From Acidimicrobiales bacterium (lineage in GTDB: Bacteria > Actinomycetota > Acidimicrobiia > Acidimicrobiales > Aldehydirespiratoraceae): DNA of 64,000 bases. Location of the stretch: the NCBI GenBank assembly GCA_963422655.1, contig OY730440.1, forward strand, positions 2,930,909-2,994,908, read 5' to 3'. Made by a program: the position numbers and the translations under genes. Shown here piece by piece: positions 1 through 64,000 of the stretch. Position 1 is the stretch's first letter. Each line of letters opens with the position of its first letter. Below the pieces are notes generated by a model. The model searched no databases and had not been told where the DNA came from. It saw only the letters and a program-made list of their open reading frames with translations.

Positions 1-2
1 TG

Positions 3-707
3 CGGGCTTACGGCCGAGCGCTGCTGGCCACGGTCACCGCCCAAGGCGCGGTGGAGGCCACCATAGATGCAGAGGCCGGTACCGGAACCGGCACCCGGTC
101 GCCCTTCGCCACCGGCCAAGTCGCCTATGCCCTGGCCCGCCTGCAACAGCGGTTCCCGGGGGAGCGATACGGGGCGGCGGCGGTGCGGATCCTGAGCTAT
201 CTCGTTGCTGCCCGTGACGACACCGAGGACCAGTTCCCCATGCTGTCGGATCACTGGGCCTCCTACGGCTTGGTGGCCATGAACCGATGGAAGTCGCCTC
301 CTGTCCTCGACGGGGCCACCCGGGACTGGATCGAGCGCCAGTTCGGGCTGTTCGGGGTGCAGGTTCGCTACGAGAGCCAGCGCCGCGGAGGGCTCACGGT
401 GTTCACCCGGGGCCGGACGGCTATGGCGTCGGGGGTGGGAACGGTGGGAGAGGGGCTGGCCAACCTGGCTCGGGTAGCAGCCACCGATCCGGTACTGGAT
501 GTCGACGACGTGGCGGTGGGCCACCGCCTGGCTTGCGTGGCCGGGATGCTGGTCGAGCGCCAGACCCTCTCACCGGACCCGTTTCCTCGAGCCGACCCTG
601 TCGCGGTGACGGGGGCCTGGTTCCGTTTGGGGGTGACCCGCATGGATGACCAGCAACATCCGCTGTCGGCTCTGATACTGCTGCAGCACTACCTTCGCGA
701 ACCGTGA
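3..707 (+). CDS. hypothetical protein, 5'-partial (frame is open to the window start)
   Basis: The ORF-track ORF 51..707 uses a GTG, but the same frame has no stop back to nt 3. Codon usage is high-G+C like the flanks. No motif was recognised. Confidence 0.4.
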   Translation, partial: RAYGRALLATVTAQGAVEATIDAEAGTGTGTRSPFATGQVAYALARLQQRFPGERYGAAAVRILSYLVAARDDTEDQFPMLSDHWASYGLVAMNRWKSPPVLDGATRDWIERQFGLFGVQVRYESQRRGGLTVFTRGRTAMASGVGTVGEGLANLARVAATDPVLDVDDVAVGHRLACVAGMLVERQTLSPDPFPRADPVAVTGAWFRLGVTRMDDQQHPLSALILLQHYLREP

Positions 708-1258
708 GCTTTCTGGTAGCGGTGGTGGCCGCGGTCGTGACCGTCAACCCGCTGCGGGTCTGGCCGGGCGGACCGGGCCGGTCCCGGAGCCGGAGAGTCC
801 TCTGCGCAGCCGGTGCAGCGGTCATGGTGCTGGCCGCGGTGATGGTGGTGTCAGGGCTCTCGGCGCTGGTGCTCAACGCTTTGAAGATCAGTGTCCCCAC
901 CGCTCGGATCGGGGCCGGGGTGGCTTTGGTGATGATCGGCGGGCGGGACATGATCTTCGGCCCGGCCCGGCCGGAACCGGCGTTGGCGGGACTAAAAGCG
1001 GCGATGGTGCCCATGGCCGTGCCCCACCTGTTCGGCCCCGGCCTCGGGGTACTGGCGCTGAGCGCTGGCGCCGATCTGGGCGTGATCCGAGCCGGTGCCG
1101 CTGTCGGGTTGGCTTTGGTAGTTGCGGTTGCGGTGGTGGCACAGCCTCCGCCGGGCCGGATCGGGGCTCGGGTGGCTCGGGCTGGTCAGGTGCTCACCGG
1201 GGCGGCAGCCATCGTGGTCGGGGCCGGTCTGGGTGCCGATGGCGTCTTCGATATCTGA
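704..1258 (+). CDS. MarC/UPF0056-family integral membrane protein
   Basis: 184-aa polytopic hydrophobic ORF. Segments ISVPTARIGAGVALVMIGGRDMIF and MVPMAVPHLFGPGLG resemble MarC-family conserved blocks (ISIPGLRIAGG..IGF.MLF; VPLA.P..AGPG). There is a 4-nt start/stop overlap with the upstream ORF. Confidence 0.55.
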   Translation: MSFLVAVVAAVVTVNPLRVWPGGPGRSRSRRVLCAAGAAVMVLAAVMVVSGLSALVLNALKISVPTARIGAGVALVMIGGRDMIFGPARPEPALAGLKAAMVPMAVPHLFGPGLGVLALSAGADLGVIRAGAAVGLALVVAVAVVAQPPPGRIGARVARAGQVLTGAAAIVVGAGLGADGVFDI

Positions 1259-1262
1259 TCAG

Positions 1263-1335
1263 GTCGAGGGTTGATCGGGTCGAGGGTTGATCGGGTCGAG
1301 GGTTGACCGGGTCGAGGGTTGATCGGGGTCGAGAG
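1263..1335. repeat. 16-bp tandem repeat (gtcgagggttgatcgg), about 4.5 copies
   Basis: Read directly. 'gtcga' recurs at 1263, 1279, 1295, 1311 and 1328. Copies are near-perfect (one t>c, one extra g). The array lies in the intergenic gap between the stop at 1258 and the ADH start. Confidence 0.9.
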
Positions 1336-1379
1336 TTTTTCGGTGGGTCTGGTTCGCTGTCTTGGTTACTGTCGAAGAC

Positions 1380-2609
1380 ATGCAGGCTTTGGTGTTTGGT
1401 GTGAAGCCCGACCTCGTTGAGGCGCCGGTCGGTGCCACGAGACTGCAGCGAGCGCTGGCACAGACACCGATGGCGCTTCGGCAATGGCCCGACCCCGGTT
1501 TTCTGCGACCGGATTGGGTGCTGTGTCGGCCTCTGCTCACTGGTATTTGCGGCAGCGATGCCAAGCAGGTGTTCATGGATTGGGGCGAGATGGGTCCCGA
1601 CAATCCGATGATCGATTTCACTTCGTTCCCTCAGGTCATGGGCCATGAGGTGGTGGCCGAGGTGGTGGAGTTGGGGCCCGAGGCCACCGGGGTCGAAGCG
1701 GGCCAGCGGGTGGTGCTCAACGCATGGTTGTCGTGCGCCCCGCGAGGGGTGTCACCGATCTGCCCGGCTTGTCGGTCCGGTGACCTGTCGCTGTGCTGGA
1801 ACTTCACTGCGCCTCCTATAGCGCCGGGCGTGCACACCGGTACCTCCGCCGACGCCAGCGGCGGATTCGCCACTTTGATGCCGGCCCATGACTCGATGTT
1901 GTGCCCGGTTCCCGACGCGGTGTCCGACGAGGCGGCTGTGCTGGCTGACCCGTTCGCGGTGTCGCTGCACTCGGTGGTACGTCACCCGCCGCCGTCGGCA
2001 GGTCGGGTGCTCGTTTACGGGGCCGGGGCGCTCGGTTCGGCCGCAGTGGCCGTGCTGCGGGCGCTGTACCCCGATGTGGAGATCGGCGTGGTGGCTCGGT
2101 TCGGTGCTCAGGCCGACCTAGTTGAAGGGCTCGGCGCTCATCGTGTGTTCGACCACGAGCCGGTCGGTGCCTTGATAGAGGACGCCGCGGCATGGTCGGG
2201 TGGTGTGCTGCACGGCGATCATCAGCTCCCGATGGCCTATCCGGGTGGAATCGACGTGGTCTACGACACTGTCAGCCGCAAGGACTCTCTTGAGGTGGCG
2301 TGCCGACTTCTCAAGGCCCGCGGCACGATAGTCAAGTCCGGTGTACACGGACCGGTGCCGTGGGAATGGACCCCGCTGTACTTCAAGGAGATCTCGTGGG
2401 TGGGTTCCAACGCCTTCGGGATCGAGGAAGTAGACGGCCGCCGTCAGCACGCCATCAGCCACTACCTCGATCTGGTCAGCGACGGCCGTGTCGATATCAC
2501 TTCGATGCTGACCCATCTCCGCCCGCTGAACGAATGGCGGGATGCTTTCGGACTGCTGGCCGATCAGGCTGCATCGGGCGCAGTTAAGGTCGCCATCGAC
2601 CAGCGTTGA
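1380..2609 (+). CDS. zinc-dependent alcohol dehydrogenase / MDR-superfamily oxidoreductase
   Basis: MQALVFG N-terminus, GICGSDAKQ and GHE(V) zinc-ligand region, a Cys cluster (CAPRGVSPICPACRSGDLSLC) and a GAGALG Rossmann motif. The ATG at 1380 is preferred over the TTG at 1362. Confidence 0.8.
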   Translation: MQALVFGVKPDLVEAPVGATRLQRALAQTPMALRQWPDPGFLRPDWVLCRPLLTGICGSDAKQVFMDWGEMGPDNPMIDFTSFPQVMGHEVVAEVVELGPEATGVEAGQRVVLNAWLSCAPRGVSPICPACRSGDLSLCWNFTAPPIAPGVHTGTSADASGGFATLMPAHDSMLCPVPDAVSDEAAVLADPFAVSLHSVVRHPPPSAGRVLVYGAGALGSAAVAVLRALYPDVEIGVVARFGAQADLVEGLGAHRVFDHEPVGALIEDAAAWSGGVLHGDHQLPMAYPGGIDVVYDTVSRKDSLEVACRLLKARGTIVKSGVHGPVPWEWTPLYFKEISWVGSNAFGIEEVDGRRQHAISHYLDLVSDGRVDITSMLTHLRPLNEWRDAFGLLADQAASGAVKVAIDQR

Positions 2610-2637
2610 CGACCGGGACGACCCCAAGGAGGATGGT

Positions 2638-3222
2638 ATGGCTGTGAAGTCCGTTCCTATATCCGCCGCGGTATTGGGCTGGGCCCGCGAAGAGGCAGGT
2701 TTCACCGAGAGCGACCTAGCCGAGCGCGTCAACCGGCCAACTGCCGACATCGAAGCCTGGGAGGCCGGGACTGCCCAGCCAACCCAGGGCCAGTTCACCA
2801 AACTGGTCAAAGTGCTGAATCGTCCGTCGGCGGTGTTCTTCATGTCTGAACCGCCTACAGCCGCAGCCATGCCGACAGAGTTTCGCAGCACCTCCGCTCT
2901 TGACGGCCACAAGCTCGGGCCTGATGAGGTGAACCAGATCCGCTGGGCTCGCCGACTGCAGGGGATCACGTCATGGGTGCTGCGCGACCAAGGCCGGCGA
3001 CCTGTAACCCTCTGCGTACTATGCGGCACCAACCCCGCCTACTGCCACGCCCACCACATAATCCTCTGGACACCACCAACCCGAGACCCCACCAAGATCG
3101 ACAACCGCGCCCTCGTCTGCAACCCCGACCAACAATGGACCACCACCGCCTTGACCGGCCCCGCCGGTAGCCAGCACACGAGACGACGCAGCAGCGGCCC
3201 GTTGACAACCGGGTACGGGTGA
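2638..3222 (+). pseudogene. chimeric relic: N-terminal XRE-type HTH of an HTH-ImmA/IrrE-like protein fused in frame to a decayed HNH-endonuclease tail
   Basis: GGAGG lies upstream of the ATG at 2638. The N-terminal ~120 aa (INAAVLGWAREEAGFTESDLAERV...IEAWEAG...PTQGQFTKLVKVLNRPSAVFF) match the HTH portion of HTH-ImmA proteins, but no HExxH peptidase follows. Instead the sequence CVLCGTNPAYCHAHHIILW...IDNRALVCNPDQQ resembles the Cys/His box of actinobacterial HNH (DUF222-type) endonucleases, with the second HH pair lost. Confidence 0.5.
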
Positions 3223-3223
3223 G

Positions 3224-3541
3224 TCAGTCTCGGGCGATCATCACCACATGATCGCGCTCGATTTCGCGATGGAAGCTCTCCGGCAAGCTCGTCCACTCAT
3301 GGACTTGGACCAAGATGGGGATGTTCGACCGTTCGAGTGCTTCCACCAGATCGAAGAACCCTGCGTCGGGGATGGGTTCCAGTGTCGGGCTACGTAGCAC
3401 CAAGTCCAAGTCGCTGCCCGGATGGCTTCGTCCGTTGATGCGGCTGCCATAAGCCCACACCTCCGCTCCGGGCAGATGCTTTCGTATCAGAGCTTCGATC
3501 TGGCAATGGTCGCGAAATGGCAAGTCCAGGCGTTCAGTCAT
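3224..3541 (-). CDS. MNT-type minimal nucleotidyltransferase (antitoxin partner of HEPN)
   Basis: MTERLD... with the GS(x)nDxD nucleotidyltransferase motif (YGSRINGRSHPGSDLDLVL). About 105 aa. Its ATG at 3541-3539 overlaps the HEPN stop by 8 nt. Confidence 0.8.
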   Translation of the reverse strand: MTERLDLPFRDHCQIEALIRKHLPGAEVWAYGSRINGRSHPGSDLDLVLRSPTLEPIPDAGFFDLVEALERSNIPILVQVHEWTSLPESFHREIERDHVVMIARD

Positions 3542-3986
3542 CCGACCCCTCATTGATGACCCGAGCCAACTCCTTGGAGTCGGTGATGAAGTGTGGCAGC
3601 AATTCGAGCGTTGTCTCGGCAAACCTCTCGCCGTATCGGTGAGTCGTGTTATTGCGGTTGTCCAGGTACTCGAGCCAGCGTCTGCAACTCTCGACAGAGA
3701 TCAACCCGTGTTTTGCGGCATGGCGGAATACGTCTTTGAAGGTGAGGCGGTCCGCCTGTTGGTTGCTGGCCATATAAGGCCTGAGCCGCTTTTTCAACAG
3801 GCTTCCGCCTTGCTCCAAGACCAATTCGAACTCTTTGACACAAGCAGCCCGAAAGATGTCATAGACAATGTCGTCCGCTTCACTGTCCCGATCTTTGGCA
3901 TTCTTCGCCTGATGCTGCTGCAACTGCTTGAATGCAGCATCCAAGGTTTCGATACAGCGAGTGAGGAAGTCTGTGCTGATGTACAT
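3534..3986 (-). CDS. HEPN-domain protein, HI0074 'nucleotidyltransferase substrate-binding' family (toxin)
   Basis: 150-aa all-helical ORF. It carries the Rx4H HEPN motif RNNTTH (nt 3639-3656) and family-typical FKQL / ACVKEFELVLE / FRHAAKHGLI blocks. Confidence 0.85.
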   Translation of the reverse strand: MYISTDFLTRCIETLDAAFKQLQQHQAKNAKDRDSEADDIVYDIFRAACVKEFELVLEQGGSLLKKRLRPYMASNQQADRLTFKDVFRHAAKHGLISVESCRRWLEYLDNRNNTTHRYGERFAETTLELLPHFITDSKELARVINEGSDD

Positions 3987-4060
3987 GGTCGCTTAGCCTG
4001 GAAGAGATTGTCGGCGCCCTCGGAGTTCAGGCTCGGCACCAAACCTAGCGGCCGGGTTTA

Positions 4061-5945
4061 CTACGCAGCCCAGTCTTCCGACAGGGCCTCGGCCTGTTCC
4101 AAGACGGTGAGCGTGGCTTTTTCCTGCTTGTCGGGCGGGTAGCCCTGGCGGCTCAGCACGCGCCGCACCAGCCGGCGTAGGTTGGCCCGCACGCTTTCAC
4201 GCAGAGTCCAGTCGATGGTGACGTTGTCGCGAACGGTCTCAACCAATTCACGGGCGATGGCGCGCAGCGTCTCGTCGCCCAGGATCTTCACGGCGCTGTC
4301 GTTGGTCTCCAAGGCGTCGTAGAAGGCCAGTTCCTCTTCGGAAAGACCCAGCTTCTCGCCTCTGGCATTGTACTCTCGCATGTGTCGGGCGAGCCCGATC
4401 AGCTCCTCGATAACCTTCTCTGTCTCTATCGAACGGTTCTGGTAGCGGCGAAGGGTCTGCTCCAGCATCTCGGTGAACGAGCGGGCCTGCACCACGTTCT
4501 TGCGTCGACGGGTTGCCACTTCGCCTCTGAGCAGCTTCTGCAACAGCTCCACTGCAAGGTTCGGCTGAGGCATCCCGCGAATCTCGGCGAGGAACTTATC
4601 GGAGAGGACCGAGATGTCCGGTTTGTCCAGTCCGGCAGCAGCGAATATATCCATCACGCCTTCGGGCGCAACCGCTCGGGAGATGAGCTGGCGCACCGCG
4701 TAGTCGAGTTCCTCGTCGGAGCGCACCTCGCCCGGAGCGCGCTTGATGAGCACGGATCGCACCGCTTGGAAGAAGGCCGTGTCGTCTCTGATGCGCAGCG
4801 TTTCGGGGTGGGGCACGGCCAGCGCGAAGGCCTGTGACAACTCACGGACCGAGCGCAGGCAGCGGTTCTTGCCGTCTTGATGGGCTAGGACGGGTTCCAG
4901 TGCACTTGGCAGCAGGCCCAGTCGCTGCGGGGGGGGGGTCCAAGCCGACCGGTCGAAGCCGTGGAACAGCCCGCTGCACACCTCGTATTTCTCCAGCATT
5001 ACCACCACGGCTTCACTTTGATCGATGGCCTTTTGCCCGGTGCCGCCGCTGTCGGTGTAGGTGGTCAGGGAGCGATGGCCTGCATCAAACCGTGGCCGCG
5101 CATCGGCTTGTCGACGTACATGGTGTGCAGGCAGGGAGCGTCGAAACCGGTTAGCCACATGTCGTGCACCAGCACGACGCGCAGCGGGTCGGCGTCATCG
5201 CGAAACCGTCTGGCCAGCACCTCTCGCCGGATTTGTTGCGGATATGAGGCTGCCAGGTGACCGGGTCCGAAGCGGAGCCGGTCATACCCACTTTGACGCT
5301 TCTCCGGTCGTCGCTGTCGTGGTGCCAGTCGGGGCGCAGCCTTACGAGCTGTTGGTAGAGGTCGATACAAATACGCCGACTCATACAGACAATCATCGCT
5401 TTGTCGTCGAGAGCATTGAGTCGTTGTTCGAAATGCTCCACGATGTCTCGGGCGATTAGCTCCAGCCGCTTCTCGGTGCCGACGATGGCCTCAAGTTGCG
5501 CCCATCTGGTCTTGAGCTTCTCCTTGTGCTCGATCTCTTCGCCCTCGGTGGCCTCTTCGAACTCGGGGTCGATGGTCGGTTTCTCATCCTCGTCCAAGGC
5601 CAATCTGGCGAGACGGCTTTCGTAGTAGATGGACACCGTGGCTCCGTCGTCTACGGAGCACTGTATGTCGTAAATGCTTATGTAGTCACCGAATACGGCT
5701 CGAGTGTTGGCGTCTTTCAGCTCGATGGGCGTCCCGGTGAAGCCAACGAAAGAGGCGTTGGGCAAGGCGTCGCGCATGTGCCGGGCGAAGCCGTCGATGA
5801 AGTTCAACGACGCCCAGTGGCAACCCGTTGACGAACAGCAACACGTCGGCTCGGCGTCTATTCTTATTCTCTACGACAGCGAACTGGTCGACCGCCAGCC
5901 AGTCGTGCCAGCAGGATCGTCGAAGTCGTTTCCGGTCCGCTCATA
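4061..5945 (-). pseudogene. hsdR: type I restriction enzyme R subunit (HsdR), N-terminally truncated, internally deleted and frameshifted
   Basis: Three minus-strand frames carry consecutive HsdR pieces. The first is ...[16 protein letters not shown] (nuclease-domain end, ~5830-5900), joined directly to FIDGFARHM...FVGFTGTPI (helicase motif III, ORF 5151..5807). The second is [36 protein letters not shown] (ORF 5065..5370). The third is the DUF3387-type C-terminus (ORF 4061..5158). The Walker A / DEAH region is absent. No hsdM or hsdS is present in the window. Confidence 0.85.
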
Positions 5946-6067
5946 TCCGCCGCAGCCCTATCGGCCCCCAACGACACCCAACGCAAACCGCCCAAGATAT
6001 ATTGATCGTCATATATTGATCGGGGCAGCACCCCGAACGCCTCCAGTCAGCGGGAGAAGCAATCCAA

Positions 6068-6825
6068 GTGAGCTTGAGAGAACTGTCCAACGAAGAGATC
6101 GAAGAGATGCCGATCGACCGCCTCGCAATGCAGGCGCTCCAGCATATAGGTGGTGGCAATGAAAGTATCTATAATTTTCTGTTGAACTTGCCAGAATCGT
6201 CACAACAAGGTGAGAAGAATACTCCCAGGCCTGAGGCTGCTAAGCTAGCGATCGCCGAAGCCATGAATTGGCTGATCAATAATGGGCTGCTGAGCCGCAA
6301 TAAACCTCGTGGCGATGCAGATTCGATTTTATTACACGAGCTGGTAAGGCAGCTCTCGCTGACTGCGAATCTGGCCTCCGTTCGGTGGCTGCTACCAGGC
6401 TTCTCGGGGATCGCTTACATCCGCACCTTCGAGATGCGCGGTCCTCTTTCTTGAATGGGCAATATAAAACGGCAGTGTTCGAATCCTTCAAAACAGTCGA
6501 GGCTCGAGTACGTGAGCTCGTCCAATATCAAACCAACGATTCGACTCTAGAGGGTGATATCAACGGTGTGAAATTGATGAACCACGCTTTCGGATCTGGT
6601 AGGACACTATCCTATCCAGCTCAGGAAAAAGGTAAAATAGAAGGAGCGCGTAGTCTGTTCGTAGGAGCATTCAGCATGTATCGTAACGACGCCGCCCACG
6701 CCCGCAACGAAGAAACGTTCAAGGATCCGTCTGAGGTTGCCGAGATAATCCTGTTGGCGAACTTGCTGCACCGCCACCTCGACCGGGTCGAGAACAGCAA
6801 TAAATCACTCTCTCCAGAGAGTTGA
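6068..6825 (+). pseudogene. TIGR02391 (Hypoth_Ymh)-like protein, split by a frameshift near 6380-6400
   Basis: ORF 6068..6454 and ORF 6385..6825 overlap in different frames. The second ORF carries the family-like core LHPHLRDARSSFLNGQYKTAVFESFKTVEARVRE...YRNDAAH. Together they would give a ~250-aa protein. Confidence 0.5.
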
Positions 6826-7064
6826 ATCCTCGTTTTGCGTACAGGTCGCCATGAGATCTCGGCCAAACCGACAGAGTTCCGGTAAAAGTGTAGGGGGTTC
6901 GCCGACGGCATCGGTCAGTACACTCCGTTGTTGCTCGGTGTTGCGTATCCTTTCCGGAAAAATGTTGCGAACTGGTGTTGTGGTTGTTGTGGGGTGTGGT
7001 ATTGGTTGCTGTTTCGTGAGGCTCCATCTGGGCACTGGTAGAGGTTCGGTATTTCCTTGGGCCG

Positions 7065-10000
7065 TTACTCGCCGGTTTGGCTGGCCTCGGGTTTGGTCAT
7101 TGTCGTATAGAGAGCGTCTCTCAGCCCTAGTTTTGCGGTAAGCTCCGCGAGTTGTGTACTGAGGCCTTCCGGAAGATCAAGCAAGCAGAGTTCACCAATG
7201 AGTTCCGACATATGCCGTATCGGTGAATGTGATCCAGAGGTGAACGACTGAGAGCCAGCCAGGTAGACTAGTAGTTTCACAGTTGCCTCAGGATACCTTG
7301 ACGACAGACCTTCTCCCTTCAGTCTGTAGATGATCCTATCCTCTTCTAATGGTGGTACCGGCATCTGAATAGCGAACACAACAGCCTCAGGGAATAATTC
7401 CTTCAGATGTAGCAACCAACCGAGCATTGCTTCAACTTCATGATCGTTTAACGGTGCCGGGATTCCTTGTAATCGGTTCTCCCAGTACTGCCTGAGCCAA
7501 CGACCCCACCATTCCTGCCGTCTCGTATCATCCATATTTTCAAGATGGCTACCTATATTCAAAGCGAGTGTACGTCTATCTTCTACGGCTGATTGCTCAA
7601 AGAACTTCGGGATCCATGAATCAAGTGGATCTTCTACGAGGTGGACCACCATGATCGTATAGAATTCAACGAACCGTTTGCGGACACTTGTACTATCTTG
7701 GAACAGATCCCCTATATGCTGTACGACAGCGAGAAAGGCATCTTGCAGAGCCTCTGCTATCGGGGGACTAAGATACCCGTATAGAAAACCGCTCCAGACA
7801 GCTTGACAATCAGGATTGTTGGTATCCTTGAATAAGGGAACCAAATATCTGGTGGTCCAATTCTCATCAATTGTGAACAGGAGCTCCAGATGTATCGAAA
7901 GAATAGCTTTCCCGAGTCTTCCGATATGATTAGTATTGTCAACCACTCTCGAAAATGCCCGAGAATATTCATCACCGAGAGTATCAGGTTTGGGATTCTG
8001 GTTATTGTACCACAATCTGAAACTCCCTAGCCAGAATTCAGTGAGAACCCCGGCCGAGTGTTTCAGGGCTTGGGTAAACCAATCTTGCGATTTCAGATCA
8101 TAGTCTGTTGGTGAGGATTGCTCATTCTGCTCGAAGTGATCCCACAGAGCCGTAGCTATCGGATTAGCGTCTGCTAGTAGATCGGCTGCGTAAGGCCGAC
8201 CACCATTCTTGACGAGCCTACAGAGTACATCTGCAATATGTGGAGCCTGTTCGGAGTAGAGCTCAACTTCGGCCAACCTGCCGAGTACTTTTCGGTGGTT
8301 GCTCTCGTCCAGCTCACACGACCATGCACGCATCAAGGATGGCCAGAGGTCAGAGCCCCAATGGTTCGAGTCAGCCAGCACATCTGCCAGATCGAGTCCC
8401 CATCTGAAATTTATGGTTGCTGCTTTTTCTACCTCTTGTAAAAGTTCGTTACGGGCAGGTTCGAAGTCTCTCTTACCGTATGACATCAGCTCATCGGACC
8501 ATTGGCTGGCTGGTTGCGACAGTAGTTCCTCAGCATTCCAAGGGCTTTGTAACTCTGTAGGTCCAAATTCCGCATAGTGAGTGAAATCAGGATACTTTGG
8601 TGGCTGGAAGTCCGGATATCGTTCCGAAAGGTTGTCAAGATATCGCTTGGCTAAAGCACAATCTGAGTCAGAACGGTGAAGCCAATAAAGCCAAACAAAA
8701 TGGCGATAGGCAGTGTAGCATTCCCAATTCCCATCCCCTTGTGGCCAGATATCGGAGAGGATTTTGTTGATAACAGCCTGTCGCTTTTCCGGACTGATTT
8801 CAGGATAAATGGCATATACAGAATGGAATATCTCATGCCGGGCTGGCGAGCTGTGTAATAGAATGTTCGCCAAAAGCCAGTCGATTTTTTCTTCTGAGGT
8901 CAAATCTTTACGTAATGGCAGGGTGTGCACAGCCAGCCGTTGGAGAATCGGTGCGTTCTCGCTCACAAGGCGGTCACACCAAAATGCGGCCCTGAGCGGC
9001 TGGCTCATAGCTAGGTATTCCAGGCAGTCACGGGCAGCGTCTATCAGCACGTCAACTGCTTTATGGAACTTGTTCTGCTCGTGCGGCTCGATAGCACTCC
9101 GGCCGTAGCTTGTAGTGTCCAACCTGCTATCAGTTGCCTGCCAAGTTTGGAGAGTTTGGTGCTGTACCTTTAGGTGTCGGATGGTCTTCTCGAGCAGAGG
9201 GTCAGCCACCTTTTCGAGGTTTGGCTTCAGTCCCTCTTCCCAGAGCTTGGTTATCCAAGTACTATCCTGCTTGAATCTACCGAACTTCCATTTAGCCTTT
9301 ACAGGCAATACTATACCGTTCTCGGGTACACCGAAGCCCGGTTCGAGGAGGGGTCGGCCTGTGATCATGGCGTCGAAGATCTCGAGGAGACTGTCGGTCA
9401 GTCCTACTTTGGCACAACACTCGCCTAACTGGAACAGTACACTGATATTTGGAGGTTGAGGAGACGTAGCGAGCAGTAGCGAAACCCATCTGGCAAGAGT
9501 GTGATCATCCAGTGGATGGTCCTGCTCAGACATAACCCTATCGGCTAGAACTGTCCAGAAATCTGGGTGGATCTGCATGGTTTTCCGCCCGATCAGGAGA
9601 AAGAGCATAGTTGAATGGTCACACAAGAATGTTTGAACCAGCCACAATGCTAATTGGACAGCCTGATCATTGAGTTCTCCGAAGTTCCCGGTACCGAAGA
9701 GCTTATTCAGATGGTTATTCTGCTCGAGCCATCCGATCCATTCTTGATGTTCCGCTACGTCTGTGAAGAAACGCGTTCGTGTGAGGTCGGACAGTGCGTC
9801 GTTGATGATATCTAGTGCTTCGTCATCAAGAGATGAAGGCGGTGCCTTGACGATTTCTGTTATCTCGTGTTGCCAATCTAGAATACCGCGGCTCGCATAG
9901 TTGGCAAGAGCTTTTACGCCTTGGTAAAGAGCACTATGGTCATTGTCGGACGACTTCTGGTAGAGGATCGGCTTGATTCCGAGCAACGACCACTGCTGGG

Positions 10001-10679
10001 TATCGTATGTATCGGGCATTAGCGCGAAACGCGGTTTGGTATTGTCTGTCGACAAGGCTCGTACCAAATAGGACATTACGATATCACTATGGCTGTAGCC
10101 GACGAAGAGAACAGTATAAGATTGAAACAATTCTACGAGGAAGCGGCGAGCCCACCCTTCGGTGAGATACGCCCTACCGAAGTCCGCATCTGTGAGCACC
10201 ATGTCCTCGGCACAGCCGAGAGACCCATGGACATGGACTATCCCATTGAACTTGGTTCCCAGAGGCAAAGCTGGTGCCCTGTACACTTCGGGCTCCGAGC
10301 CAAACTTCCCTTCTGCGGCTTTTTCGAACAGAGTATCGAAATTGGTGGTAACGATGCAGATTGATTTCGGTTTCGAATAGAGTCGCAGTAGATCGTGATG
10401 TAAATTGGTTGGTTGAGGATTGTTCTTCGAGAGTTCTTTTACGGCCTGGCAATGCACCTTTACCCCTTTGTGCTGGAGCCTGCTCAGAAAGTGGTCCTCT
10501 GATTCGCCAGCAGACTTCTTTTCCCCAGTACCATGCGCGATCGCCTCTGTCAAATCCTTGAAGTTAGGTAGACCCGCTGGCTGCCCCATCGAAACGCCTG
10601 CGCCGGCAAAGATGACCAACCTGTCATCACGTAGAGCATCCAGCAGTGGTCTAGGGAAGTTGATACCTGATATCTTCAT
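7065..10679 (-). CDS. 1204-aa SIR2_2-domain (sirtuin-like NADase) protein with a long Trp-rich helical C-terminal region
   Basis: N-terminal ~230 aa: LVIFAGAGVS (Rossmann), IVTTNFDTLFE (Asn113), GIVHVHGSL (His151), VLFVGYSHSD. These are the SIR2_2 hallmarks seen in defence sirtuins. No GxxxxGK[ST] P-loop occurs anywhere. Its ATG overlaps the upstream stop as ATGA (10676-10679). This is the lowest-G+C gene of the island. Confidence 0.85.
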   Translation of the reverse strand: MKISGINFPRPLLDALRDDRLVIFAGAGVSMGQPAGLPNFKDLTEAIAHGTGEKKSAGESEDHFLSRLQHKGVKVHCQAVKELSKNNPQPTNLHHDLLRLYSKPKSICIVTTNFDTLFEKAAEGKFGSEPEVYRAPALPLGTKFNGIVHVHGSLGCAEDMVLTDADFGRAYLTEGWARRFLVELFQSYTVLFVGYSHSDIVMSYLVRALSTDNTKPRFALMPDTYDTQQWSLLGIKPILYQKSSDNDHSALYQGVKALANYASRGILDWQHEITEIVKAPPSSLDDEALDIINDALSDLTRTRFFTDVAEHQEWIGWLEQNNHLNKLFGTGNFGELNDQAVQLALWLVQTFLCDHSTMLFLLIGRKTMQIHPDFWTVLADRVMSEQDHPLDDHTLARWVSLLLATSPQPPNISVLFQLGECCAKVGLTDSLLEIFDAMITGRPLLEPGFGVPENGIVLPVKAKWKFGRFKQDSTWITKLWEEGLKPNLEKVADPLLEKTIRHLKVQHQTLQTWQATDSRLDTTSYGRSAIEPHEQNKFHKAVDVLIDAARDCLEYLAMSQPLRAAFWCDRLVSENAPILQRLAVHTLPLRKDLTSEEKIDWLLANILLHSSPARHEIFHSVYAIYPEISPEKRQAVINKILSDIWPQGDGNWECYTAYRHFVWLYWLHRSDSDCALAKRYLDNLSERYPDFQPPKYPDFTHYAEFGPTELQSPWNAEELLSQPASQWSDELMSYGKRDFEPARNELLQEVEKAATINFRWGLDLADVLADSNHWGSDLWPSLMRAWSCELDESNHRKVLGRLAEVELYSEQAPHIADVLCRLVKNGGRPYAADLLADANPIATALWDHFEQNEQSSPTDYDLKSQDWFTQALKHSAGVLTEFWLGSFRLWYNNQNPKPDTLGDEYSRAFSRVVDNTNHIGRLGKAILSIHLELLFTIDENWTTRYLVPLFKDTNNPDCQAVWSGFLYGYLSPPIAEALQDAFLAVVQHIGDLFQDSTSVRKRFVEFYTIMVVHLVEDPLDSWIPKFFEQSAVEDRRTLALNIGSHLENMDDTRRQEWWGRWLRQYWENRLQGIPAPLNDHEVEAMLGWLLHLKELFPEAVVFAIQMPVPPLEEDRIIYRLKGEGLSSRYPEATVKLLVYLAGSQSFTSGSHSPIRHMSELIGELCLLDLPEGLSTQLAELTAKLGLRDALYTTMTKPEASQTGE

Positions 10680-11944
10680 CGTAGGCTGGCCGCATGGATC
10701 GTCAGCAAGAGTTCGGCATCGTCGATGAGGCGATACTCGGGCCGTTTACCGGACAATCTCTCACTGTTGTCAAGGATGATCTCCACCCCTTCGCCGCGCT
10801 TGTCCATCATGGTTCGACGGTCCGTAGTCAGCCATGGCCGGTCAGCCGGAACCCGACATTTGGCGAGCAGACTGGTAAGGACTTCGTTGCGGGTCGATTG
10901 CAGGTGAGCAAGGTTTTCGATGGTCATCGCGTTCGCAATAGCACCCGGTGAGTAGAGTTCCAAGCGATCCTCGAACATTCGCAGCCTGATCTTGGAGCCG
11001 TGGATCGAATAGTCTCTGTGCGCAACCGCGTTGACGACAGCTTCGAACACCGCCGTCATGTCGAACTGCGGTCGATCCACCCGTCCCTGCTCCTTGAAAG
11101 CTTCTACCTTCATGTTCTTCACCACGAATCGGCAAGCATCCACAATTTGGTGGTCGAGCGGCCCGACGATGTCCGCGGCGTCCAGTTGGTAGAGATCTCC
11201 GGATGCTCCGCCAGCTCTGATATCGGTGCCACGGTATGCAACAGCCTGAATGTACGCGTTGGGTAACCACTGCCGTGCATCCTCAGCGGCCATCAACACA
11301 CCAGCAACGGTTGGCCTTGATATACCGGTGTCATCGGTACTCACCATGTGGAGATTGGAAAGCAAATTCTGCAATGAATCCCCCGTACGCGAGGTTCTGA
11401 ATCGATCACAGAGATCGGGAGACAAGTTTTCCAGGCATGCTCCGGGGATGGTTTGCTCATCGAAACGGATGAAGCGAACTTGACTACGCTGCTGGAACAG
11501 CCGAGCAAGATACTCAGGAGACATGGCCCGTTTCATGCTCCCGACACGGTAAAAGTATCCACCAGGGCTTCGATGTACGAACAGGCTTCGCGGCACATCG
11601 ATCTTGACAACGGCGACATCCTCTCCCGTGGTCGCAGGCAGCCATATGAGGTCTATAACCGGGTTTATCGGAGGTGTGATGATGTCCGTACATGCCTCAC
11701 GGACGAAGCGCTCCACGATGGCGAGACTTTCAACGGGAATCCCCAGTACTTCTCGTGTATCGTCTTCCACGCCCAGCAGGCATACACCACCGCGGCTGTT
11801 GGCGAAAGCAGCTAATTCATCAGCAATGGAATCGCGATGAGGCCCACTGACTCGCCCACTCTTGAACCGGACTTCCTTCAGTTCCAGGAAAGTAGATTCC
11901 CCCAGTCGAATCTTGTCGAGCAGTTCCTTCGGGCTATCGAACAT
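10676..11944 (-). CDS. Schlafen/AlbA_2-domain + HATPase_c_4-like protein, no C-terminal HTH (422 aa)
   Basis: GESTFLELKEVRF...ELAAFANSRGGVCLLGVED (AlbA_2, PF04326-type). ...FEAVVNAVAHRDYSIHGSKIRLRMFEDRLELYSPG (HATPase_c_4-type). The start overlaps the upstream stop by 11 nt. Confidence 0.85.
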   Translation of the reverse strand: MFDSPKELLDKIRLGESTFLELKEVRFKSGRVSGPHRDSIADELAAFANSRGGVCLLGVEDDTREVLGIPVESLAIVERFVREACTDIITPPINPVIDLIWLPATTGEDVAVVKIDVPRSLFVHRSPGGYFYRVGSMKRAMSPEYLARLFQQRSQVRFIRFDEQTIPGACLENLSPDLCDRFRTSRTGDSLQNLLSNLHMVSTDDTGISRPTVAGVLMAAEDARQWLPNAYIQAVAYRGTDIRAGGASGDLYQLDAADIVGPLDHQIVDACRFVVKNMKVEAFKEQGRVDRPQFDMTAVFEAVVNAVAHRDYSIHGSKIRLRMFEDRLELYSPGAIANAMTIENLAHLQSTRNEVLTSLLAKCRVPADRPWLTTDRRTMMDKRGEGVEIILDNSERLSGKRPEYRLIDDAELLLTIHAASLR

Positions 11945-14789
11945 GCGGCAGCTTGTGTCCCAGCCGTCGGTAACGGCGTTCGAATGCTTCGTGCCCGCCT
12001 TCCATGACCCGGCAGATTTCTTCGCGCATGGCTTCTTCCTGTAGACACCCAGACTGAACTACCCGGCACTGGCCGTCGACGAAATCCAGCGCATGCAACA
12101 TCTCCGCATCCCCGTTGACCACCACATTGGGGTTGTGTGTCACGACGATGATCTGTCGCTTGAGTTTGTTCTCTCGGATCTGTCGCACGACCAAATCGTA
12201 GATCAGATGATTGTCGAGATCGTCCTCCGGTTGATCCAGCACCAGCGGCTCCTTGCCGTATGTGAGCAGAAATGCCAGCATCGCCGCCGACCGCTGCCCT
12301 GCCGATGCTTGGGAGATGGGCTGAAAATCGGTGCCATCGCCCCCGCGGCTGTACTCCACTCGTAACCCGTCTTCGGGGAACCAAGTCCATACCTTGTCGA
12401 GGAAACCTGGCTGCTCATCGAATTTACGTTTCAGGTAATTGTTGAAATGTCCGCCAAAACTACCGCGCCCTGAACAGGCAGCCTCAATGCGGTGCTTGAG
12501 CTGATCGATGCGCTGTTCAATTGTAGTACTTCGTTGCCCTGTCTCGGAGGGTATGCCATCCAGAAGATCGGCTATGGCACCTTCTGGTGCCGCACCATCC
12601 TGATTGGTGAGGATATCGTTTTGGAATCGATCGTCGGTGACATCGAGTATCTCGCGCAGCGAACGCTCTATAGTCTGAGGATCGTCTCCATAGGATCGGA
12701 TTTGGATCTGCACGAAGTCGTTCTGATCCAAGGTCTGGGTCAGGAAGGCTTCCCGAGCCTTACTGATCGATCTACGGGCTTCCAGGACTTTCTTCAACTG
12801 TGACTGCGACTGCCTTTCTAGCCGATCACGCTCTCGCTGCAACGAATCCAGTTCCTTTATCTCACTGTCCAGGCGTTGGCGGTCCTGCACCAGACGTCCG
12901 TATTCGCTCGGGTCGGTCACGCCTTCTTCTCTCACTGCGCTGACCAATTCCGCGTAATCCTCGGTGGCTTTGTCGATAGCAGCCTGCCAGTCGCTTCGGG
13001 TCAATTCTGCCCGTTGTGCTTCTATGATATCACGCAGACGCTGGGCACAACGTCGTAGGTCATCAGCGGTACTCTGCAAGGCTGACGCCAGCGTATCCAT
13101 AGCCGATATTGCATCCTGATCTTCCTTCGAACCCGTATTGAACAGACCGTCAGGGATGTCCTCTGGTTGCAACGCCTGGGCCGCGTTTTCGACACGCTTT
13201 GCCAACTTGTCGACAGCACCGAATTGTCGGTCCACCTCCCGTTTCTGGCGGCTACGATCCTGATAACTTTTTAGGATTGCCGCGTGTCGCGCTTCTTCAA
13301 ATCGCGCCAATTTGCGTTCGGCGTCCGCCAACTCGACCGCGAGGGTATGCCGACGATCGAGTCTTCCGTCCAGTTCTCGCACCCGTGCCCGCAAAGTTTC
13401 GAACCCGCGCCGAGCTTCGCCGAGTGCCTCTCGGCGGACTGCTGTGGCCGCCGCCTCGTCGATCACCTGCAATAGTGCATCCGGATCGTCACCGGACAAC
13501 TCTACGATCTGGCCCTGGCTGAAAATGCGAATCGGAAAGCGTTCGGGCGTGATGATCTGACTTTGAGACGGGTGCCAAACCCCGTCGCGCTCTTCCTCTA
13601 TCCCCTCGTTGTTGCCGGTTCGAGACCAGTGCACACGATGCTTGACGCCGTCGCGTATTATCGTCCAGACGATTTTTGTTGATTCCTGGATGCCGCCGGT
13701 ATCCATACGATTCTTGGGGACACGATTGAAGCCCTCGAATGTCAGACGCGGGCCGCTTCGATCATTCAGGTGGCCCAACTCGTTGTCACGTCGCGACACC
13801 AGTCGTAGCGCGTGAACAATTGTGGATTTACCGGTACCGCGTCCGCCCACCACAGCGTTGAGCCAGGGGCTGAACTCGATTATGGCTGGTTGGCCATGGC
13901 CCATGTACCGTGCGTCGGCGATTTCGACCGCTTCGATGAAGTGCTCCGGCAGCTCGAACGGGTTGAAAGCATCGGGATCGTCGCTGCGCCGGATCGAAAA
14001 CCCCTGGCCGTCCAGTAGTGCCAACCTCAACCCTGCCAGTGATGGAGGGTTGGCCATTTTCACCCAGGAGTAACGAGAGCCAGGAGAACGACTACTGATT
14101 GATTCTCTGGGGTGATGCGAATCGGAACCGAGAACTTCGGCCCATGCCAGCTTCCTCTTGTGGTATACGTCCGGTTTATCTCTGCCGGTATCGACCACCT
14201 CGATCGCGAACAGACCTTCATGATCCAGTATTGGCGCTAGTTTATTGCCGGATAATTGCCAAGCGCCTGACGGGCCGTCCACATGAGCAAGAACAGTAAC
14301 ATATCCGTTCTCACTTATAGCTTGTAGTACCTCGATGGGAGATGCATCGGCTGCATAGTCACTCGATCCTGAGTCGCCTCGATACCCCACTGCCCCCAGC
14401 AGTGCATCGATGTCGGCGGTTCCTTTGTCTATATCTAATACAGCAAGGATGTGAATGTTGCCGTTAGCAGTGATTTCTACACCAGGGAACAGGTGCAACT
14501 GTCGATAGCCATCAGGGCGCTCATGGTCCAAATCATCAAGTGCTTGTTTGAGAGGGTCGATCCACTCTCCGGTGTTGTGATCTGTCACTGCTACGCAGTC
14601 CACACCGGCGCGCATGAATCCGAGTAACCAATCCCGGGGGGTGATCTGACGCAACGCGGCTTGCGCAGGTCCTTTACCGTAATCCATGGATGCAGGCGTG
14701 TGCGTGTGGAAATCGAATTTCCACCACCTTGCACCAGGATAAGACCAGCGCTGGTCTGGGTTTGAAATCTCTGGCTGGGCACTATTCAT
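11934..14789 (-). CDS. PHP-domain phosphoesterase fused to an SMC/Rad50/SbcC-like ABC ATPase (951 aa)
   Basis: PHP motifs: FDFHTHTPAS (H28/H30), VAVTDHN, LAHVDGP, LGSDSHHP. Walker A GGRGTGKST (aa 315-323, nt ~13821-13847). A Glu/Arg/Leu-rich coiled-coil region spans ~aa 430-700. ABC signature SAGQRS and Walker B LVLDQPEDDLD follow, then VVTHNPN. A GGAGGTGG SD lies 6 nt upstream of the ATG. Confidence 0.85.
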   Translation of the reverse strand: MNSAQPEISNPDQRWSYPGARWWKFDFHTHTPASMDYGKGPAQAALRQITPRDWLLGFMRAGVDCVAVTDHNTGEWIDPLKQALDDLDHERPDGYRQLHLFPGVEITANGNIHILAVLDIDKGTADIDALLGAVGYRGDSGSSDYAADASPIEVLQAISENGYVTVLAHVDGPSGAWQLSGNKLAPILDHEGLFAIEVVDTGRDKPDVYHKRKLAWAEVLGSDSHHPRESISSRSPGSRYSWVKMANPPSLAGLRLALLDGQGFSIRRSDDPDAFNPFELPEHFIEAVEIADARYMGHGQPAIIEFSPWLNAVVGGRGTGKSTIVHALRLVSRRDNELGHLNDRSGPRLTFEGFNRVPKNRMDTGGIQESTKIVWTIIRDGVKHRVHWSRTGNNEGIEEERDGVWHPSQSQIITPERFPIRIFSQGQIVELSGDDPDALLQVIDEAAATAVRREALGEARRGFETLRARVRELDGRLDRRHTLAVELADAERKLARFEEARHAAILKSYQDRSRQKREVDRQFGAVDKLAKRVENAAQALQPEDIPDGLFNTGSKEDQDAISAMDTLASALQSTADDLRRCAQRLRDIIEAQRAELTRSDWQAAIDKATEDYAELVSAVREEGVTDPSEYGRLVQDRQRLDSEIKELDSLQRERDRLERQSQSQLKKVLEARRSISKAREAFLTQTLDQNDFVQIQIRSYGDDPQTIERSLREILDVTDDRFQNDILTNQDGAAPEGAIADLLDGIPSETGQRSTTIEQRIDQLKHRIEAACSGRGSFGGHFNNYLKRKFDEQPGFLDKVWTWFPEDGLRVEYSRGGDGTDFQPISQASAGQRSAAMLAFLLTYGKEPLVLDQPEDDLDNHLIYDLVVRQIRENKLKRQIIVVTHNPNVVVNGDAEMLHALDFVDGQCRVVQSGCLQEEAMREEICRVMEGGHEAFERRYRRLGHKLPHVR

Positions 14790-14828
14790 ACGGCCACCTC
14801 CACCTACTGTATGTCTATTCCTGTAAGC

Positions 14829-16583
14829 TCATTTCCCTGCTATACGGCTGTATTCCAAGAGCACCGACTGGCCCATGACGTTCATGATTCGAACCGTTGC
14901 CTCCATTCCGTTGGCGTCAGTGACGCTCAACTCCTCCCCGAAGATGAAGTTGACAGGCTGCGGCACGCCTGCGTTGATGGTGATATTGGATGCATAGAGA
15001 TAAGTCCTGCCGAACTCATCTCGAATGGGATTTAGTCGTCCGGTCAAGCCCGGAATGCTACCGGTTGCTTCGGGGAAGATTACCGAGCCGCCTTCGGGTC
15101 GAGTATTCAGATTGAGAGTGAGCGATCTTCGTGACGGAACCCACCCGAGCTCCAGTTGGGCCGCGAAGCCTTTGGCGGCCGCGAATACCGTCATCGGCAG
15201 ATGGGCAACGTGCAGATCGACGACGGCCTCTCCATTGTCGTTCGTGGTCGCGCGTTTCCATGTCTTGTTCGGAAACAGTGTCAACACGTCCACATCGGCC
15301 AACGGCTCGCTGCCGCTGTGTACAGTGATAACGGCGTTTGTTGGTGTGGATTCCAACGACGCGGCTGGAACCGCGAGACAGAGTGCGGTTCCGTCTATGA
15401 GTCGAAAGTCGGGAAGTGTGCCGCATAGCTCCCAAGTCTCTCGCTGGATGATAGGGACCCCGTCTCCCCGTCGCTCCATGAAGAAGTGTCTTCCACTCGT
15501 TCCTTCGATGCCCACAACGCTTACCCTGCCCAGAACCGAAGTCAGTACTTCGTTACGTGTCGATTGCCGATCGCCCATACTTTCGATCGTCAGGTTGTTG
15601 GGAAGTGGGCCAGGAGAGCAAAGCTCGAGCCGATTCTCGAACATCGAGAGCCTGATCCTGCTGCCTCGAATCGAGTAGTCACGGTGAACGACGGCGTTGA
15701 CCAGCGCCTCGAACAGGACCTTTTTGCTGTACTGGGGGATATCTCGGCGCGCCGGATTCTTATGCGCTGCAATGCTCATGTTGCGCACGGCGAAAGCCAG
15801 AGCGTCCGTAATCTGCCTGTTGATCGGCCCGCCGATGATTTGTGTATCCAACTGCCCGGATGCCTTGTCTACACCCCGGTAGCGGGTTGCGATAATGCAG
15901 GCGTTGGGGAGCCATCGTTCGGGTGAGTTACTGCACAGCAGCACACCCGCGACGGTGGCCCGCGTCACGTCTTTCACGTCGGGTGCCAGCAACCCCATCT
16001 TCTCCAGCGCCAGTTCCGGATCGGCGGCGCTCTCAGCGCTGAGTAGAGGTCTCCACAGGGCCTCGTCGAGCGTCCCGAACCCTGTCTCGGGCACGGGCTG
16101 CTTGTCGAACCAGAGAAAGCGCGCCTGGCCTCGCCTCTGCGCCAAGCGCAGCCGTTCGTCACCGGCTATTTTTCGCTTGGTACTACCCACCCGGATGTAG
16201 CTACCGCCGGGACTGTCGTGCGGTGCGTGTCCCTCGGGGACTTCCACCAGCAGAAATGACTTACCTTCGGTTATCTCCTTGCGAAATATATTGACCCTGA
16301 TCAAGGGATTTACAAGGTTGGTGCATACTTCTGATATAAGGCGTTCCACTTCGTCCATCTGCGGGCGGGACAGGCCCTGAACATCACCTGCGTCGGTGAT
16401 GCCGCACAGCAGCACGCCGCCGTTGGTGTTGGCAAAGGCGGCGATTTCGTCCGCCCAATCCTCACGCTGAGGGCTTTTGGGACGATTGCCGACGAATACG
16501 ATTTCTTTGAATTCCCAGTTGCTGTCTTCGCCCAATCGAAGTTGGCGCCTGACTGCTTCGTCGCTGTACGGCATTGCTGCCAT
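14829..16583 (-). CDS. Schlafen/AlbA_2-domain + HATPase_c_4-like protein with a ~170-aa beta-rich C-terminal domain instead of an HTH (584 aa)
   Basis: GEDSNWEFKEIVF...EIAAFANTNGGVLLCGITD. FEALVNAVVHRDYSIRGSRIRLSMFENRLELCSPG. The C-terminus (aa ~415-584) has alternating hydrophobic/polar beta-like segments and no recognisable HTH. An alternative start is Met4 (16574), which has AGGA upstream. Confidence 0.85.
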   Translation of the reverse strand: MAAMPYSDEAVRRQLRLGEDSNWEFKEIVFVGNRPKSPQREDWADEIAAFANTNGGVLLCGITDAGDVQGLSRPQMDEVERLISEVCTNLVNPLIRVNIFRKEITEGKSFLLVEVPEGHAPHDSPGGSYIRVGSTKRKIAGDERLRLAQRRGQARFLWFDKQPVPETGFGTLDEALWRPLLSAESAADPELALEKMGLLAPDVKDVTRATVAGVLLCSNSPERWLPNACIIATRYRGVDKASGQLDTQIIGGPINRQITDALAFAVRNMSIAAHKNPARRDIPQYSKKVLFEALVNAVVHRDYSIRGSRIRLSMFENRLELCSPGPLPNNLTIESMGDRQSTRNEVLTSVLGRVSVVGIEGTSGRHFFMERRGDGVPIIQRETWELCGTLPDFRLIDGTALCLAVPAASLESTPTNAVITVHSGSEPLADVDVLTLFPNKTWKRATTNDNGEAVVDLHVAHLPMTVFAAAKGFAAQLELGWVPSRRSLTLNLNTRPEGGSVIFPEATGSIPGLTGRLNPIRDEFGRTYLYASNITINAGVPQPVNFIFGEELSVTDANGMEATVRIMNVMGQSVLLEYSRIAGK

Positions 16584-16785
16584 CCTATTGCTGTGAGATC
16601 AGCGAACTTCCCCTTCACTGTCGTTGAACTCCAGCCGGAATCTCGTCGGTCTCGACACCTCGTTTGGTTATGATTTGCGGTCCTTTCGTCAAGGCTCGTC
16701 TCCAGCGTCAGCTATATTGCCTCGGCCCGCCGAACAGCCGATTCGGAGTGATCGAAGCAGCTTTCGCCGTCGATCAGGATCGTTC

Positions 16786-18339
16786 ATGACCGAAGAACCC
16801 ATCTACGACGCCCGCACCTTCTGGGAGTTGCTCCAGCGCCGGGTCGAGATCAGCGGTGATCGGACGATGCTCATCGACGAGACCGACCGCACCGTGACCT
16901 TCGCCGAGTTGACCGACCGGGCCGAACAGGTGGCGGCCGGCCTGCACGCCCTGGGGGTGGGGGAGTCCACCCCGGTCACATGGATCCTTCCCACCCGCAT
17001 CGAGACCATCGTGGTCAGCTTCGCCCTGTGCCGGCTCGGTGCGGTGCAGAACCCGATCATCCACATCTACCGGCACCGAGAGGTGCGTTTCTGCATCGCT
17101 GAGACCGGAGCCCGGCTGGTGATACATCCGGGCACCTGGGGTGGTTTCGATTACGGAGCCATGATCGACGAGGTCACCGCCGACCTCGACCCCCGGCCCG
17201 AGACTCTGGTCGGCTACGACACCTTGCCCACCGGCGACCCGGCCACGCTGCCACCCCCGCCCCGATCCGGCGGCGACGCCCCGGTTCGGTGGTTGTACTA
17301 CACGTCGGGCACCACCGCCGATCCCAAAGGAGTCGAACACACCGACGAAACACTGATTGCCGGCGGTATCGGGCTGGCTCGGGCGCTCGACATGAGCATC
17401 GAGGACGTCGGCTCCATTGCCTTCCCATACGCTCACATAGGCGGTCCCGACTACATCGTCACCATGCTGGTCAGCGGTTTCCCGGCCGTGTTGGTCGAGC
17501 GGTTCACCCCGGCTGGTGCCGTGGCCGCTTTCAACCGTCACGGCGTGACCATGGCCGGCGGATCGACCGCGTTCTACCAGATGTTTCTGGCCGAGGACCG
17601 CAAGGCAGCCGGCCCCGCCATCGGATCGCTGCGGCTGCTGTCGGGCGGGGGAGCGCCCAAGCCACCCGAGGTCTACTTCGAGGTGAAGGAGCAGATGGGG
17701 GTGCCGGTAGTCCACGGCTACGGCATGACCGAATGCCCGATGATCAGCCAGGGATCACCCCACGACAGCGACGACCAACTGGCCCACACCGACGGCCGGC
17801 CCGTGTTCGGCTGCGAGGTCGGCATCGTTGGCCCCGACGGCGCCGAGGTGACACCGGGCGAGGTCGGCGAAGTACGGGTTCGAGGTCCGATGCTGTTCAA
17901 GGGCTACACCGATGCCGCCCTCGACGCTGCCGCTTTCGACTCCGAGGGCCGGTTCCGCACCGGCGACTTGGCGGTGAAGCGAGCCGACGGCCACATATCG
18001 CTGAGCGGTCGGGTCAAGGATGTCATCATCCGCAAAGGCGAGAACATCTCGGCCCGAGAGATCGAGGACATCTTGTACGCCCACCCCAAAGTGGAAGCGG
18101 CGGCGGTGATCGGGCTGCCCGACCCCGAGCGGGGCGAGCGGGTGTGCGCGGTGGTGGAGACGGCGGTCGGTCAGGAGCCGCTGACCTTCGCCGAGATGGT
18201 GGCAGCCTGTGAGGAGGCCGGGCTCATGCGCCAGAAGGTGCCCGAACAACTGGAGGTCCACCAAGGTCCGTTGCCCCGCAACGCCACCATGAAGATCCTC
18301 AAGCACGACCTTCGAGCCCTATACGGAACCGACCCCTGA
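16786..18339 (+). CDS. AMP-dependent synthetase/ligase (acyl-CoA synthetase family)
   Basis: LYYTSGTTADPKGV (AMP-binding motif I), GYGMTE, TGDL...GR.KD.I. Start set at the ATG at 16786 (MTEEPIY). The upstream part of ORF 16624.. is intergenic-like. Confidence 0.8.
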   Translation: MTEEPIYDARTFWELLQRRVEISGDRTMLIDETDRTVTFAELTDRAEQVAAGLHALGVGESTPVTWILPTRIETIVVSFALCRLGAVQNPIIHIYRHREVRFCIAETGARLVIHPGTWGGFDYGAMIDEVTADLDPRPETLVGYDTLPTGDPATLPPPPRSGGDAPVRWLYYTSGTTADPKGVEHTDETLIAGGIGLARALDMSIEDVGSIAFPYAHIGGPDYIVTMLVSGFPAVLVERFTPAGAVAAFNRHGVTMAGGSTAFYQMFLAEDRKAAGPAIGSLRLLSGGGAPKPPEVYFEVKEQMGVPVVHGYGMTECPMISQGSPHDSDDQLAHTDGRPVFGCEVGIVGPDGAEVTPGEVGEVRVRGPMLFKGYTDAALDAAAFDSEGRFRTGDLAVKRADGHISLSGRVKDVIIRKGENISAREIEDILYAHPKVEAAAVIGLPDPERGERVCAVVETAVGQEPLTFAEMVAACEEAGLMRQKVPEQLEVHQGPLPRNATMKILKHDLRALYGTDP

Positions 18340-18386
18340 TTCCTGGCGCGACGACGGGCACCGAGATCGATCACGTTGACACATCG

Positions 18387-18464
18387 TGCACCTCGACAAC
18401 ATGCACCTCGACAAGGAGCACGGTAAGCAACGAGTACGGTAGGCAACGGGCGCGGTAAACAACG
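18387..18464 (+). promoter_or_regulatory. two sets of direct repeats in the leader of the ArsC-like gene
   Basis: tgcacctcgacaa occurs twice (18387-18399 and 18402-18414, period 15). cggtaRRcaacg occurs three times (18421, 18437, 18453; period 16). The last copy ends just before the GGGAGGGAG SD. Confidence 0.4.
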
Positions 18465-18479
18465 TCGGGAGGGAGTTCA

Positions 18480-18854
18480 GTGGCCGAAGTCACGATCTAT
18501 CACAACCAGAATTGAAACTCGTCTCGCAACGCCGTGGCGGTCGCCGCGGAGATGGGAGTGGTCTTCGATGAGGTCCGTTACCTGAAGACACCACCGGACG
18601 AGGAGTCGCTGCGAGCCATCGTGGCCAAGCTGGAGGACCCGGTCGAGAACCTCGTCCGTAAGGACGCTCAGTTCGCCAAGCTGGGGCTGGCCGAAAGCGA
18701 CTACGTGGGCAGCCCCGACGCGGTCGTGACCGTGTTGGTGAAACACCCCCGGCTGATGCAGCGCCCGGTACTGGTCCGAGGCGACCGGGCCATAATCGGC
18801 CGGCCCTTGGCTGGCACCAAGGCCAGAGGCCGGATCGAGTCCCTGCTGCGATGA
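18480..18854 (+). CDS. ArsC/Spx-family thioredoxin-fold protein (glutaredoxin-type arsenate reductase-like) with in-frame TGA at the catalytic-Cys position
   Basis: A GTG at 18480 lies 4 nt after the GGGAGGGAG SD. The translation VTIYHNQN-[TGA 18513-18515]-NSSRNAV aligns with E. coli R773 ArsC ITIYHNPA-C12-GTSRNTL. The rest of the ORF (ORF-track 18534..18854) is in the same frame and stays ArsC-like (...HPRLMQRPVLV). Confidence 0.6.
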
Positions 18855-19059
18855 CCACGCTGCGATGCTGCGATGGACTTGGCCCGGTACCGAGGCGATC
18901 TGAGCGCGGCTCTGGCCCGCCTCGACGAGCTGGCTACGCTGATACCGGCGCGTGATCGGGCGCGCTGACAGCGTCGGCGGTACCGGCTAGAGTTCGGCCC
19001 GGTCCAAGACACCGGGCTCGGCCCTACCAAGGGTCCGGGCCGTCACGAAGGGGAAACCG

Positions 19060-19254
19060 ATGCGAATTGTCGTCGACTTCGATCTGTGCGAGAGCAACGC
19101 CGTCTGCATGCAGATAGCGCCCGACATCTTCGAGGTGCGCGACGACGACTTCCTCTACGTACTCGACGAGACCCCAGGCGAAGCCGACCGGCAACGAGTG
19201 GAGGAATGCGTACAGCGCTGCCCCAAGCAGGCCATCTCAGTTGTCGAAGACTGA
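19060..19254 (+). CDS. small [3Fe-4S]/[4Fe-4S]-type ferredoxin
   Basis: 64 aa. MRIVVDFDLCESNAVCMQIAPDIF...CVQRCPKQAISV is the typical actinobacterial P450-type ferredoxin pattern. Confidence 0.8.
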   Translation: MRIVVDFDLCESNAVCMQIAPDIFEVRDDDFLYVLDETPGEADRQRVEECVQRCPKQAISVVED

Positions 19255-19290
19255 CCCCGGCTGGCACGATCCCGACCACCCCGACGATCA

Positions 19291-20535
19291 TTGCCCACCC
19301 CATCCTCTGTAACCATCGTCGGCGCCTCCCTGGCCGGCCTGCGAGCGGCCGAGACGCTTCGCGCTGACGGCTTCGACGGCCCGATAACCCTGATCGGCGA
19401 CGAGGCTCACCTGCCCTATGACCGCCCACCCCTGTCCAAGCAGGTGCTGGCCGGGGACTGGGAGCCCGACCGCACAGCACTGTCCACCTCCGAGAGGCTG
19501 GCCGAGCTCGACCTCGATCTACGGCTCGGCACCCGAGCCACCAGTTTCGACTTGACCACCCGCACGCTGGGGTTGGCCGGCTCGGAGACGACGGCCGGTG
19601 GCCCGGCGGAGCCCGGCGGAGCCCGGCCCGACGAAACGCTGACCGTTGACTCGATGCTGATCGCAACCGGGGCCAGGTGTCGCACCCTCGGCCCGGGGCC
19701 ACGGCTCGAGGGCGTCCACGTGCTGCGCTCCCTCGACGACTGTCTGGCCCTGCGGGCCGACTTCGAAGCCTCGCCGGCTCGGGTGGTTGTGGTGGGCGCC
19801 GGCTTCATCGGAGCCGAGGTGGCGGCCACGGCTCGGACCAAGGGCCTGGACGTGGTGATGATCGAAGCTCTGCCCACCCCGCTGAGCCGGGTTCTGGGCC
19901 CCGAGATGGGGGCGGTGTGTGCGGCCGTGCACCGCGACCACGGCGTGGATCTGCGTACCGGCACCGGGGTGGAAGGCATCGACGGCGCCGACCGGGTGGA
20001 GCGGGTCCGCCTTTCGGACGGGTCGGTGATCGACGCCGACGTCGTGGTGGTCGGTATCGGGGTGACCCCCAACACCGAATGGCTCGAAGGCTCGGGCCTG
20101 ACCATCGACAATGGCGTCGTGTGCGACGCCACCGGCTGGGCCGGGCCCGGCGTGGCCGCGGCCGGTGACGTGGCCCGCTGGCCCAACCGGCGGTTCGGCT
20201 TGGTCATACGAGTCGAGCACTGGGACAACGCCGCCGCCCAGGGCGCTCACGCCGCCCGGCGACTCCTCGGTACCGCCGAGCCGTTCGCACCGATCCCGTG
20301 GTTCTGGAGCGATCAGTACGACCGCAAGATCCAACTGGCCGGCCACGTGCACCCCGATGACGACGTCCGAGTAGTGGCCGGATCGGTTGAACAGCGTCGG
20401 TTCGTCGCCCTCTACGGTCGTGGGGACCGGCTGGTGGGAGTGCTCGGATTCAACCGGCCCCGGCACGTCATGCGATACCGAGCCATGATCGAGCAGGAAG
20501 CAACCTTCGACGAAGCTGTCGCGGCCGAGGTCTGA
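19291..20535 (+). CDS. FAD-dependent ferredoxin-NAD(P)+ reductase (pyridine nucleotide-disulfide oxidoreductase)
   Basis: IVGASLAG (FAD GxGxxG), VVVGAGFIGAEVA (NAD GxGxxG), AAGDVA, and an FdR-type C-terminal dimerisation region. Confidence 0.85.
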   Translation: MPTPSSVTIVGASLAGLRAAETLRADGFDGPITLIGDEAHLPYDRPPLSKQVLAGDWEPDRTALSTSERLAELDLDLRLGTRATSFDLTTRTLGLAGSETTAGGPAEPGGARPDETLTVDSMLIATGARCRTLGPGPRLEGVHVLRSLDDCLALRADFEASPARVVVVGAGFIGAEVAATARTKGLDVVMIEALPTPLSRVLGPEMGAVCAAVHRDHGVDLRTGTGVEGIDGADRVERVRLSDGSVIDADVVVVGIGVTPNTEWLEGSGLTIDNGVVCDATGWAGPGVAAAGDVARWPNRRFGLVIRVEHWDNAAAQGAHAARRLLGTAEPFAPIPWFWSDQYDRKIQLAGHVHPDDDVRVVAGSVEQRRFVALYGRGDRLVGVLGFNRPRHVMRYRAMIEQEATFDEAVAAEV

Positions 20536-20564
20536 TCCGGCCCCGTGACCGCGTCTTTCATCCC

Positions 20565-21074
20565 GTGGTGACGAAGGGCTCGGTCGCCATCGCCGCCGGT
20601 CTCATAGCGATCTCGTGTAGCGCCGAGAGCGAACCGGCCGTCTACGACAGAACCGGTCTCGAATCCGGGATAGGCGCCGCCCTGGTGCCCGACAGGCCCG
20701 GGGTCGTGTCCGGCGTGAGCTGTCCCGATGTCGACCTGAGGGCCGATGCAGAGCCGCCCGAGACCACCACTCTGCAATGTCGGGCTGTCATCGGCGAGAC
20801 GCCGGTGGCAGTCACGGTGCGGGTCACCGGTGGCCGGGTCGATGTCTCCACTGATGCCTTCCTGGTGGACGTGGCCATGTTGGAGGAGCAGAGCGCGGCG
20901 CGGCTGAGCAAAGATCTGGGCCCGACCACCGTTGATTGCGACACCGATCCGGTGCTGGTGAGCGTTGCGGGCACGATCCTGGCCTGTGAGGCCTCCGATG
21001 CCAGGGGGGTGGCGCACCCCATCTCGATCACGATCGTGTCCGAGACCGGTGACTGGGAGCTGGGCCTGGGTTGA
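20565..21074 (+). CDS. putative secreted/lipoprotein (DUF4333-like)
   Basis: N-terminal hydrophobic stretch ending in the lipobox-like LIAISC. Two similar Cys-containing halves. GTG start. Confidence 0.45.
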   Translation: MVTKGSVAIAAGLIAISCSAESEPAVYDRTGLESGIGAALVPDRPGVVSGVSCPDVDLRADAEPPETTTLQCRAVIGETPVAVTVRVTGGRVDVSTDAFLVDVAMLEEQSAARLSKDLGPTTVDCDTDPVLVSVAGTILACEASDARGVAHPISITIVSETGDWELGLG

Positions 21075-21258
21075 CCATCCCGGAATAGCGTTGACCGTCG
21101 GGGAGGAGTATAAAAGTCAGGAGCAGGAGGAGGCGCCGATGAGTCCTGGTACTCTGTGGCGTCCCGCTCCCGGGCGGGATGTGTCGTGCTTGGAGCACGA
21201 GCTGCCGGTCTCGCACTGCGATCCGGTGGCAGGGTCCTGAACCCGACTGAGGAACTCA

Positions 21259-21540
21259 ATGCCCGCCAACCTCCCACCCAAGGCCGAGACCATCGCCTCG
21301 ATGACGCAAGCCTTCGGATTGGCCTTCACCGACACTGGCTCCCCCGAAGTCCAGATCGCCTTGCTGTCCGACCGCATCAGCCATCTCACCGATCACCTGA
21401 GAACCCACAAGAAGGATCATCACGGTCGGCGAGGCTTGCTGATGCTGGTCGGCCGGCGAAGAAGGTTGCTCGACTACGTGAAGGACAATGACATCGACCG
21501 TTACCGGGCGGTGATAACTCACCTCGGCCTGCGACGCTGA
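21259..21540 (+). CDS. rpsO: 30S ribosomal protein S15
   Basis: [49 protein letters not shown] is the canonical S15 sequence. Confidence 0.95.
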
Positions 21541-21550
21541 GCATGACACG

Positions 21551-21569
21551 GCGGTCCCACCCGGACCGC
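21551..21569 (+). terminator. GC-rich hairpin just after rpsO (possible attenuator/terminator)
   Basis: gcggtcc-caccc-ggaccgc: perfect 7-bp stem and 5-nt loop, 11 nt after the rpsO stop. No clear T-tract follows. Confidence 0.35.
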
Positions 21570-21642
21570 TGTTCCGGTTGATCGCAGCGATCGGCCGGCG
21601 ACGATCCCAGAAACAACCGAGAGGTGCGACCGCACCGGTACT

Positions 21643-21679
21643 AGTCGTATCGGCCTCGCTCGGTGGGACCGATACGACT
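21643..21679 (+). promoter_or_regulatory. long hairpin in the pnp leader (candidate RNase III / PNPase autoregulation site)
   Basis: agtcgtatcgg (21643-21653) pairs perfectly with ccgatacgact (21669-21679), with a 15-nt loop. Its position between rpsO and pnp matches the known pnp-leader processing hairpin. Confidence 0.45.
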
Positions 21680-21740
21680 GGGAACTGGCGGGGTTGTGCT
21701 TCGAACCAGGACCCTCCCAGGGTCTGTCAGGAGACACCCA

Positions 21741-24272
21741 ATGACCGAATCTCTATCGGTTACCGGCGCGTTCACGCGCGCCGAAGGCAAGGACACCACT
21801 TTTGAAACCGGCACATTCGCCCGGCTGGCCGGCGGGGCGGTGACAGCCCGGATGGGCGACACCCTCGTGCTGGTCACCGCCACCGGATCCAAGACCCCCC
21901 GGCCCGGCGCCGACTTCTTTCCGCTCACCGTCGATGTCGAGGAGCGTATGTACGCGGCCGGGAGGATCCCAGGTTCCTTCTTCCGGCGAGAGGCCCGAGC
22001 CGGCGAGCAGGCCGTCTTGACCTGCCGGCTCGTCGACCGGCCCCTGCGCCCGGCCTTCCCCGACGGATTCCGCAACGAGGTCCACGTCGTGGCCACGGTG
22101 CTGGGGGCCGATCAGTCTCATCCCTACGACGTGCTGGCCCTCAATGCGGCTTCGCTGGCGCTGGGCATATCGCCGGTTCCCTTCGACGGTCCCATCGGGG
22201 CGGTACGCTTGGCTTGGTCGCCCGAAGGTGATTGGATCCCCTTCCCGACATACGCCGAAGGCCGGGACTCCGCTTTCGAGATGGTGGTGGCGGGCCGGCT
22301 GGCCGGTGACGACGTGGCCGTGATGATGGTCGAGGCCGGCGGTACGGCCAACACCTGGAACCTCTACGAGAACGGCACCCCCAGAGTGGACGAAGAGGTT
22401 CTGGCCGGCGGGCTGGAAGCGTCCAAGAACTGGATCGCCGAGATGATCGAGCTGCAACTCGAGCTCATGGACAAGGTGGGGACAGTCACCAAGATGGATC
22501 CGCCCCTGCATATCGATTTCAGCGACAGCGTGCTGAGTGAAGTGCAGTCTTTGGCCCGATCCCGCATAGAGCAGATACAACAGATTGCCGACAAGGCCGA
22601 CCGCCAGAACGCCGAGGCCGAGCTCAAGTCCAGTATCGTTGAAGAGCTCGATGCGGCCGGGGCCAAGGGTGACATCTCGAAAGAAGAATTTGCCGGTCAG
22701 GTGCACAGCGCCATACGGGCTGTGACCAAAGAGGTCGTGCGGCGCCGCATAGTCACCGAAGGCATACGCATCGACGGCCGGGCCCCCGACGAACTGCGCG
22801 AAGTCACCAGCGCAGTGGGGGTGATCCCCACCGCTCACGGCTCGGGCCTGTTCAGCCGGGGCGAAACCCAGGTGCTCAACATCGCCACTCTGGGGATAGG
22901 TCGCAGCGACATGATGATCGACGATCTGTCGCCCACCGAGAAGAAGCGGTACTTCCACCACTACAACTTCCCACCCTTCTCCACCGGCGAAACCGGTTTC
23001 ATGAGGGGTCCCAAGCGTCGCGAGATCGGCCACGGCGCTCTGGCCGAGCGGGCCGTGTTCCCGCTGGTGCCGAGCTTCGACGAGTGGCCTTACACGGTGC
23101 GCACCGTGTCGGAGGTGATGGCATCCAACGGGTCGAGCTCGATGGCTTCGGTATGCGGATCGACACTGTCGTTGATGGACGCCGGGGTGCCGGTGAAGGC
23201 TCCGGTGGCCGGGGTGGCCATGGGCCTGATCAGCGCTGACGGCGAATACGTCACCCTCACCGACATCCTCGGCGCCGAGGATGCCTTCGGTGACATGGAC
23301 TTCAAGGTGGCCGGCACTGCCGACTTCATCACTGCGCTCCAGCTCGACACCAAGATCGCCGGCATCGGGGCCTCGGTACTGGCCAGTGCCCTCCAGCAGG
23401 CTCGGGAGGCCCGTCTGGCCATCCTGGCTGTCATGGCCACGGCGATTGCCGAGCCTCGGCCCGAAGTGCGTGACACCGCTCCCAAGATCGTGAGTTTCGA
23501 GATCCCGGTGGAGAAGATCGGCGAGGTGATCGGCCCCAAGGGGAAGGTGATCAACGCCATCCAGCTCGAAACCGGCGCCGACATAAATGTCGACGACGAC
23601 GGTGCTGTCGGGGTCGTGTCCATCGCTTCCACCGACGCCGGGGCAGTGGCCGAGGCCGAGCGCCAGATCAAGCTCATCCTCGACCCGCCCACCGCAGAAA
23701 TGGGGACCGTCTATCTGGGCAAGGTCGTGAACATCACGAAGTTCGGCGCCTTCGTCAACATCCTCCCCGGCCGCGACGGCTTGGTGCACATCTCCAAGCT
23801 CGGGGGCAACAAGCGCATCGAGCGTGTGGAGGACGTGCTCGAGCTGGGTAGCGAGATCTCCGTGGTGGTCGAGGACGTCGATCCGAACGGGAAGGTCTCG
23901 TTGCTGCTGGCCGATGACGGCGAGACCGGCGGCACCAACCGGGACCGCCGCTCCGATTCCGGTCCAGCCCGGCCCGATCGGGGCCGGAACCGTGAAGGGA
24001 GCCGTGACGGCGAACCGGTCCGAGCCCGGGCCCAGCGAGGCGCAGGGGCCGGGCGAGGCGGGGGCGCAGCGGCCAGAGACGCAAGTGCCCAAGGCAAAGC
24101 CGACGAATCGTCCGGTTCGGGCTCGGGCTCGCCGTCACGGGTGGTCTCGTTCGAGGATTCCTTCGACCAAGAGCTTCAGGAGGAGTTCGGTGACCTCGGC
24201 CCTCGGCCCATAGCCCGGCGAGGCGACCGGCGCCGCCGCGGCGGGGCCGGCGGAGGGCGGAACCGGCGGTGA
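21741..24272 (+). CDS. pnp: polyribonucleotide nucleotidyltransferase (PNPase) with a Gly/Arg-rich C-terminal tail
   Basis: Two RNase PH-like halves, KH (IGEVIGPKGKVI) and S1 (GKVVNITKFGAFVNILPGRDGLVHISK). AGGAGA SD before the ATG at 21741. Confidence 0.95.
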   Translation: MTESLSVTGAFTRAEGKDTTFETGTFARLAGGAVTARMGDTLVLVTATGSKTPRPGADFFPLTVDVEERMYAAGRIPGSFFRREARAGEQAVLTCRLVDRPLRPAFPDGFRNEVHVVATVLGADQSHPYDVLALNAASLALGISPVPFDGPIGAVRLAWSPEGDWIPFPTYAEGRDSAFEMVVAGRLAGDDVAVMMVEAGGTANTWNLYENGTPRVDEEVLAGGLEASKNWIAEMIELQLELMDKVGTVTKMDPPLHIDFSDSVLSEVQSLARSRIEQIQQIADKADRQNAEAELKSSIVEELDAAGAKGDISKEEFAGQVHSAIRAVTKEVVRRRIVTEGIRIDGRAPDELREVTSAVGVIPTAHGSGLFSRGETQVLNIATLGIGRSDMMIDDLSPTEKKRYFHHYNFPPFSTGETGFMRGPKRREIGHGALAERAVFPLVPSFDEWPYTVRTVSEVMASNGSSSMASVCGSTLSLMDAGVPVKAPVAGVAMGLISADGEYVTLTDILGAEDAFGDMDFKVAGTADFITALQLDTKIAGIGASVLASALQQAREARLAILAVMATAIAEPRPEVRDTAPKIVSFEIPVEKIGEVIGPKGKVINAIQLETGADINVDDDGAVGVVSIASTDAGAVAEAERQIKLILDPPTAEMGTVYLGKVVNITKFGAFVNILPGRDGLVHISKLGGNKRIERVEDVLELGSEISVVVEDVDPNGKVSLLLADDGETGGTNRDRRSDSGPARPDRGRNREGSRDGEPVRARAQRGAGAGRGGGAAARDASAQGKADESSGSGSGSPSRVVSFEDSFDQELQEEFGDLGPRPIARRGDRRRRGGAGGGRNRR

Positions 24273-25006
24273 GCGCCGTCGAGGTGGGGGTCTGCGGCGC
24301 CACCGGACGCATGGGCGTCGAGGTGTGCCGCGCCGTCGAGGCCGACGACGACACCGAGTTGGTGGCCGCCATCGGTTCGGACGGGTCGGTGTCGGCCTTC
24401 GTCGAGGCTGGCGCCGATGTAGTCGTCGACTTCACCGTGGCCGACGCGGCCCGGGCCAATCTGTTGGTGCTGGGCCGGGCCGGTATCCACGCCGTGGTCG
24501 GAACCTCGGGCCTGGGTCCCGGCGACATCGACATGTTCCGGACCGCCTTCACGTCGAGCAACTGCCTGATCGCCCCCAACTTCGCGATCGGCGCTGCTTT
24601 GATGATGCGCTTTGCCGAGATAGCGGCCCCGTTTTTCGAGACGGCCGAGGTGATCGAGATGCACCACGACCGCAAGGTGGATGCACCCTCGGGCACGGCC
24701 ATGGGGACGGTGGAGCGCATGGCCGCGGCCTCGGATCACTGGGCTCCCGATCCCACCGCCGACGAGATTCTGCCCGGTGCTCGGGGTGGTCGGGGGCCGG
24801 GTGGCATCGCTGTCCACTCGGTCCGGCTCAAGGGCAGGGTGGCTCATCAAGAGGTGCTGTTCGGCGGCCCCGGTGAGACCCTCACTGTCCGTCACGACAT
24901 CATAGACCGGTCGTCGTTCATGCCCGGGGTGATGCTGGGCGTCAAGCGGGTAGCCGACCTGCCCGGGGTGACCGTTGGCCTCGAAGCGGTGCTGGGCCTC
25001 GGATAG
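24269..25006 (+). CDS. dapB: 4-hydroxy-tetrahydrodipicolinate reductase
   Basis: VGVCGATGRMG (NAD-binding) and EVIEMHHDRKVDAPSGTA (the DapB signature). GTG start overlapping the pnp stop. Confidence 0.9.
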   Translation: MSAVEVGVCGATGRMGVEVCRAVEADDDTELVAAIGSDGSVSAFVEAGADVVVDFTVADAARANLLVLGRAGIHAVVGTSGLGPGDIDMFRTAFTSSNCLIAPNFAIGAALMMRFAEIAAPFFETAEVIEMHHDRKVDAPSGTAMGTVERMAAASDHWAPDPTADEILPGARGGRGPGGIAVHSVRLKGRVAHQEVLFGGPGETLTVRHDIIDRSSFMPGVMLGVKRVADLPGVTVGLEAVLGLG

Positions 25007-25106
25007 CAGCCCGGCCCGAGGCGTTGTCCCTGGCGGTTCGGGGCATGGTCGAAATGTCGGTGCCTCCTAGGGGCGTTGTCTTGAATCAAACGATGGACAC
25101 CGATAG

Positions 25107-25135
25107 TTGACAAAATATCAAGAATAAGGGATACT
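25107..25135 (+). promoter_or_regulatory. sigma-70-like promoter candidate for sialidase 1 (TTGACA-N17-GATACT)
   Basis: TTGACA at 25107-25112, a 17-nt AT-rich spacer, then GATACT at 25130-25135. The 10-mer AGTTGACAAA is shared with the upstream region of sialidase 2 (51037-51046). Confidence 0.3.
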
Positions 25136-25182
25136 GTCAAAAATTCTCTACTCGAGCTCTAATTGAAGAAGTTGGAGGAGTC

Positions 25183-28100
25183 ATGCGTAGAGTTATACGT
25201 CATTGTCTCATACCAGTGTCTGCGGGTCTAGTGGTGGGTTTGCTGGCTGCCGTTGTTGCGGGGGGGGGGGGGGGGATAGCTGCTCTGTCGACTCAGCCCA
25301 AGGCGCAGACGCCTGTAGTTAACATTCCAGCTCCCGTATTCAGGTATGACGGTGGCCCTACTGGTACTGTCTTTGACGGCTCTAAGGTAGAGAGACAAAG
25401 CCAGTCCGATGTAAATACGATCAAGGATCTGGTAGAAGGTACTATCGTTGTCTCGTTTGATGTTGATCATCCTGGATTGAGTGCTATCGTATGTGCATCT
25501 GATTCGGGTGATAAGCACAGTGAGTTTTGCTTGCAACTTGATAGCCATGGCTTATATGGTAGTTCAGCACGTGAAAATAAGAGTATTATACAGGACATTT
25601 TTATAAGGAAGTCAACCGACACCAGCCGTGTAACTGCAGTACTATCGGTCTCGCGATCTGCAGGCACGTTTCTTATGACTAGCCAGGACCTGGGTGCTAC
25701 GCAGCAGAATTTATCAGCGACTTCGTTTTTGAGTTCCGTCAGAAATATTGACAGTCTTTTGGTAGGTGCCAACCGTAATAGACGCGGGTATGAGAGGCGC
25801 ATGAATGGAACTATCTACTTTGTAGAAATTTATAGTGTGCCTTTCACTGAGCAGCAGGCTGCGGCCAAGATCAAAGAGAGCTATATATCCTTTCCTGGCA
25901 GGGTATCCTATATTCGGACTGGAGATAGAAGGTTCCAGTTCAACATCCAACCACCGATCGGGGATTTGACAGCTACTTATAGTTGGAGTTTCCCAGGAGG
26001 AGGCACATCCGCTCAACAGAGCCCGATGTGGACAGCACCGACCGACGGTTCAGATCCGTTTAAGAATTCTGTTCCAGCCAAGGTTACCGTCACGGCAACG
26101 ATATCGTCATCCGGTGTTCACCACGGCTATGGAGAGACCACAACCTTTTATATGGCACCAGATGCCAGTCATGTCAGTCAGTCGCCTTACTCTCATACTC
26201 AAGTGTTCAAGAATGGCGAAGATGGATTCAGTTGCTACCGTCTTCCAGTGATTATCCGTGCCGGTAATGGTGATCTTCTCGTTTTTGCGGAGGGACGACC
26301 GACTTGTGGGGGTGACTTCCAGAAAGGCATGGTGATTGTCATGAAACGTAGTGTTGATAATGGTATGACCTGGGGACCTTTGCAGATCATCGCAGAAAAC
26401 ATTCTTCCCAACGGTGAACAGTGGGCAGCGCAGAACCCTACTGCCGTGCTCGATATGGCTGACCCTGATCATCAGGACGGTAAAGTCGTTCTTCTCCATA
26501 CTGTGAATGAACATAACATATGGGACAATATAGCCGGCACTGGTGTTCGTCGGTTCATCACATCTTGGAGCGGTGATCATGGCTATACCTGGAACCAGTA
26601 TCAGGTTGGTTTGCCTTCTGGGACCAACGATGGGGATATTACTAACCAGGTCTTTAGACCACACGATCCTGACTACACAGCAGTTTATGACTCTACCTAC
26701 GCTGCAAATAACTATGCTTCAGACCCGGCTTGGTCTTTTGGACATCCAACGACTGGACACTCGATCCAACTCAAACATGGAAACTCTGAGACCAACGGGC
26801 GACTATTGATAACCGGTACTTATTCGGAGCCTACGAAAAACGCTGGTAAAGAAAATTTCAACTTCAAAAATTATGTCTTTTGGAGCGATGACCACGGTAG
26901 AACCTGGGAGATCGGCGGTGAGGTTGACTCGACTACTTACAATATGAACGAGGCAATTACGGTAGAACTTGAGAATGGTGATCTGCTCATTAACTCTCGT
27001 GCATATGAGGGACCCTCAGCTAAAGATAGAGTAGAGAGGGTACTAGCGCTTGCATCTTTTGATGACGATGGGAAAGTCAGTTTTAGTAAACCTCGACTAG
27101 AGCCTGTGCTGACAACGCGGGCCACTGCAGTCGGTATGGCTCGTATGACTACTAGTGATCAGGCTGTTTTCGGGGGCGAGAGCAGGATCGCTTACACCGG
27201 CCCTAATGATACGGCTAGCAGTCGACGCAAGAATATGTCCTTCTGGATGTCAAAGGATGAGAGTAAGACTTGGGATGCATACGGGTCAATACCTAAGCTT
27301 TTGACCAAAGGCCATTCTGGGTACAGCGATGTCGTAGCGTTGCCGGATGCTCGGGTGGGGATCATCTATGAAGGAAGATTGACAACAGGTAAGTTTGATG
27401 AAGAGGGTGGTGGGTTCTTATTTCTTTCTGCGTCTCTTCATTGGTTGTCTGATGGTGTTGATCAGCGGGCGCTCATTCGCCATGACGCGTCCGAGGCGGT
27501 CTTCGACGGGTCTTCGGGTGTTGATCTCTCAGGGTCGGTTGGCGATGTCAACGATATGGCGGAAGGGTCGGTGGTGGTGTCGTTCAAGACCGCTGAGATC
27601 AACGCTGCTCAGGTTTTGTTTTCGGGTTCGGATTCTGGTGACGCCGACAGCGTGTGGTCGTTGGCTCAAACCGCAGACGGGCGTTTCGGAGTGTATGCCC
27701 GTAATGACGGCACCGACGTGAACGTCACGGCTTTCGACCGGGATCTGGTGACCGATGGTCTGTGGCATCGCATGGCGGTGACGGTCGGACCCGAAGGCAC
27801 CGAAATCTACGTGGACGGCCAGCACGTCGCCCACGGAGAATCGACCGGCTTCTTCGGCGATGTCGACGACCTCGACACCATGCACCTGGGAGGCGTCGTC
27901 ACCTCTGGCGGGACGGCGAGGTTCTGGAACGGTTCGATCGGTACCTTGGAGATCTTCGACGGGGTTCTCACCGTAGAACAAGCAGTATCAGCCACCCAAC
28001 CCGCAGCCATGCCGGTAGCAGCCTTCCATGTCGACCGGAACCTCACCGACTCCAACGCGATCACGCTAAGTGACGAACCCGGCGGAAACGAGCTCGTCGA

Positions 28101-28599
28101 AAACTATTTGCCGCAATGGGTCTGCAATGAGCTGGCCGCCTCTTGGGCAGTCGGCGCCACTTTCACAGCCCCCGACTCGGTAACCGGCCAAGGCCGGGTA
28201 TTTCACAGCCGCGACGCCTTGTCGACCGCCTCGCTGATGCTGGGAATCTGGGACACCGGCGACGGTAGCCGAATCGGCCTTCGGTACGACGGGCCGGTCG
28301 CCTCGGAATGGGATCTGGCCGTGCCGTACGACGAATACAGCGGGAAGAAAGTATCGATGATCGCGGTGCTGGGCCCAGTCAACTCCTACCTGATCATCAA
28401 CGGCGAAACCGTACACACCGAGCCCACTCCCGTACCCGAAGGCCCACCAGTCTGGCACCCTGCCAACACCACCATCGGAACCACCAACACCGACCACACC
28501 CTCAACACCAACCTCGAATCGGTAGCCATCTGGAAAGGCATCGTCCCCTCCACCCAACTCGCCCAATCACTCACCCTCGCCCACAACATCACCCGATAA
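25183..28599 (+). CDS. membrane-anchored/secreted LamG - PKD-like - GH33 exo-alpha-sialidase - LamG - LamG multidomain protein (1138 aa)
   Basis: GGAGGAG SD. N-terminal TM/signal anchor. RIP-type motif (FSCYRLPVIIRAGNGDLLVFAEGRP). Asp-boxes (SVDNGMTW, SGDHGYTW, SDDHGRTW). ConA/LamG-like blocks (EGTIVVSF...LYGS...IYFVEIY; GSVVVSFKT...WHRMAV...IYVDG). Confidence 0.85.
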   Translation: MRRVIRHCLIPVSAGLVVGLLAAVVAGGGGGIAALSTQPKAQTPVVNIPAPVFRYDGGPTGTVFDGSKVERQSQSDVNTIKDLVEGTIVVSFDVDHPGLSAIVCASDSGDKHSEFCLQLDSHGLYGSSARENKSIIQDIFIRKSTDTSRVTAVLSVSRSAGTFLMTSQDLGATQQNLSATSFLSSVRNIDSLLVGANRNRRGYERRMNGTIYFVEIYSVPFTEQQAAAKIKESYISFPGRVSYIRTGDRRFQFNIQPPIGDLTATYSWSFPGGGTSAQQSPMWTAPTDGSDPFKNSVPAKVTVTATISSSGVHHGYGETTTFYMAPDASHVSQSPYSHTQVFKNGEDGFSCYRLPVIIRAGNGDLLVFAEGRPTCGGDFQKGMVIVMKRSVDNGMTWGPLQIIAENILPNGEQWAAQNPTAVLDMADPDHQDGKVVLLHTVNEHNIWDNIAGTGVRRFITSWSGDHGYTWNQYQVGLPSGTNDGDITNQVFRPHDPDYTAVYDSTYAANNYASDPAWSFGHPTTGHSIQLKHGNSETNGRLLITGTYSEPTKNAGKENFNFKNYVFWSDDHGRTWEIGGEVDSTTYNMNEAITVELENGDLLINSRAYEGPSAKDRVERVLALASFDDDGKVSFSKPRLEPVLTTRATAVGMARMTTSDQAVFGGESRIAYTGPNDTASSRRKNMSFWMSKDESKTWDAYGSIPKLLTKGHSGYSDVVALPDARVGIIYEGRLTTGKFDEEGGGFLFLSASLHWLSDGVDQRALIRHDASEAVFDGSSGVDLSGSVGDVNDMAEGSVVVSFKTAEINAAQVLFSGSDSGDADSVWSLAQTADGRFGVYARNDGTDVNVTAFDRDLVTDGLWHRMAVTVGPEGTEIYVDGQHVAHGESTGFFGDVDDLDTMHLGGVVTSGGTARFWNGSIGTLEIFDGVLTVEQAVSATQPAAMPVAAFHVDRNLTDSNAITLSDEPGGNELVENYLPQWVCNELAASWAVGATFTAPDSVTGQGRVFHSRDALSTASLMLGIWDTGDGSRIGLRYDGPVASEWDLAVPYDEYSGKKVSMIAVLGPVNSYLIINGETVHTEPTPVPEGPPVWHPANTTIGTTNTDHTLNTNLESVAIWKGIVPSTQLAQSLTLAHNITR
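25260..25275 (+). repeat. G16 homopolymer inside the sialidase-1 signal-anchor coding region
   Basis: Counted directly: g at 25260 followed by 15 g (25261-25275). It encodes A-GGGGG-I and is in frame as given. Confidence 0.95.
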
Positions 28600-28832
28600 C
28601 AACACGATGATTGATTGCGTTCTGGTCCACTGTTGGTCCTGCCGCCCACCATAGCCTGAACTAAATGTCTCCTCAATCAAGGTTATCAATGAGGTTCTTG
28701 AAAAGCGGCCATCCGGCCCAATAAGATGAGCCCTATACCGCCGAGTAGTAGTAGAATACCGGCTTGGGTCCCGGACATTTCGCCACGTTCTCATAGTGAT
28801 GGCCCCAAGGGGGCTCCACGCCGAGGTGCACT

Positions 28833-29591
28833 TTGGTGTCGCTTGGCGACCCTAGAGTGCCGGGGGTGCGTAAGCTGCTGTCAGCTCGTTGGATCGCCTC
28901 GCACCTGTTCGTAGTGACAGTGGTGGTGATAATGGTCAACCTCGGGTTCTGGCAGCTCCGCCGCCTCGACGAACGCCAGGTGATCAACGCCGCGGTTGCG
29001 GCCGCCATGGAACAGGCCCCTGTCGATATCGGCGATCTGTTGACCATGAGCGAGTTACCGCCCGACTACACCGCCACGAAAGCCGAGGGCCGTTATGTCG
29101 GTGATTCCGAGGTGCTCATCGCCAACCGCAGCTTCGAGGGTCGAGCCGGGTCGTGGCTGGCCACCCCCCTCCGGCTCGACGACGGCCGGCTGGTGATGGT
29201 GGTGCGAGGCTGGATACCCCGCCTGAGCGTGGCCGGGATCGACGAACGCCCAACCAGCGCCCCGCCGGGCCGGGTCACCGTCATCGGCTTGGCCTTCGGT
29301 TCCGTCGGCGGAGGCCGGGTCGGGGTCAAGGACCCGGGCGAGACACCGGAGATCTCTCGTCCCGACCTCGACCGCTTCGAGGAGGTCACCGGGCTCGACG
29401 TGGCCGATGTCTGGATCCGGTTGCGGCGCCAGAGTACCGGACCGGGCGAACTGCCGGTCCCGGTGCCACTGCCCTCTCTCAGTGAGGGCTCCCATCTCTC
29501 CTACGCCTTCCAGTGGTTCTTCTTCTCAGCCGGCGCCGTCGTGGTATACGGGCTGATCCTGGGCCGGGCGAGACGGGACCGGAGCCTCTGA
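28833..29591 (+). CDS. SURF1-family (cytochrome oxidase assembly) membrane protein
   Basis: LLSARWIASHLFVVTVVVIMVNLGFWQLRRL... C-terminal ...LSYAFQWFFFSAGAVVVY. Two-TM SURF1 pattern. The start is uncertain (TTG 28833 or in-frame GTG 28866). Confidence 0.75.
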   Translation: MVSLGDPRVPGVRKLLSARWIASHLFVVTVVVIMVNLGFWQLRRLDERQVINAAVAAAMEQAPVDIGDLLTMSELPPDYTATKAEGRYVGDSEVLIANRSFEGRAGSWLATPLRLDDGRLVMVVRGWIPRLSVAGIDERPTSAPPGRVTVIGLAFGSVGGGRVGVKDPGETPEISRPDLDRFEEVTGLDVADVWIRLRRQSTGPGELPVPVPLPSLSEGSHLSYAFQWFFFSAGAVVVYGLILGRARRDRSL

Positions 29592-29673
29592 CCCGGGTGG
29601 TCCTGATGGCCAGGGCTGGGCCCTTTCGCCCGGTTCGGGTACCCTGGACCAACTCAGGGCCGAAAGGACCGGT

Positions 29674-30558
29674 ATGGCGCGATTCGGACGAGTGCTGACG
29701 GCCATGGTCACGCCGTTCACCGAGACCGGCGCCCTCGACCTCGACGGAGCCCAACAGTTGGCCCGATGGCTGGTCGAGAACGGCAGCGAAGGATTGGTGG
29801 TGGCCGGTACCACGGGGGAGAGCCCCACCCTCACCCACGACGAACAGGTCGACTTGGTGGCTGCGGTGGCCGAAGCCACCGACGTTGCGGTAATAGCAGG
29901 CGCCGGGAGCAACGACACCCGAGCCGGGATCGACCTCACCGAGCGCTGCACCGCGGCCGGGGCCTCGGGACTCCTGCACCCGGCCGGTTACTACAACCGG
30001 CCGTCCCAGGCTGGACTCGCCGCCCATTTCCGAGCCTGCGCCGCCGCTACCTACCTGCCTGTCGTCCTCTACGACATCCCGGTGCGGACCGGACGTAAGA
30101 TCGCCACCGAGACCATGGCCGCCTTGGCCCATGAGGTCCCCAACATCGTGGCCGTGAAGGACGCAGCCGGCCAACCCGGCGAGACGGCCCGGTTGCTCGA
30201 TCTGGCCCCCGACGGCTTCGAGGTGTACTCCGGCGACGATTCGCTCACCCTTCCCCTGCTGGCCATCGGCGCGGTGGGCACCATCGGCGTGGCCACCCAC
30301 TGGGCCGGCAAGGAGGTGGCGGCCATGTTCGATGCCTTCGAGAGCGGGGACGTGGCCTCAGCGACCGTCCTCAACCGGTCGCTGATCGGTTCCTACCGGT
30401 TCGAGGCCGGCGACGATGCCCCCAACCCGGTGCCGACCAAGTGCATCCTGCGGGTGCTGGGCCAGCCGGCCGGACCCTGTCGGCTGCCCATGGGCCCTGA
30501 ACCCGCGGGGCTGGAGGCCGAGGCTCGGGCCCTGCTCGAGGACCTTGGGAAGATCTGA
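29674..30558 (+). CDS. dapA: 4-hydroxy-tetrahydrodipicolinate synthase
   Basis: TAMVTPF, VAGTTGESPTL, and NIVAVKDA with the active-site Lys. Confidence 0.9.
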   Translation: MARFGRVLTAMVTPFTETGALDLDGAQQLARWLVENGSEGLVVAGTTGESPTLTHDEQVDLVAAVAEATDVAVIAGAGSNDTRAGIDLTERCTAAGASGLLHPAGYYNRPSQAGLAAHFRACAAATYLPVVLYDIPVRTGRKIATETMAALAHEVPNIVAVKDAAGQPGETARLLDLAPDGFEVYSGDDSLTLPLLAIGAVGTIGVATHWAGKEVAAMFDAFESGDVASATVLNRSLIGSYRFEAGDDAPNPVPTKCILRVLGQPAGPCRLPMGPEPAGLEAEARALLEDLGKI

Positions 30559-30582
30559 CCGCGAGCCCAGCCGCCCCCAGCC

Positions 30583-32241
30583 GTGGCTGACACTGTTGCC
30601 GTCACCTTCTTGGGTGGCTTGGGCGAGATCGGGCGCAACTGCGCAGTGATCGAAACCGGCGGGCGTCGGGTGCTGCTCGACTGCGGCCGGATGTTCGCCG
30701 GCGACGACCTGCCCGGAGTCGATTCGGTTCTTCCCGACTTCGAATGGCTGCTGGACCGGGGCGGGGTGGAAGCATGCATAGCCACCCACGCCCATGAGGA
30801 TCACATCGGCGGGCTCCCGCACCTGCTGAGACACGTCAAGTTCCCGATCTACGGGTCCCGTTTCACACTGGGGATGGTCCGCCACAAGTTGACCGAGGCC
30901 GGGCTGACGGGTCGCGCCCAACTGCGGGAGATCGGCGACGGTGACCGGTTGGCCGTCGGCCCCTTCGACTGCGAGTTCCTGCCGGTCACTCACTCGGTGC
31001 CCAGCGGGCTGATCACTGCCTTCCGAACTGCCCAGGGTGTCATCTTGCATTCCAGCGACTTCAAGCTCGACCTCACCCCGGTCGACGGGCGGCGCACGGA
31101 TCTGTCCCGGATCGGGGGCATCGCCAACACCGAGGGGATCCGGCTGCTGCTGGCCGACTCGACCAACGCCGACGCTCCCGGTTCGTCCCGTTCGGAGAAG
31201 GAGATCGGGGCGGTGCTGCACGATGTGATCGCCCGCGAGCACGGCCGGCGCGTGATCGTCGGGGCGTTTGCGAGCCACATCCACCGCATCCAGCAGATCG
31301 CCGATGCTGCGGTGGAGATGGGTCGCATCGTGATACCGCTGGGGTTGTCCATGCTGCGCAACGTGAAGCTGGCCCGCGATGTGGGGGTCCTTCGGGTACC
31401 CGATCACGCCTTGGGCAACACCGAAGACCTGGATTTGGTCGACCCGGCCCGAGTGATCGTCGTCTGCACCGGATCCCAGGGCGAACCCAGAGCGGCCATC
31501 ACCCGGATGGCTCAGGGTCAGAGCAAGTGGTTGGAGATCGGCGCCGATGACACGGTGATCTTCAGCTCTCATCCCATTCCCGGCAATGAGGCGGCGGTGG
31601 CCTCGGTGCGCAACGGGCTGGCTCGGCGGGGTGCTCGGGTCGTGCACAGCGGCCACGTCGACGTTCATACCTCGGGTCACGGCAAACAGGAGGAGCTGAA
31701 GGTGCTGCACTCGGTGGCCGTACCGGAGTGGTTCGTGCCCGTTCACGGGGAATACGAGCATCTGGTGGCCCACGCCCACTTGGCCCGGGAGATGGGCATG
31801 GTCGCCTCCCGAGTGGTGGTCTGCTCCGATGGGGACCGGATCGAGCTGGTCGACGACGGCCTGCGCAGCGCGGGCTCGGTCGGCGGCGATCACCTCTATG
31901 TGGACGGGACCGTGGGAGATTTGGGCTGCACCGTTCTCGGTGACCGCCGCATCCTCGGTGCCGACGGTTTCGTGGCGGTAGTAGTGCACGTCGACACCGA
32001 ACGGCGTGAGATCGTGGCCGGACCCGATGTAGTGTCCCGGGGTTGGGTGGAGCAGCCGGCCTTGGCCGCCCATGAGACTGCTGTAGCCGACGCCGTCGCT
32101 GTTGATCTGGAGACGGCTCTGGGAGATCCCGGCGCCGACTTGGGCGAGTTGGCTCGGCTGGTCCGCCGAGCCGCGGGCCACACCGTAAGCGAGCGGACTC
32201 GTCGGCGGCCCATGATCGTCCCGGTAGTGCGCGAAGGCTGA
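30583..32241 (+). CDS. rnj: ribonuclease J (beta-CASP metallo-beta-lactamase)
   Basis: FLGGLGEIGRNC, THAHEDHIGGLP, HTSGHG and an RNase J C-terminal domain. Confidence 0.9.
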   Translation: MADTVAVTFLGGLGEIGRNCAVIETGGRRVLLDCGRMFAGDDLPGVDSVLPDFEWLLDRGGVEACIATHAHEDHIGGLPHLLRHVKFPIYGSRFTLGMVRHKLTEAGLTGRAQLREIGDGDRLAVGPFDCEFLPVTHSVPSGLITAFRTAQGVILHSSDFKLDLTPVDGRRTDLSRIGGIANTEGIRLLLADSTNADAPGSSRSEKEIGAVLHDVIAREHGRRVIVGAFASHIHRIQQIADAAVEMGRIVIPLGLSMLRNVKLARDVGVLRVPDHALGNTEDLDLVDPARVIVVCTGSQGEPRAAITRMAQGQSKWLEIGADDTVIFSSHPIPGNEAAVASVRNGLARRGARVVHSGHVDVHTSGHGKQEELKVLHSVAVPEWFVPVHGEYEHLVAHAHLAREMGMVASRVVVCSDGDRIELVDDGLRSAGSVGGDHLYVDGTVGDLGCTVLGDRRILGADGFVAVVVHVDTERREIVAGPDVVSRGWVEQPALAAHETAVADAVAVDLETALGDPGADLGELARLVRRAAGHTVSERTRRRPMIVPVVREG

Positions 32242-32259
32242 TCCGTCGATTCGAACCGA

Positions 32260-33378
32260 TCAGGAGCCGAGAAGGGTGAGGGGATCTACGTAGGGCCGGT
32301 CCAGGGCTTCGGCCACGGCCGGTTCGGTGATATGACCGGCCCTGGCTGTCAGGCCGGCTCGCAGAGTGGGGTCCTGCTTCAAGGCCTCGGCCGGGCCTTG
32401 GTCGGCCAAGCGCACCACGTAAGGCAAAGTGGCGTTGTTCAGAGCCTGGGTGGAGGTGCGGGGCACGGCGCCGGGCATGTTGGTCACGCAATAGTGCACC
32501 ACCCCGCCGGTTACGTAGGTCGGGTCGGTGTGGGTGGTGGGTCGGGAGGTCTCGACGCAGCCGCCTTGGTCGATGGCGACATCGACTATCACCGACCCCG
32601 GCCGCATATTCTCGACCATCGCAGTCGTCACCAGATGCGGGGCTCGGGCGCCGGGCACCAAAACGGCGCCTATCACCAGATCGGCGCCGATCACGGCCGT
32701 TTCCAGGGTCGCCGTGTTCGAGTACAGCGTCCGCAGGGCGGCGCCGAACCGGGCAGACAGCGACTCCAGCACGGCTGCGTCCCGGTCTACCACGGTGACA
32801 TCGGCCTGCAAACCGACGGCCATCTCGATCGCGTTGCGCCCCACCACCCCGCCGCCGATGACTGTCACCGTCGCCGGTGGCACGCCGGGCACGCCACCGA
32901 GCAGCACGCCCCGGCCTCCGGCCGCAGCTTCCAGGCTCCGAGCCCCGGCCTGGATGGACATGCGGCCGGCCACTTGCGACATGGGAGCCAGCAAGGGTCG
33001 GCACCCGTCGGGTCTGGCCACCGATTCGTAGGCGATGGCGGTGGCTCCGCTGGCCAGGAGGTCGCGGGCCTGGTCCGGATCTGGGGCCAGATGCAGGTAA
33101 GCGAACAGTGTGTGGTGGGGGCGGAGCCGGGTCCGTTCGATGGCCTGGGGTTCTTTCACCTTGACGATCAGCTCAGCCCGGGCGAACACCTCATCGGCGT
33201 CCTCGGCTATGTCGGCGCCGCGGTCGGCGTACTCCTCGTCGGAGAATCCAGCCCCGCACCCGGCTCGTCTCTGTACGAAGACCTCGTGACCACGGCGGAC
33301 CACCTCGGTGACGCTGTCCGGTGTCAGTCCGACTCGCCCTTCCTCGTTCCTGATCTCGGTCGGGACGCCGATCCGCAT
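32260..33378 (-). CDS. ald: alanine dehydrogenase
   Basis: [20 protein letters not shown]..., VIGGGVVG (NAD-binding), [19 protein letters not shown] before the ATG at 33378. Confidence 0.9.
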
Positions 33379-33456
33379 GATTCCCCCTGTCACCGATGGC
33401 TTGTCGGGCCATCCGGGCTGTGCCGATACAAGCTACCGGCCGCCTTTACCTGATAA

Positions 33457-33690
33457 ATCGATCGCCGCATCCTCAATGAGCTCCAGGTCGATGGCCGGAT
33501 GCCCAACGACCGCGACCTCCTGGACCGGGCCCTGGACGTTTTCGTGGAGTTGCACTTGGCCGTGGCCGACCACCGGGACTTCGAGCGGATCCACAACCAG
33601 TACCTGTCCAGGCTCAGCGGGGTGGCCTGGCTCCGCTCCAGCTTCGCCATCGGCACCGTCTACCAGACCACGCCATCACCTGTGACGGCT
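33457..33690 (+). pseudogene. Lrp/AsnC-family regulator relic (no start codon, internal deletion, no proper stop)
   Basis: The frame opens right after a TAA at 33454-33456. IDRRILNELQVDGRMPN matches the AsnC N-terminal HTH lead-in. It jumps to RAM-domain-like ...VFVELHLAVADHRDFERIHNQYLSRLSGVAWLRSSFAIG. It is only ~76 aa where ~150 are expected, and it then reads antisense into the acyl-CoA dehydrogenase. Confidence 0.35.
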
Positions 33691-33698
33691 CGAGCCCC

Positions 33699-34955
33699 TC
33701 ATACGGGGGCGGTGCCGGCGGCCTGGGTGCCGACGGCGAGGTTCTTGAACGGTACGCCCTTGTCGACGCTCACGTCGCGGGGCAGGCCCAACACCCGGTC
33801 GCCGATGATGTTGCGCTGGATCTCGTCGGTTCCGCCGGCGATGCCGGCCTGCAAGGTCGTGAGGGCGTCGCGTTGCCAGGTTCCGTCCGGGGCGTGCTGC
33901 CAGGCGATGCCGCTGACGCCCACTAATTCCATGGACAGGTCCCGGTACAGGTCGAGGAGAATCGACCCTTGCAGCTTGCCCACTGATCCACCCGGTCCGG
34001 GGGTCTTTCCCGCCTCGAGCTCGGCTCGGGTCCGCATCGAGACCAGCGACTTGCAGGTTTCGAGGATCCGTAGCCGCATCAGCTTCTGGCGCAAGCGAGG
34101 ATCGCTGACCGTGCCCCGCTCGAGGCATTCCTCGATGAGGAGGTCGGATCGTTCGGTGTCGATGCCCTCGGTGGCGCCGGCGCCAATGGCCACCCGTTCG
34201 TACATGAGCATGGCCGTGGCCATGGCCCAGCCCTTGTCGACGGCGCCCAACAGGTTGGCGGCTGGTATGTGGACGCCGGTGAAGAAGATCTCGTTGAAAA
34301 CCTGGCCGCCGTCGATCTGGTGGATGGGCCGGATCTCGATTCCCGGTGCGTCCATGGGCACGATGAACATGGATATGCCGGCGTGTTTGGGCACCTCAGG
34401 GTTGGTGCGAGCGATGATGATGCCGTAGTGGCACAGATGGGCCAGGGTGGTCCACACCTTCTGACCGTTGAGCACCCATTCGTCGCCGTCTCGGACGGCT
34501 CGGGTCTGGAGGCTGGCCACGTCGGAGCCGGCGCCGGGTTCGGAAAACATCTGGCACCAGACTTCTTCGGCGGTGATGTTCTTGGCCAGGTAGGCGGCCT
34601 TTTGCGCATCGGTTCCGTACTCGGCCAGCATGGGTAGGCACATGCCGTGGGAGATGGTCAGCTCGTAGGTCATGTTCGGGTACTTGGCGTACTCCTCCCG
34701 CCAGGCCTGTTCGTGAGCTCTGGTGAGCCCGGCCCCGCCGTACTCCTCGGGGTAGACCAGCCCGGCCAGCCCGGCCTCGGCCAGGGCTTTCTGGAAGCGT
34801 TGGCCGGCCTGCAGCCGTAACTCGCCTCGGGGGTCGGCCCGTCCGCCGACATGGATGCCAGCGGCGTGCTCTTCGAGGAAGGTTCGGCAGCGGGCTCTGA
34901 ACTCGGCGTCTTCGGTGGGGGAGAGGACCTCGGCCTGGCGGCGGGTCTCGGCCAT
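33699..34955 (-). CDS. acyl-CoA dehydrogenase
   Basis: ACAD N-terminal, middle and C-terminal pattern (WCQMFSEPGAGSD, ...GGTDEIQRNIIGDRVLGLP). Start set at the ATG at 34955 (MAETRRQ). Confidence 0.85.
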   Translation of the reverse strand: MAETRRQAEVLSPTEDAEFRARCRTFLEEHAAGIHVGGRADPRGELRLQAGQRFQKALAEAGLAGLVYPEEYGGAGLTRAHEQAWREEYAKYPNMTYELTISHGMCLPMLAEYGTDAQKAAYLAKNITAEEVWCQMFSEPGAGSDVASLQTRAVRDGDEWVLNGQKVWTTLAHLCHYGIIIARTNPEVPKHAGISMFIVPMDAPGIEIRPIHQIDGGQVFNEIFFTGVHIPAANLLGAVDKGWAMATAMLMYERVAIGAGATEGIDTERSDLLIEECLERGTVSDPRLRQKLMRLRILETCKSLVSMRTRAELEAGKTPGPGGSVGKLQGSILLDLYRDLSMELVGVSGIAWQHAPDGTWQRDALTTLQAGIAGGTDEIQRNIIGDRVLGLPRDVSVDKGVPFKNLAVGTQAAGTAPV

Positions 34956-35039
34956 CTGATCTCTCGTCTCTGAGCTCTGGTCTTTCGGTGGGGCACCGCC
35001 AGGGGCGACCTCTCCGGTTGTCACACCTAGGTTAGGACC

Positions 35040-35525
35040 ATGACCGTGCGGGGCGTGTCGTGGGCAGAGTTCTACCAGGCCGATCCGGTTCTGGCCGAAC
35101 CGGTCCGGGCCAGGTTCGAGAGTCACCGCCACGCCGTGATGGCCACCGTCCGAGCTGACGGGTCGCCCCGGCTATCGGGTATGGAGGCGCCCATACGGTC
35201 CGGGCATCTGTGGCTGGCCATGATGAGAGGGTCGCGCAAGTCGACCGATCTGGATCGTGACCACCGGTTCTCGCTCCACAGCGCTCCGGATGTCGAAGAT
35301 CTACCCAGCGGTGACGCTCGCATCGACGGGATCGCCGTAGCCGCGGACTCCGCCCAGCAGGCCTCATTCGTGGCCGGTCACCGGTTTCCTGTCGAAGATC
35401 CGTCCACGATGGTGTTGTGGGTGGCCCTGATCCAGCGGGTCGTTCTAGTGCGTGTATCCGGCGACGAGCTCGTGATCGAGTCGTGGACCCCATCGAGGGA
35501 TCGGATCATACAGCGATTGAAGTGA
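35040..35525 (+). CDS. pyridoxamine 5'-phosphate oxidase-family (split-barrel flavin/F420-binding) protein
   Basis: 161 aa. ...HAVMATVRADGSPRLSG...LWLAMM.GS.K..DL..D.R is typical of actinobacterial PPOX-class proteins. Confidence 0.6.
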   Translation: MTVRGVSWAEFYQADPVLAEPVRARFESHRHAVMATVRADGSPRLSGMEAPIRSGHLWLAMMRGSRKSTDLDRDHRFSLHSAPDVEDLPSGDARIDGIAVAADSAQQASFVAGHRFPVEDPSTMVLWVALIQRVVLVRVSGDELVIESWTPSRDRIIQRLK

Positions 35526-35586
35526 AGTATGCTCTCACTCGTCGTTTTTAACGCACGAGTGGGTTTAGTAAACGCACGCCGTGCTT

Positions 35587-37281
35587 TCACGACCTTTTCT
35601 CGTAGTGAACGTTTCTTCCCCGAGTACCAACCTGCCGGAGAACGCCCCCCAACTCCATCTTCTTCAACAGTCGGTAGGCTTGGGGGAGGGAGATGGCACA
35701 GAGGTCCGCTACGTCCTTGCGTGATATCGAACCATGATCTTCGAGGTACTGGCGCACTATCCTGTCATGGGAGACGGGTTCGGCCCGACCCCGGCCAGCA
35801 TCGGCACGGTCGCCGAGGAGCAGACCTGCGGCTTCCGAGAGTTCGAATACCTGCTGCCCGGCCTTGCCCCGTACTTTGACGACGTCGCTCTCACGTAACT
35901 GCCGTAGCAGGCCTTCTGCGTTGCTGGCCCCCTTTTGAATTGTTCTGGCTGCGTCCGATACCGTCAGCCGACGATCGTGCTCCAATGCACTGAGAAGCAA
36001 CAATTCATCCTGCGAAAACGGGCGACCCTCCCGACCCCGCTCCACCACCAAGCGTACGAAGCCGAGGTTGGCCTCGCCGCCAGGCAGTTCCAGCACGACG
36101 CCGGTTTCCGTGCTTTTTTCGTAGGAGGGAGCGGGACGACCCGTGCGAATCTGTTCCACAACGATGGTATCGATGCCCCGAGCGGTGCGCTCCACGATGC
36201 CGGCCCGTTTGAAAGCGTCGGCCAAGAGCGGGTTCCGGGGACGGGGATGGGTTACCAACAAGTTGTCGAGACGCACACCGTCCGGAAATCCACCCGGGTT
36301 CGAGACTTCGAGCCGGTCGTCGTGCCACTGCACGTGTACGGCACCCAGTCGCGTGTAATCGCGGTGGGTGAGCGCGTTGGCCACGACTTCTCGGAAAGCT
36401 CGCTCGGGGTAATCGGGCACCCCGACGCGGCTCATTCCGACCAGAATCTCTTTCTCCCGGTTGTGGGCCCGGTAGCGCGCCTCCAGCTCTTCCATCACGC
36501 GAAGCAACGGCCAGCGGAAGAAGTCGTTGACTTCTACGCCGGTGTCGGAGACCACCTGAAACGCGGCCTCGTGTGCCGGTAGGTTGGAAGCCAGCGCGTC
36601 CTCTCGTCCGAAGAGGAGCAATCCCAAAACTCTGATGGCCACTTCGCCGTTGACGTGTTCGGCGGCGCCCAAGGCCTTGGCCAGCTCCAGATCGCTGAGA
36701 TCGAGCAATGCGTGGTCCCCGCGATGCCGGTTCTCCCGGATCGTGCGGCGGTAGCGGTCGAACTCCAACGGGTCGAGCGCATCGAACCCGACCGCGTCCA
36801 GCCGGAGAGCAGAATAGTCGAGCAGACCGAGATCAGCTTGCCGCGACTGCATCTCGTGGAAATGAAACGGAACACAGGAAGGCTTGCCGTCTCCGCCGAT
36901 GACACGGCGCAGGTAGTGCCCGTCGGAGGTGCCGACGGGTTGTAGAGAGGCAGGGACCTCAACGCTGAGAACCTCGTGCCCGTTGAGCAAGACCATTTCG
37001 GCGCGGGCGGACAGGGATGGGCGAGTGCGGTTTCCTATGAGCGCTTGGACACGGACGGGATCGGTCCTACCGTTCTCGTGGCGGGGGCGGACGCCGCTGA
37101 CACGGCCATCGTCCTCCACTCCGATGAGCAGCCACCCAAAGCCGTGGTTGCTCCGGTTGGCGAGGCACACGACGGTTTCGACGAGTTCGCGGTCGCTGAA
37201 CGGGGCTACTTCTTCACCTTTGAACTCCACGGCGAGTGTTTCTCCACCCTCGACGAGCATTCTGAGAAATTCCGGTGTCAA
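35587..37281 (-). CDS. Schlafen/AlbA_2 + HATPase_c_4-like protein with C-terminal winged-HTH ('RecG-like' putative transcriptional regulator), 564 aa
   Basis: GGETLAVEFKGEE...VVCLANRSNHGFGWLLIGVEDDG. REVVANALTHRDYTRLGAVHVQWHDDRLEVSNPG. C-terminal ISRKDVADLCAISLPQAYRLLKKMELGGVLRQVG. It lies immediately 3' of ssrA. Confidence 0.85.
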   Translation of the reverse strand: MTPEFLRMLVEGGETLAVEFKGEEVAPFSDRELVETVVCLANRSNHGFGWLLIGVEDDGRVSGVRPRHENGRTDPVRVQALIGNRTRPSLSARAEMVLLNGHEVLSVEVPASLQPVGTSDGHYLRRVIGGDGKPSCVPFHFHEMQSRQADLGLLDYSALRLDAVGFDALDPLEFDRYRRTIRENRHRGDHALLDLSDLELAKALGAAEHVNGEVAIRVLGLLLFGREDALASNLPAHEAAFQVVSDTGVEVNDFFRWPLLRVMEELEARYRAHNREKEILVGMSRVGVPDYPERAFREVVANALTHRDYTRLGAVHVQWHDDRLEVSNPGGFPDGVRLDNLLVTHPRPRNPLLADAFKRAGIVERTARGIDTIVVEQIRTGRPAPSYEKSTETGVVLELPGGEANLGFVRLVVERGREGRPFSQDELLLLSALEHDRRLTVSDAARTIQKGASNAEGLLRQLRESDVVKVRGKAGQQVFELSEAAGLLLGDRADAGRGRAEPVSHDRIVRQYLEDHGSISRKDVADLCAISLPQAYRLLKKMELGGVLRQVGTRGRNVHYEKRS

Positions 37282-37439
37282 GAGTTTCGTTCTCCCTGAG
37301 GCGGCATGCTATTCCCGACTGCGGTCGGTTTCAGGGTGTCAACACGAAGATCTGTCTGGCGGTGACGCCGGCGTCCACTCGATGCGAGCATCGCTGGTAG
37401 AGACGAGTTGTGTGCGCACAGATGAGTTGTGTTGGACAA

Positions 37440-37827
37440 TGGTGGAGCTGGAGGGAATCGAACCCTCGTCCGTCAGGCGGATGTCGAGCGTGCTACGACC
37501 ATTCCCGAGATTCTGGCTTGCGGATGCCAGCCCGCCGGGTCGGGTGGACCAAAGGCCCAGCCTCGGATCTTTCTCCGTGTCAGCGGTCTTTGCCGGCTGT
37601 CAGCGGTCTGTCCCGGCTGTCACCGCTGCTTCTGGTGCCAGGCTGCAGCGGTCAGGCCCCGCGTGCCATTGCTGGTCGCGATGATTCTCAGCTCACCTGA
37701 TCGGATCAGGCGGCGAGAACGAGATCGTCCGAATCGGCGTCTCTTTGGGTGCCCCGTTTAAGGAGTCTGAGCAACTCCGGTCGCACGCACTGGCTTCCAG
37801 GTCCCGGCGTCGAAACCGATCAGCCCC
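37440..37827 (-). ncRNA. ssrA: tmRNA (SsrA), predicted tag ADSDDLVLAA
   Basis: 5' GGGGCUGAUCGGUUUCGACG... and 3' ...GGGUUCGAUUCCCUCCAGCUCCACCA (tRNA-Ala-like acceptor/T-arm). The internal reading frame GCC GAU UCG GAC GAU CUC GUU CUC GCC GCC UGA was read from the reverse complement. Confidence 0.95.
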
Positions 37828-38543
37828 GTGTACTTGTGGTGCCCGTGGTGGGCGTGTCTGTTGTCAAGAAACTGGATTGTCGAGGAAGTTACTTGTTGGA
37901 GGCCGCAGTATATATACCGACACTGACAGTCTGTCGCTGACAGTCTGTCGCTCACCCGGGTGCTGTCGCGGGCCCGGGTGATCCAGATCCGGGTCAGCAT
38001 CAGCATCGAAGCCACCAGCCCGCTCAGGCCATAGAGCACTATCGGCATCTGATCGACGAGCACGCCGTAGGCCGTCCACCCGGCCGTCTCGGCCAGCATG
38101 AGCATCCAGGTGACCGGCGACAGCCCGACCGGAGCGTAGGTACGCCACGCCGTGGCGACCGAAGGGAAGAACTGCACGATGTTGGCCAAAGCCAGCGAGG
38201 TTCCCAGCACTGCCCAGCCCGACAGCCCCCCGACCGCCACCAATACCACGATCACTGCCCCGCCTACGCCGAGGCCACGACCGACATCGGCCCCTTTGCG
38301 GTGAAGCAAGCCGAACGTCAGACCGAAACCGGCCCCGGTGCCGACGATGGAGATGATCGGCACCCACAGACGTTCGGCGATGACGAAGACCAGCCAGCCG
38401 CCGTTGACGACGGTGCCCAGGGCGGCCCACACTGGCGAGACTCCCTCGGTCCGGCCCGTTCTCAGCAGCCGAGCGATCTGAGGTAGCAGCAGGATGCACG
38501 AGATGACCGTGGCCAGCGAGCCGATGATCAGATCAGCCGTCAA
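37758..38543 (-). CDS. PQ-loop / SemiSWEET-like 6-7 TM membrane protein; 3' end uncertain (frame runs into ssrA)
   Basis: LLPQIARLLRTG... and ...FFPSVATAWRT PQ-loop-like motifs in two repeats. A TTG start at 38543 overlaps the smpB stop as TTGA. No stop codon occurs until 37758, which is inside the tmRNA gene. Confidence 0.5.
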   Translation of the reverse strand: MTADLIIGSLATVISCILLLPQIARLLRTGRTEGVSPVWAALGTVVNGGWLVFVIAERLWVPIISIVGTGAGFGLTFGLLHRKGADVGRGLGVGGAVIVVLVAVGGLSGWAVLGTSLALANIVQFFPSVATAWRTYAPVGLSPVTWMLMLAETAGWTAYGVLVDQMPIVLYGLSGLVASMLMLTRIWITRARDSTRVSDRLSATDCQCRYIYCGLQQVTSSTIQFLDNRHAHHGHHKYTGLIGFDAGTWKPVRATGVAQTP

Positions 38544-39043
38544 CGCCGGGACTGGTGCCGACCCGAGACCATGGCCCGCTGAGCCTCCAAGTCGGCGTCG
38601 CGGCGGGCGATGGCCTGGCGGTGGTCGGCCCGGGTGCGGCCCCGGGCCAGAGCCAGTGCCAGCTTGGCCCGCCCGGCCGAGAAATACAGTGCCAGCGGCA
38701 CCAGCGCCAACCGTTCCCGGTCGAGTTTCGACTTCAGGCTGATGATCTCGTTGCGATGGGCCAGGAGTTTGCGGGTGCGGTCCGGGTCGGGGGCGAAGGC
38801 AGCGGGGGCACACGAGTATGGCGAAATGTAAAGGCCGTGCAGCCACAGCTCGCTGCTGTCGATCTGGGCCCACGACTCGGCCAGTTGCACCTTGCTCTCT
38901 CGCAGCGATTTCACCTCGCTGCCCACCAGCACGAGGCCGACTTCCAGCGTGTCCAGGATTTCGTAATCCCTCCGGGCCCGGCGATTGGTGGCCACCACCG
39001 AGGCTCCCTCCGGTATGTCGTGTCGTATCCGGGACCGGGCCAT
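38540..39043 (-). CDS. smpB: SsrA-binding protein
   Basis: ATNRRARRDYEILDTLEVGLVLVGSEVKSLR...LHGLYISPY...RKLLAHRNEI is canonical SmpB. Confidence 0.95.
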   Translation of the reverse strand: MARSRIRHDIPEGASVVATNRRARRDYEILDTLEVGLVLVGSEVKSLRESKVQLAESWAQIDSSELWLHGLYISPYSCAPAAFAPDPDRTRKLLAHRNEIISLKSKLDRERLALVPLALYFSAGRAKLALALARGRTRADHRQAIARRDADLEAQRAMVSGRHQSRR

Positions 39044-39192
39044 ACTGCCCAGGGTATCGCTCGATCAGGGCGCGGCCCGGCCTTGCCGTGGCTGTGCTGC
39101 CCCGGTGTTGCCGGCTTGGTGACGGAACGGTTTCCGTCGTTCGGATCGGATCGGATCGAGGGCGGCGCCGGTGCCGCTAGGGTGCGGCGGCG

Positions 39193-39609
39193 ATGCTGGA
39201 ACTGGTCGCCTCGGTGCACGCAGAGATGGTGGTTCACGCCTTGGCCGGTCTACCCCAAGAAGCCTGCGGGCTCTTCGCCGGGGCTGGCCGCTCCGACCGG
39301 GCGGAACGGTTCTTTCCCATGGTCAACGCGGCGGCATCGGACCGGCTCTACCGGCTCGACGCACCCGAGATGATGGAAGTCGAGCGGGCCGCCGACGAGG
39401 CCGGTCTTACGATCATGGGCGTCATGCACTCCCATACCCGTACGGCCAACTATCCCTCACCCACCGACGTGGCCGACGCAGCTCGGTTCGACCCGTTCGG
39501 GGCTTGGCGGTTCGTGATCGTGTCGCTGCGCCACCCCGACCCGTCGTTGCGCTCGTACCGGATCCTCGACGGTGCCGTCACCGAGGAGCCGGTGGCCATC
39601 AGATCCTGA
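39193..39609 (+). CDS. JAMM/MPN+ metalloprotease (Mec+/Mov34 family)
   Basis: EACG...(Glu) and the HSHTRTANYPSPTD JAMM motif (HxHx7Sx2D). 138 aa. Confidence 0.85.
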   Translation: MLELVASVHAEMVVHALAGLPQEACGLFAGAGRSDRAERFFPMVNAAASDRLYRLDAPEMMEVERAADEAGLTIMGVMHSHTRTANYPSPTDVADAARFDPFGAWRFVIVSLRHPDPSLRSYRILDGAVTEEPVAIRS

Positions 39610-39712
39610 CCCGCTCAGTCATCAGATTCATCAGATCCTGACCCGCTCAGTCATCAGATTCATCAGATCCTGACCCGCTCAGTCATCAGATTCATCAGAT
39701 CCTGACCCGCTC
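39597..39712. repeat. 32-bp perfect tandem repeat, 3.6 copies (catcagatcctgacccgctcagtcatcagatt)
   Basis: Copies start at 39597, 39629, 39661 and 39693 (the last is partial). The first copy contains the JAMM gene stop codon (39607-39609). The array fills the gap between two convergent genes. Confidence 0.95.
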
Positions 39713-39730
39713 GCTGGATCTTCTGGTACT

Positions 39731-40624
39731 TCATCTTCTGATACCCGACCTGATACCCGACCCTCTGCCCGAATCGAGGAGCGCAGGCGCGACGTCGACG
39801 GCAACGACGTCGGGGGCTTGGAGAGGCCCGAAGTGGCCGAGGCCTTGGTATCGGAGGAGCCGGCCCAGGGGCAGGTTCTCGGCTATGGCTGCCGCGAACA
39901 GGCCCGGGGCCGGCTCGCCGGGCACCGTTCCCGCCGCCACCGTGGTCGCTACTTCGACCTCGGCGAGCCGGTCGAAGATCATATGACGGCCCGCAAATGT
40001 CCGAGCTTCGGTTTCTGCTCGGCAGGCCAGCCGGACTCTGCCGTCGGGCCGGTCGACGAAACCCGTCTCCACGTAGGCGTCCAGCACGTCGCTTCGGAGC
40101 ACGTCGAGCGGGGGACGACTCGCGTACCGAGCCCGGGCCTTCGCTCGGTCGTCGAAGACTTCCCGCCGCTTGCGAGCAGTTCTGATCATCAAGTTCTCCG
40201 CCTCGGCGGTCAAGGCATCGGGTGGGGGTGCTATGGGCTCATAGAAGAAGAACCCGGCGAAAGTACCGGCTCGAGCCAGCTCGGCCAGCATCAGCGCAGC
40301 TCCGCCCATCGAATGGCCGAATCCGTACAAGGTGTCGGCACCGATGGCGTCCACACAGGCTTCGACATCGCAACCCATGGCCCGCCAGTCGTAATCGCCG
40401 TTCGCCGGTTCGCCGGAGAGGCCGTGGCCCCTGAAGTCGAGGGTCCAGACCCGGAACGAGCCAGTGAGGTAAGAGGCCATGGGGCCATAGGCCCAACCGT
40501 GGAAGCCGGTGGCGTGGCAGATAAGCAGATCGGGCCCGACCCCGCCCAAGTGGCGCAGGCACAACCGTACGCCGTCGCGGCCAGCGACAGTGAGGGTGGG
40601 ACCGGGGTCGCGATCCGGGTACAC
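39731..40624 (-). CDS. alpha/beta-fold hydrolase
   Basis: HATGFHG...(oxyanion region) and the GHSMGG nucleophile elbow. ~297 aa. Confidence 0.8.
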   Translation of the reverse strand: MYPDRDPGPTLTVAGRDGVRLCLRHLGGVGPDLLICHATGFHGWAYGPMASYLTGSFRVWTLDFRGHGLSGEPANGDYDWRAMGCDVEACVDAIGADTLYGFGHSMGGAALMLAELARAGTFAGFFFYEPIAPPPDALTAEAENLMIRTARKRREVFDDRAKARARYASRPPLDVLRSDVLDAYVETGFVDRPDGRVRLACRAETEARTFAGRHMIFDRLAEVEVATTVAAGTVPGEPAPGLFAAAIAENLPLGRLLRYQGLGHFGPLQAPDVVAVDVAPALLDSGRGSGIRSGIRR

Positions 40625-40746
40625 GGTGGCGAGGGACCGTACCAGTCCGGGTCGTCGATTCAGGGCCCGGGGAACCGAACGTCGGGCTCGGATCCTGTCG
40701 GTGAACCATGCCTACGGATCGGATCGGCCTTCGGTAGCGTCGCTCT

Positions 40747-42228
40747 GTGGTGATGGCGCTCGACCGGGGTCCCGGCCCGTTCTCGCCGGCCTACCGCGCC
40801 GTGGCGATGTCTCTGCTGGCCGGCGTGGCTCTGGTTTCCTACAACAACCTGGCCGCCACTGCGGCTCTGCCCGATATCGGTGACGACCTCGGTGCGGTTG
40901 CACTGCTGCCCTGGGTCATCACCGTCGAACTCTTGGCCGCCGCCATCGCGGTGCTGGCGGTGGGTCCCTTCATCGACGGGGCCGGTCCCCGTCGGGCCTT
41001 TCGGGTCACGATCGTCGGGTTCGCCATGGCCTCGTTTCTCTGCGCTGTCGCCCCCTCCATGGAGCTACTGGTTCTGGCCCGGATCTTTCAGGGGTTGGGA
41101 ACCGGCGCTCTGATCGGAACGGCCATAACCAGCGTGGGACTGGTTTTCAAGGACCGTATGCGACCTCGTATGTACGCCATGGTGTCGTCTATCTGGGGGG
41201 TGATGAGCATCGGTGGGCCGACCATCGCGGCCGGGTTGGTGAGTACCCTGGGCTGGCGGGCCGTGTTCGCGGTCAATCTGCCAGTGGCCGTCATCGCCGG
41301 CGCCATCGGCTGGAACCGCCTGCCGGAACAGGGGGCGACAACCCCGAGCCGGCTCGACCGTCGCGGTCTCTTGTTGGTCAGCGCTGTCACCGTGGTTCTG
41401 CTGGGAGCCGCCTCTCGGGTCCAGTGGTGGAGTCTGGTGTTGCTGCTCGTCGGAGCCGGGCTGGTCGCGGGCTATGCCCGCCACGCCCGCTCCCATCCGG
41501 CGCCCATCGTGAGGATTCTTCACGTGACCGGGGTGCGGTGGCGGTCTCTGCACCTGACGGCCGGATTGGTCGTGGCCGGGGGCACAGGGGCGGCTGTTTT
41601 CTTGCCGCTGTACATGCGCGGCGCCCGAGAGGCGTCGACAGCGGCGGCGGCATTCTCGGTTGTCTGGCTCTCTTTGGGGTGGGTGTCCTCGGCGTGGGCG
41701 GCCAGCAGACTTCACGACCGACTGCGTTCGCAGACGATCATCTTGTCGGGCACCGTCGTGCTGGCTGCGGCTACCACCAGCCTGGTGCTGGTAGCCGCGA
41801 TTCGGGCCCCCGTACCGGTGTTGTTGGGTGGGTTCTACCTGGTGGGGTGCGGGATCGGATCGGCCACCATGTCGAGTCTCACCCTTCTTCAACACCGAGC
41901 CGATGATCACGAGATGGGCCGGGTCAGCTCCGCGCACCAGTTCATCCGCTCCCTCGGCTTCGCTTACGGAGCGGCGGTGGCAGGTTTGGCCCTGTTTACG
42001 GGGGTGTCTCGACGCATCGACGACGTGGAGGCGGTGCGGGATCTGCTGGGCGGCGAGGAGGGGGTCCTCGGCGTGACCACAGCCGATGCCTTGGCGTCGG
42101 CCTACGTGTGGGCGCTGGCCGCCTCGGCTGCTTTCGCGGTGCTGGCGCTGCCGGCTGCGGTGGTGCTGGCCCGCACCTCCGACAGGTCTGCTCATGGGTA
42201 TAATGCCGATCCGAGTACTCGGGATTAG
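40747..42228 (+). CDS. MFS transporter (14-TM DHA2-like)
   Basis: Polytopic. ARIFQGLGTGAL and PTIAAGLV...GWRAVF motifs are typical of drug:H+ antiporter MFS proteins. Confidence 0.8.
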   Translation: MVMALDRGPGPFSPAYRAVAMSLLAGVALVSYNNLAATAALPDIGDDLGAVALLPWVITVELLAAAIAVLAVGPFIDGAGPRRAFRVTIVGFAMASFLCAVAPSMELLVLARIFQGLGTGALIGTAITSVGLVFKDRMRPRMYAMVSSIWGVMSIGGPTIAAGLVSTLGWRAVFAVNLPVAVIAGAIGWNRLPEQGATTPSRLDRRGLLLVSAVTVVLLGAASRVQWWSLVLLLVGAGLVAGYARHARSHPAPIVRILHVTGVRWRSLHLTAGLVVAGGTGAAVFLPLYMRGAREASTAAAAFSVVWLSLGWVSSAWAASRLHDRLRSQTIILSGTVVLAAATTSLVLVAAIRAPVPVLLGGFYLVGCGIGSATMSSLTLLQHRADDHEMGRVSSAHQFIRSLGFAYGAAVAGLALFTGVSRRIDDVEAVRDLLGGEEGVLGVTTADALASAYVWALAASAAFAVLALPAAVVLARTSDRSAHGYNADPSTRD

Positions 42229-42257
42229 GACCCCAGCCCGACGAACGGATCTGATAT

Positions 42258-43205
42258 ATGGCCGTCCACACCAGCCCGCTCGATCTCGTCGGCAACACCC
42301 CGGCCGTCGACGTCACCGAGTTGAGCCCCAACCCCGCCGTTCGCTTGGTGGCCAAGCTGGAGAGCGCCAACCCGACCGGGTCGGTGAAGGACCGGATAGC
42401 CAAGGCCATGCTGGAGGAAGCCGAAGCCGACGGAACCTTGGTCGAGGGCCGGAGAATCCTCGAGCCGTCATCGGGCAACACCGGGATAGCGCTGGCCCTA
42501 ATGGCCAAGATGAAGGGTTACCCGATCACGATCGTGATGCCGGAGAACGTGTCGGCCGAGCGCCGCCAGATGCTGGAGGTGTTCGGAGCCGACATCATCT
42601 TCACGCCTGGTGCCGAAGGCTCGAACGGGTCGGTGCGCCGAGCCCGCGAGCTCGCTCTCGAGCACCCCGACTGGGCGTTTCTCGACCAGTACGCCAACGA
42701 TGTGAACCCTCAGATCCATTACGAAACCACCGGTCCCGAAATCTGGCACGACGTCGGCGACGTGACCCATTTTGTGGCCGGCCTGGGTACCAGCGGCACG
42801 CTCATGGGGGTCGGGACCTATCTCAAGGAACAGCGCCCCGACATCGAGGTGCTGGCTATCGAGTCCCCCAGCGGTGAGATGGTCGACGGCCTCCGCAACC
42901 TCGACGACGGTTTCATTCCTCCCATCTACGACAAGTGGGGCGGCGTCGAGTTGCTCGACGGCAAGCGCATCGTTCGAGTCGAGGAGTCGATCGAACAGAC
43001 CCGCCGGCTGGCGTCGGTCGGCATTTTCGCAGGATTGTCGGCGGGGGCGGCCTTGGCCGGGGCCGTGCGGGTGGCCACTAGGGTCGACAAGGCAACTGTG
43101 GTGTTCTTGGTGGCCGACGGCGGCTGGAAGTACCTGTCCAGCCGAGCTTGGACCGGCAACCTTGCCGAGGTGGCAGCTCGCACGGCCGAGACGATCTATT
43201 TCTGA
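42258..43205 (+). CDS. cysteine synthase (PLP-dependent, CysK/CysM family)
   Basis: LESANPTGSVKDR (PLP-Lys), SSGNTGIALA, GLGTSGTLMG. Confidence 0.9.
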   Translation: MAVHTSPLDLVGNTPAVDVTELSPNPAVRLVAKLESANPTGSVKDRIAKAMLEEAEADGTLVEGRRILEPSSGNTGIALALMAKMKGYPITIVMPENVSAERRQMLEVFGADIIFTPGAEGSNGSVRRARELALEHPDWAFLDQYANDVNPQIHYETTGPEIWHDVGDVTHFVAGLGTSGTLMGVGTYLKEQRPDIEVLAIESPSGEMVDGLRNLDDGFIPPIYDKWGGVELLDGKRIVRVEESIEQTRRLASVGIFAGLSAGAALAGAVRVATRVDKATVVFLVADGGWKYLSSRAWTGNLAEVAARTAETIYF

Positions 43206-43338
43206 CCCTACTTCTGGCTCGTTGCGGGCTGGTGGGGCCGAGACCGGACGCTGATAGGGTGGCCTGCCGGTGCGGGAACCGGAAGCGATTTCGGTGCCGC
43301 TTGCACCGGCGGGTCCACCAGGTTCATCGGAGTTCCAG

Positions 43339-43575
43339 ATGTCGAAGATCTGCCAGGTCACGGGCAAGAAGCCGCATTTCGGCAAGCAGGTTTCGCACTC
43401 TCACCGGCGCAGCAGCCGACGTTGGAACCCCAACATCCAAACCAAACGCTTCTACCTACCCAGCGAGAAGCGCTGGATCAAGCTCACACTGAGCACCAAA
43501 GCCATCAAGACCATCGACAAGCGCGGTATCGAAAGCGTGGTGGCCGAGATGCGCCGCAAGGGTTCAAAGGTCTGA
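43339..43575 (+). CDS. rpmB: 50S ribosomal protein L28
   Basis: [34 protein letters not shown] is canonical L28. Confidence 0.9.
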
Positions 43576-43608
43576 TGGACGGCGAAGAAGAAGGAGAGGC
43601 AGACTGCG

Positions 43609-43770
43609 ATGGCCAGTGACAAACGCCCCGTCATCAAGCTGAGGTCCACGGCTGGCACCGGCTATACCTACGTGACCACCAAGAACAAGACCAACACCCG
43701 CGAGCGGATCGAGATCAAGAAGTACGATCCGGTCATCCGCAAGCACGTCGTGTTCAAAGAGGAACGCTGA
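43609..43770 (+). CDS. rpmG: 50S ribosomal protein L33 (53 aa; below the ORF-track cutoff)
   Basis: Hand translation: [64 protein letters not shown] at ~43590. Confidence 0.85.
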
Positions 43771-43850
43771 CCATTCTGTTGCCGATAGCTCAGGGCGAGG
43801 TAGAGCTTCAGGTCAAAGGTTGGAGTCCGAATCTTGATGGCAACTGAGTC

Positions 43851-44603
43851 GTGGTGGCAACTGATCTGTCAGTGACGGTGCTGGGATGCAGCGGTTCCTA
43901 CGCGGCCCCCGGCAACCCCTGCACCAGCTACCTGATGCGAAGCTCGGGCGCCACCGTGCTGCTCGACTGCGGCCCGGGTTCGCTGGGACCGTTGCAGACC
44001 GAGATAAACTTCGACCAACTCAGTGCCATAGTGCTGACTCATTGCCATCCCGATCATTGGTTGGAACTTCCGGTGATTCGCAATGTCTTCACTTGGTTCC
44101 ATCCCCGTTCGGGGGTGCCCGTGTACGGGACGGCCGAGACCCGGGCCATGGACCGGGCCATCACGGTTCGGGCCCGAGACCGCCACGACCCGCTGGCCTG
44201 GGCCACTATCGACGCCTCCTCCGAGGTGACCGTCGGTGACCAGAGTTGGAGATTCGCCCTCACCGACCATCCAGTGGAGACGCTGGCGGTGAGAGTCGAC
44301 GCCGGAGGCCGATCCTTCGCCTTCAGTTCTGATACCGGCCCCGGCTGGGACTTTCGGGCACTGGGTGCCGACATCGACGTGGCCATGTGCGACGCCAGCC
44401 ATCCTCGCCAGCTCGAGGGCCGGGGCATCCCTCACATGAGTGCCCGCCAAGCCGCGGCAGCCGCCGGCATAGCCGGGATCGACCGGCTGGTTCTCACCCA
44501 TGTGGCGCCTGGCGTCGACCCCGAAAGCCAGCAGGCGGAGGCTCAAGCCGCCTACGGTGGCACAGTGGAGGTGGCCCGACCCGGGTTCACTTTCGCGGTC
44601 TGA
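43851..44603 (+). CDS. MBL-fold metallo-hydrolase
   Basis: The LTHCHPDH (HxHxDH) motif. 250 aa. It lies directly upstream of rph, as in many actinobacteria. Confidence 0.8.
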
Positions 44604-44638
44604 GGGCCGGTGAAGTGCATGATCATTCGGAGGGCGCC

Positions 44639-45370
44639 ATGACTATTCGCGACGACGGCCGCCGATCCGACGAACTGCGTCCGTTGGAGTTGCGGCGGGA
44701 TTTTACGAAGATGTCGGCCGGGGCGGCCCTGGCCGTGTTCGGGCAGACCCAGGTACTGTGCACGGCTTCGGTGGACGAGCGCATCCCTCGTTGGCTCCGG
44801 GACAGGGGCGGGGGTTGGCTCACGGCCGAGTACTCGATGCTGCCGGGTTCTTCGTCGGAACGGATCCGGCGTGGTCCCAGCGGTCGCAGCCAGGAGATCC
44901 AGCGTCTCATCGGCCGATCACTGCGGGCCGTCGTCGATCTGGAAGTCCTGGGGCCGCGCCGCGTCATCGTGGATTGCGACGTGCTGCAAGCCGACGGCGG
45001 TACCCGCACCGCCGCTATATGCGGCGGTTACGTGGCTCTGCACGATGCCGTTACCCGGCTGATCCAGTCCGGCAAGCTCGACACGAACCCCATCTTCGAC
45101 GAGTGCGCAGCGGTCAGCGTCGGCATCGTCGACGGCACGGCTCTGCTGGATCTGCCCTACCCCGAAGACGCCAGGGCTGAAGTAGACCTGAACGTGGTAA
45201 TGACCGGGACGGGTCGTTTCGTGGAGGTGCAGGGGACCGCGGAAGGCAAGGCCTTCGAACGAGCTCAACTCGACGAGCTGATCGACCTGGCCACCGAGGG
45301 GATCGGTGAGGTAGTCCGAGCCCAGCGGGCGGTGCTGGCCCACCCACCGGAGCCCAGGGTCGAGCAGTGA
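44639..45370 (+). CDS. rph: ribonuclease PH
   Basis: RSDELRPLE..., [37 protein letters not shown] before the ATG at 44639. Confidence 0.9.
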
Positions 45371-45371
45371 C

Positions 45372-45950
45372 ATGATCAGGTTGGTCTGTGCCAGCGCCAA
45401 CCCCGACAAGGTGACCGAGATGGCGGCCCTGCTGGCCGGGGTGGCCGAACTGCTGCCTCGGCCAGCGCAACTGGGAGAAGTGGTCGAAGACGCCGGTGAC
45501 CTGGAGGGCAACGCCCGGTTGAAAGCCGTTGCGGTGAGCCGGTGGGCCGGCGCTGCCGCCGTGGCCGACGACACCGGCCTGGAAGTGGAAGCGCTGGGCG
45601 GCGGACCCGGTGTGCGCACAGCTCGCTATGCCGGTGCGGGCGCCACTTACGCCGACAACGTATGCCGGCTCCTGGCCGATCTGAACGGGGTGTCGGCACC
45701 GCAACGGCGGGCCCGGTTCCGCACCGTGGTCGTGGTGTGCTGGCCCGAGGGCCCAGAGCTGGTCGCCTCTGGCGAGGTGGAAGGCCTGATCGCCACTGAG
45801 CCCCGGGGGAGTGGGGGATTCGGCTACGACTCGGTTTTCGTTCCCGTCGAGGGTGATGGCCGGACTTTCGCTCAGATGAACGGGAACGACAAGCACACCC
45901 TGAGTCACCGGGGCCGAGCCTTTCGGGATCTGGTCCGAGCCCTGTCGTAG
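45372..45950 (+). CDS. rdgB: non-canonical purine NTP pyrophosphatase (RdgB/HAM1)
   Basis: ASANPDK..E, ADDTGLEV.ALGG.PG, GFGYD.VF, SHRG.A. Confidence 0.9.
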   Translation: MIRLVCASANPDKVTEMAALLAGVAELLPRPAQLGEVVEDAGDLEGNARLKAVAVSRWAGAAAVADDTGLEVEALGGGPGVRTARYAGAGATYADNVCRLLADLNGVSAPQRRARFRTVVVVCWPEGPELVASGEVEGLIATEPRGSGGFGYDSVFVPVEGDGRTFAQMNGNDKHTLSHRGRAFRDLVRALS

Positions 45951-46027
45951 GCCGGGGTTTGGCGAATGGGTGCAGCGCCCATCGGGGCCGCGGACCTGCA
46001 CCGGGCTCGGGTTGGCGCCGGATCGGG

Positions 46028-46112
46028 TGCGGACGGGGGGAATCGAACCCCCACACCCTTGCGGGTACTGGGACCTAAACCCAGCGCGTCTGCCTGATTC
46101 CGCCACGTCCGC
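46028..46112 (-). tRNA. tRNA-Leu (anticodon TAG)
   Basis: Reverse complement: GCGGACG-TG-GCGG..long variable arm..GGGGG-TTCGATT-CCCCC-CGTCCGC-A. The anticodon loop is TT-TAG-GT within the CTGGG/CCCAG stem. Confidence 0.9.
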
Positions 46113-46171
46113 GAGGTGGATCCAGGATACTGCTACCAGGATCGGAGCCGGCCCCGGTAGCCTGCACGACC

Positions 46172-46765
46172 ATGACCACTCGGCCTCGCTCGGACTCGCT
46201 GGCTCCGGGACCCAACCCCCAAACCGAAGTGTTCAACCGGTTGCTCCAAGATCGCATCGTGGTGCTGGGTTCCGACGTCGATGACGAGCTCGCCAATTTC
46301 ATCATGGCCCAACTGCTCTACCTGGAGGGGCAGGATGTCACCAGGCCGATCTGGCTCTACATCAACAGCCCGGGCGGATCGGTGACCTCGGGTATGGCCA
46401 TATACGACACCATGCAGTTCGTGCAGCCCGAGGTGGGCACGATCTGTTTGGGGCTGGGAGCGTCGATGGGGCAGTTCCTGCTGTGTGCCGGCGCACCGGG
46501 CAAGCGCTACGCCCTGCCCCACGCTCGAATCATGATGCACCAGCCCTTGGGCGGCGTTCGGGGTCAGGCTACCGATATCGCCATCCAGGCCGAGCAGATG
46601 GCTTACACCAAGCGGCTGTTGCAGGAACGTATCGCCGATCACACCGGTCAGACCGTGGAGCAGATCGAGGCCGACTCCGACCGGGATCGCTGGTTCACTG
46701 CCACCGAGGCCAAGGACTACGGCATCATCGACCACGTGATCGTCAAGCGCGGGGAGATGCGCTGA
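46172..46765 (+). CDS. clpP: ATP-dependent Clp protease proteolytic subunit
   Basis: [24 protein letters not shown] (Ser), MMHQPLGG (His). Confidence 0.95.
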
Positions 46766-47426
46766 GGGCGCTCGACCGCAGGGCTCTGATAGCAGGCTCG
46801 ATCCCCTCGGGGTGGGCGAAGACGGCTGAGCCGGCCACCAGCACGTTGGCCCCGGCCGCCACCGCCCGGCCCGCGGTGCGGGCGTCGATTCCGCCGTCCA
46901 CCTCCAAGTCGATGTCGCGGCCCGACTCGCAGATCATTCGTCGGATCGTGGCCATCTTGGACTCAGTGGCGGCGATATAGCGCTGGCCGCCGAAGCCGGG
47001 GTTGACCGTCATCACCAGCACCTCGTCGATTAGCTCGATGACTTCCGAGATGGCGCTGGCCGGTGTGTGAGGATTGAGCACCACCCCGGGTCGGGCCCCC
47101 AGGTCACCGATGGCGCTCAGCGAGCGGTGCAGATGGGGGCAGGCCTCGACTTGGACGAGCACGGTGCCGCAACCGGCGTCCACATAACGAGGGGCCAACC
47201 GGTCGGGATCGACCACCATGAGATGGGCTTCGAAGGGGATGTCCACATGGGGCCGGCAGGCCGCCACCACGTCGGGTCCGTAGGTGAGGTTGGGTACGAA
47301 CACCCCGTCCATCACGTCCCAATGGATCCGGTCGGCTCCGGCCGCTTCGACAGCCCGGCACTCCTGGCCGAGACGGGAGGCGTCAGCGGCCATCACCGAC
47401 GGGGCGATCTCGACCGAATCGGCCAT
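46743..47426 (-). CDS. rpe: ribulose-phosphate 3-epimerase
   Basis: APSVMAAD..., [26 protein letters not shown]. Confidence 0.9.
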
Positions 47427-47585
47427 GGATGCACCCTAACGGGGTTCGAGTGGTGGAGTAGAACGGTCCCCGCCGATGGTGAGTCGAGGCGATGTTCGGA
47501 CCTCGAACTTGCCGAATGGAGCCGGTAGTCTCCGGAGGTGTTCCACAAGACGTGAACGAACCCAGCGACCGGCGAGGTAATCGAC

Positions 47586-48137
47586 GTGAAAAGCCACCCG
47601 TGCAGCGACCCGGCTGAGGTTCGGGGCGAGAATGCTTCGTCCCACCGCTGGCTCATGGCGCCCGGCCCGCTGGGCGCTTCCTTCGTGGCCCACATCGACG
47701 GTCGAGTATCGGGGCTGGCGCTGGCCGAGTGCGTCAACGGCATCGGGTTCGCGGCCTGGATGCGACAGGAAGTGGGAGTGGAGGCGGTTCCCGACCCCGA
47801 TCCGGACCCTGTCTGGGTGGCTCGGATAGGGACCGCCCTCGCCCGAGGCCGTACCGACGTTCCCGTCGACTTGAGATCGTGCTCGACCTTCCAGCAAGAA
47901 GTGCTGGAGGCGGTCATCGCCATCCCCCGGGGGGAGGTTCGCACCTACGGACAGGTGGCCGCGGCCATCGGCCGGCCCAAAGCCTACCGAGCCGTAGGCA
48001 CGGCTCTGGCTCGCAACCCCATCCCGCTGCTGGTGCCTTGCCACCGGGTCGTACCGGCCGCAGGGGGCGTGGGCCAGTACGGTCTCGGCTCCCACCGCAA
48101 GGAGGCCCTCTTGCACCGGGAGGGTGCGGCGGTGTGA
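47586..48137 (+). CDS. ogt: methylated-DNA-protein-cysteine methyltransferase
   Basis: The C-terminal IPRGEVRTYGQVA...NPIPLLVPCHRVV motif (PCHRV active site). The start is uncertain. Confidence 0.8.
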   Translation: MKSHPCSDPAEVRGENASSHRWLMAPGPLGASFVAHIDGRVSGLALAECVNGIGFAAWMRQEVGVEAVPDPDPDPVWVARIGTALARGRTDVPVDLRSCSTFQQEVLEAVIAIPRGEVRTYGQVAAAIGRPKAYRAVGTALARNPIPLLVPCHRVVPAAGGVGQYGLGSHRKEALLHREGAAV

Positions 48138-48158
48138 ACTGGCCGGGAAGGCCGTCAG

Positions 48159-48779
48159 CTAGTTGGCCGAACTGGTAGGGGCCAAGTGGCTCTCCAGCTT
48201 TTCGAGGATCACCTCGTAGGGTTCACCGAATTTCACCACCAGATCAGCCTCGTCCAGATGGGGCTGCACGAAGATGTCGTGCATGGGCCGTACCGTGGCT
48301 GCGAACTGGTGGCGCACATCGTCGGGTTCCCGGCCTCGCTCGGCCACGTCCCGCCGGATCCGGCGCTGGAGCCGAACCGGCTCGGGTACGTCGAGAAACA
48401 CCGTCAGTCCGAGCCGGGACACTACTTCGGGAAAGGCGAACAACAAGATACCCTCCACGACGACGAGCGGCGCGGCTGCCACCGATTCGGCGTGCCCGTT
48501 GAGGGTGTGGGTGGCGAAGTCGTAAACCGGGAGTTCGATGCCGATCCCGGCCCGCAGGCTATCGAGATGGCCGATGAAGAGCTTGTGGTCCAAGGCATCG
48601 GGATGGTCGTAGTTACGGAGCGAGCGTTCGTTCGGGGTGACGTGGGAGAGGTCCCGGTAGTAGGCGTCGAAGTTGAGCACGCTCACGCTGCGTTCCCCGA
48701 GCCGGGCCCTCAACCGTCGGGTCAGGGTGGTCTTGCCCGACCCCGATCCGCCGCATATACCCCACACCGGTACGCTCAC
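48159..48779 (-). CDS. udk: uridine kinase
   Basis: GICGGSGSGKTTL P-loop, FDAYY, NYDHPDALD, VVVEGIL. Confidence 0.9.
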   Translation of the reverse strand: MSVPVWGICGGSGSGKTTLTRRLRARLGERSVSVLNFDAYYRDLSHVTPNERSLRNYDHPDALDHKLFIGHLDSLRAGIGIELPVYDFATHTLNGHAESVAAAPLVVVEGILLFAFPEVVSRLGLTVFLDVPEPVRLQRRIRRDVAERGREPDDVRHQFAATVRPMHDIFVQPHLDEADLVVKFGEPYEVILEKLESHLAPTSSAN

Positions 48780-48836
48780 GAGATTTCACCATACAGGTCC
48801 CGGCACCCCTCAGTGAGGCTCGGCTCCGAGACGGCC

Positions 48837-49244
48837 TCAGGCTTCGAGCCGGGTCCGGGCCTCGGCGGAACGCTGGAGCAGGTAGGCCGGAACGGCCACG
48901 CCGTTGACCACGGTTTCGCCGCTGCCGCCTCCCGTGGCCACCTCCGCGACCGGACCGATCCCCGCGGTTGCTCCCGCTTCGACCGCAGCGGCCGCCTGCT
49001 CGGCCTCCCGGTCGCGGGCGGCCAAGAAGCTGTCGTAGTGACGGGCTCGCACCAGATGGCCGTGGTCGATGTGGCCCACCACTTTGCCGTTGTCGAAGCG
49101 AATCCAGTAGCGGTTCCAGGTGAAGCCGTTGGCGACGGCCACCTTGCCTCCAGTGCCGGCCGGCAGGCCGGAGATGCCGGCCACCAGCTTCACCTTCTCA
49201 CCTCGCACCAAGGTCCGAGCTTGCAGCTCGGCAGTGGTCATCAT
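48837..49244 (-). CDS. hypothetical protein
   Basis: 135-aa ORF with backbone-like codon usage. No motif recognised. Its start lies inside the 14-bp repeat array. Confidence 0.4.
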   Translation of the reverse strand: MMTTAELQARTLVRGEKVKLVAGISGLPAGTGGKVAVANGFTWNRYWIRFDNGKVVGHIDHGHLVRARHYDSFLAARDREAEQAAAAVEAGATAGIGPVAEVATGGGSGETVVNGVAVPAYLLQRSAEARTRLEA

Positions 49245-49294
49245 ATGGGCGCCATCATATGGGCGACATCATATGAACGCCATCATATGAATGT
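49239..49294. repeat. 14-bp tandem array x4 (catcatatgRRcgN) filling a divergent intergenic region
   Basis: catcatatg occurs at 49239, 49253, 49267 and 49281. The array contains the ATGATG start of the minus-strand gene (49244) and ends at the ATG (49291) of the plus-strand amidohydrolase. Confidence 0.9.
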
Positions 49295-50523
49295 ACGGTG
49301 AACCGGTGACATCCGACGCGGTGACATCTGACACGGCGACGGTCGGAGAGCTCGGCTATCTCCCCTTCGATGCCGACAATCACTATTACGAGGCGCCCGA
49401 TGCCTTCACCCGCCATGTCGATGAGAAGATGCAGCCCCGAGTGGTCCAGTGGGTAGACATGGGCGGGCGCAAACACCATCTGGTCGGCGGAAAACTGGCC
49501 CGGGCCGTGACCAACCCCACCTGGAACCCGATCGCCAAGCCGGGGGCGCTGCGTGACTATTTCAGGGGCAATCCCGAGGGTGGCAATCCCCTGGAGATGC
49601 TCACCGATCGTGAACCTTTGCCCGACTGCTACGTGAACCGGGCAGCCCGGATCGAAACCATGGACTCCCAGGGCCTTCATGCGGTGTGGCTGTTCCCCAC
49701 CCTGGGAGTTCTGTACGAGGAACTGCTCAAACACGATGTCGACGCGGTAGTAGCCATGATGATGGGTTTCAACCGGTGGCTTCACGACGACTGGGGGTAC
49801 GACTATCGGGGTCGCATCTTTGCGGCTCCCTACATCGCTCTCGGAGATGCGGGCTCAGCCGGCGCCGAGATCGATCGGGTGCTCGACCTGGGGGCTCGAG
49901 TGCTGGTGATGCGACCGGCCGCGGTCGTCACCAGAACCGGGGTCCGTTCGCCTTTCGACCCGATGTTCGACCCGGTCTGGCAGCGGATCCACGACGCCGG
50001 TGTCACGGTGGTGATCCACGCCTCGGACTCGGGCTATTCGTCGCAGGGATATGCCGACGACCGGTTCACGACCGGTCTCGACGCCGGGTTCGGGCCCAGC
50101 CTGCGGGCCTTCGCCATAGAGAGAGCTGCCCAGGACTGGCTGATCCAGTCGGTCTTCGAGAAGATCTACGACCGGTTCCCCAATCTGCGGGTGGCCTCGG
50201 TGGAGAACGGATCCGACTTCTTGGCGCCGACGTTCCGTAAGCTCGACCAGACAGCCCGAAAGAACTACTGGTGGTTCGATGATCATCCCGTCGATACTTT
50301 CAAGGAACACGTCTGGGTCAACCCGTTCTGGGAGGACGACGTGGTGGAGGTGGTCGAGCTGATGGGTGCCGATCACGTGGTGTTCGGCTCGGACTGGCCC
50401 CACATCGAGGGTATGCCCGCTCCTCTCGACTATCTGGTCGAGCTGGAGAGTTTCTCCGGCACCGACCGGCGCAAGATCATGCTCGACAACGTCACTTTTC
50501 TCAACACCCTGCAACCGGCATGA
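49291..50523 (+). CDS. amidohydrolase-2 (TIM-barrel metal-dependent hydrolase) family protein
   Basis: FDADNHYYE at the N-terminus, ...VFGSDWPHIEG at the C-terminus. This is the Amidohydro_2 pattern. Confidence 0.75.
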   Translation: MYGEPVTSDAVTSDTATVGELGYLPFDADNHYYEAPDAFTRHVDEKMQPRVVQWVDMGGRKHHLVGGKLARAVTNPTWNPIAKPGALRDYFRGNPEGGNPLEMLTDREPLPDCYVNRAARIETMDSQGLHAVWLFPTLGVLYEELLKHDVDAVVAMMMGFNRWLHDDWGYDYRGRIFAAPYIALGDAGSAGAEIDRVLDLGARVLVMRPAAVVTRTGVRSPFDPMFDPVWQRIHDAGVTVVIHASDSGYSSQGYADDRFTTGLDAGFGPSLRAFAIERAAQDWLIQSVFEKIYDRFPNLRVASVENGSDFLAPTFRKLDQTARKNYWWFDDHPVDTFKEHVWVNPFWEDDVVEVVELMGADHVVFGSDWPHIEGMPAPLDYLVELESFSGTDRRKIMLDNVTFLNTLQPA

Positions 50524-50984
50524 CCGTTCGGGTGGAGGCCATCCACATCGCGGCGCTCGAAGGGTTGCCGACCGAGCCGGTGGACCGGGTCGATGCCGAG
50601 GCCGGCAAGGGTCTGGTGGGGGATCGTTACCACGGATCTTCGAGTCGCCAGGTCACCGTCCAGGCTTCCGGTGAGTTGGCCGACGCGGCCGAGGCAGCCG
50701 GTCGAGATATCGATCCCGGCCGTACCCGTCGAAACGTCACCATCTCCGGGGACGCCGTTCCCCGTCGTCCCGGGCATCGCTGGCGGATCGGATCCGTGGA
50801 GTTGGCAGTGGTGCGGAACGCGGCGCCATGTCGGCGCATGGACGAGATCTTCGGCCTCGGCAGCCGGGCTGCACTGCGCAACCGGGCCGGGGTGGCCTGT
50901 CGGGTTCTCAGTGATGGGGTCATAACGGTGGGTGACACGGTCGATCTGGGGCCGGTCGAAGACCGTGATCCCGAACCGCTCTGA
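50520..50984 (+). CDS. MOSC-domain protein
   Basis: ~154 aa. GLVGDRY...RQVT...R.N... and ...C.RM.. (conserved Cys). 4-nt overlap with the upstream gene. Confidence 0.7.
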   Translation: MTVRVEAIHIAALEGLPTEPVDRVDAEAGKGLVGDRYHGSSSRQVTVQASGELADAAEAAGRDIDPGRTRRNVTISGDAVPRRPGHRWRIGSVELAVVRNAAPCRRMDEIFGLGSRAALRNRAGVACRVLSDGVITVGDTVDLGPVEDRDPEPL

Positions 50985-51047
50985 CCCGCATCCGGTTTTC
51001 TCGGTCGCTTCGGCGGGCGCTGGCCCCCCCCACTACAGTTGACAAAG

Positions 51048-51076
51048 TTGACAATTTTATAAATTGATCGTACAGT
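51048..51076 (+). promoter_or_regulatory. sigma-70-like promoter candidate for sialidase 2 (TTGACA-N17-TACAGT), preceded by a second TTGACA
   Basis: agTTGACAaagTTGACAa at 51037-51054. TACAGT at 51071-51076. Located at the very edge of the AT-rich islet, right after a C8 run (51024-51031). Confidence 0.3.
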
Positions 51077-51199
51077 TCGCCAGTGGTCTACGTGGTAACA
51101 GTGAATAGGTTGGTAATCTCCGAACAATTTAGAGATACTTCTGTGAGCACTGATATCTTAAGGCGCATATAAGTATTAACCTATGAAATCGGAGTCTTG

Positions 51200-54100
51200 A
51201 TGCGTTCTCAAATGACACGGTTGATGGTCGCTTTCATTGTATTGAGCACAACTATAGGATCAGTAGTAGCGTTCGCTTTGTCATCTACTTCTGAATCCAT
51301 ACCTACACCTATATTTAGCTGGCAAAACGAGCTTATCGGTACTTACTTCAATGGTACATCAGCGGACGCGCAAGTACAGTCTCAAGAATCAGTCGACTTG
51401 ATCAAAGACCTTACAGAAGGCACTATTGTAGTATCCTTTTCGCTTGAGTCAGCGAAACAACAAGCGATAGTTAGCGTATCAACTTCCAGTAATAATAGGA
51501 GCGAGTTCTGCTTTTGTGTGAACTCGATCGGCCTATATGGTGTGTCCGCACGTGAGAGCGCCCGTAGAGTCAGCAATGTGGAAAGTATACGGACCGCCAA
51601 TGGCCGGGGACGTATCACCGCCGTATTTTCAGTTTCGTCGAGCCAAGGAGCGTTCCTCATGAGTAGCCAGGACTTCGGTGAACCCTGGTCTGTTCAGAGG
51701 GACAGTTCCAAAACAGCATTCTTCGACTCTGTAAGTGATCTCGACAAGTTTACGATCGGAGCCAACTATAATAGCGACGGTCTCAGTTGGGTTACCCATG
51801 GCCGTATCTATTTCGTTGATATCTATGATCAACCCCTCACAGAACTAGAAGCCCAAAATATAATAAGCGATACTTATATAGATATTTCTGGTGGACTATC
51901 TTATGTCCAATCAGATTCAGATTTGCAGTTCGATTTTATCGGTCAAGCTCCCGCTCCGGATTCCTCTACAGTTGCGTATCACTGGAAATTCAATAATACG
52001 AAAACCTCCATGGGGCCGAGCGTATCACACACTTTTACAACGGCAGACTTTGAAGACGGAGTACCTGTCCCTGTGACAATGAGGGCGACTATCACATCTT
52101 CTGATAAGCATCATGGGTACAGTGCAATTAACCAGGTCTTCGTTGCGCCGAAGACGGCCTGGCCGGCTACATCAGGTCTAGGGCGTATGCAATCATTGGT
52201 CTTCAGGAATGGTGATAATGGCTTTGGCTGTTTTCGGATTCCCGCGATCATTCGGGCTGGTAATGGTGATCTACTGGCTTTCGCAGAAGGTAGACCCAGA
52301 GCACATTGCCCAGACTTCCATTACGGGGTATCAGTAGTGATGAAGCGCAGCCATGATAACGGCAGGACATGGGGTGATTTCAGAGTAATAGCAGAGAACA
52401 TTATACCGACTACTAAACGAACATGGGTCGCTCAAAACGTCACACCGATGTTGGATATGTCGGACCCGGATCATCCAGAGGGAAAACTCATTATTGTATA
52501 CAACAAGACTGAATATGACGCACATAAAAATGTAGCTGGTTTCGGTGTACGGCGTGTGATTACTGCGTGGAGTGGCGACCATGGCTACACCTGGAACTAT
52601 GATCCAGTCCTATCACCAGCTGGTACTCATGATGGCGATATTACTAGTCAAGTAACTCACATACACCAGCCTGAGTACACGGCCGTATATGATACTGAAT
52701 ACGTAGCTAAGAATTATAACTCTGCTCAGAAGTGGCCCTTTAATATGACAACCCTCGGACACTCGATCCAATTGAAAAATGGGCCGCCCGCTACGAAGGA
52801 TCGATTGTTCATATCGGGTGCCTATAGTCTGATGGGGGACACTGTATGGCATGTAAAAAACTACGTGTACTGGAGCGACGATCACGGAGCCACTTGGGAG
52901 ATCGGCGGCGTTGTTCCTTCCCCGGTGTATGGCCTAAATGAAGTGATATCGGTCGAACTCGAGAACGGCGACGTTCTGATGAACGCTCGCGCTTACTACT
53001 CTCACCGTGGATATGCTGGGCGAGTTACAACCAGGGTGTCGTTCGATAACCAGGGTAACCCAATTTTTGGCCCTCCGACTAGGGTAAGAGAGATTAGGAC
53101 GCAAGACGTTGCCGGGGGTATGGGGAGAATAACCTCTAGGGATGATTGGGTCTATGGTAGAAGATCAAGGATCGCGTTTACATCACCAAATGACGCATCA
53201 ATATACAGCCGTCGTAACGGCATGTCTCTTTGGATGTCAACAAATGAAGGAGAATCCTGGAGTTCTTACTTTCAGGACAATGACCAGACTCCGAAGCTTC
53301 TGAATGTAGGTCCATCTGTATACAGTGATATTGTCGGATTACCTGATGCGCGAGTAGGTGTTATCTATGAGGGAACCTATGTGGGGTCCTATACTATATA
53401 TGGCAACATTTTCTTCGGATCATATTCTCTGGACTGGCTATCAAATGGCCTAGATCAGCGAAGTCTCATTCGTCATGATGCATCCGGGACTGAATTCGAC
53501 GGCGACAGGGGTCATGTCGATCTGAGCAGCATGATGATAGATTCCGATGTGGAGGATCTCTCTACAGGATCGTTATTTATAGAGTTCAAGACTGGCCAGC
53601 TAAATGTACCTCAGGTACTCTTTTCTATATCGAACAGTAAAGATGAATCCAGTGAGTGGATTGTTGCTCAATGGGGCGACGGTCGGTTTGGTGTACATGC
53701 TCGCAATGATGGCGTACCGACGAATACAACTGTGTTTGATCAGAGGCTGGTTGTCAATGATCAATGGCATAAGATGGCTGTTATCGTGAGTGACTTGGGT
53801 ACAAAGATCTATGTTGATGGTCAATTGGTTGTATCTTCAACTGATCACAACTTTTTTGATTCAGTTTCAGATTTGGATTCTTTGAATATCGGCAAGAATA
53901 CCGATAGTGGTGGTGATGAATGGTGCTGGAAAGGGGAAATCGGGCTGGTAGAGGTTTTCGGCGCAGCGCTGACTGATACTCAGGCTCAAGTCATGACTCA
54001 GCCATCCATAAATCCAGTCGGGCTATGGAATATTAATCGAGATATCGTCAGTAGCTCAGATACGATTGACGTTACCAGTCAGTTGGGTGGGGCCGATTTC

Positions 54101-54592
54101 ACGTACAGCTCTCTGCCGAGATGGAATGACTCGGGGCTGCTAGGTTCATGGAGTATTGGTGCAAGTTTTATTGCTCCAGATGCAGTGGACAAGAAGGCCC
54201 CGGTGCTCGAGACCCACGGTGGATCACAGCAACTTTTGTTTGGGATTGTTGAGTCCGAAGAGTCTAATATGGAGATTGGTCTGAGTATCAAGACAGACTC
54301 ATTTGCTTTCCGAGATTTGATGGTTGACGCGTCACCATATCTGGACAAGGACGTCTCAATGCTTGCAGTGGTAAACAACTTCGAGTCTCGACTGTACATC
54401 AATGGTCAACTTGTCAAGACTGTTGAAACTCCTAAGCTATCGGTATCCAGCTGGAAGGGGTCGAATCTTGTGCTAGGAGGACATGACAGCTATTTGGGTA
54501 GCTATTTGAAGTCTGTCGCCATATTTGATGGTGTCGCACCTTCAGATTCATATGCGAAATCTCTTACAGCTTCAAGCAATATAATACGCTAG
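51200..54592 (+). CDS. paralogous LamG - PKD-like - GH33 exo-alpha-sialidase - LamG - LamG protein (~1130 aa), uniformly low G+C
   Basis: Same architecture and collinear similarity to 25183..28599 (FGCFRIPAIIRAGNGDLLAFAEGRP; SHDNGRTW, SGDHGYTW, SDDHGATW; WHKMAV..IYVDG). The ATG at 51200 is preferred over the TTG at 51197. Confidence 0.85.
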   Translation: MRSQMTRLMVAFIVLSTTIGSVVAFALSSTSESIPTPIFSWQNELIGTYFNGTSADAQVQSQESVDLIKDLTEGTIVVSFSLESAKQQAIVSVSTSSNNRSEFCFCVNSIGLYGVSARESARRVSNVESIRTANGRGRITAVFSVSSSQGAFLMSSQDFGEPWSVQRDSSKTAFFDSVSDLDKFTIGANYNSDGLSWVTHGRIYFVDIYDQPLTELEAQNIISDTYIDISGGLSYVQSDSDLQFDFIGQAPAPDSSTVAYHWKFNNTKTSMGPSVSHTFTTADFEDGVPVPVTMRATITSSDKHHGYSAINQVFVAPKTAWPATSGLGRMQSLVFRNGDNGFGCFRIPAIIRAGNGDLLAFAEGRPRAHCPDFHYGVSVVMKRSHDNGRTWGDFRVIAENIIPTTKRTWVAQNVTPMLDMSDPDHPEGKLIIVYNKTEYDAHKNVAGFGVRRVITAWSGDHGYTWNYDPVLSPAGTHDGDITSQVTHIHQPEYTAVYDTEYVAKNYNSAQKWPFNMTTLGHSIQLKNGPPATKDRLFISGAYSLMGDTVWHVKNYVYWSDDHGATWEIGGVVPSPVYGLNEVISVELENGDVLMNARAYYSHRGYAGRVTTRVSFDNQGNPIFGPPTRVREIRTQDVAGGMGRITSRDDWVYGRRSRIAFTSPNDASIYSRRNGMSLWMSTNEGESWSSYFQDNDQTPKLLNVGPSVYSDIVGLPDARVGVIYEGTYVGSYTIYGNIFFGSYSLDWLSNGLDQRSLIRHDASGTEFDGDRGHVDLSSMMIDSDVEDLSTGSLFIEFKTGQLNVPQVLFSISNSKDESSEWIVAQWGDGRFGVHARNDGVPTNTTVFDQRLVVNDQWHKMAVIVSDLGTKIYVDGQLVVSSTDHNFFDSVSDLDSLNIGKNTDSGGDEWCWKGEIGLVEVFGAALTDTQAQVMTQPSINPVGLWNINRDIVSSSDTIDVTSQLGGADFTYSSLPRWNDSGLLGSWSIGASFIAPDAVDKKAPVLETHGGSQQLLFGIVESEESNMEIGLSIKTDSFAFRDLMVDASPYLDKDVSMLAVVNNFESRLYINGQLVKTVETPKLSVSSWKGSNLVLGGHDSYLGSYLKSVAIFDGVAPSDSYAKSLTASSNIIR

Positions 54593-54618
54593 ATCTTGCT
54601 GAGATCTTGCTGAGATCT
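54591..54618. repeat. 11-bp tandem repeat x2.5 (agatcttgctg) starting at the sialidase-2 stop codon
   Basis: Read directly: agatcttgctg agatcttgctg agatct. Confidence 0.85.
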
Positions 54619-54697
54619 ATGATGAGTCCTTGATGTAACTCATGATGCAATGAGGCTATCTGGACCGAGCAAGGGCCCTGAGCTGGTATCTACCCGG

Positions 54698-54771
54698 TAC
54701 GCCCCCTGGGACTCGAACCCAGAACCTGCGGATTAAGAGTCCGATGCTCTACCAAATTGAGCTAGAGGCGC
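54698..54771 (-). tRNA. tRNA-Lys (anticodon CTT)
   Basis: Reverse complement: GCGCCTC-TA-GCTC-AATTTGGTA-GAGC...CT-CTT-AA...CTGGG-TTCGAGT-CCCAG-GGGGCGT-A. Confidence 0.9.
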
Positions 54772-54828
54772 TGACGACCGTCATGATAGCTGACCGCAAC
54801 ACTCCCGACGGCGCGAGGACTCGAGAAT

Positions 54829-54906
54829 TGGGGTGACCGAGGGGATTCGAACCCCCGACCTCCGGGACCACAACCCGGCGCTCTCACCTACTGAGCTACG
54901 GCCACC
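54829..54906 (-). tRNA. tRNA-His (anticodon GTG) with encoded G-1 and CCA
   Basis: Reverse complement: G-GTGGCCG-TA-GCTC-AGTAGGTGA-GAGC-G-CCGGG-TT-GTG-GT-CCCGG...GGGGG-TTCGAAT-CCCCT-CGGTCAC-C-CCA. Confidence 0.9.
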
Positions 54907-55051
54907 GCGACGTCGTCGAAGCGCGACGACGAGTGATCCTATCGGCGTCGACGGTTGACCCGACCGGTGCCGGCTCGAGATCACTGACACGCCGACGGGA
55001 CAGCTCGGCGAGGCAGACGACAGGGGACCAGACCGGCGGTAGCCTTGACGT

Positions 55052-55125
55052 GCCCCTGTAGCTCAACTGGATAGAGCGGAGGGTTTCTACCCCTCAGGTT
55101 GCGGGTTCGAATCCTGTCGGGGGCG
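55052..55125 (+). tRNA. tRNA-Arg (anticodon TCT)
   Basis: GCCCCTG-TA-GCTC-AACTGGATA-GAGC-G-GAGGG-TT-TCT-AC-CCCTC...GCGGG-TTCGAAT-CCTGT-CGGGGGC-G. Confidence 0.9.
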
Positions 55126-55206
55126 CAGAGCGGTAACGCCGGCAGTGCTGCGGAGATCGTTTCAACGGCCGACCTTTCCACAGCGACCAAGGGCGAGGAG
55201 GTAGTC

Positions 55207-56340
55207 ATGGACGAAGCTCAGAAGCTGGGCATGGAGATCCTGGAGCGGGCCGGCATCGAGCTGGGCGGCGATCGGCCCTGCGATATCCACGTCCACGACG
55301 ACCGCTTCTGGGAACGGGTCATGAGTGACCGCGAGCTGGGGCTGGGTGAGTCGTATCAGGACGGCTGGTGGGACGCCAACCAGCTCGACGAGCTCATCGC
55401 CGAGATCCAGACCCAGAACCTGAGGTCGCTGGTGCGTCCCAGCCCGAAACTGGTGCTCTACGAAGCCCGGAATCGTCTTCAGAACCGCCAGACCGTCCGG
55501 CGGGCCCGCCGAAATGCCCGCTCCCATTACGACATCGGCAACGACTTGTATCAGAAGATGCTGGATCGGCGCATGATCTACAGTTGCGCTTACTGGGCCG
55601 ACGCCGACGATCTCGACTCGGCCCAAGAGGCCAAGCTGGATCTGATCTGCCGAAAGCTCCGACTCGAACCGGGGATGAGGCTGCTCGACATCGGCTGTGG
55701 CTGGGGTGGCTTCGCTCGCTACGTGGCCGAGTTGTACGACCTTCACGTGACCGGTATCACTCCGGCCTCGGCCCAGTCGGAGATGGCTGCGGACCTGTGC
55801 CGGGGCCTACCGGTGACCATCGTGCGGGCCGACTACCGAGACTTGGGCCGCAAACACGGTATGAAGGGCCACTTCGACCGCATCGTGTCCATCGGGATGC
55901 TGGAGCATGTCGGGCCCCGTAACTACGAACGGTTCTTCGAAACATGCCGAACCCTGCTGATCCCCGACGGGATGATGCTTCACCACACCATCGGTTCCCT
56001 CGTCTCCAAGGTTGCCACCGACCCGTGGTTCGACCGCTACATATTCCCAGGGGGCTTGGTGCCGTCGCTGGCCCAGATCAGCGGGGCGGCCGAGCGGGAC
56101 TGGGTGATAGAGGACGTGCACAACTTCGGCCCCTATTACGACCCCACCCTCATGGCCTGGCACGCCAACATCTCAGCGGCATGGGACGATCTGCCCGCTT
56201 ACGACGCACGGTTCCACCGTACGTGGAACTACTACCTGCTGAGCTCGGCCGGCTCGTTTCGAGCCCGGACCCTGCAACTGTTCCAGATCGTGTTCACCCG
56301 CAACCGACGTCGTTCGGGTCTGTACCGGTCGCAACGCTGA
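55207..56340 (+). CDS. cfa: cyclopropane-fatty-acyl-phospholipid synthase-family SAM methyltransferase
   Basis: HYDIGNDLY, LLDIGCGWGG (SAM motif I), MLEHVG, YYL. AGGAGG SD before the ATG at 55207. Confidence 0.85.
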   Translation: MDEAQKLGMEILERAGIELGGDRPCDIHVHDDRFWERVMSDRELGLGESYQDGWWDANQLDELIAEIQTQNLRSLVRPSPKLVLYEARNRLQNRQTVRRARRNARSHYDIGNDLYQKMLDRRMIYSCAYWADADDLDSAQEAKLDLICRKLRLEPGMRLLDIGCGWGGFARYVAELYDLHVTGITPASAQSEMAADLCRGLPVTIVRADYRDLGRKHGMKGHFDRIVSIGMLEHVGPRNYERFFETCRTLLIPDGMMLHHTIGSLVSKVATDPWFDRYIFPGGLVPSLAQISGAAERDWVIEDVHNFGPYYDPTLMAWHANISAAWDDLPAYDARFHRTWNYYLLSSAGSFRARTLQLFQIVFTRNRRRSGLYRSQR

Positions 56341-59107
56341 GCAGCCCGGCCCGAAGGGCCTGGTACTCGGCCTCGGTGCGGAGCCGTTGGGCCACTTCGT
56401 CCACGGCGAAGCCGGCTCTCGACCTCGGCCCGGCGCTGGTTCCGGCCCGGAACGCCTCCAGGTTCGGGCTCGCTCTCATGGCTGCCACCAAGCCGGCTCG
56501 GGCTCGTCCGATAGCGGCGCCGTTCTCGTAACCGAGCCGCCGGTAGGCCTCGTACCGCTCCACGTCGAATAGCTGATTGATGGTGCTGTCGGCCGGGAAC
56601 ACCTCGTCCCGGTCGGCGAAAGCCTGTATCACCGCCGAGTGGTCGGCGATGACCTCCGGTCGGGTGTACCAGATCAGGCCGACCCGACCCCGTCGGTGAC
56701 GGATCAGCCCCACCCGAACCGCGGTCGACTCCGGCTCCGACCCGACCCCGGTCGGGCTGGGTCGGCGGCTGCCGATGTCGATGTCGATGGAGGTTCCGAG
56801 CTCGAGCGAGACCATCGACACCGCCTCGGCCAGGCCCAGAGTGGATTGGGGCTCGGACCGGCCGGCGTCGAAGGCCACCATCTCGTCTACGGCGGCGGTG
56901 CGAAGGAGTTGGGTGATGGCGGTGTTCTCCCAGTGCCCGCCGTCGGTGGCGTACTGGTACAGGTCGTCGATGTCGTGAACGCCGAATATCTCTTTGACCA
57001 GGTAGGACAGTCGCAGCCGCGGGTAGGAGGGGGGAGAGGCGACGTCACCGGCCCGGTCGGGCTCGGGCTCGACGGCCACGTGGCGGGCCCAGCGGGGGTT
57101 GGGGATCCATACCCCGGTGCGGATGTTGGCAAAGGCCAGCAGGGCTCGGGCCGGACCCTGTGACATCCTGCCCATGGAAGGGGCCACGGCCGCCCCCGAC
57201 ACCGCCACCGCGAACATGGTGGTGACCCGGGGGTTGCCGTTGGAGGCCATGAGCGCAGCAAGCTGCCGAGGTGTGCAACTGAGCTCTCGTGGGTCGTTCC
57301 CGCCTACGTCGGGTAGGTGGATGGTCACGGCGTCGGCGGTCATGGTCAGGTCGAGAGCCGGTATTCCGGCATGGGTGGGCACGTCGGTACCGCGGACCTG
57401 CACCGCGCCGCAGAACTCGGGTCGCATGGGCTTCGAAGCCACCTCCCACAGCCGTGGTTCGGTCCGTCCCGGCCAGTGAGTTACCGTCGCTGATCCGGAC
57501 GCGTCAGTGACCCGGCGCAAGGCGTAGGCCGTGCGGAGCCGAGCCCGGTAGTAGGGGGCCAGCGACCACCAGTCCGGATTGAGGACCAGATAGAGCAGGC
57601 CGAACACCGCCGCTACCGCCGACCAGGTTCCGAAGGTGGCCTCCACCCCCTCGATGGCGGCATGGGTGGCGATCCAGCCTCCCACCAGTACGGCCATGAC
57701 CCCGAGCAGAACCCCACCCAGCCGCAGGATCCGGGCCGTGTAGCGGTTGCGTATCGCCGCCAGTACGGCCACTGCCACCCCTGAGCCGGTCAGGACACTC
57801 AGAACGACAGCCCCTCCGACCGGGTCGTGGTCCGGTCCCAGGCTGAGCACCCGGGCGGGAATCTCGATCATGGCCGTCGGCATCATCACCAGCAGTCCGG
57901 TCAGCGTTGCGGCCAACCCCAGAGATCCGTAGGTGGCCGTCTTCAGCAACCGGCTCAGACCGGCCTCGAAGCGGCGGGCGGCCGAACCGGTCCGCCTTCG
58001 CAGGAGGCGGACCGCGACGACCCACAGAACCGCCGCCGACATCCCCGCTGCGGCCCAGACCAGCGGCGGCATCCACTGGTGGTAGCCGATGGTCGTGACC
58101 CGGTCGGGATGGTCATAGGCCAACCTCAAGGTGGGGTCGATGAAGTCGGCTTGCACCAGCCAACCGAAGGGGCGAGCCAGCAGCCACAGGCCGGCCAGCA
58201 GGACCAATCCGTTCCACAGTGCCCCCAGTCCGACTACCAGGGCCGGCGCGGGCCGGTTGTCGTCCACTCGGGCCAGGTAATCGAGATGGCGGCGCAGGTG
58301 GGCCTCCTCGGGGCTGAGGTCGTGGTCGCCGCGCCCTGCGGGTTCGGAGGCCGACCAGGCGTCGGCCGTGGAGCCGGGCCCGAGGCGGGCGATCGACCAG
58401 GCTCCGATCATGTACGCACCGCCTGAAACGGCGCTGACCCGGGTGGCGCGGTCGAAGCCGAGAGGGGTGTCGTCGAGGGCTTGGAGCCCGCCCAGGGCGA
58501 AGGACGCCGAGCGGATGCCGCCGCCCGAGACAGCGATACCGGTCTCCCACCGGCCGGGGTCGTCTCCGGGGACCGCGGTCGAGGTGGGGCCCCGGTCCTC
58601 GTAGACGGACCGCGCCCACGCGGGCATCACCACCGAGCCCGTCAGACCGATCGCCACGTAGGCCGCGACCGCGGCCAGGGTCATGAACTTGCCCCAAGCC
58701 AACACGGCGGCGACGGAGTAGAGCCACGACTCGCCCCCACCGTCTCGCAGAGCCGCCAGCACGACCCCGTTCTCGAAGGCGTCGAAGGCGCCGCCGATCA
58801 CCGCCAGTTTGGCCATCGCCGGTCCGGCCCGTCGCAGCCTGCTCACTCGGTAACCCCGGGTCGCGACCCATACAGCGCCGGATGCGAGCACCGCCACGTA
58901 CATGGCGATGAAGGCGTAGTCGAGGACCACGGCCCGGCGGACGGCCCCTATTTCGCAGGCGGCGATAGCGGCGCCGGCTCGCTCGGCCGTCGCTGCCAAC
59001 TGCAACCTGTGGATGGGCCGAGACGATCCGCACACCAGGCTGGCATGGGATCGTGCGAACAGGAACATGGCGAAAGCGGCCAGCAGGTACCCGGCCGCCG
59101 GGCCCAT
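56294..59107 (-). CDS. large membrane-embedded patatin-like phospholipase-family protein
   Basis: GIAVSGGGIRSASFALGGL (oxyanion GGGxR), SAVSGGAYM (nucleophile elbow) and YATDGGHWENTA (DGG Asp motif). Several predicted TM helices lie N-terminal of and between the motifs. The ORF-track start at 59251 would overlap divergent phoH, so Met49 (59107) is used here. Confidence 0.55.
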   Translation of the reverse strand: MGPAAGYLLAAFAMFLFARSHASLVCGSSRPIHRLQLAATAERAGAAIAACEIGAVRRAVVLDYAFIAMYVAVLASGAVWVATRGYRVSRLRRAGPAMAKLAVIGGAFDAFENGVVLAALRDGGGESWLYSVAAVLAWGKFMTLAAVAAYVAIGLTGSVVMPAWARSVYEDRGPTSTAVPGDDPGRWETGIAVSGGGIRSASFALGGLQALDDTPLGFDRATRVSAVSGGAYMIGAWSIARLGPGSTADAWSASEPAGRGDHDLSPEEAHLRRHLDYLARVDDNRPAPALVVGLGALWNGLVLLAGLWLLARPFGWLVQADFIDPTLRLAYDHPDRVTTIGYHQWMPPLVWAAAGMSAAVLWVVAVRLLRRRTGSAARRFEAGLSRLLKTATYGSLGLAATLTGLLVMMPTAMIEIPARVLSLGPDHDPVGGAVVLSVLTGSGVAVAVLAAIRNRYTARILRLGGVLLGVMAVLVGGWIATHAAIEGVEATFGTWSAVAAVFGLLYLVLNPDWWSLAPYYRARLRTAYALRRVTDASGSATVTHWPGRTEPRLWEVASKPMRPEFCGAVQVRGTDVPTHAGIPALDLTMTADAVTIHLPDVGGNDPRELSCTPRQLAALMASNGNPRVTTMFAVAVSGAAVAPSMGRMSQGPARALLAFANIRTGVWIPNPRWARHVAVEPEPDRAGDVASPPSYPRLRLSYLVKEIFGVHDIDDLYQYATDGGHWENTAITQLLRTAAVDEMVAFDAGRSEPQSTLGLAEAVSMVSLELGTSIDIDIGSRRPSPTGVGSEPESTAVRVGLIRHRRGRVGLIWYTRPEVIADHSAVIQAFADRDEVFPADSTINQLFDVERYEAYRRLGYENGAAIGRARAGLVAAMRASPNLEAFRAGTSAGPRSRAGFAVDEVAQRLRTEAEYQALRAGLLSVATGTDPNDVGCG

Positions 59108-59209
59108 CCTGGCCAACCCGCCCCGGACCCCCTCGTCGGCGGCGGGGGTGCCGGTTTGGGGCAGCGTGTCCACCTCGGTCAGGTTAAGCGGTACCCTCGG
59201 GGTCGAGAG

Positions 59210-60184
59210 ATGCCCGAAACCGCTGTCACGATCCACGTTCCCGCCAATCACCTACTGGGCCCGCTCTTCGGTGCACACGACGTCAACCTGCATCGCTTGG
59301 AAAATGCTTTTTCGACCAGCCGCATTCATGTGCGGGGCAACGAGGTGAGCGTCACCGGCGCCGAAGCCGAGACGCTGGCCCGACTGTTCGACGAGTTGAT
59401 CGTGCTGGTGGAACGGGGTGAACGCCTCGATGGTCGCACCCTGGATCGGGCCATCGATATGGTGCGGTCCGGCGACGGCGGCGAGAGACCCTCCGACGTG
59501 TTGACCCACGAGATCCTACGAGCAGACCGAGGGCGGGCCGTGCGCCCCAAGTCCAGCGGCCAGAAGCGCTATGTCGACGCCATCGCCGACAATGTGGTCA
59601 CCTTCGGGATCGGCCCGGCCGGCACCGGCAAGAGCTGGCTGGCGGTGGCCATGGCGGTGAAGGCACTGCATGCCGGGGCGGTGGATCGTATAATCCTCAC
59701 CCGGCCCGCAGTCGAAGCCGGGGAGCGGCTCGGGTTCCTGCCCGGTGACCTCATGGCCAAGGTCGACCCCTACCTTCGGCCCCTCTACGACGCTCTTTAC
59801 GACATGGTCGGCAACGAAGGCGGGGAGCGGTTGCTGGAGCGGGGCGTAGTCGAGGTGGCCCCCCTGGCTTTCATGCGGGGCCGGACCCTCAACTCCAGCT
59901 TCATCATTCTCGACGAGGCCCAGAACACCTCTCCGGAGCAGATGAAGATGTTCCTGACCCGGATCGGCTTCGGCTCGACTGCGGTGGTGACCGGTGATGT
60001 CACCCAGCTCGACGTGGACGGCGGCCGCAGCGGCCTGCTCGGGCTCGAACCCATCCTGGGTGACATCGAAGGCATCGTCTTCGTTCACCTGTCGGGTCGC
60101 GACGTGGTTCGTCATCGCATCGTGGCCGAAATCGTGAACGCCTACGACCGGTGCGACCCGGCCCGCGCCGGGCCCGACAGATGA
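59210..60184 (+). CDS. phoH: PhoH-like ATPase (YbeZ)
   Basis: GPAGTGKSWLAVA Walker A, ILTRPAVEAGE.LGFLPGD, IILDEAQN. The upstream part of ORF 58481.. is antisense to the patatin-like gene. Confidence 0.9.
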   Translation: MPETAVTIHVPANHLLGPLFGAHDVNLHRLENAFSTSRIHVRGNEVSVTGAEAETLARLFDELIVLVERGERLDGRTLDRAIDMVRSGDGGERPSDVLTHEILRADRGRAVRPKSSGQKRYVDAIADNVVTFGIGPAGTGKSWLAVAMAVKALHAGAVDRIILTRPAVEAGERLGFLPGDLMAKVDPYLRPLYDALYDMVGNEGGERLLERGVVEVAPLAFMRGRTLNSSFIILDEAQNTSPEQMKMFLTRIGFGSTAVVTGDVTQLDVDGGRSGLLGLEPILGDIEGIVFVHLSGRDVVRHRIVAEIVNAYDRCDPARAGPDR

Positions 60185-60218
60185 CCGGGGTGGTTCGAAC
60201 CGGCTCCGGTCCGTCTCT

Positions 60219-60743
60219 ATGAGCGGATCGGACTTGCTGGTGGTCGCAATCGACGAGCGGTCCCGCACCGGCGACCGATCCGGGGCTTTCGCCGTCGAGC
60301 CTTGGGCGGCCTTGGCCGAGGCAACCCTGCGGGCCGAAAACGTTACCGCGGGTGAGCTCAACCTGGTATTCGTCGACTCGACCGAGATGGCTCGGCTCAA
60401 CGCCGAACATCTCGGTCGGGACGGCCCCACCGACGTGTTGTCGTTTCCCCTCGATGGGGTCGAGGCCGATCCGCTCGGGCCGGGGCCGGCCTTGGTGGGC
60501 GACGTGGTCATATGTCCGGCCTATGCGCAGGCTCGGGCGGCTGGTGGTGGGGCCGAGGGCGTGGAGGTTCATACCACCGGTAGTGGGGCCGAGGGTGAAG
60601 AAGAGCTGGCGTTGCTGGTCGTCCACGGGGTACTGCACACCCTCGGCTACGACCACGACTGTGCTCGCGACGCGGCCCGGATGCAGTCCCGGGAACGGGA
60701 GTTGCTGGCCGCCCACCACCGATCGTGTCGCGACTGGTCGTGA
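60219..60743 (+). CDS. ybeY: rRNA maturation endoribonuclease YbeY
   Basis: The HGVLHTLGYDH zinc motif. Conserved operon position after phoH. Confidence 0.9.
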   Translation: MSGSDLLVVAIDERSRTGDRSGAFAVEPWAALAEATLRAENVTAGELNLVFVDSTEMARLNAEHLGRDGPTDVLSFPLDGVEADPLGPGPALVGDVVICPAYAQARAAGGGAEGVEVHTTGSGAEGEEELALLVVHGVLHTLGYDHDCARDAARMQSRERELLAAHHRSCRDWS

Positions 60744-60749
60744 TCGACG

Positions 60750-61640
60750 GTGCTGTCCATCACCCGGATATTCGAAGCATTGGCAGGTCGGCTGCGCCCA
60801 GCCCGAGCCCGAGCCTCGGTCGTGAGCGAAGACGAGTTGATGGCCCTGACCGAGGCGGCGGTGGAGTCCGACGCCATAGAGGCCGGGGAACGCGACCTGA
60901 TCGAGTCGGCGCTGGCTTTGGGCGACACCATCGTCCGGGAGGTGATGGTGCCTCGCACCGACATGGTCTCCGCGCCGGACTCGATGCCGGTCGCCTCGGC
61001 TCTGGAGCTGGCCATCGACCGAGGGTTGAGCCGGTTGCCAGTTTCTGGAAACGGCATCGACGACATCGTGGGCTTGGTGCTGCTCAAAGATCTGGCCCGG
61101 CTGGAGCGGTCGGGTCAGGGGGCGGCGGCGGTGCGCACGTCTATGCGGCGGGCCATGTTCGTACCCGAGACCAAACGGGTCGGGGAGCTGATTCAGGAGA
61201 TGCGCACGTCCGGGGGGCATCTGGCTGTGGTCGTCGACGAGTACGGCGGCACCGCCGGCCTGGTCACCTTGGAGGATCTGGTCGAAGAACTGGTGGGCGA
61301 GATCGTGGACGAGTTCGACCGGGAGGAGCCGCTGCTGGAACCCTTGGCCGGCGGGGAGGTTCTGGTCCATGGCCGCATGCCGGTCGATCAACTCAACAGC
61401 CTCATGGATGCAGATCTGCCCGATGACGACTGGGACACCGTGGGGGGTCTGATCTTCAGCACGCTCGGCCATGTCCCGGGTGTGGGCGAGACCGTCGCCG
61501 CCAGCGGGCTGCGGTTGCGGGTGGAACGGATGCAAGGCCGACGCATAACCCGGGTGCGGCTCACACGGACCGAGGCCGTGAAGTCCAAGACCGATGACAG
61601 CGCCGCCTCGCACCGGCCCGTGACCGACGGCCCCCGATGA
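60750..61640 (+). CDS. corC: CBS-pair + CorC_HlyC domain protein (CorC/YbeX type, no DUF21 membrane domain)
   Basis: EVMVPRTDMV... (CBS), GTAGLVTLEDLVEELVGEI, and a C-terminal transporter-associated domain. Operon position as for ybeX. Confidence 0.8.
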   Translation: MLSITRIFEALAGRLRPARARASVVSEDELMALTEAAVESDAIEAGERDLIESALALGDTIVREVMVPRTDMVSAPDSMPVASALELAIDRGLSRLPVSGNGIDDIVGLVLLKDLARLERSGQGAAAVRTSMRRAMFVPETKRVGELIQEMRTSGGHLAVVVDEYGGTAGLVTLEDLVEELVGEIVDEFDREEPLLEPLAGGEVLVHGRMPVDQLNSLMDADLPDDDWDTVGGLIFSTLGHVPGVGETVAASGLRLRVERMQGRRITRVRLTRTEAVKSKTDDSAASHRPVTDGPR

Positions 61641-61641
61641 C

Positions 61642-62502
61642 TTGGCGCCGGCTGTGACCGTACCTATGCGGTCGGGGTTCGTGACCCTGGTCGGCCGGCC
61701 CAACGCCGGCAAGTCGACCCTGCTCAACCACATTCTGGGCCGAAAAGTGTCGATCGTCTCCGACAAGCCCCAGACGACCCGAACCCGGATCCGAGGCGTG
61801 CTCACCCGCCCCGACGCCCAGATCGTGTTCGTGGACACCCCTGGCGTCCACAAACCCCGAACCGTTCTGAGTCGGCGCCTCAACGACACCGCCGTATCCG
61901 CCGCCGATGGTGCCGACGTGGTGGGATTCGTCCTGGATGCCTCTGCCCCCTACGGGCGAGGCGACGCTTTCGTCGCCGAACGCCTGCCCTGCCACTCGAT
62001 CGTAGTGGTCACCAAATCGGACCTGGTCTCGCCGGCACAGATGCTGGCCCAACTGGCCGCAGCCGGCGAGCTGGATTTCGAGTCGTACTTTCCGGTCAGC
62101 GGCCTCACCGGCGAAGGAATGGCCGCGCTGGTGGATCACCTGGCTGCTCGGTTGCCCGAGGGACCGGCGCTGTACCCACCCGGTACCGTCACCGACGTCG
62201 ACGAGGCGTTCTGGGTGGCCGAGCTGGTGCGCGAACAGTTCTTGGAGTCGACCCGGGCCGAGTTGCCGCATTCGATAGCGACCCGGGTGACCGAGTGGGA
62301 ATGGCCCCGGATCCGCTGCGAGATCCTGGTGGAGCGCCAGTCCCAGAAGGCAATGGTGATCGGCAGGGGTGGATCGGTATTGAAAAAAGTGGGAACGGCC
62401 GTGCGCGAGCAACTGCCCGAGGGCGTCTACCTGGAGCTGTTCGTCAAGGTCGACAAGAACTGGCCTCGGCGCCCGGACCGACTCCAACGACTCGGGCTCT
62501 GA
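61642..62502 (+). CDS. era: GTPase Era
   Basis: SGFVTLVGRPNAGKSTLLN (G1), DTPG (G3), TKSD (G4) and a KH domain (VIGRGGSVLK). An alternative start is the ATG at 61666. Confidence 0.9.
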   Translation: MAPAVTVPMRSGFVTLVGRPNAGKSTLLNHILGRKVSIVSDKPQTTRTRIRGVLTRPDAQIVFVDTPGVHKPRTVLSRRLNDTAVSAADGADVVGFVLDASAPYGRGDAFVAERLPCHSIVVVTKSDLVSPAQMLAQLAAAGELDFESYFPVSGLTGEGMAALVDHLAARLPEGPALYPPGTVTDVDEAFWVAELVREQFLESTRAELPHSIATRVTEWEWPRIRCEILVERQSQKAMVIGRGGSVLKKVGTAVREQLPEGVYLELFVKVDKNWPRRPDRLQRLGL

Positions 62503-62533
62503 CCAGGGTCGTCATCGGTGAAGGCCGGCGCTG

Positions 62534-64000
62534 TCATCGTCGGAGCGAGCGCAAGAAGTCGATGGTCTCTCGGCGGTCACGGGTCCGGCGCATGGGCGGG
62601 AGCGCTTCCAGCAGCTTCCACCGGTAGCCGGCCGTCGCCAACCGGGAGTCCAGCACCGCCACCACCCCGCGGTCATGGGTCGAGCGGATGAGGCGGCCCG
62701 CGCCCTGGGCCAGCAGAGTTGCAGCTCGGGGCAGGTCGATGAGCCCGAAAGCGCAGTGGCCGCTCCGTTCGGCCCGCTCCCGGCGGGCTTGGAGCACCGG
62801 GTCGTCGGGGCGCGGGAAAGGTAGCCGGTCGATCACCACCAGCGAGCACGACGGGCCCGGCACGTCCACACCCTGCCAGAACGACATGGTGGCGAACAGC
62901 GAGGTCTCCTCGTGAGCCGCGAATTCCCCGATCAGAGCGGCCTTGGACCCAGCGTCTTGCACCAGCACCGGCTCGGTCAATCTCGAAGCGCAGTGATCGG
63001 CTGCCTCCTGCATGGCCCGATAGCTGGTGAACAGGGCCAGAGTGCGGCCTCCGGCCGCTTCGATCAGTTCGGTCAGCTCCTCCCAGTGAAGTCGGCGGTC
63101 ACCTTGCCGGGGGCTGGGCAGGTGGGGGCAGTACAGCAATGCGTTGGCTTCGTAGTCGAAAGGGCTCCCGACGTCGGATTCCACCGCAGTGGGGGGCAGC
63201 CCCAGCCGGTCGGTGAGGTTCAGCGGGATCGTGGCCGAGGTCAGCACCGCGGCCCGCTTCGACCACAACTCATCGGCCAAGCTGGCGTCGATCTCGACCG
63301 GGGTGGCCCTGAGGGCAGGGTTGTGAACCTCGCCGCCTGTGACCATGGCGTCCACCCACAAGATTTCGTCGTCGCCGGGCACCCTCAAGGCGTTTATATC
63401 GGTGAGCAGTGAAGCCGCCGCCCCCTGTGCCCTCAGAGCTCGGGCGGCCAGGACAGGATTGCCGACGGTATCTGCGACACACCTCAAACCGGTCAGTAGC
63501 CGGCCGATGTGATCCGAGCTGGTGTCGAGGACGTGTTCGAGCTCGCGGTCGGGTCCAGCATCGAGCCGGTGGCCGACCAGCTGTGTGAGGTGAAGTCGCA
63601 AACGCTCGGCGATCCGGGTGAGAGCCCCGGTCAGTTCCGGTTCGTCCATTACGCCCGGGACCCTCCGGGCCAGAGCGGTGAACCGTCCGGGCGTGACCGA
63701 ACAACCGGCCACACTGGAGAAGATCTCCTCGAACTGGTGGGCTTCGTCGATCACCACCAGGTCGTGATCACCGAGGACTTGGCCGCCAGCCAGCACGTCG
63801 ATCGAGTAGAGGTGGAGGTTGACCACCACCAACCGGGCCTGGGCGGCCCGATGTCGGGCTCGTTCGGCGAAGCAGTCCTGGCCCTGAGGGCAGCGGGGCG
63901 CGCCGGGGCACTCCTCGCTGGTGACGCTCACCAACCTCCAAGTCCGGTCGTCGATTCTCATAGCCGAGTCGTCTCGGTCGCCGGTATCGGTTCTGTCGGC
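62534..64000 (-). CDS. DinG/XPD-like ATP-dependent helicase, 5'-partial (continues beyond the window)
   Basis: VIDEAH (DEAH), Fe-S-like Cys cluster (CPGAPRCPQGQDC), C-terminal helicase_C_2 (FWQGVDVPG...VVIDRLPF). The frame is open from 63961 to nt 64000. Confidence 0.75.
   Translation of the reverse strand, partial: ADRTDTGDRDDSAMRIDDRTWRLVSVTSEECPGAPRCPQGQDCFAERARHRAAQARLVVVNLHLYSIDVLAGGQVLGDHDLVVIDEAHQFEEIFSSVAGCSVTPGRFTALARRVPGVMDEPELTGALTRIAERLRLHLTQLVGHRLDAGPDRELEHVLDTSSDHIGRLLTGLRCVADTVGNPVLAARALRAQGAAASLLTDINALRVPGDDEILWVDAMVTGGEVHNPALRATPVEIDASLADELWSKRAAVLTSATIPLNLTDRLGLPPTAVESDVGSPFDYEANALLYCPHLPSPRQGDRRLHWEELTELIEAAGGRTLALFTSYRAMQEAADHCASRLTEPVLVQDAGSKAALIGEFAAHEETSLFATMSFWQGVDVPGPSCSLVVIDRLPFPRPDDPVLQARRERAERSGHCAFGLIDLPRAATLLAQGAGRLIRSTHDRGVVAVLDSRLATAGYRWKLLEALPPMRRTRDRRETIDFLRSLRR

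Follow-up and report, generated by a model that had tools for sequence, protein, structure and literature searches.

A conserved TrlF–Schlatpase gene pair within a composite defence block of an Acidimicrobiales bacterium

Results

A co-oriented four-gene block in a defence island

The four genes at positions 7065-16583 of the window (the whole 64,000-nucleotide stretch of DNA analysed here) probably represent a horizontally acquired, co-oriented and likely co-transcribed defence island built of three functional units, not one four-protein system. For this we draw on observed gene structures, family assignments, conservation of catalytic residues, and the conservation or absence of gene adjacency in other genomes. 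The initial annotation had proposed one undescribed system of two tandem dyads (genes 1 and 2, genes 3 and 4), each a Schlafen/AlbA_2-ATPase partner followed by a large effector. The pairing that we found conserved, a TrlF-family gene followed by gene 3, straddles both dyads. The features are as follows.

Gene 1 (Schlatpase): 16583-14829, minus strand, 584 aa
Gene 1/gene 2 spacer: 14790..14828, minus strand, 39 nt, containing a Shine-Dalgarno-like GGAGGTGG as read from the sequence
Gene 2 (TrlF-family, Ppl-like): 14789-11934, minus strand, 951 aa
Gene 3 (minimal Schlatpase): 11944-10676, minus strand, 422 aa
Gene 4 (divergent DSR1-type): 10679-7065, minus strand, 1204 aa
Flanking defence-island debris: 3224..6825, a HEPN/MNT pair, two hsdR fragments and a Hypoth_Ymh gene, namely:
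NTP_transf_2: 3224-3622, minus strand, domain match
NTase_sub_bind/HepT: 3534-3986, minus strand, domain match
T1RH-like_C hsdR fragment: 4061-5158, minus strand, matches PADLOC REase_I
SWI2_SNF2 hsdR fragment: 5151-5807, minus strand, matches PADLOC REase_I
Hypoth_Ymh/TIGR02391: 6385-6825, plus strand, profile match

The ORF check returned all four genes at exactly the coordinates given initially, with the same junctions: the 39-nt gap, an 11-nt overlap of genes 2 and 3, and a 4-nt ATGA stop/start overlap of genes 3 and 4. No terminator-like site was found at any junction of the block, the gene 1/gene 2 spacer included, and co-transcription of the four genes is upheld as probable. The low G+C content noted earlier is also seen (0.50-0.58 in the block genes versus about 0.66 in host genes). 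Within the block, genes 2 and 3 are the most alike in composition (G+C of 0.560 and 0.556; dinucleotide signature difference delta* 33), and gene 4, with a G+C of 0.497, has a dinucleotide signature unlike that of genes 1-3 (delta* 97-113). The neighbourhood is as first described, with the HEPN-MNT pair at 3224-3986, the hsdR fragments at 4061-5807 and Hypoth_Ymh at 6385-6825, and the defence-island setting of the block stands.

TrlF and the minimal Schlatpase form a conserved pair

By sequence, gene 2 is a TrlF-family, Ppl-like PHP-ABC ATPase: a PHP phosphoesterase at the N-terminus is joined to an SMC/Rad50-like ABC ATPase into which a coiled coil is inserted. Its match to the PADLOC Ppl model (2.6e-136) spans model positions 4-892 of 894, and the protein passes the cut-off of NCBIfam TrlF_fam_ATP (598 bits against 350). 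It shares with Ppl and the NCBIfam 'TrlF family AAA-like ATPase' the PHP domain, Walker A, coiled-coil insert, ABC signature and Walker B, but stays below the equivalog cut-off of NCBIfam Ppl_antiphage (541 bits against 1000). Its identity is 49% end to end to TrlF of an E. coli IncF plasmid, and only about 30% to annotated Ppl. Pfam PF02811 gave no match on gene 2 at E<0.01; the PHP domain is backed by the HxH motif at 28-30, by family-invariant His/Asp residues and by the end-to-end Ppl/TrlF models. Across 43 sequences, the PHP residues H28, H30, D70, H71, H113, H169 and H225, Walker A K321, signature residues S829/G831/Q832, Walker B D852-Q853, E855 and H885 are all invariant or nearly so. 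Together with the ABC/SMC matches, these residues confirm the PHP-plus-ATPase architecture originally read. The anti-phage protein Ppl was reportedly described by Gao et al. 2020, and its mechanism is said to be the subject of Xu et al., Mol Cell 2026. Ppl is a single-gene system that senses 3'-OH ends and NTP depletion and acts alone in E. coli (review PMC12904381), whereas TrlF genes of the gene-2 clade are usually followed by a translationally coupled Schlatpase gene.

Gene 3 consists of a Schlafen RNase and a GHKL ATPase and nothing further (HATPase_c_4, 6e-19; SLFN_AlbA_2, 2.5e-15), and all 43 members of its family keep residues E16, E21, K23, E301 and N305. Its relatives, at 53-77% identity, come from many bacterial groups. 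The initial annotation had called for a census of AlbA_2/effector adjacency; this did not recover the proposed dyads and brought up another pairing, with TrlF directly upstream of the gene-3 relative in 42 of 61 informative loci (69%), in constant order and orientation. The pair occurs in, among others, Nitrospirae, Latescibacterota, Chloroflexota, Binatia, Acidobacteriota, Gemmatimonadota, Proteobacteria, Bacteroidota and Elusimicrobia, and on a Burkholderia thailandensis plasmid, where it adjoins conjugation genes. Its junctions are typical of translational coupling: the two genes overlap by 8 nt in 22 of the 42 loci, and 17 more junctions lie between -11 and +3 nt. The distance matrices of TrlF and gene 3 are correlated (Mantel r = 0.72, reached by 0 of 2000 permutations), and the two genes are inherited together. 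The pair travels as a unit, and at least 12 loci have it inside BREX, with pglX and pglZ on either side. Since adjacency, junctions, correlated divergence, like composition and invariant residues all point the same way, we treat genes 2 and 3 as one unit.

None of the HMM libraries tested holds a model of the TrlF–Schlatpase pair, and we found no paper describing such a two-gene unit in a literature coverage that was incomplete. The papers on Schlatpase and pSlfn proteins (Taboada et al. Nat Microbiol 2026; SLFN-pAgo preprint 2026) make no mention of a fixed PHP-ABC ATPase partner. The cassette is thus probably undescribed.

Genes 1 and 4 are probably independent single-gene units

Both domains of genes 1 and 3 score above the Pfam gathering scores, as the first domain calls had it; for gene 1 the values are 3.7e-20 (SLFN_AlbA_2) and 1.5e-14 (HATPase_c_4), with the Ex4ExK motif at residues 19-26 and the GHKL residues E292/N296. 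The two proteins are 41% identical (E 5e-100), versus only 21-25% for each with the paralogue at 35587-37281, which has wHTH matches, so that their closer kinship holds. Their description as HTH-less is likewise sound: gene 3 stops directly after the GHKL domain, and the C-terminal domain of gene 1 (aa 405-584, about 170 aa) is modelled by AF2 with 16 strands and no helix (pLDDT 84.6), its first half resembling transthyretin-like and CarboxypepD_reg beta-sandwiches.

The Schlafen-GHKL combination is not new as a composition, the Schlafen RNase with a PF13749 GHKL ATPase being already named 'Schlatpase' or 'pSlfn-HisKinase' (Taboada et al. Nat Microbiol 2026; SLFN-pAgo preprint 2026). Genes 1 and 3 carry this same supradomain with its Ex4ExK and GHKL E/N residues, and differ in that gene 1 has the all-beta tail and gene 3 has none. 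Because the Schlafen nuclease motif is intact, as are the ATP-binding residues of the GHKL domain, both look like RNase effectors, which runs against the idea of portable sensor or regulator subunits. Relatives of gene 1 (51-73% identity) are found alone or inside clusters of type I R-M or another restriction-like kind, and their presence in type I R-M operons agrees with what is published for stand-alone Schlatpases. Neither TrlF nor DSR1 was found near them in any of about 30 loci. Gene 1 is most likely an independent single-gene unit.

Gene 4, judged from models and motifs, is a defence sirtuin of DSR1 type, though divergent: a SIR2 NADase domain (SIR2_2, 1.1e-21) forms the N-terminus, and the large helical region that makes up the C-terminal part closes with DUF4020 (1.1e-6). 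The Asn/His pair proposed for it was found as N113 and H151. It matches PADLOC Dsr1 at 1.1e-74, scores 316 bits against NCBIfam Dsr1, under the cut-off of 1400, and aligns collinearly with E. coli Dsr1 over aa 4-287 (32% identity, 2e-35) and aa 870-1175 (23%, 4e-18). In architecture it is thus like DSR1, with the same very long helical region, and like DSR1 its relatives are single genes in varied contexts: the closest (47-54% identity) and one on a Rhodococcus plasmid stand alone. An AlbA_2 neighbour was seen in 0 of 6 DSR1-like loci, and DSR1 in 0 of 80 gene-3 loci. Unlike in all other loci examined, the start of gene 4 overlaps the stop of gene 3. Gene-3 relatives share such stop/start overlaps with unrelated downstream genes too, namely with PglZ in L008, L011 and L016 and with another AlbA_2-like gene in L015, and the ATGA overlap is therefore no sign of a specific partnership. 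Gene 4, too, is most likely an independent single-gene unit.

Weighing the alternative explanations

That all four genes form one system of two dyads, or one four-protein complex with the AlbA_2 proteins as sensors or regulators, is suggested by their co-orientation, by junctions of 39, -11 and -4 nt free of terminator-like sites, and by the paralogy of genes 1 and 3. The census largely refutes this model, as none of the roughly 30 gene-1 relatives is followed by TrlF and the second dyad recurs in neither the gene-3 nor the DSR1-like loci; the initial annotation had itself foreseen that its AlbA_2/effector adjacencies might not be conserved elsewhere. The retained catalytic residues of genes 1 and 3 and the deviating composition of gene 4 also argue against it. 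Ppl and Dsr1 are, moreover, documented as single genes with sensing built in (PMC12904381, PMC13581612), and existing models already place gene 2 with Ppl/TrlF and gene 4 with Dsr1. Assignment of the operon by existing models was the other refuting outcome that the initial annotation had foreseen. We consider the two-dyad model very improbable; given how tightly all four genes are coupled here, a functional link confined to this lineage may exist.

At the other extreme, the block could be four autonomous single-gene systems head to tail, with the TrlF/gene-3 adjacency reflecting co-transfer and no functional coupling. Such co-mobility could explain the pairing because each partner also occurs alone. 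TrlF without a partner is found on plasmids of E. coli, P. aeruginosa, K. pneumoniae and S. epidermidis and on about 37 viral/MGE contigs, in a TrlF-centred sample that is small and skewed to mobile elements. Gene-3 relatives lack TrlF in 19 of 61 loci; the two closest relatives (77% identity) are among them, as is the one in L057, where the gene lies between PglX and PglZ. Most Schlatpases in the literature stand alone as well, and Ppl suffices by itself in E. coli (PMC12904381). Against this reading stand the adjacency across distant groups with order and orientation kept, the overwhelmingly overlapping junctions, dominated by the 8-nt overlap, and the correlated divergence. Seven pSlfn systems have been tried in the literature as single constructs in E. 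coli. Protection came only from the DUF262 and Ig-like fusions and not from the two HisKinase-type ones, a result that a missing partner could explain. We regard full autonomy as somewhat unlikely, yet deserving real weight.

We think it improbable that the pair is a backup accessory of BREX or type I R-M, firing when phage anti-restriction inhibits the host system, with the window copy as a remnant beside decayed R-M. Its nesting between pglX and pglZ, the decayed hsdR fragments nearby and the gene-1 relatives in type I R-M operons would fit, as would the literature, which lists Schlafen RNases among BREX-linked backup effectors and has AriA/AriB of PARIS as precedent, PARIS in BREX loci sensing Ocr. 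However, the fetched flanks contain neither PglX nor PglZ for about 30 of the 42 pairs, the Burkholderia plasmid copy adjoins conjugation genes, and the window has neither BREX genes nor intact R-M adjoining the block.

Discussion

We favour three units, with A and C separate because the gene-1 and gene-4 families never show the adjacencies of the window in the other loci examined. The activities proposed below, and any physical interaction of TrlF with gene 3, are predicted from homology and analogy. Unit A, gene 1, would be a stand-alone Schlafen-type RNase with a GHKL ATPase, whose C-terminal beta-sandwich may be a built-in sensor; the published RorSlfn5, with its Ig-like sensor, offers the analogy. 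Unit C, gene 4, would switch on NAD+ hydrolysis when its C-terminal sensor recognises a phage structural protein; the Dsr1 sensor binds the phage major capsid protein (PMC13581612).

Unit B would be the conserved two-gene cassette of genes 2 and 3, the minimal Schlatpase being translationally coupled to TrlF. From homology to E. coli Ppl, TrlF may act as an NTP-gated 3'-5' ssDNA exonuclease answering phage-generated DNA ends. ATP binding drives tetramerisation and tRNA cleavage by Schlatpase in the literature, and gene 3, by homology to SLFN-pAgo and pSlfn proteins, might likewise form an active tRNA-cleaving oligomer upon ATP binding. Jointly, the pair would combine a DNA-directed arm with an abortive, translation-shutoff arm. 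The ABC ATPase might keep the RNase bound and control its licensing, in the manner of AriA with AriB in PARIS; alternatively, the same fall in nucleotide pools could release both TrlF and the Schlatpase.

PARIS likewise couples an ABC ATPase gene tightly to a following nuclease gene whose relatives cut tRNA, and is likewise often flanked by pglX and pglZ; matches of gene 2 to AriA are weak and partial (1.2e-11). TrlF is, however, SMC/Rad50-like with its own PHP nuclease where AriA is OLD-type, and the nuclease here is a Schlafen-GHKL protein where AriB is a Toprim tRNA nuclease. The likeness may reflect a shared way of working and not membership. The block is a composite of known defence genes that includes a probably undescribed TrlF–Schlatpase cassette.

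Four defence genes packed head to tail

The initial annotation had placed four closely spaced genes on the minus strand, and we recovered all four open reading frames at exactly the same coordinates.

The four genes of the block, with window coordinates, strand, product length and assignment
Gene 1: 16583-14829, minus strand, 584 aa, Schlatpase (Schlafen/AlbA_2 RNase plus GHKL HATPase_c_4) with a beta tail
Gene 2: 14789-11934, minus strand, 951 aa, TrlF (Ppl-like)
Gene 3: 11944-10676, minus strand, 422 aa, minimal Schlatpase
Gene 4: 10679-7065, minus strand, 1204 aa, DSR1-type sirtuin

The junctions were likewise as described: a 39-nt spacer containing GGAGGTGG precedes gene 2, there is an 11-nt overlap between genes 2 and 3, and gene 3 passes into gene 4 through an ATGA overlap. 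The true start of gene 1 is ambiguous by 9 nt, since a protein collection lists its product as 581 aa, from an ATG three codons downstream (M4; window 16574-16583). The low G+C of the block (0.50-0.58 against about 0.66 in adjoining housekeeping genes) also held, as did the surrounding debris, with two hsdR fragments, a HEPN/MNT pair and a Hypoth_Ymh gene all just downstream. The immediate flanks are an AMP-ligase gene on one side and the Ymh/hsdR debris on the other. Near 6.9-16.6 kb we found no convincing flanking repeats or tRNA that would mark island borders, and promoter and terminator scans of the block gave counts no higher than shuffle expectation with a sigma-70 consensus that may not suit this high-G+C host.

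Elsewhere in the window, two paralogous genes of about 1130 aa encoding BNR/sialidase and LamG domains (25183-28599 and 51197-54592) are also low in G+C (0.53 and 0.47), and the latter abuts a tRNA-Lys/His/Arg cluster (54696-55126).

Neighbourhood censuses resolve one conserved pair

The initial annotation had read the block as a candidate undescribed four-gene system built from two dyads, each an AlbA_2 protein followed by a large effector. We therefore compared the neighbourhoods of relatives of each gene in other genomes. The gene-3-centred census, with one genome per species, comprised 80 loci from many bacterial groups carrying relatives at 53-72% identity, 61 of them informative in having a full-length gene-3 relative and an upstream stretch of 2.9 kb or more. 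A full-length TrlF lies immediately upstream, in the same orientation, in 42 of these 61; this clade differs from Ppl of E. coli, a single-gene system, in usually having an overlapping downstream Schlatpase. The TrlF/gene-3 overlap is exactly 8 nt at 22 of the 42 junctions, and 17 more fall between -11 and +3 nt. The protein distance matrices of the two families are correlated (Pearson 0.72, a value reached in 0 of 2000 permutations), indicating that the pair is inherited as a unit. A Burkholderia thailandensis plasmid carries it too, annotated as a “TrlF family AAA-like ATPase” followed by an “ATP-binding protein”.

Among all 80 gene-3-centred loci, no DSR1 homologue was present. Several relatives of gene 3 overlap the gene that follows, namely PglZ (loci L008, L011 and L016) or another AlbA_2-like gene (L015), so the ATGA overlap with the DSR1 gene is no sign of a specific partnership. 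Composition points in the same direction: within the block genes 2 and 3 are the closest (G+C 0.560 and 0.556, dinucleotide delta* 33), whereas gene 4 stands apart (G+C 0.497, delta* 97-113). From the other side, the gene-4 relatives compared (the four closest, P0122, P0124, P0126 and P0229, 47-54% identical, on five contigs, and a homologue on a Rhodococcus plasmid) have no AlbA_2 neighbour and no conserved neighbour, and a scan of viral contigs returned no relatives of gene 4.

Gene 1 is probably independent. A metagenome scan yielded about 25 full-length or near-full-length relatives (51-69% identity, beta tail included), to which three further contexts (62-73%) were added, and neither TrlF nor DSR1 adjoins gene-1 relatives in any of them. 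These genes lie between hsdM and hsdS/hsdR of type I restriction-modification (R-M) loci, in a DUF1156 / DUF499-HEPN / SNF2 cluster, beside an IS605 TnpB, or alone. The R-M sites match a published report of stand-alone Schlatpases in type I R-M operons. At loci L164-L168 a gene-1 relative also adjoins a 1064-aa BNR/Sortilin gene.

For gene 2 we used plasmids and viral/MGE contigs, a biased substitute for complete genomes. TrlF stands alone on plasmids of E. coli, P. aeruginosa, K. pneumoniae and S. epidermidis; a gene-3 relative occurs on just 1 of the 474 plasmids with a match to gene 2, and no Schlafen-type neighbour was found in about 37 TrlF/Ppl-like loci on viral/MGE contigs. The dependence is asymmetric: Schlatpases of the gene-3 type are usually attached to TrlF, whereas TrlF often occurs without one. 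On the E. coli plasmid pL37-4 (NZ_CP034592.1, 1311-8859) TrlF closes an array of co-oriented genes, after a DEAD/DEAH helicase and an N6 DNA methylase, which suggests that such arrays on IncF plasmids are another recurrent TrlF context lacking a Schlatpase.

Neither proposed dyad adjacency was found around relatives of genes 1, 3 or 4; on these censuses we reject the two-dyad, four-gene system. PADLOC matches gene 2 to Ppl and gene 4 to Dsr1, and NCBIfam places gene 2 in the TrlF family. The earlier interpretation stands for the components and their defence role, and falls for the system architecture and for AlbA_2 proteins as sensors. The block is very probably a composite: gene 1, the gene 2-gene 3 cassette, and gene 4.

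Other arrangements also occur. In L035 (5334-13733) a full TrlF-Schlatpase pair follows a truncated TrlF fragment and an AlbA_2 gene that is divergent (26% identical); an insertion of about 2.5 kb interrupts the Schlatpase of this pair. The two closest gene-3 relatives (77% identical; L081 and L082, 10001-11260) stand alone between housekeeping genes and genes for fatty-acid synthesis; a PF13941 (MutL-type) gene adjoins them, and no defence gene lies nearby.

Gene 2 is a TrlF-family protein related to Ppl

Gene 2 matches the PADLOC Ppl model at 2.6e-136 over positions 4-892 of 894, and passes the NCBIfam model TrlF_fam_ATP (“TrlF family AAA-like ATPase”) scoring 598 bits where 350 are required and aligning over positions 2-944 of 944. 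It falls under the strict equivalog cut-off of NCBIfam Ppl_antiphage (541 bits versus 1000). Its identity is 49% over the whole length to TrlF of an E. coli IncF plasmid and about 30% to genes annotated ppl.

The predicted fusion of a PHP phosphoesterase to an ATPase with Walker A, signature and Walker B motifs is supported by these full-length models and by conserved residues. The PHP ligands (HxH at 28-30; H28, H30, D70, H71, H113, H169 and H225) are kept in 41-43 of 43 family members, as are the ATPase motifs (GGRGTGKS 315-322, S829/G831/Q832, D852-Q853-P-E855 and H885). Pfam PF02811 gave no match at E<0.01, and NCBIfam returned weak PHP-type matches (CehA/McbA 4e-8, RNase RNM 4e-5). Pfam matches to AAA_21, SMC_N and AAA_15 agree with the claimed ABC/SMC ATPase, which is split by a long insert.

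The Walker B of gene 2 reads D-Q-P-E (LDQPEDDLD, residues 852-855), and all 43 family members keep Gln853. ABC ATPases usually carry the catalytic Glu at this position. Either E855 substitutes for it or hydrolysis is slow.

Genes 1 and 3 are Schlatpases with different tails

Both genes carry the Pfam domains attributed to them, SLFN_AlbA_2 (PF04326; 3.7e-20 in gene 1 and 2.5e-15 in gene 3) and HATPase_c_4 (PF13749; 1.5e-14 and 6e-19). The Ex4(E/D)xK nuclease motif is present as EDSNWEFK (19-26) in gene 1 and ESTFLELK (16-23) in gene 3, and the GHKL Glu/Asn pairs E292/N296 and E301/N305, respectively, correspond to the E-x3-N pair E314/N318 of RzAgo. In gene 3 the nuclease motif and the GHKL pair are invariant in 43 of 43 relatives. 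As the initial annotation held, genes 1 and 3 resemble each other (41% over 411 residues) more than they do the wHTH-bearing paralogue at 35587-37281 (21-25%). That paralogue, on the minus strand, adjoins a tmRNA gene (37440-37827, minus strand). Genomic islands classically integrate at the tmRNA gene, ssrA, and the paralogue may therefore sit in a second island.

The description “HTH-less” is also right. Gene 3 stops directly after the GHKL domain, while gene 1 continues for 170 residues that AlphaFold2, with a 26-sequence alignment, models as all-beta (pLDDT 84.6, pTM 0.81, 16 strands, no helix), and on this model we reject a cryptic HTH in the tail. Such an HTH would have been expected, as more than 90% of structurally annotated Schlatpase tails are reported as HTH. 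The first half of the gene 1 tail resembles transthyretin-like / CarboxypepD_reg beta-sandwiches (5aq0, TM 0.77 over 85 columns), with a weak PF13620 match; Foldseek gave domain-level beta-sandwich matches only, none at E<0.001. The all-beta domain (about aa 410-580) is also matched in eight loci (L106-L113, 52-56% identity) without the Schlafen N-terminal part, and the gene 1 tail thus behaves as a separable module. Gene 1 may be a self-contained Schlatpase whose beta-sandwich tail could act as its own sensor, in the role that an Ig-like sensor has in the published RorSlfn5.

The same architecture, named “pSlfn-HisKinase”, is the commonest among prokaryotic Schlafens (34%) according to Taboada et al. 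(Nature Microbiology, 2026), and a published test found that two HisKinase-type pSlfn constructs expressed alone gave zero protection. A 2026 preprint on SLFN-pAgo calls the module the “Schlatpase” supradomain and reports that ATP binding by the PF13749 GHKL domain leads the protein to form tetramers and allows its Schlafen domain to cleave tRNA. Demonstrations of ATP-driven oligomerisation and tRNA cleavage are limited to RzAgo and RorSlfn5; by analogy, gene 3 would be an ATP-dependent oligomeric tRNase.

Gene 4 is a probable, divergent DSR1

Gene 4 matches Pfam SIR2_2 (1.1e-21) and DUF4020 (1.1e-6), and the claimed Asn/His pair is intact, with N113 in VTTNFD and H151 in HVHG both aligned with E. 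coli Dsr1. It matches the PADLOC Dsr1 model at 1.1e-74 and aligns collinearly with both ends of E. coli Dsr1 (32% identity in the SIR2 domain; 23% in the C-terminal 300 aa, 4e-18); across the middle 580 aa BLAST finds no similarity to that protein. We class it as a probable DSR1, and a divergent one because its NCBIfam Dsr1 score, 316 bits, lies below the equivalog cut-off of 1400. Gene 4 is a putative DSR1-type NADase. The Dsr1 sensor, common to Avs7, is reported to recognise the phage major capsid protein (PMC13581612), so gene 4 would need no separate sensor subunit.

The cassette is nested in BREX in other genomes

A recurrent 780-aa gene downstream of gene-3 relatives proved to be PglZ (PADLOC E = 0). 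The order PglX - TrlF - Schlatpase - PglZ occurs in at least 12 loci, which places the cassette inside type 1 BREX; in L057 the gene-3 relative lies between PglX and PglZ with TrlF absent. These PglX/PglZ flanks were seen only in other genomes, and no BREX genes flank the cassette in the window. A Bryobacterales BREX locus (L015, 767-15680) carries a gene-1 relative (62%), PglX, TrlF, a gene-3 relative, two AlbA_2-like ORFs and PglZ, so that several Schlatpase paralogues share one BREX system.

Among the “backup” effectors linked to BREX in at least 1017 taxa, a NAR survey from 2026 counts Schlafen RNases, there bearing an HK and wHTH tail, and it assigns PARIS (AriA/AriB) a backup role against Ocr-type inhibitors. 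The term “PHP” is absent from its main text.

Discussion

Our comparison leaves an ordinary island, in which known defence genes follow one another head to tail next to remnants of R-M and toxin-antitoxin genes, since Ppl/TrlF, DSR1 and Schlafen-GHKL proteins are each already known defence components. The new element is the TrlF-Schlatpase cassette, a two-gene form of the Ppl-like system and, equally, a partnered form of the Schlatpase. PADLOC 2.0 gives gene 3 partial matches to pAgo-related models only, and NCBIfam none. The pair is unmentioned in the Schlafen, SLFN-pAgo, BREX and embedded-systems papers, although Krishnan et al. 2020 or the primary Ppl paper may hold a prior description. Full-text literature combining Schlafen, PHP and phage held nothing relevant to the pair, and that under the name TrlF only unrelated spectroscopy.

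The families, catalytic residues and adjacencies described here are direct observations; the activities of all units are carried over from homologues. E. coli Ppl is reported to be an NTP-gated (NTP-inhibited) 3'-5' ssDNA exonuclease that responds to 3'-OH ends produced by phage (PMC12904381), and TrlF of the cassette would by analogy have the same activity, gating and trigger. Functional coupling of TrlF with gene 3 seems to us somewhat more likely than not, and in our most likely reading the TrlF ABC ATPase would license, or hand off to, the gene-3 RNase. A serious rival is that the two are co-mobile genes acting independently: the solitary TrlF genes of plasmids would fit it readily, the tight junctions and common inheritance of the pair rather less so.

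The cassette parallels ariA-ariB of PARIS in gene order, coupling and BREX nesting. The likeness is one of layout only: gene 2 matches AriA, an OLD-type ABC ATPase, only partially (1.2e-11, C-terminal ATPase lobe), and where PARIS has AriB, a DUF4435/Toprim nuclease, the block has no Toprim protein. A bolder, and in our estimate rather improbable, reading makes the pair an undescribed PARIS-like two-component module, in which the SMC-like ABC ATPase/PHP nuclease would restrain the Schlafen tRNase and free or license it on a trigger, possibly phage DNA ends, nucleotide depletion or an anti-restriction protein. Such a module would combine DNA degradation with a further, translation-shutoff arm, and the repeated pglX/pglZ nesting would make it a dedicated BREX guard.

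For annotation, the block is a warning: close overlap between genes of a defence island is not enough on its own to define a system. The part worth retaining is a conserved, translationally coupled TrlF-Schlatpase cassette found in many taxa and often inside BREX. If its two proteins cooperate, the minimal stand-alone form of the commonest and least understood class of prokaryotic Schlafens would gain a function and a partner, Ppl-type nucleases would prove to occur as two-gene systems too, and the pairing of an ABC ATPase with a tRNA nuclease, as in PARIS, would have a second case.

Follow-up and report, generated by a model that had tools for sequence, protein, structure and literature searches.

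A conserved in-frame UGA predicted to encode selenocysteine in an ArsC-family gene of an Acidimicrobiales bacterium

The genome of an Acidimicrobiales bacterium (GCA_963422655.1) contains, in the 64,000-nucleotide stretch analyzed here (OY730440.1:2930909-2994908, referred to as the window), a gene of the ArsC family whose in-frame TGA is a conserved selenocysteine (Sec) codon accompanied by a recoding hairpin. The apparent stop being a Sec codon, the gene is intact, and it is predicted with high confidence to encode a genuine Sec-containing ArsC-family protein through SECIS-dependent recoding of the UGA. The candidate selenoprotein put forward in a first-pass annotation of the window is upheld by the sequence, by its conservation, by the decoding machinery of the genome and by the hairpin; arsenate as its substrate stays at the level of inference, because the arsenite efflux genes ACR3 and ArsB were not found in the host genome.

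An open frame across an internal TGA

Direct reading of the plus strand places a Shine-Dalgarno-like sequence (GGGAGGGAG, 18467-18475) ahead of a GTG start codon at 18480-18482, with a 4-nt spacer, TTCA, between the two, as the first-pass annotation had stated. From this GTG, the frame stays open past a TGA at 18513-18515; the true stop is the second TGA, at 18852-18854. The earlier description of a frame that continues, apart from the one TGA, unbroken into the open reading frame 18534-18854 is therefore borne out by both the sequence and its translation. The coding sequence of the ArsC-family selenoprotein (18480-18854, plus strand) comprises 124 codons, and with TGA read as U, it yields a product of 124 residues that begins VAEVTIYHNQNUNSSRNAVAVAAEMG... 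and carries Sec as residue 12, at the head of a U-N-S-S motif. Standard ORF calling returns 18534-18854 alone (106 codons).

The full-length product matches the Pfam ArsC domain (PF03960) over residues 7-110 with an E value of 2.7e-13. In the phmmer alignment, U12 is placed opposite Cys12 of R773 ArsC (MSNITIYHNPAC; PDB 1i9d/1jzw), so that the claim that the TGA falls exactly on the nucleophilic cysteine holds. In the orthologs, an ATG start occupies the position that corresponds to GTG 18480.

ArsC-like active site and possible substrate

The best match among the NCBIfam models is the arsC equivalog TIGR00014, with a score of 85.7 bits that lies below the cut-off of 106.05. Assignment to Spx/MgsR (TIGR01617) was tried and rejected, the score being 49.2 bits against a cut-off of 75.05; moreover, the motif is U-N-S-S and a second Cys is missing, and thus the CXXC switch of Spx is absent. 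The nearest solved structures by sequence are arsenate reductases (E ~1e-13). An AlphaFold2 model built from the family alignment (pLDDT 95.4, pTM 0.87) retrieved 3rdw and 3f0i (TM 0.76-0.84) and R773 ArsC (TM 0.74-0.81) as the best Foldseek matches, with rmsd values of 2.0-2.7 A, and Spx and YffB ranked lower.

Nine positions, H8, U/C12, S15, R60, R95, P96, G107, R108 and P109, are invariant in 81 Sec- and Cys-containing sequences. Arg60 (codon 18657-18659, plus strand) aligns to the catalytic Arg60 of R773 ArsC, and Arg95 (18762-18764, plus strand) to its Arg94. Arg108 (18801-18803, plus strand), which belongs to a GRP motif, is taken as the counterpart of R773 Arg107 indirectly, because the phmmer alignment to R773 ArsC ends at residue 100; the GRP motif aligns with that of 3rdw and 3f0i.

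The protein thus resembles R773 ArsC (1i9d, 1jzw) in its fold (TM ~0.8, rmsd ~2.1 A, ~28-32% identity), in having its nucleophile at position 12 of an HNPxC-type loop, and in retaining the equivalents of Arg60, Arg94 and Arg107. It differs in the replacement of Cys by Sec, in its length (124 versus 141 residues) and C-terminus, in its location outside an ars operon in a genome in which ArsB and ACR3 were not found, and in its score below the TIGR00014 cut-off. The structures of Yersinia pestis (3rdw) and Vibrio cholerae (3f0i), the best matches by both sequence (E ~1e-13) and structure, are of similar length (119-121 amino acids) and have the same HNPxCSxSR, RP and GRP motifs; unlike the present protein, however, they are Cys-containing, come from Gammaproteobacteria, and have been assigned a putative function only.

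The genomic context shows no link to arsenic resistance. Immediately upstream lies an AMP-binding, acyl-CoA-synthetase-like gene (16624-18339, plus strand; Pfam PF00501 and PF13193; terminal TGA at 18337-18339), which occupies the same position 5' of the Sec-ArsC gene in 26 public loci. The two genes, adjacent in the host's family, may be co-transcribed. Further neighbors are a pyridine-nucleotide-disulphide oxidoreductase with a Reductase_C domain, followed by PNPase and DapB; no ars operon surrounds the Sec-ArsC gene in the window. No ars genes adjoin it in the three other lineages sampled, in which the neighbors are P-II, IlvD, a periplasmic binding protein and an aminotransferase. As for the thiol systems, a mycoredoxin was searched for in the host genome without a match, and the MshC model gave three matches, all of them below the cut-off and indistinguishable from CysS paralogs. 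GSH/Grx is an unlikely reductant system in an actinobacterium.

Several other features of the region were recorded. The 140-nt leader between the AMP-binding and the Sec-ArsC genes contains short, phased direct repeats (18381-18464), namely 15-nt units at 18381 and 18396 followed by three cggtaNgcaacg-like units. They were rejected as a part of the system, being absent from the leaders of two relatives of the same genus; the leader of one such relative has a different, 16-nt tandem duplication. On the minus strand, 11934-16583 encodes two defence-like proteins, a 951-aa AAA_21/SMC_N ATPase and a 584-aa Schlafen AlbA_2/HATPase_c_4 protein. A tmRNA gene with the tag ADSDDLVLAA was identified by ARAGORN on the minus strand at about 37440-37827 of the window (genome 2968348-2968735).

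By analogy with R773 ArsC, the chemistry is most likely that of the R773 type with a selenolate as the nucleophile, and arsenate is modestly favored as the physiological substrate. A serious minority possibility is that this is a genuine Sec protein with a physiological substrate other than arsenate, that is, a housekeeping redox enzyme of the ArsC family that reduces, for example, another oxyanion, a mixed disulfide or a selenenylsulfide. The missing ACR3 and ArsB, the lack of adjoining ars genes both here and in the three other lineages, the synteny with the AMP-binding enzyme kept in 26 loci, the TIGR00014 score under the cut-off, and the fact that the closest structures, 3rdw and 3f0i, are merely 'putative' arsenate reductases all point in this direction; against it, the residues of R773 arsenate chemistry (Cys12, Arg60, Arg94 and Arg107) are all kept and invariant, and the search for arsenite exporters and other arsenic-handling routes was confined to ACR3 and ArsB. 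Furthermore, stand-alone arsC genes are common, which also counts against a substrate other than arsenate. The more far-reaching proposal that the Sec-ArsC clade of the Acidimicrobiia as such represents a housekeeping selenoenzyme with a different substrate, and does not serve arsenic detoxification, is tentative and rather unlikely; the retention of Sec-ArsC in nearly every genome of the family, in genomes that are without ars operons, would fit it, as would the missing ACR3 and ArsB of the host genome.

Distribution of the Sec and Cys forms

A search with the protein as the query detected an ortholog with one in-frame TGA (58-77% identity) in 38 of 61 related genomes. These include 34 of the 37 genomes from 11 genera of the host's family, in addition to four other families of the order. 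The remoter homologs in the 61 genomes (at most 53% identity) have no internal stop. In all 30 of the 30 oriented loci the TGA is found at the identical column, in the context (I/L)(Y/F/L)H-x-x-x-U-x-S-S, and most of these loci have an ATG 3-5 codons before the TIYH motif.

A survey of public genomes, restricted to one genome per species, gave 80 loci, which are filed under the names Acidimicrobiales, Ca. Aldehydirespiratoraceae, Ca. Microthrix, Ca. Poriferisodalis, Gaiellales and others. The codon at the column in question is TGA in 61 of them and TGC or TGT in the remaining 19. The motif of the Cys forms is C-S-T-S; Ornithinimicrobium, Kineosphaera, Georgenia, Aquihabitans and Nakamurella are among their bearers. 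Maximum-likelihood analysis of 81 proteins gave a tree in which the Sec and Cys forms are split by a single branch with a support of 100/91. The comparison with orthologs that the first-pass annotation had proposed thus came out in favor of Sec: the relatives have TGA, not TGC or TGT, at the column, and the more distant ones have Cys. The distribution also follows that of selA, which is present in 38 of the 38 TGA-form genomes among the 61 related genomes, although these counts are not phylogenetically independent; with the same restriction on how the counts are to be read, none of the 11 genomes that lack selA has the TGA form, and 3 of the 11 have the Cys form.

The rates of substitution are informative about the short stretch upstream of the UGA. 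Over the eight codons before the TGA, pS is 0.61 and pN is 0.18 in 60 distinct Sec-form sequences (pN/pS ~0.3), and in the downstream flanks of the Sec forms, the values are 0.62-0.70 and 0.24-0.34, respectively. The stretch before the TGA is thus evidently a translated and selected peptide, with purifying selection on both sides of the UGA. The pN/pS ratio of ~0.3, together with the invariance of H8, means that it is neither the head of a pseudogene nor a leader.

Two observations on the taxonomic spread stand apart from these results. First, Sec-ArsC genes are found in MAGs labelled as Gammaproteobacteria, Actinomyces, Chthoniobacterales and Acidobacteriota (L053, L065, L091 and L103), and in the tree, the encoded proteins nest within or beside the Acidimicrobiia clade, with L091 having nearly the branch length of an Acidimicrobiia MAG. 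This suggests mis-binning or mislabelling, and transfer is less likely. Second, four genomes of one related genus have a second, shorter ArsC-family paralog, MLTLYYNANUSKARGAV...MQRP...IGRP, which also has an in-frame TGA at the nucleophile; its motif, U-S-K-A, is neither UxxS nor UxxC (for example, L130, G010:C2:753100-753600, and L131, G027:C1:1418330-1418830). This U-S-K-A paralog was not found in the host genome.

A covarying hairpin downstream of the UGA

A 7-bp hairpin of the SECIS type is formed by 18532-18549 (plus strand), within the codons A18-V19-A20-V21-A22-A23-E24. It consists of a 5' arm CCGUGGC (18532-18538), a loop GGUC (18539-18542) and a 3' arm GCCGCGG (18543-18549), and one pair of the window's stem is a U-G wobble. 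The stem begins 16 nt and the loop 23 nt after the UGA, and the G-U of the loop is found at nucleotides 28-29; the SECIS model that Zhang and Gladyshev devised for bacteria allows such distances. The first-pass annotation had drawn a hairpin after the TGA with an inner and an outer part, and had placed the apical loop, said to contain a G, about 19 nt from the UGA. The inner hairpin and the G of the loop stand, and the distance has to be corrected to 23 nt. The window does allow the outer stem (18518-18525 with 18549-18556), but with only 53% pairing in 58 orthologs, it is not conserved and was dropped.

The inner hairpin is strongly conserved. The nucleotides after the UGA are almost fixed in the orthologs (GCC GUG GCG GUC GCC ACG G), the stem of the family is CCGUGGC / GCCRCGG, and the GGUC loop is nearly invariant. 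Over 58 distinct sequences aligned without gaps, pairing in the 7-bp stem reaches 94.6%, the register of the stem outscores all slid controls, and 4 of the 7 pairs exhibit changes on both sides, that is, compensatory changes. At one pair, for instance, 28 sequences have G-C, 25 have U-A and 1 has C-G, and another pair is C-G in 48, G-C in 2, U-A in 2 and U-G in 2. RNAalifold recovered only 5 of the 7 stem pairs. Furthermore, synonymous divergence in the Sec forms drops to 0.17 in the seven hairpin codons, compared to 0.61-0.70 in the flanking codons, and it is 0.56 for the same codons in the Cys forms. The suppression being confined to the Sec forms, the constraint is specific to the UGA-bearing genes.

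The thermodynamic stability of the region is not exceptional. The fold energy after the UGA was no better than that of dinucleotide shuffles (z -0.73 for 63 nt and +0.36 for 121 nt), and the minimum free energy of the 33-nt stretch did not differ between the Sec and Cys forms (p 0.12). An Rfam scan of 18300-18900 gave no match at E values up to 1. In DNA of 64% GC, energy is uninformative, and therefore covariation and the suppression of synonymous changes were relied upon; since stability is no better than that of shuffles, the case for a more-than-chance hairpin rests on the comparative data.

The best-known bacterial counterpart is the SECIS element of E. coli fdhF, in which the minimal SelB-binding hairpin begins 11 nt after the UGA and has G23 and U24 exposed in its loop (PMC8659212). 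The hairpin described here similarly lies within the coding sequence and directly 3' of the UGA, and its short apical stem carries a loop in which G and U are exposed. It differs from the fdhF element in that the stem starts 16 rather than 11 nt after the UGA, and neither a bulged U in the 7-bp stem nor a conserved lower stem is evident. The loop of fdhF is also GGUC and is closed by an A-U pair.

The conserved pairing has consequences for the encoded protein. The switch from G-C to U-A in the stem converts Val19 (GUG) and Thr23 (ACG) to Leu19 (UUG) and Glu23 (GAG), so that across the clade codons 19 and 23 (18534-18536 and 18546-18548) specify either Val/Thr or Leu/Glu. The two residues covary because the SECIS stem contains a base pair between their codons, so that RNA structure constrains the protein sequence at residues 19 and 23.

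The same covariation bears on the idea that the UGA simply terminates translation, with the 11 upstream codons forming a leader peptide and the product being a truncated protein that starts at GTG 18534 and lacks the nucleophile. Although this GTG does open an ORF of 106 codons, the codon at 18534 is TTG (Leu) in 25 of the 61 Sec loci and varies in concert with the position that it pairs with in the stem, unlike a conserved start, and no Shine-Dalgarno sequence precedes it. Moreover, it is the upstream codons that supply the conserved beta-1 strand and the active-site loop of ArsC (TIYHNxxU), with an invariant H8 and a pN/pS of ~0.3, and the fold would lose strand 1 without them. A truncated product is therefore regarded as very improbable, and the full-length Sec protein is preferred.

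Decoding of the UGA

The host genome (a single contig of 3.0 Mb, 64% GC) contains the complete machinery for Sec insertion. Profile searches detected selA (392 bits), selB, which adjoins selA (273 bits), and selD (366 bits); the tRNA-Sec with the anticodon UCA (selC) was identified by ARAGORN at C1:2077014-2077107 and matches Rfam RF01852 with 65 bits. All four scores are above the curated cut-offs, so that the genome check that the first-pass annotation had suggested turned out positive for each of the components. The selD gene (C1:1011393-1012316) is itself a selenoprotein gene, with its own in-frame TGA in the motif HGAGUGCK (1531-1533 of L001). Two stable hairpins follow this UGA, the second of which has a GUG loop about 33 nt downstream, and the z-score for the fold of the region is -2.2.

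A decoding of the UGA other than as Sec, either through reassignment of the codon to Trp or Gly or through near-cognate read-through as Cys or Trp, is most improbable. Low-level near-cognate read-through of UGA occurs in bacteria, but this is a general phenomenon with nothing specific to the Sec-ArsC gene. TGA is an ordinary stop here, since it closes both the AMP-binding gene upstream and the Sec-ArsC gene itself; in addition, homologs have Cys at the column and never Trp or Gly, the TGA form is confined to genomes with selA, and the SECIS-type hairpin is conserved.

A single window, in which gene callers see only the ORF 18534-18854 of 106 codons, cannot separate a Sec codon from a recent nonsense mutation of TGC or TGT in a fresh pseudogene, but this alternative, to which we attach next to no weight, is refuted by the comparative data, namely the presence of the same TGA in 38 related genomes as well as in 61 public loci, with protein identity falling as low as ~55-60%, purifying selection on either side of the TGA, the grouping of the Sec forms on one side of a well-supported branch, and the complete Sec machinery in the genome.

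Discussion

In the most likely mechanism, SelB would bring Sec-tRNA(Sec) to the UGA at 18513-18515 for decoding and would itself be recruited by the 7-bp, GGUC-loop hairpin 16 nt past the UGA within the coding sequence, and the second UGA (18852-18854), which has no such hairpin, would terminate translation. The product would be a reductase of 124 residues that adopts a thioredoxin-like fold, belongs to the glutaredoxin-coupled type of arsenate reductase and uses Sec as its nucleophile. If R773 ArsC is taken as the guide, the selenolate of residue 12, ringed by the invariant Arg60, Arg95 and Arg108, would attack an oxyanion, with arsenate being the default candidate, and a low-molecular-weight thiol or a redoxin would resolve the adduct. 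We infer that selenium is actually incorporated and that SelB binds the hairpin, and likewise the substrate arsenate and the identity of the reductant.

Selenoproteins of this kind have a history in the literature. Among the selenoprotein families that Zhang, Fomenko and Gladyshev newly reported from the Sargasso Sea in 2005 was an 'Arsenate reductase' family (COG1393, UxxS, 14 sequences; PMC1088965), and Zhang and Gladyshev described an ArsC (pfam03960) UxxS selenoprotein family again in 2008 (PMC2398784), in line with the statement in the first-pass annotation that ArsC-like selenoproteins have been reported in metagenomic surveys. As 'Arsenate reductase (ArsC) 1', it was carried forward in reviews of 2022 and 2026, according to which nearly all such selenoprotein families are uncharacterised (PMC9312934, PMC13188914); for the ArsC family, the 2026 review notes no experimental data on selenium incorporation or activity. 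In addition, the BSepDB paper uses an ArsC-like Cys protein of Ornithinimicrobium as an example of a query that retrieves Sec homologs, and the Cys forms of Ornithinimicrobium fall in the sister group of the Sec clade in our tree.

The gene has the features by which ArsC 1 is defined, the comparison with the published members (AACY01238341, MBT3519430.1) being by description only. It shares with that family an ArsC domain (pfam03960, COG1393, TIGR00014-like) with Sec in place of the catalytic Cys, the U-x-x-S motif (here U12-N-S-S15, with an invariant S15), a small hairpin that lies just 3' of the UGA and has a G in the apical loop, and widespread Cys homologs. Judging from its sequence, it is thus a further member of the ArsC 1 UxxS selenoproteins, from the Acidimicrobiales. 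Unlike the published sets, which consist of anonymous marine reads, the 61 loci found here belong to Acidimicrobiia genomes, and in the clade that they form, Sec and Cys are separated by one split and the GGUC hairpin is nearly fixed.

As the family has been predicted from ocean metagenomes since 2005, the finding is correct but not new. What the analysis adds is modest: a large clade of Acidimicrobiia with one split between the Sec and Cys forms, a covarying and almost invariant GGUC hairpin by which amino acids of the protein are made to change in pairs, and the lack of arsenite efflux genes, which leaves room for substrates other than arsenate. There is a practical side to this for annotation, in that the gene would be called as a fragment of 106 codons without its active site, and the same error is probably present in dozens of Acidimicrobiia genomes. 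In evolutionary terms, the SECIS constraint forces paired changes in the protein, with V19/T23 in some members and L19/E23 in others. With 61 Sec loci, 19 Cys loci and one switch between them, the clade is a clean natural Sec/Cys pair, and it could serve as a model of the contribution of selenium to the chemistry of ArsC.
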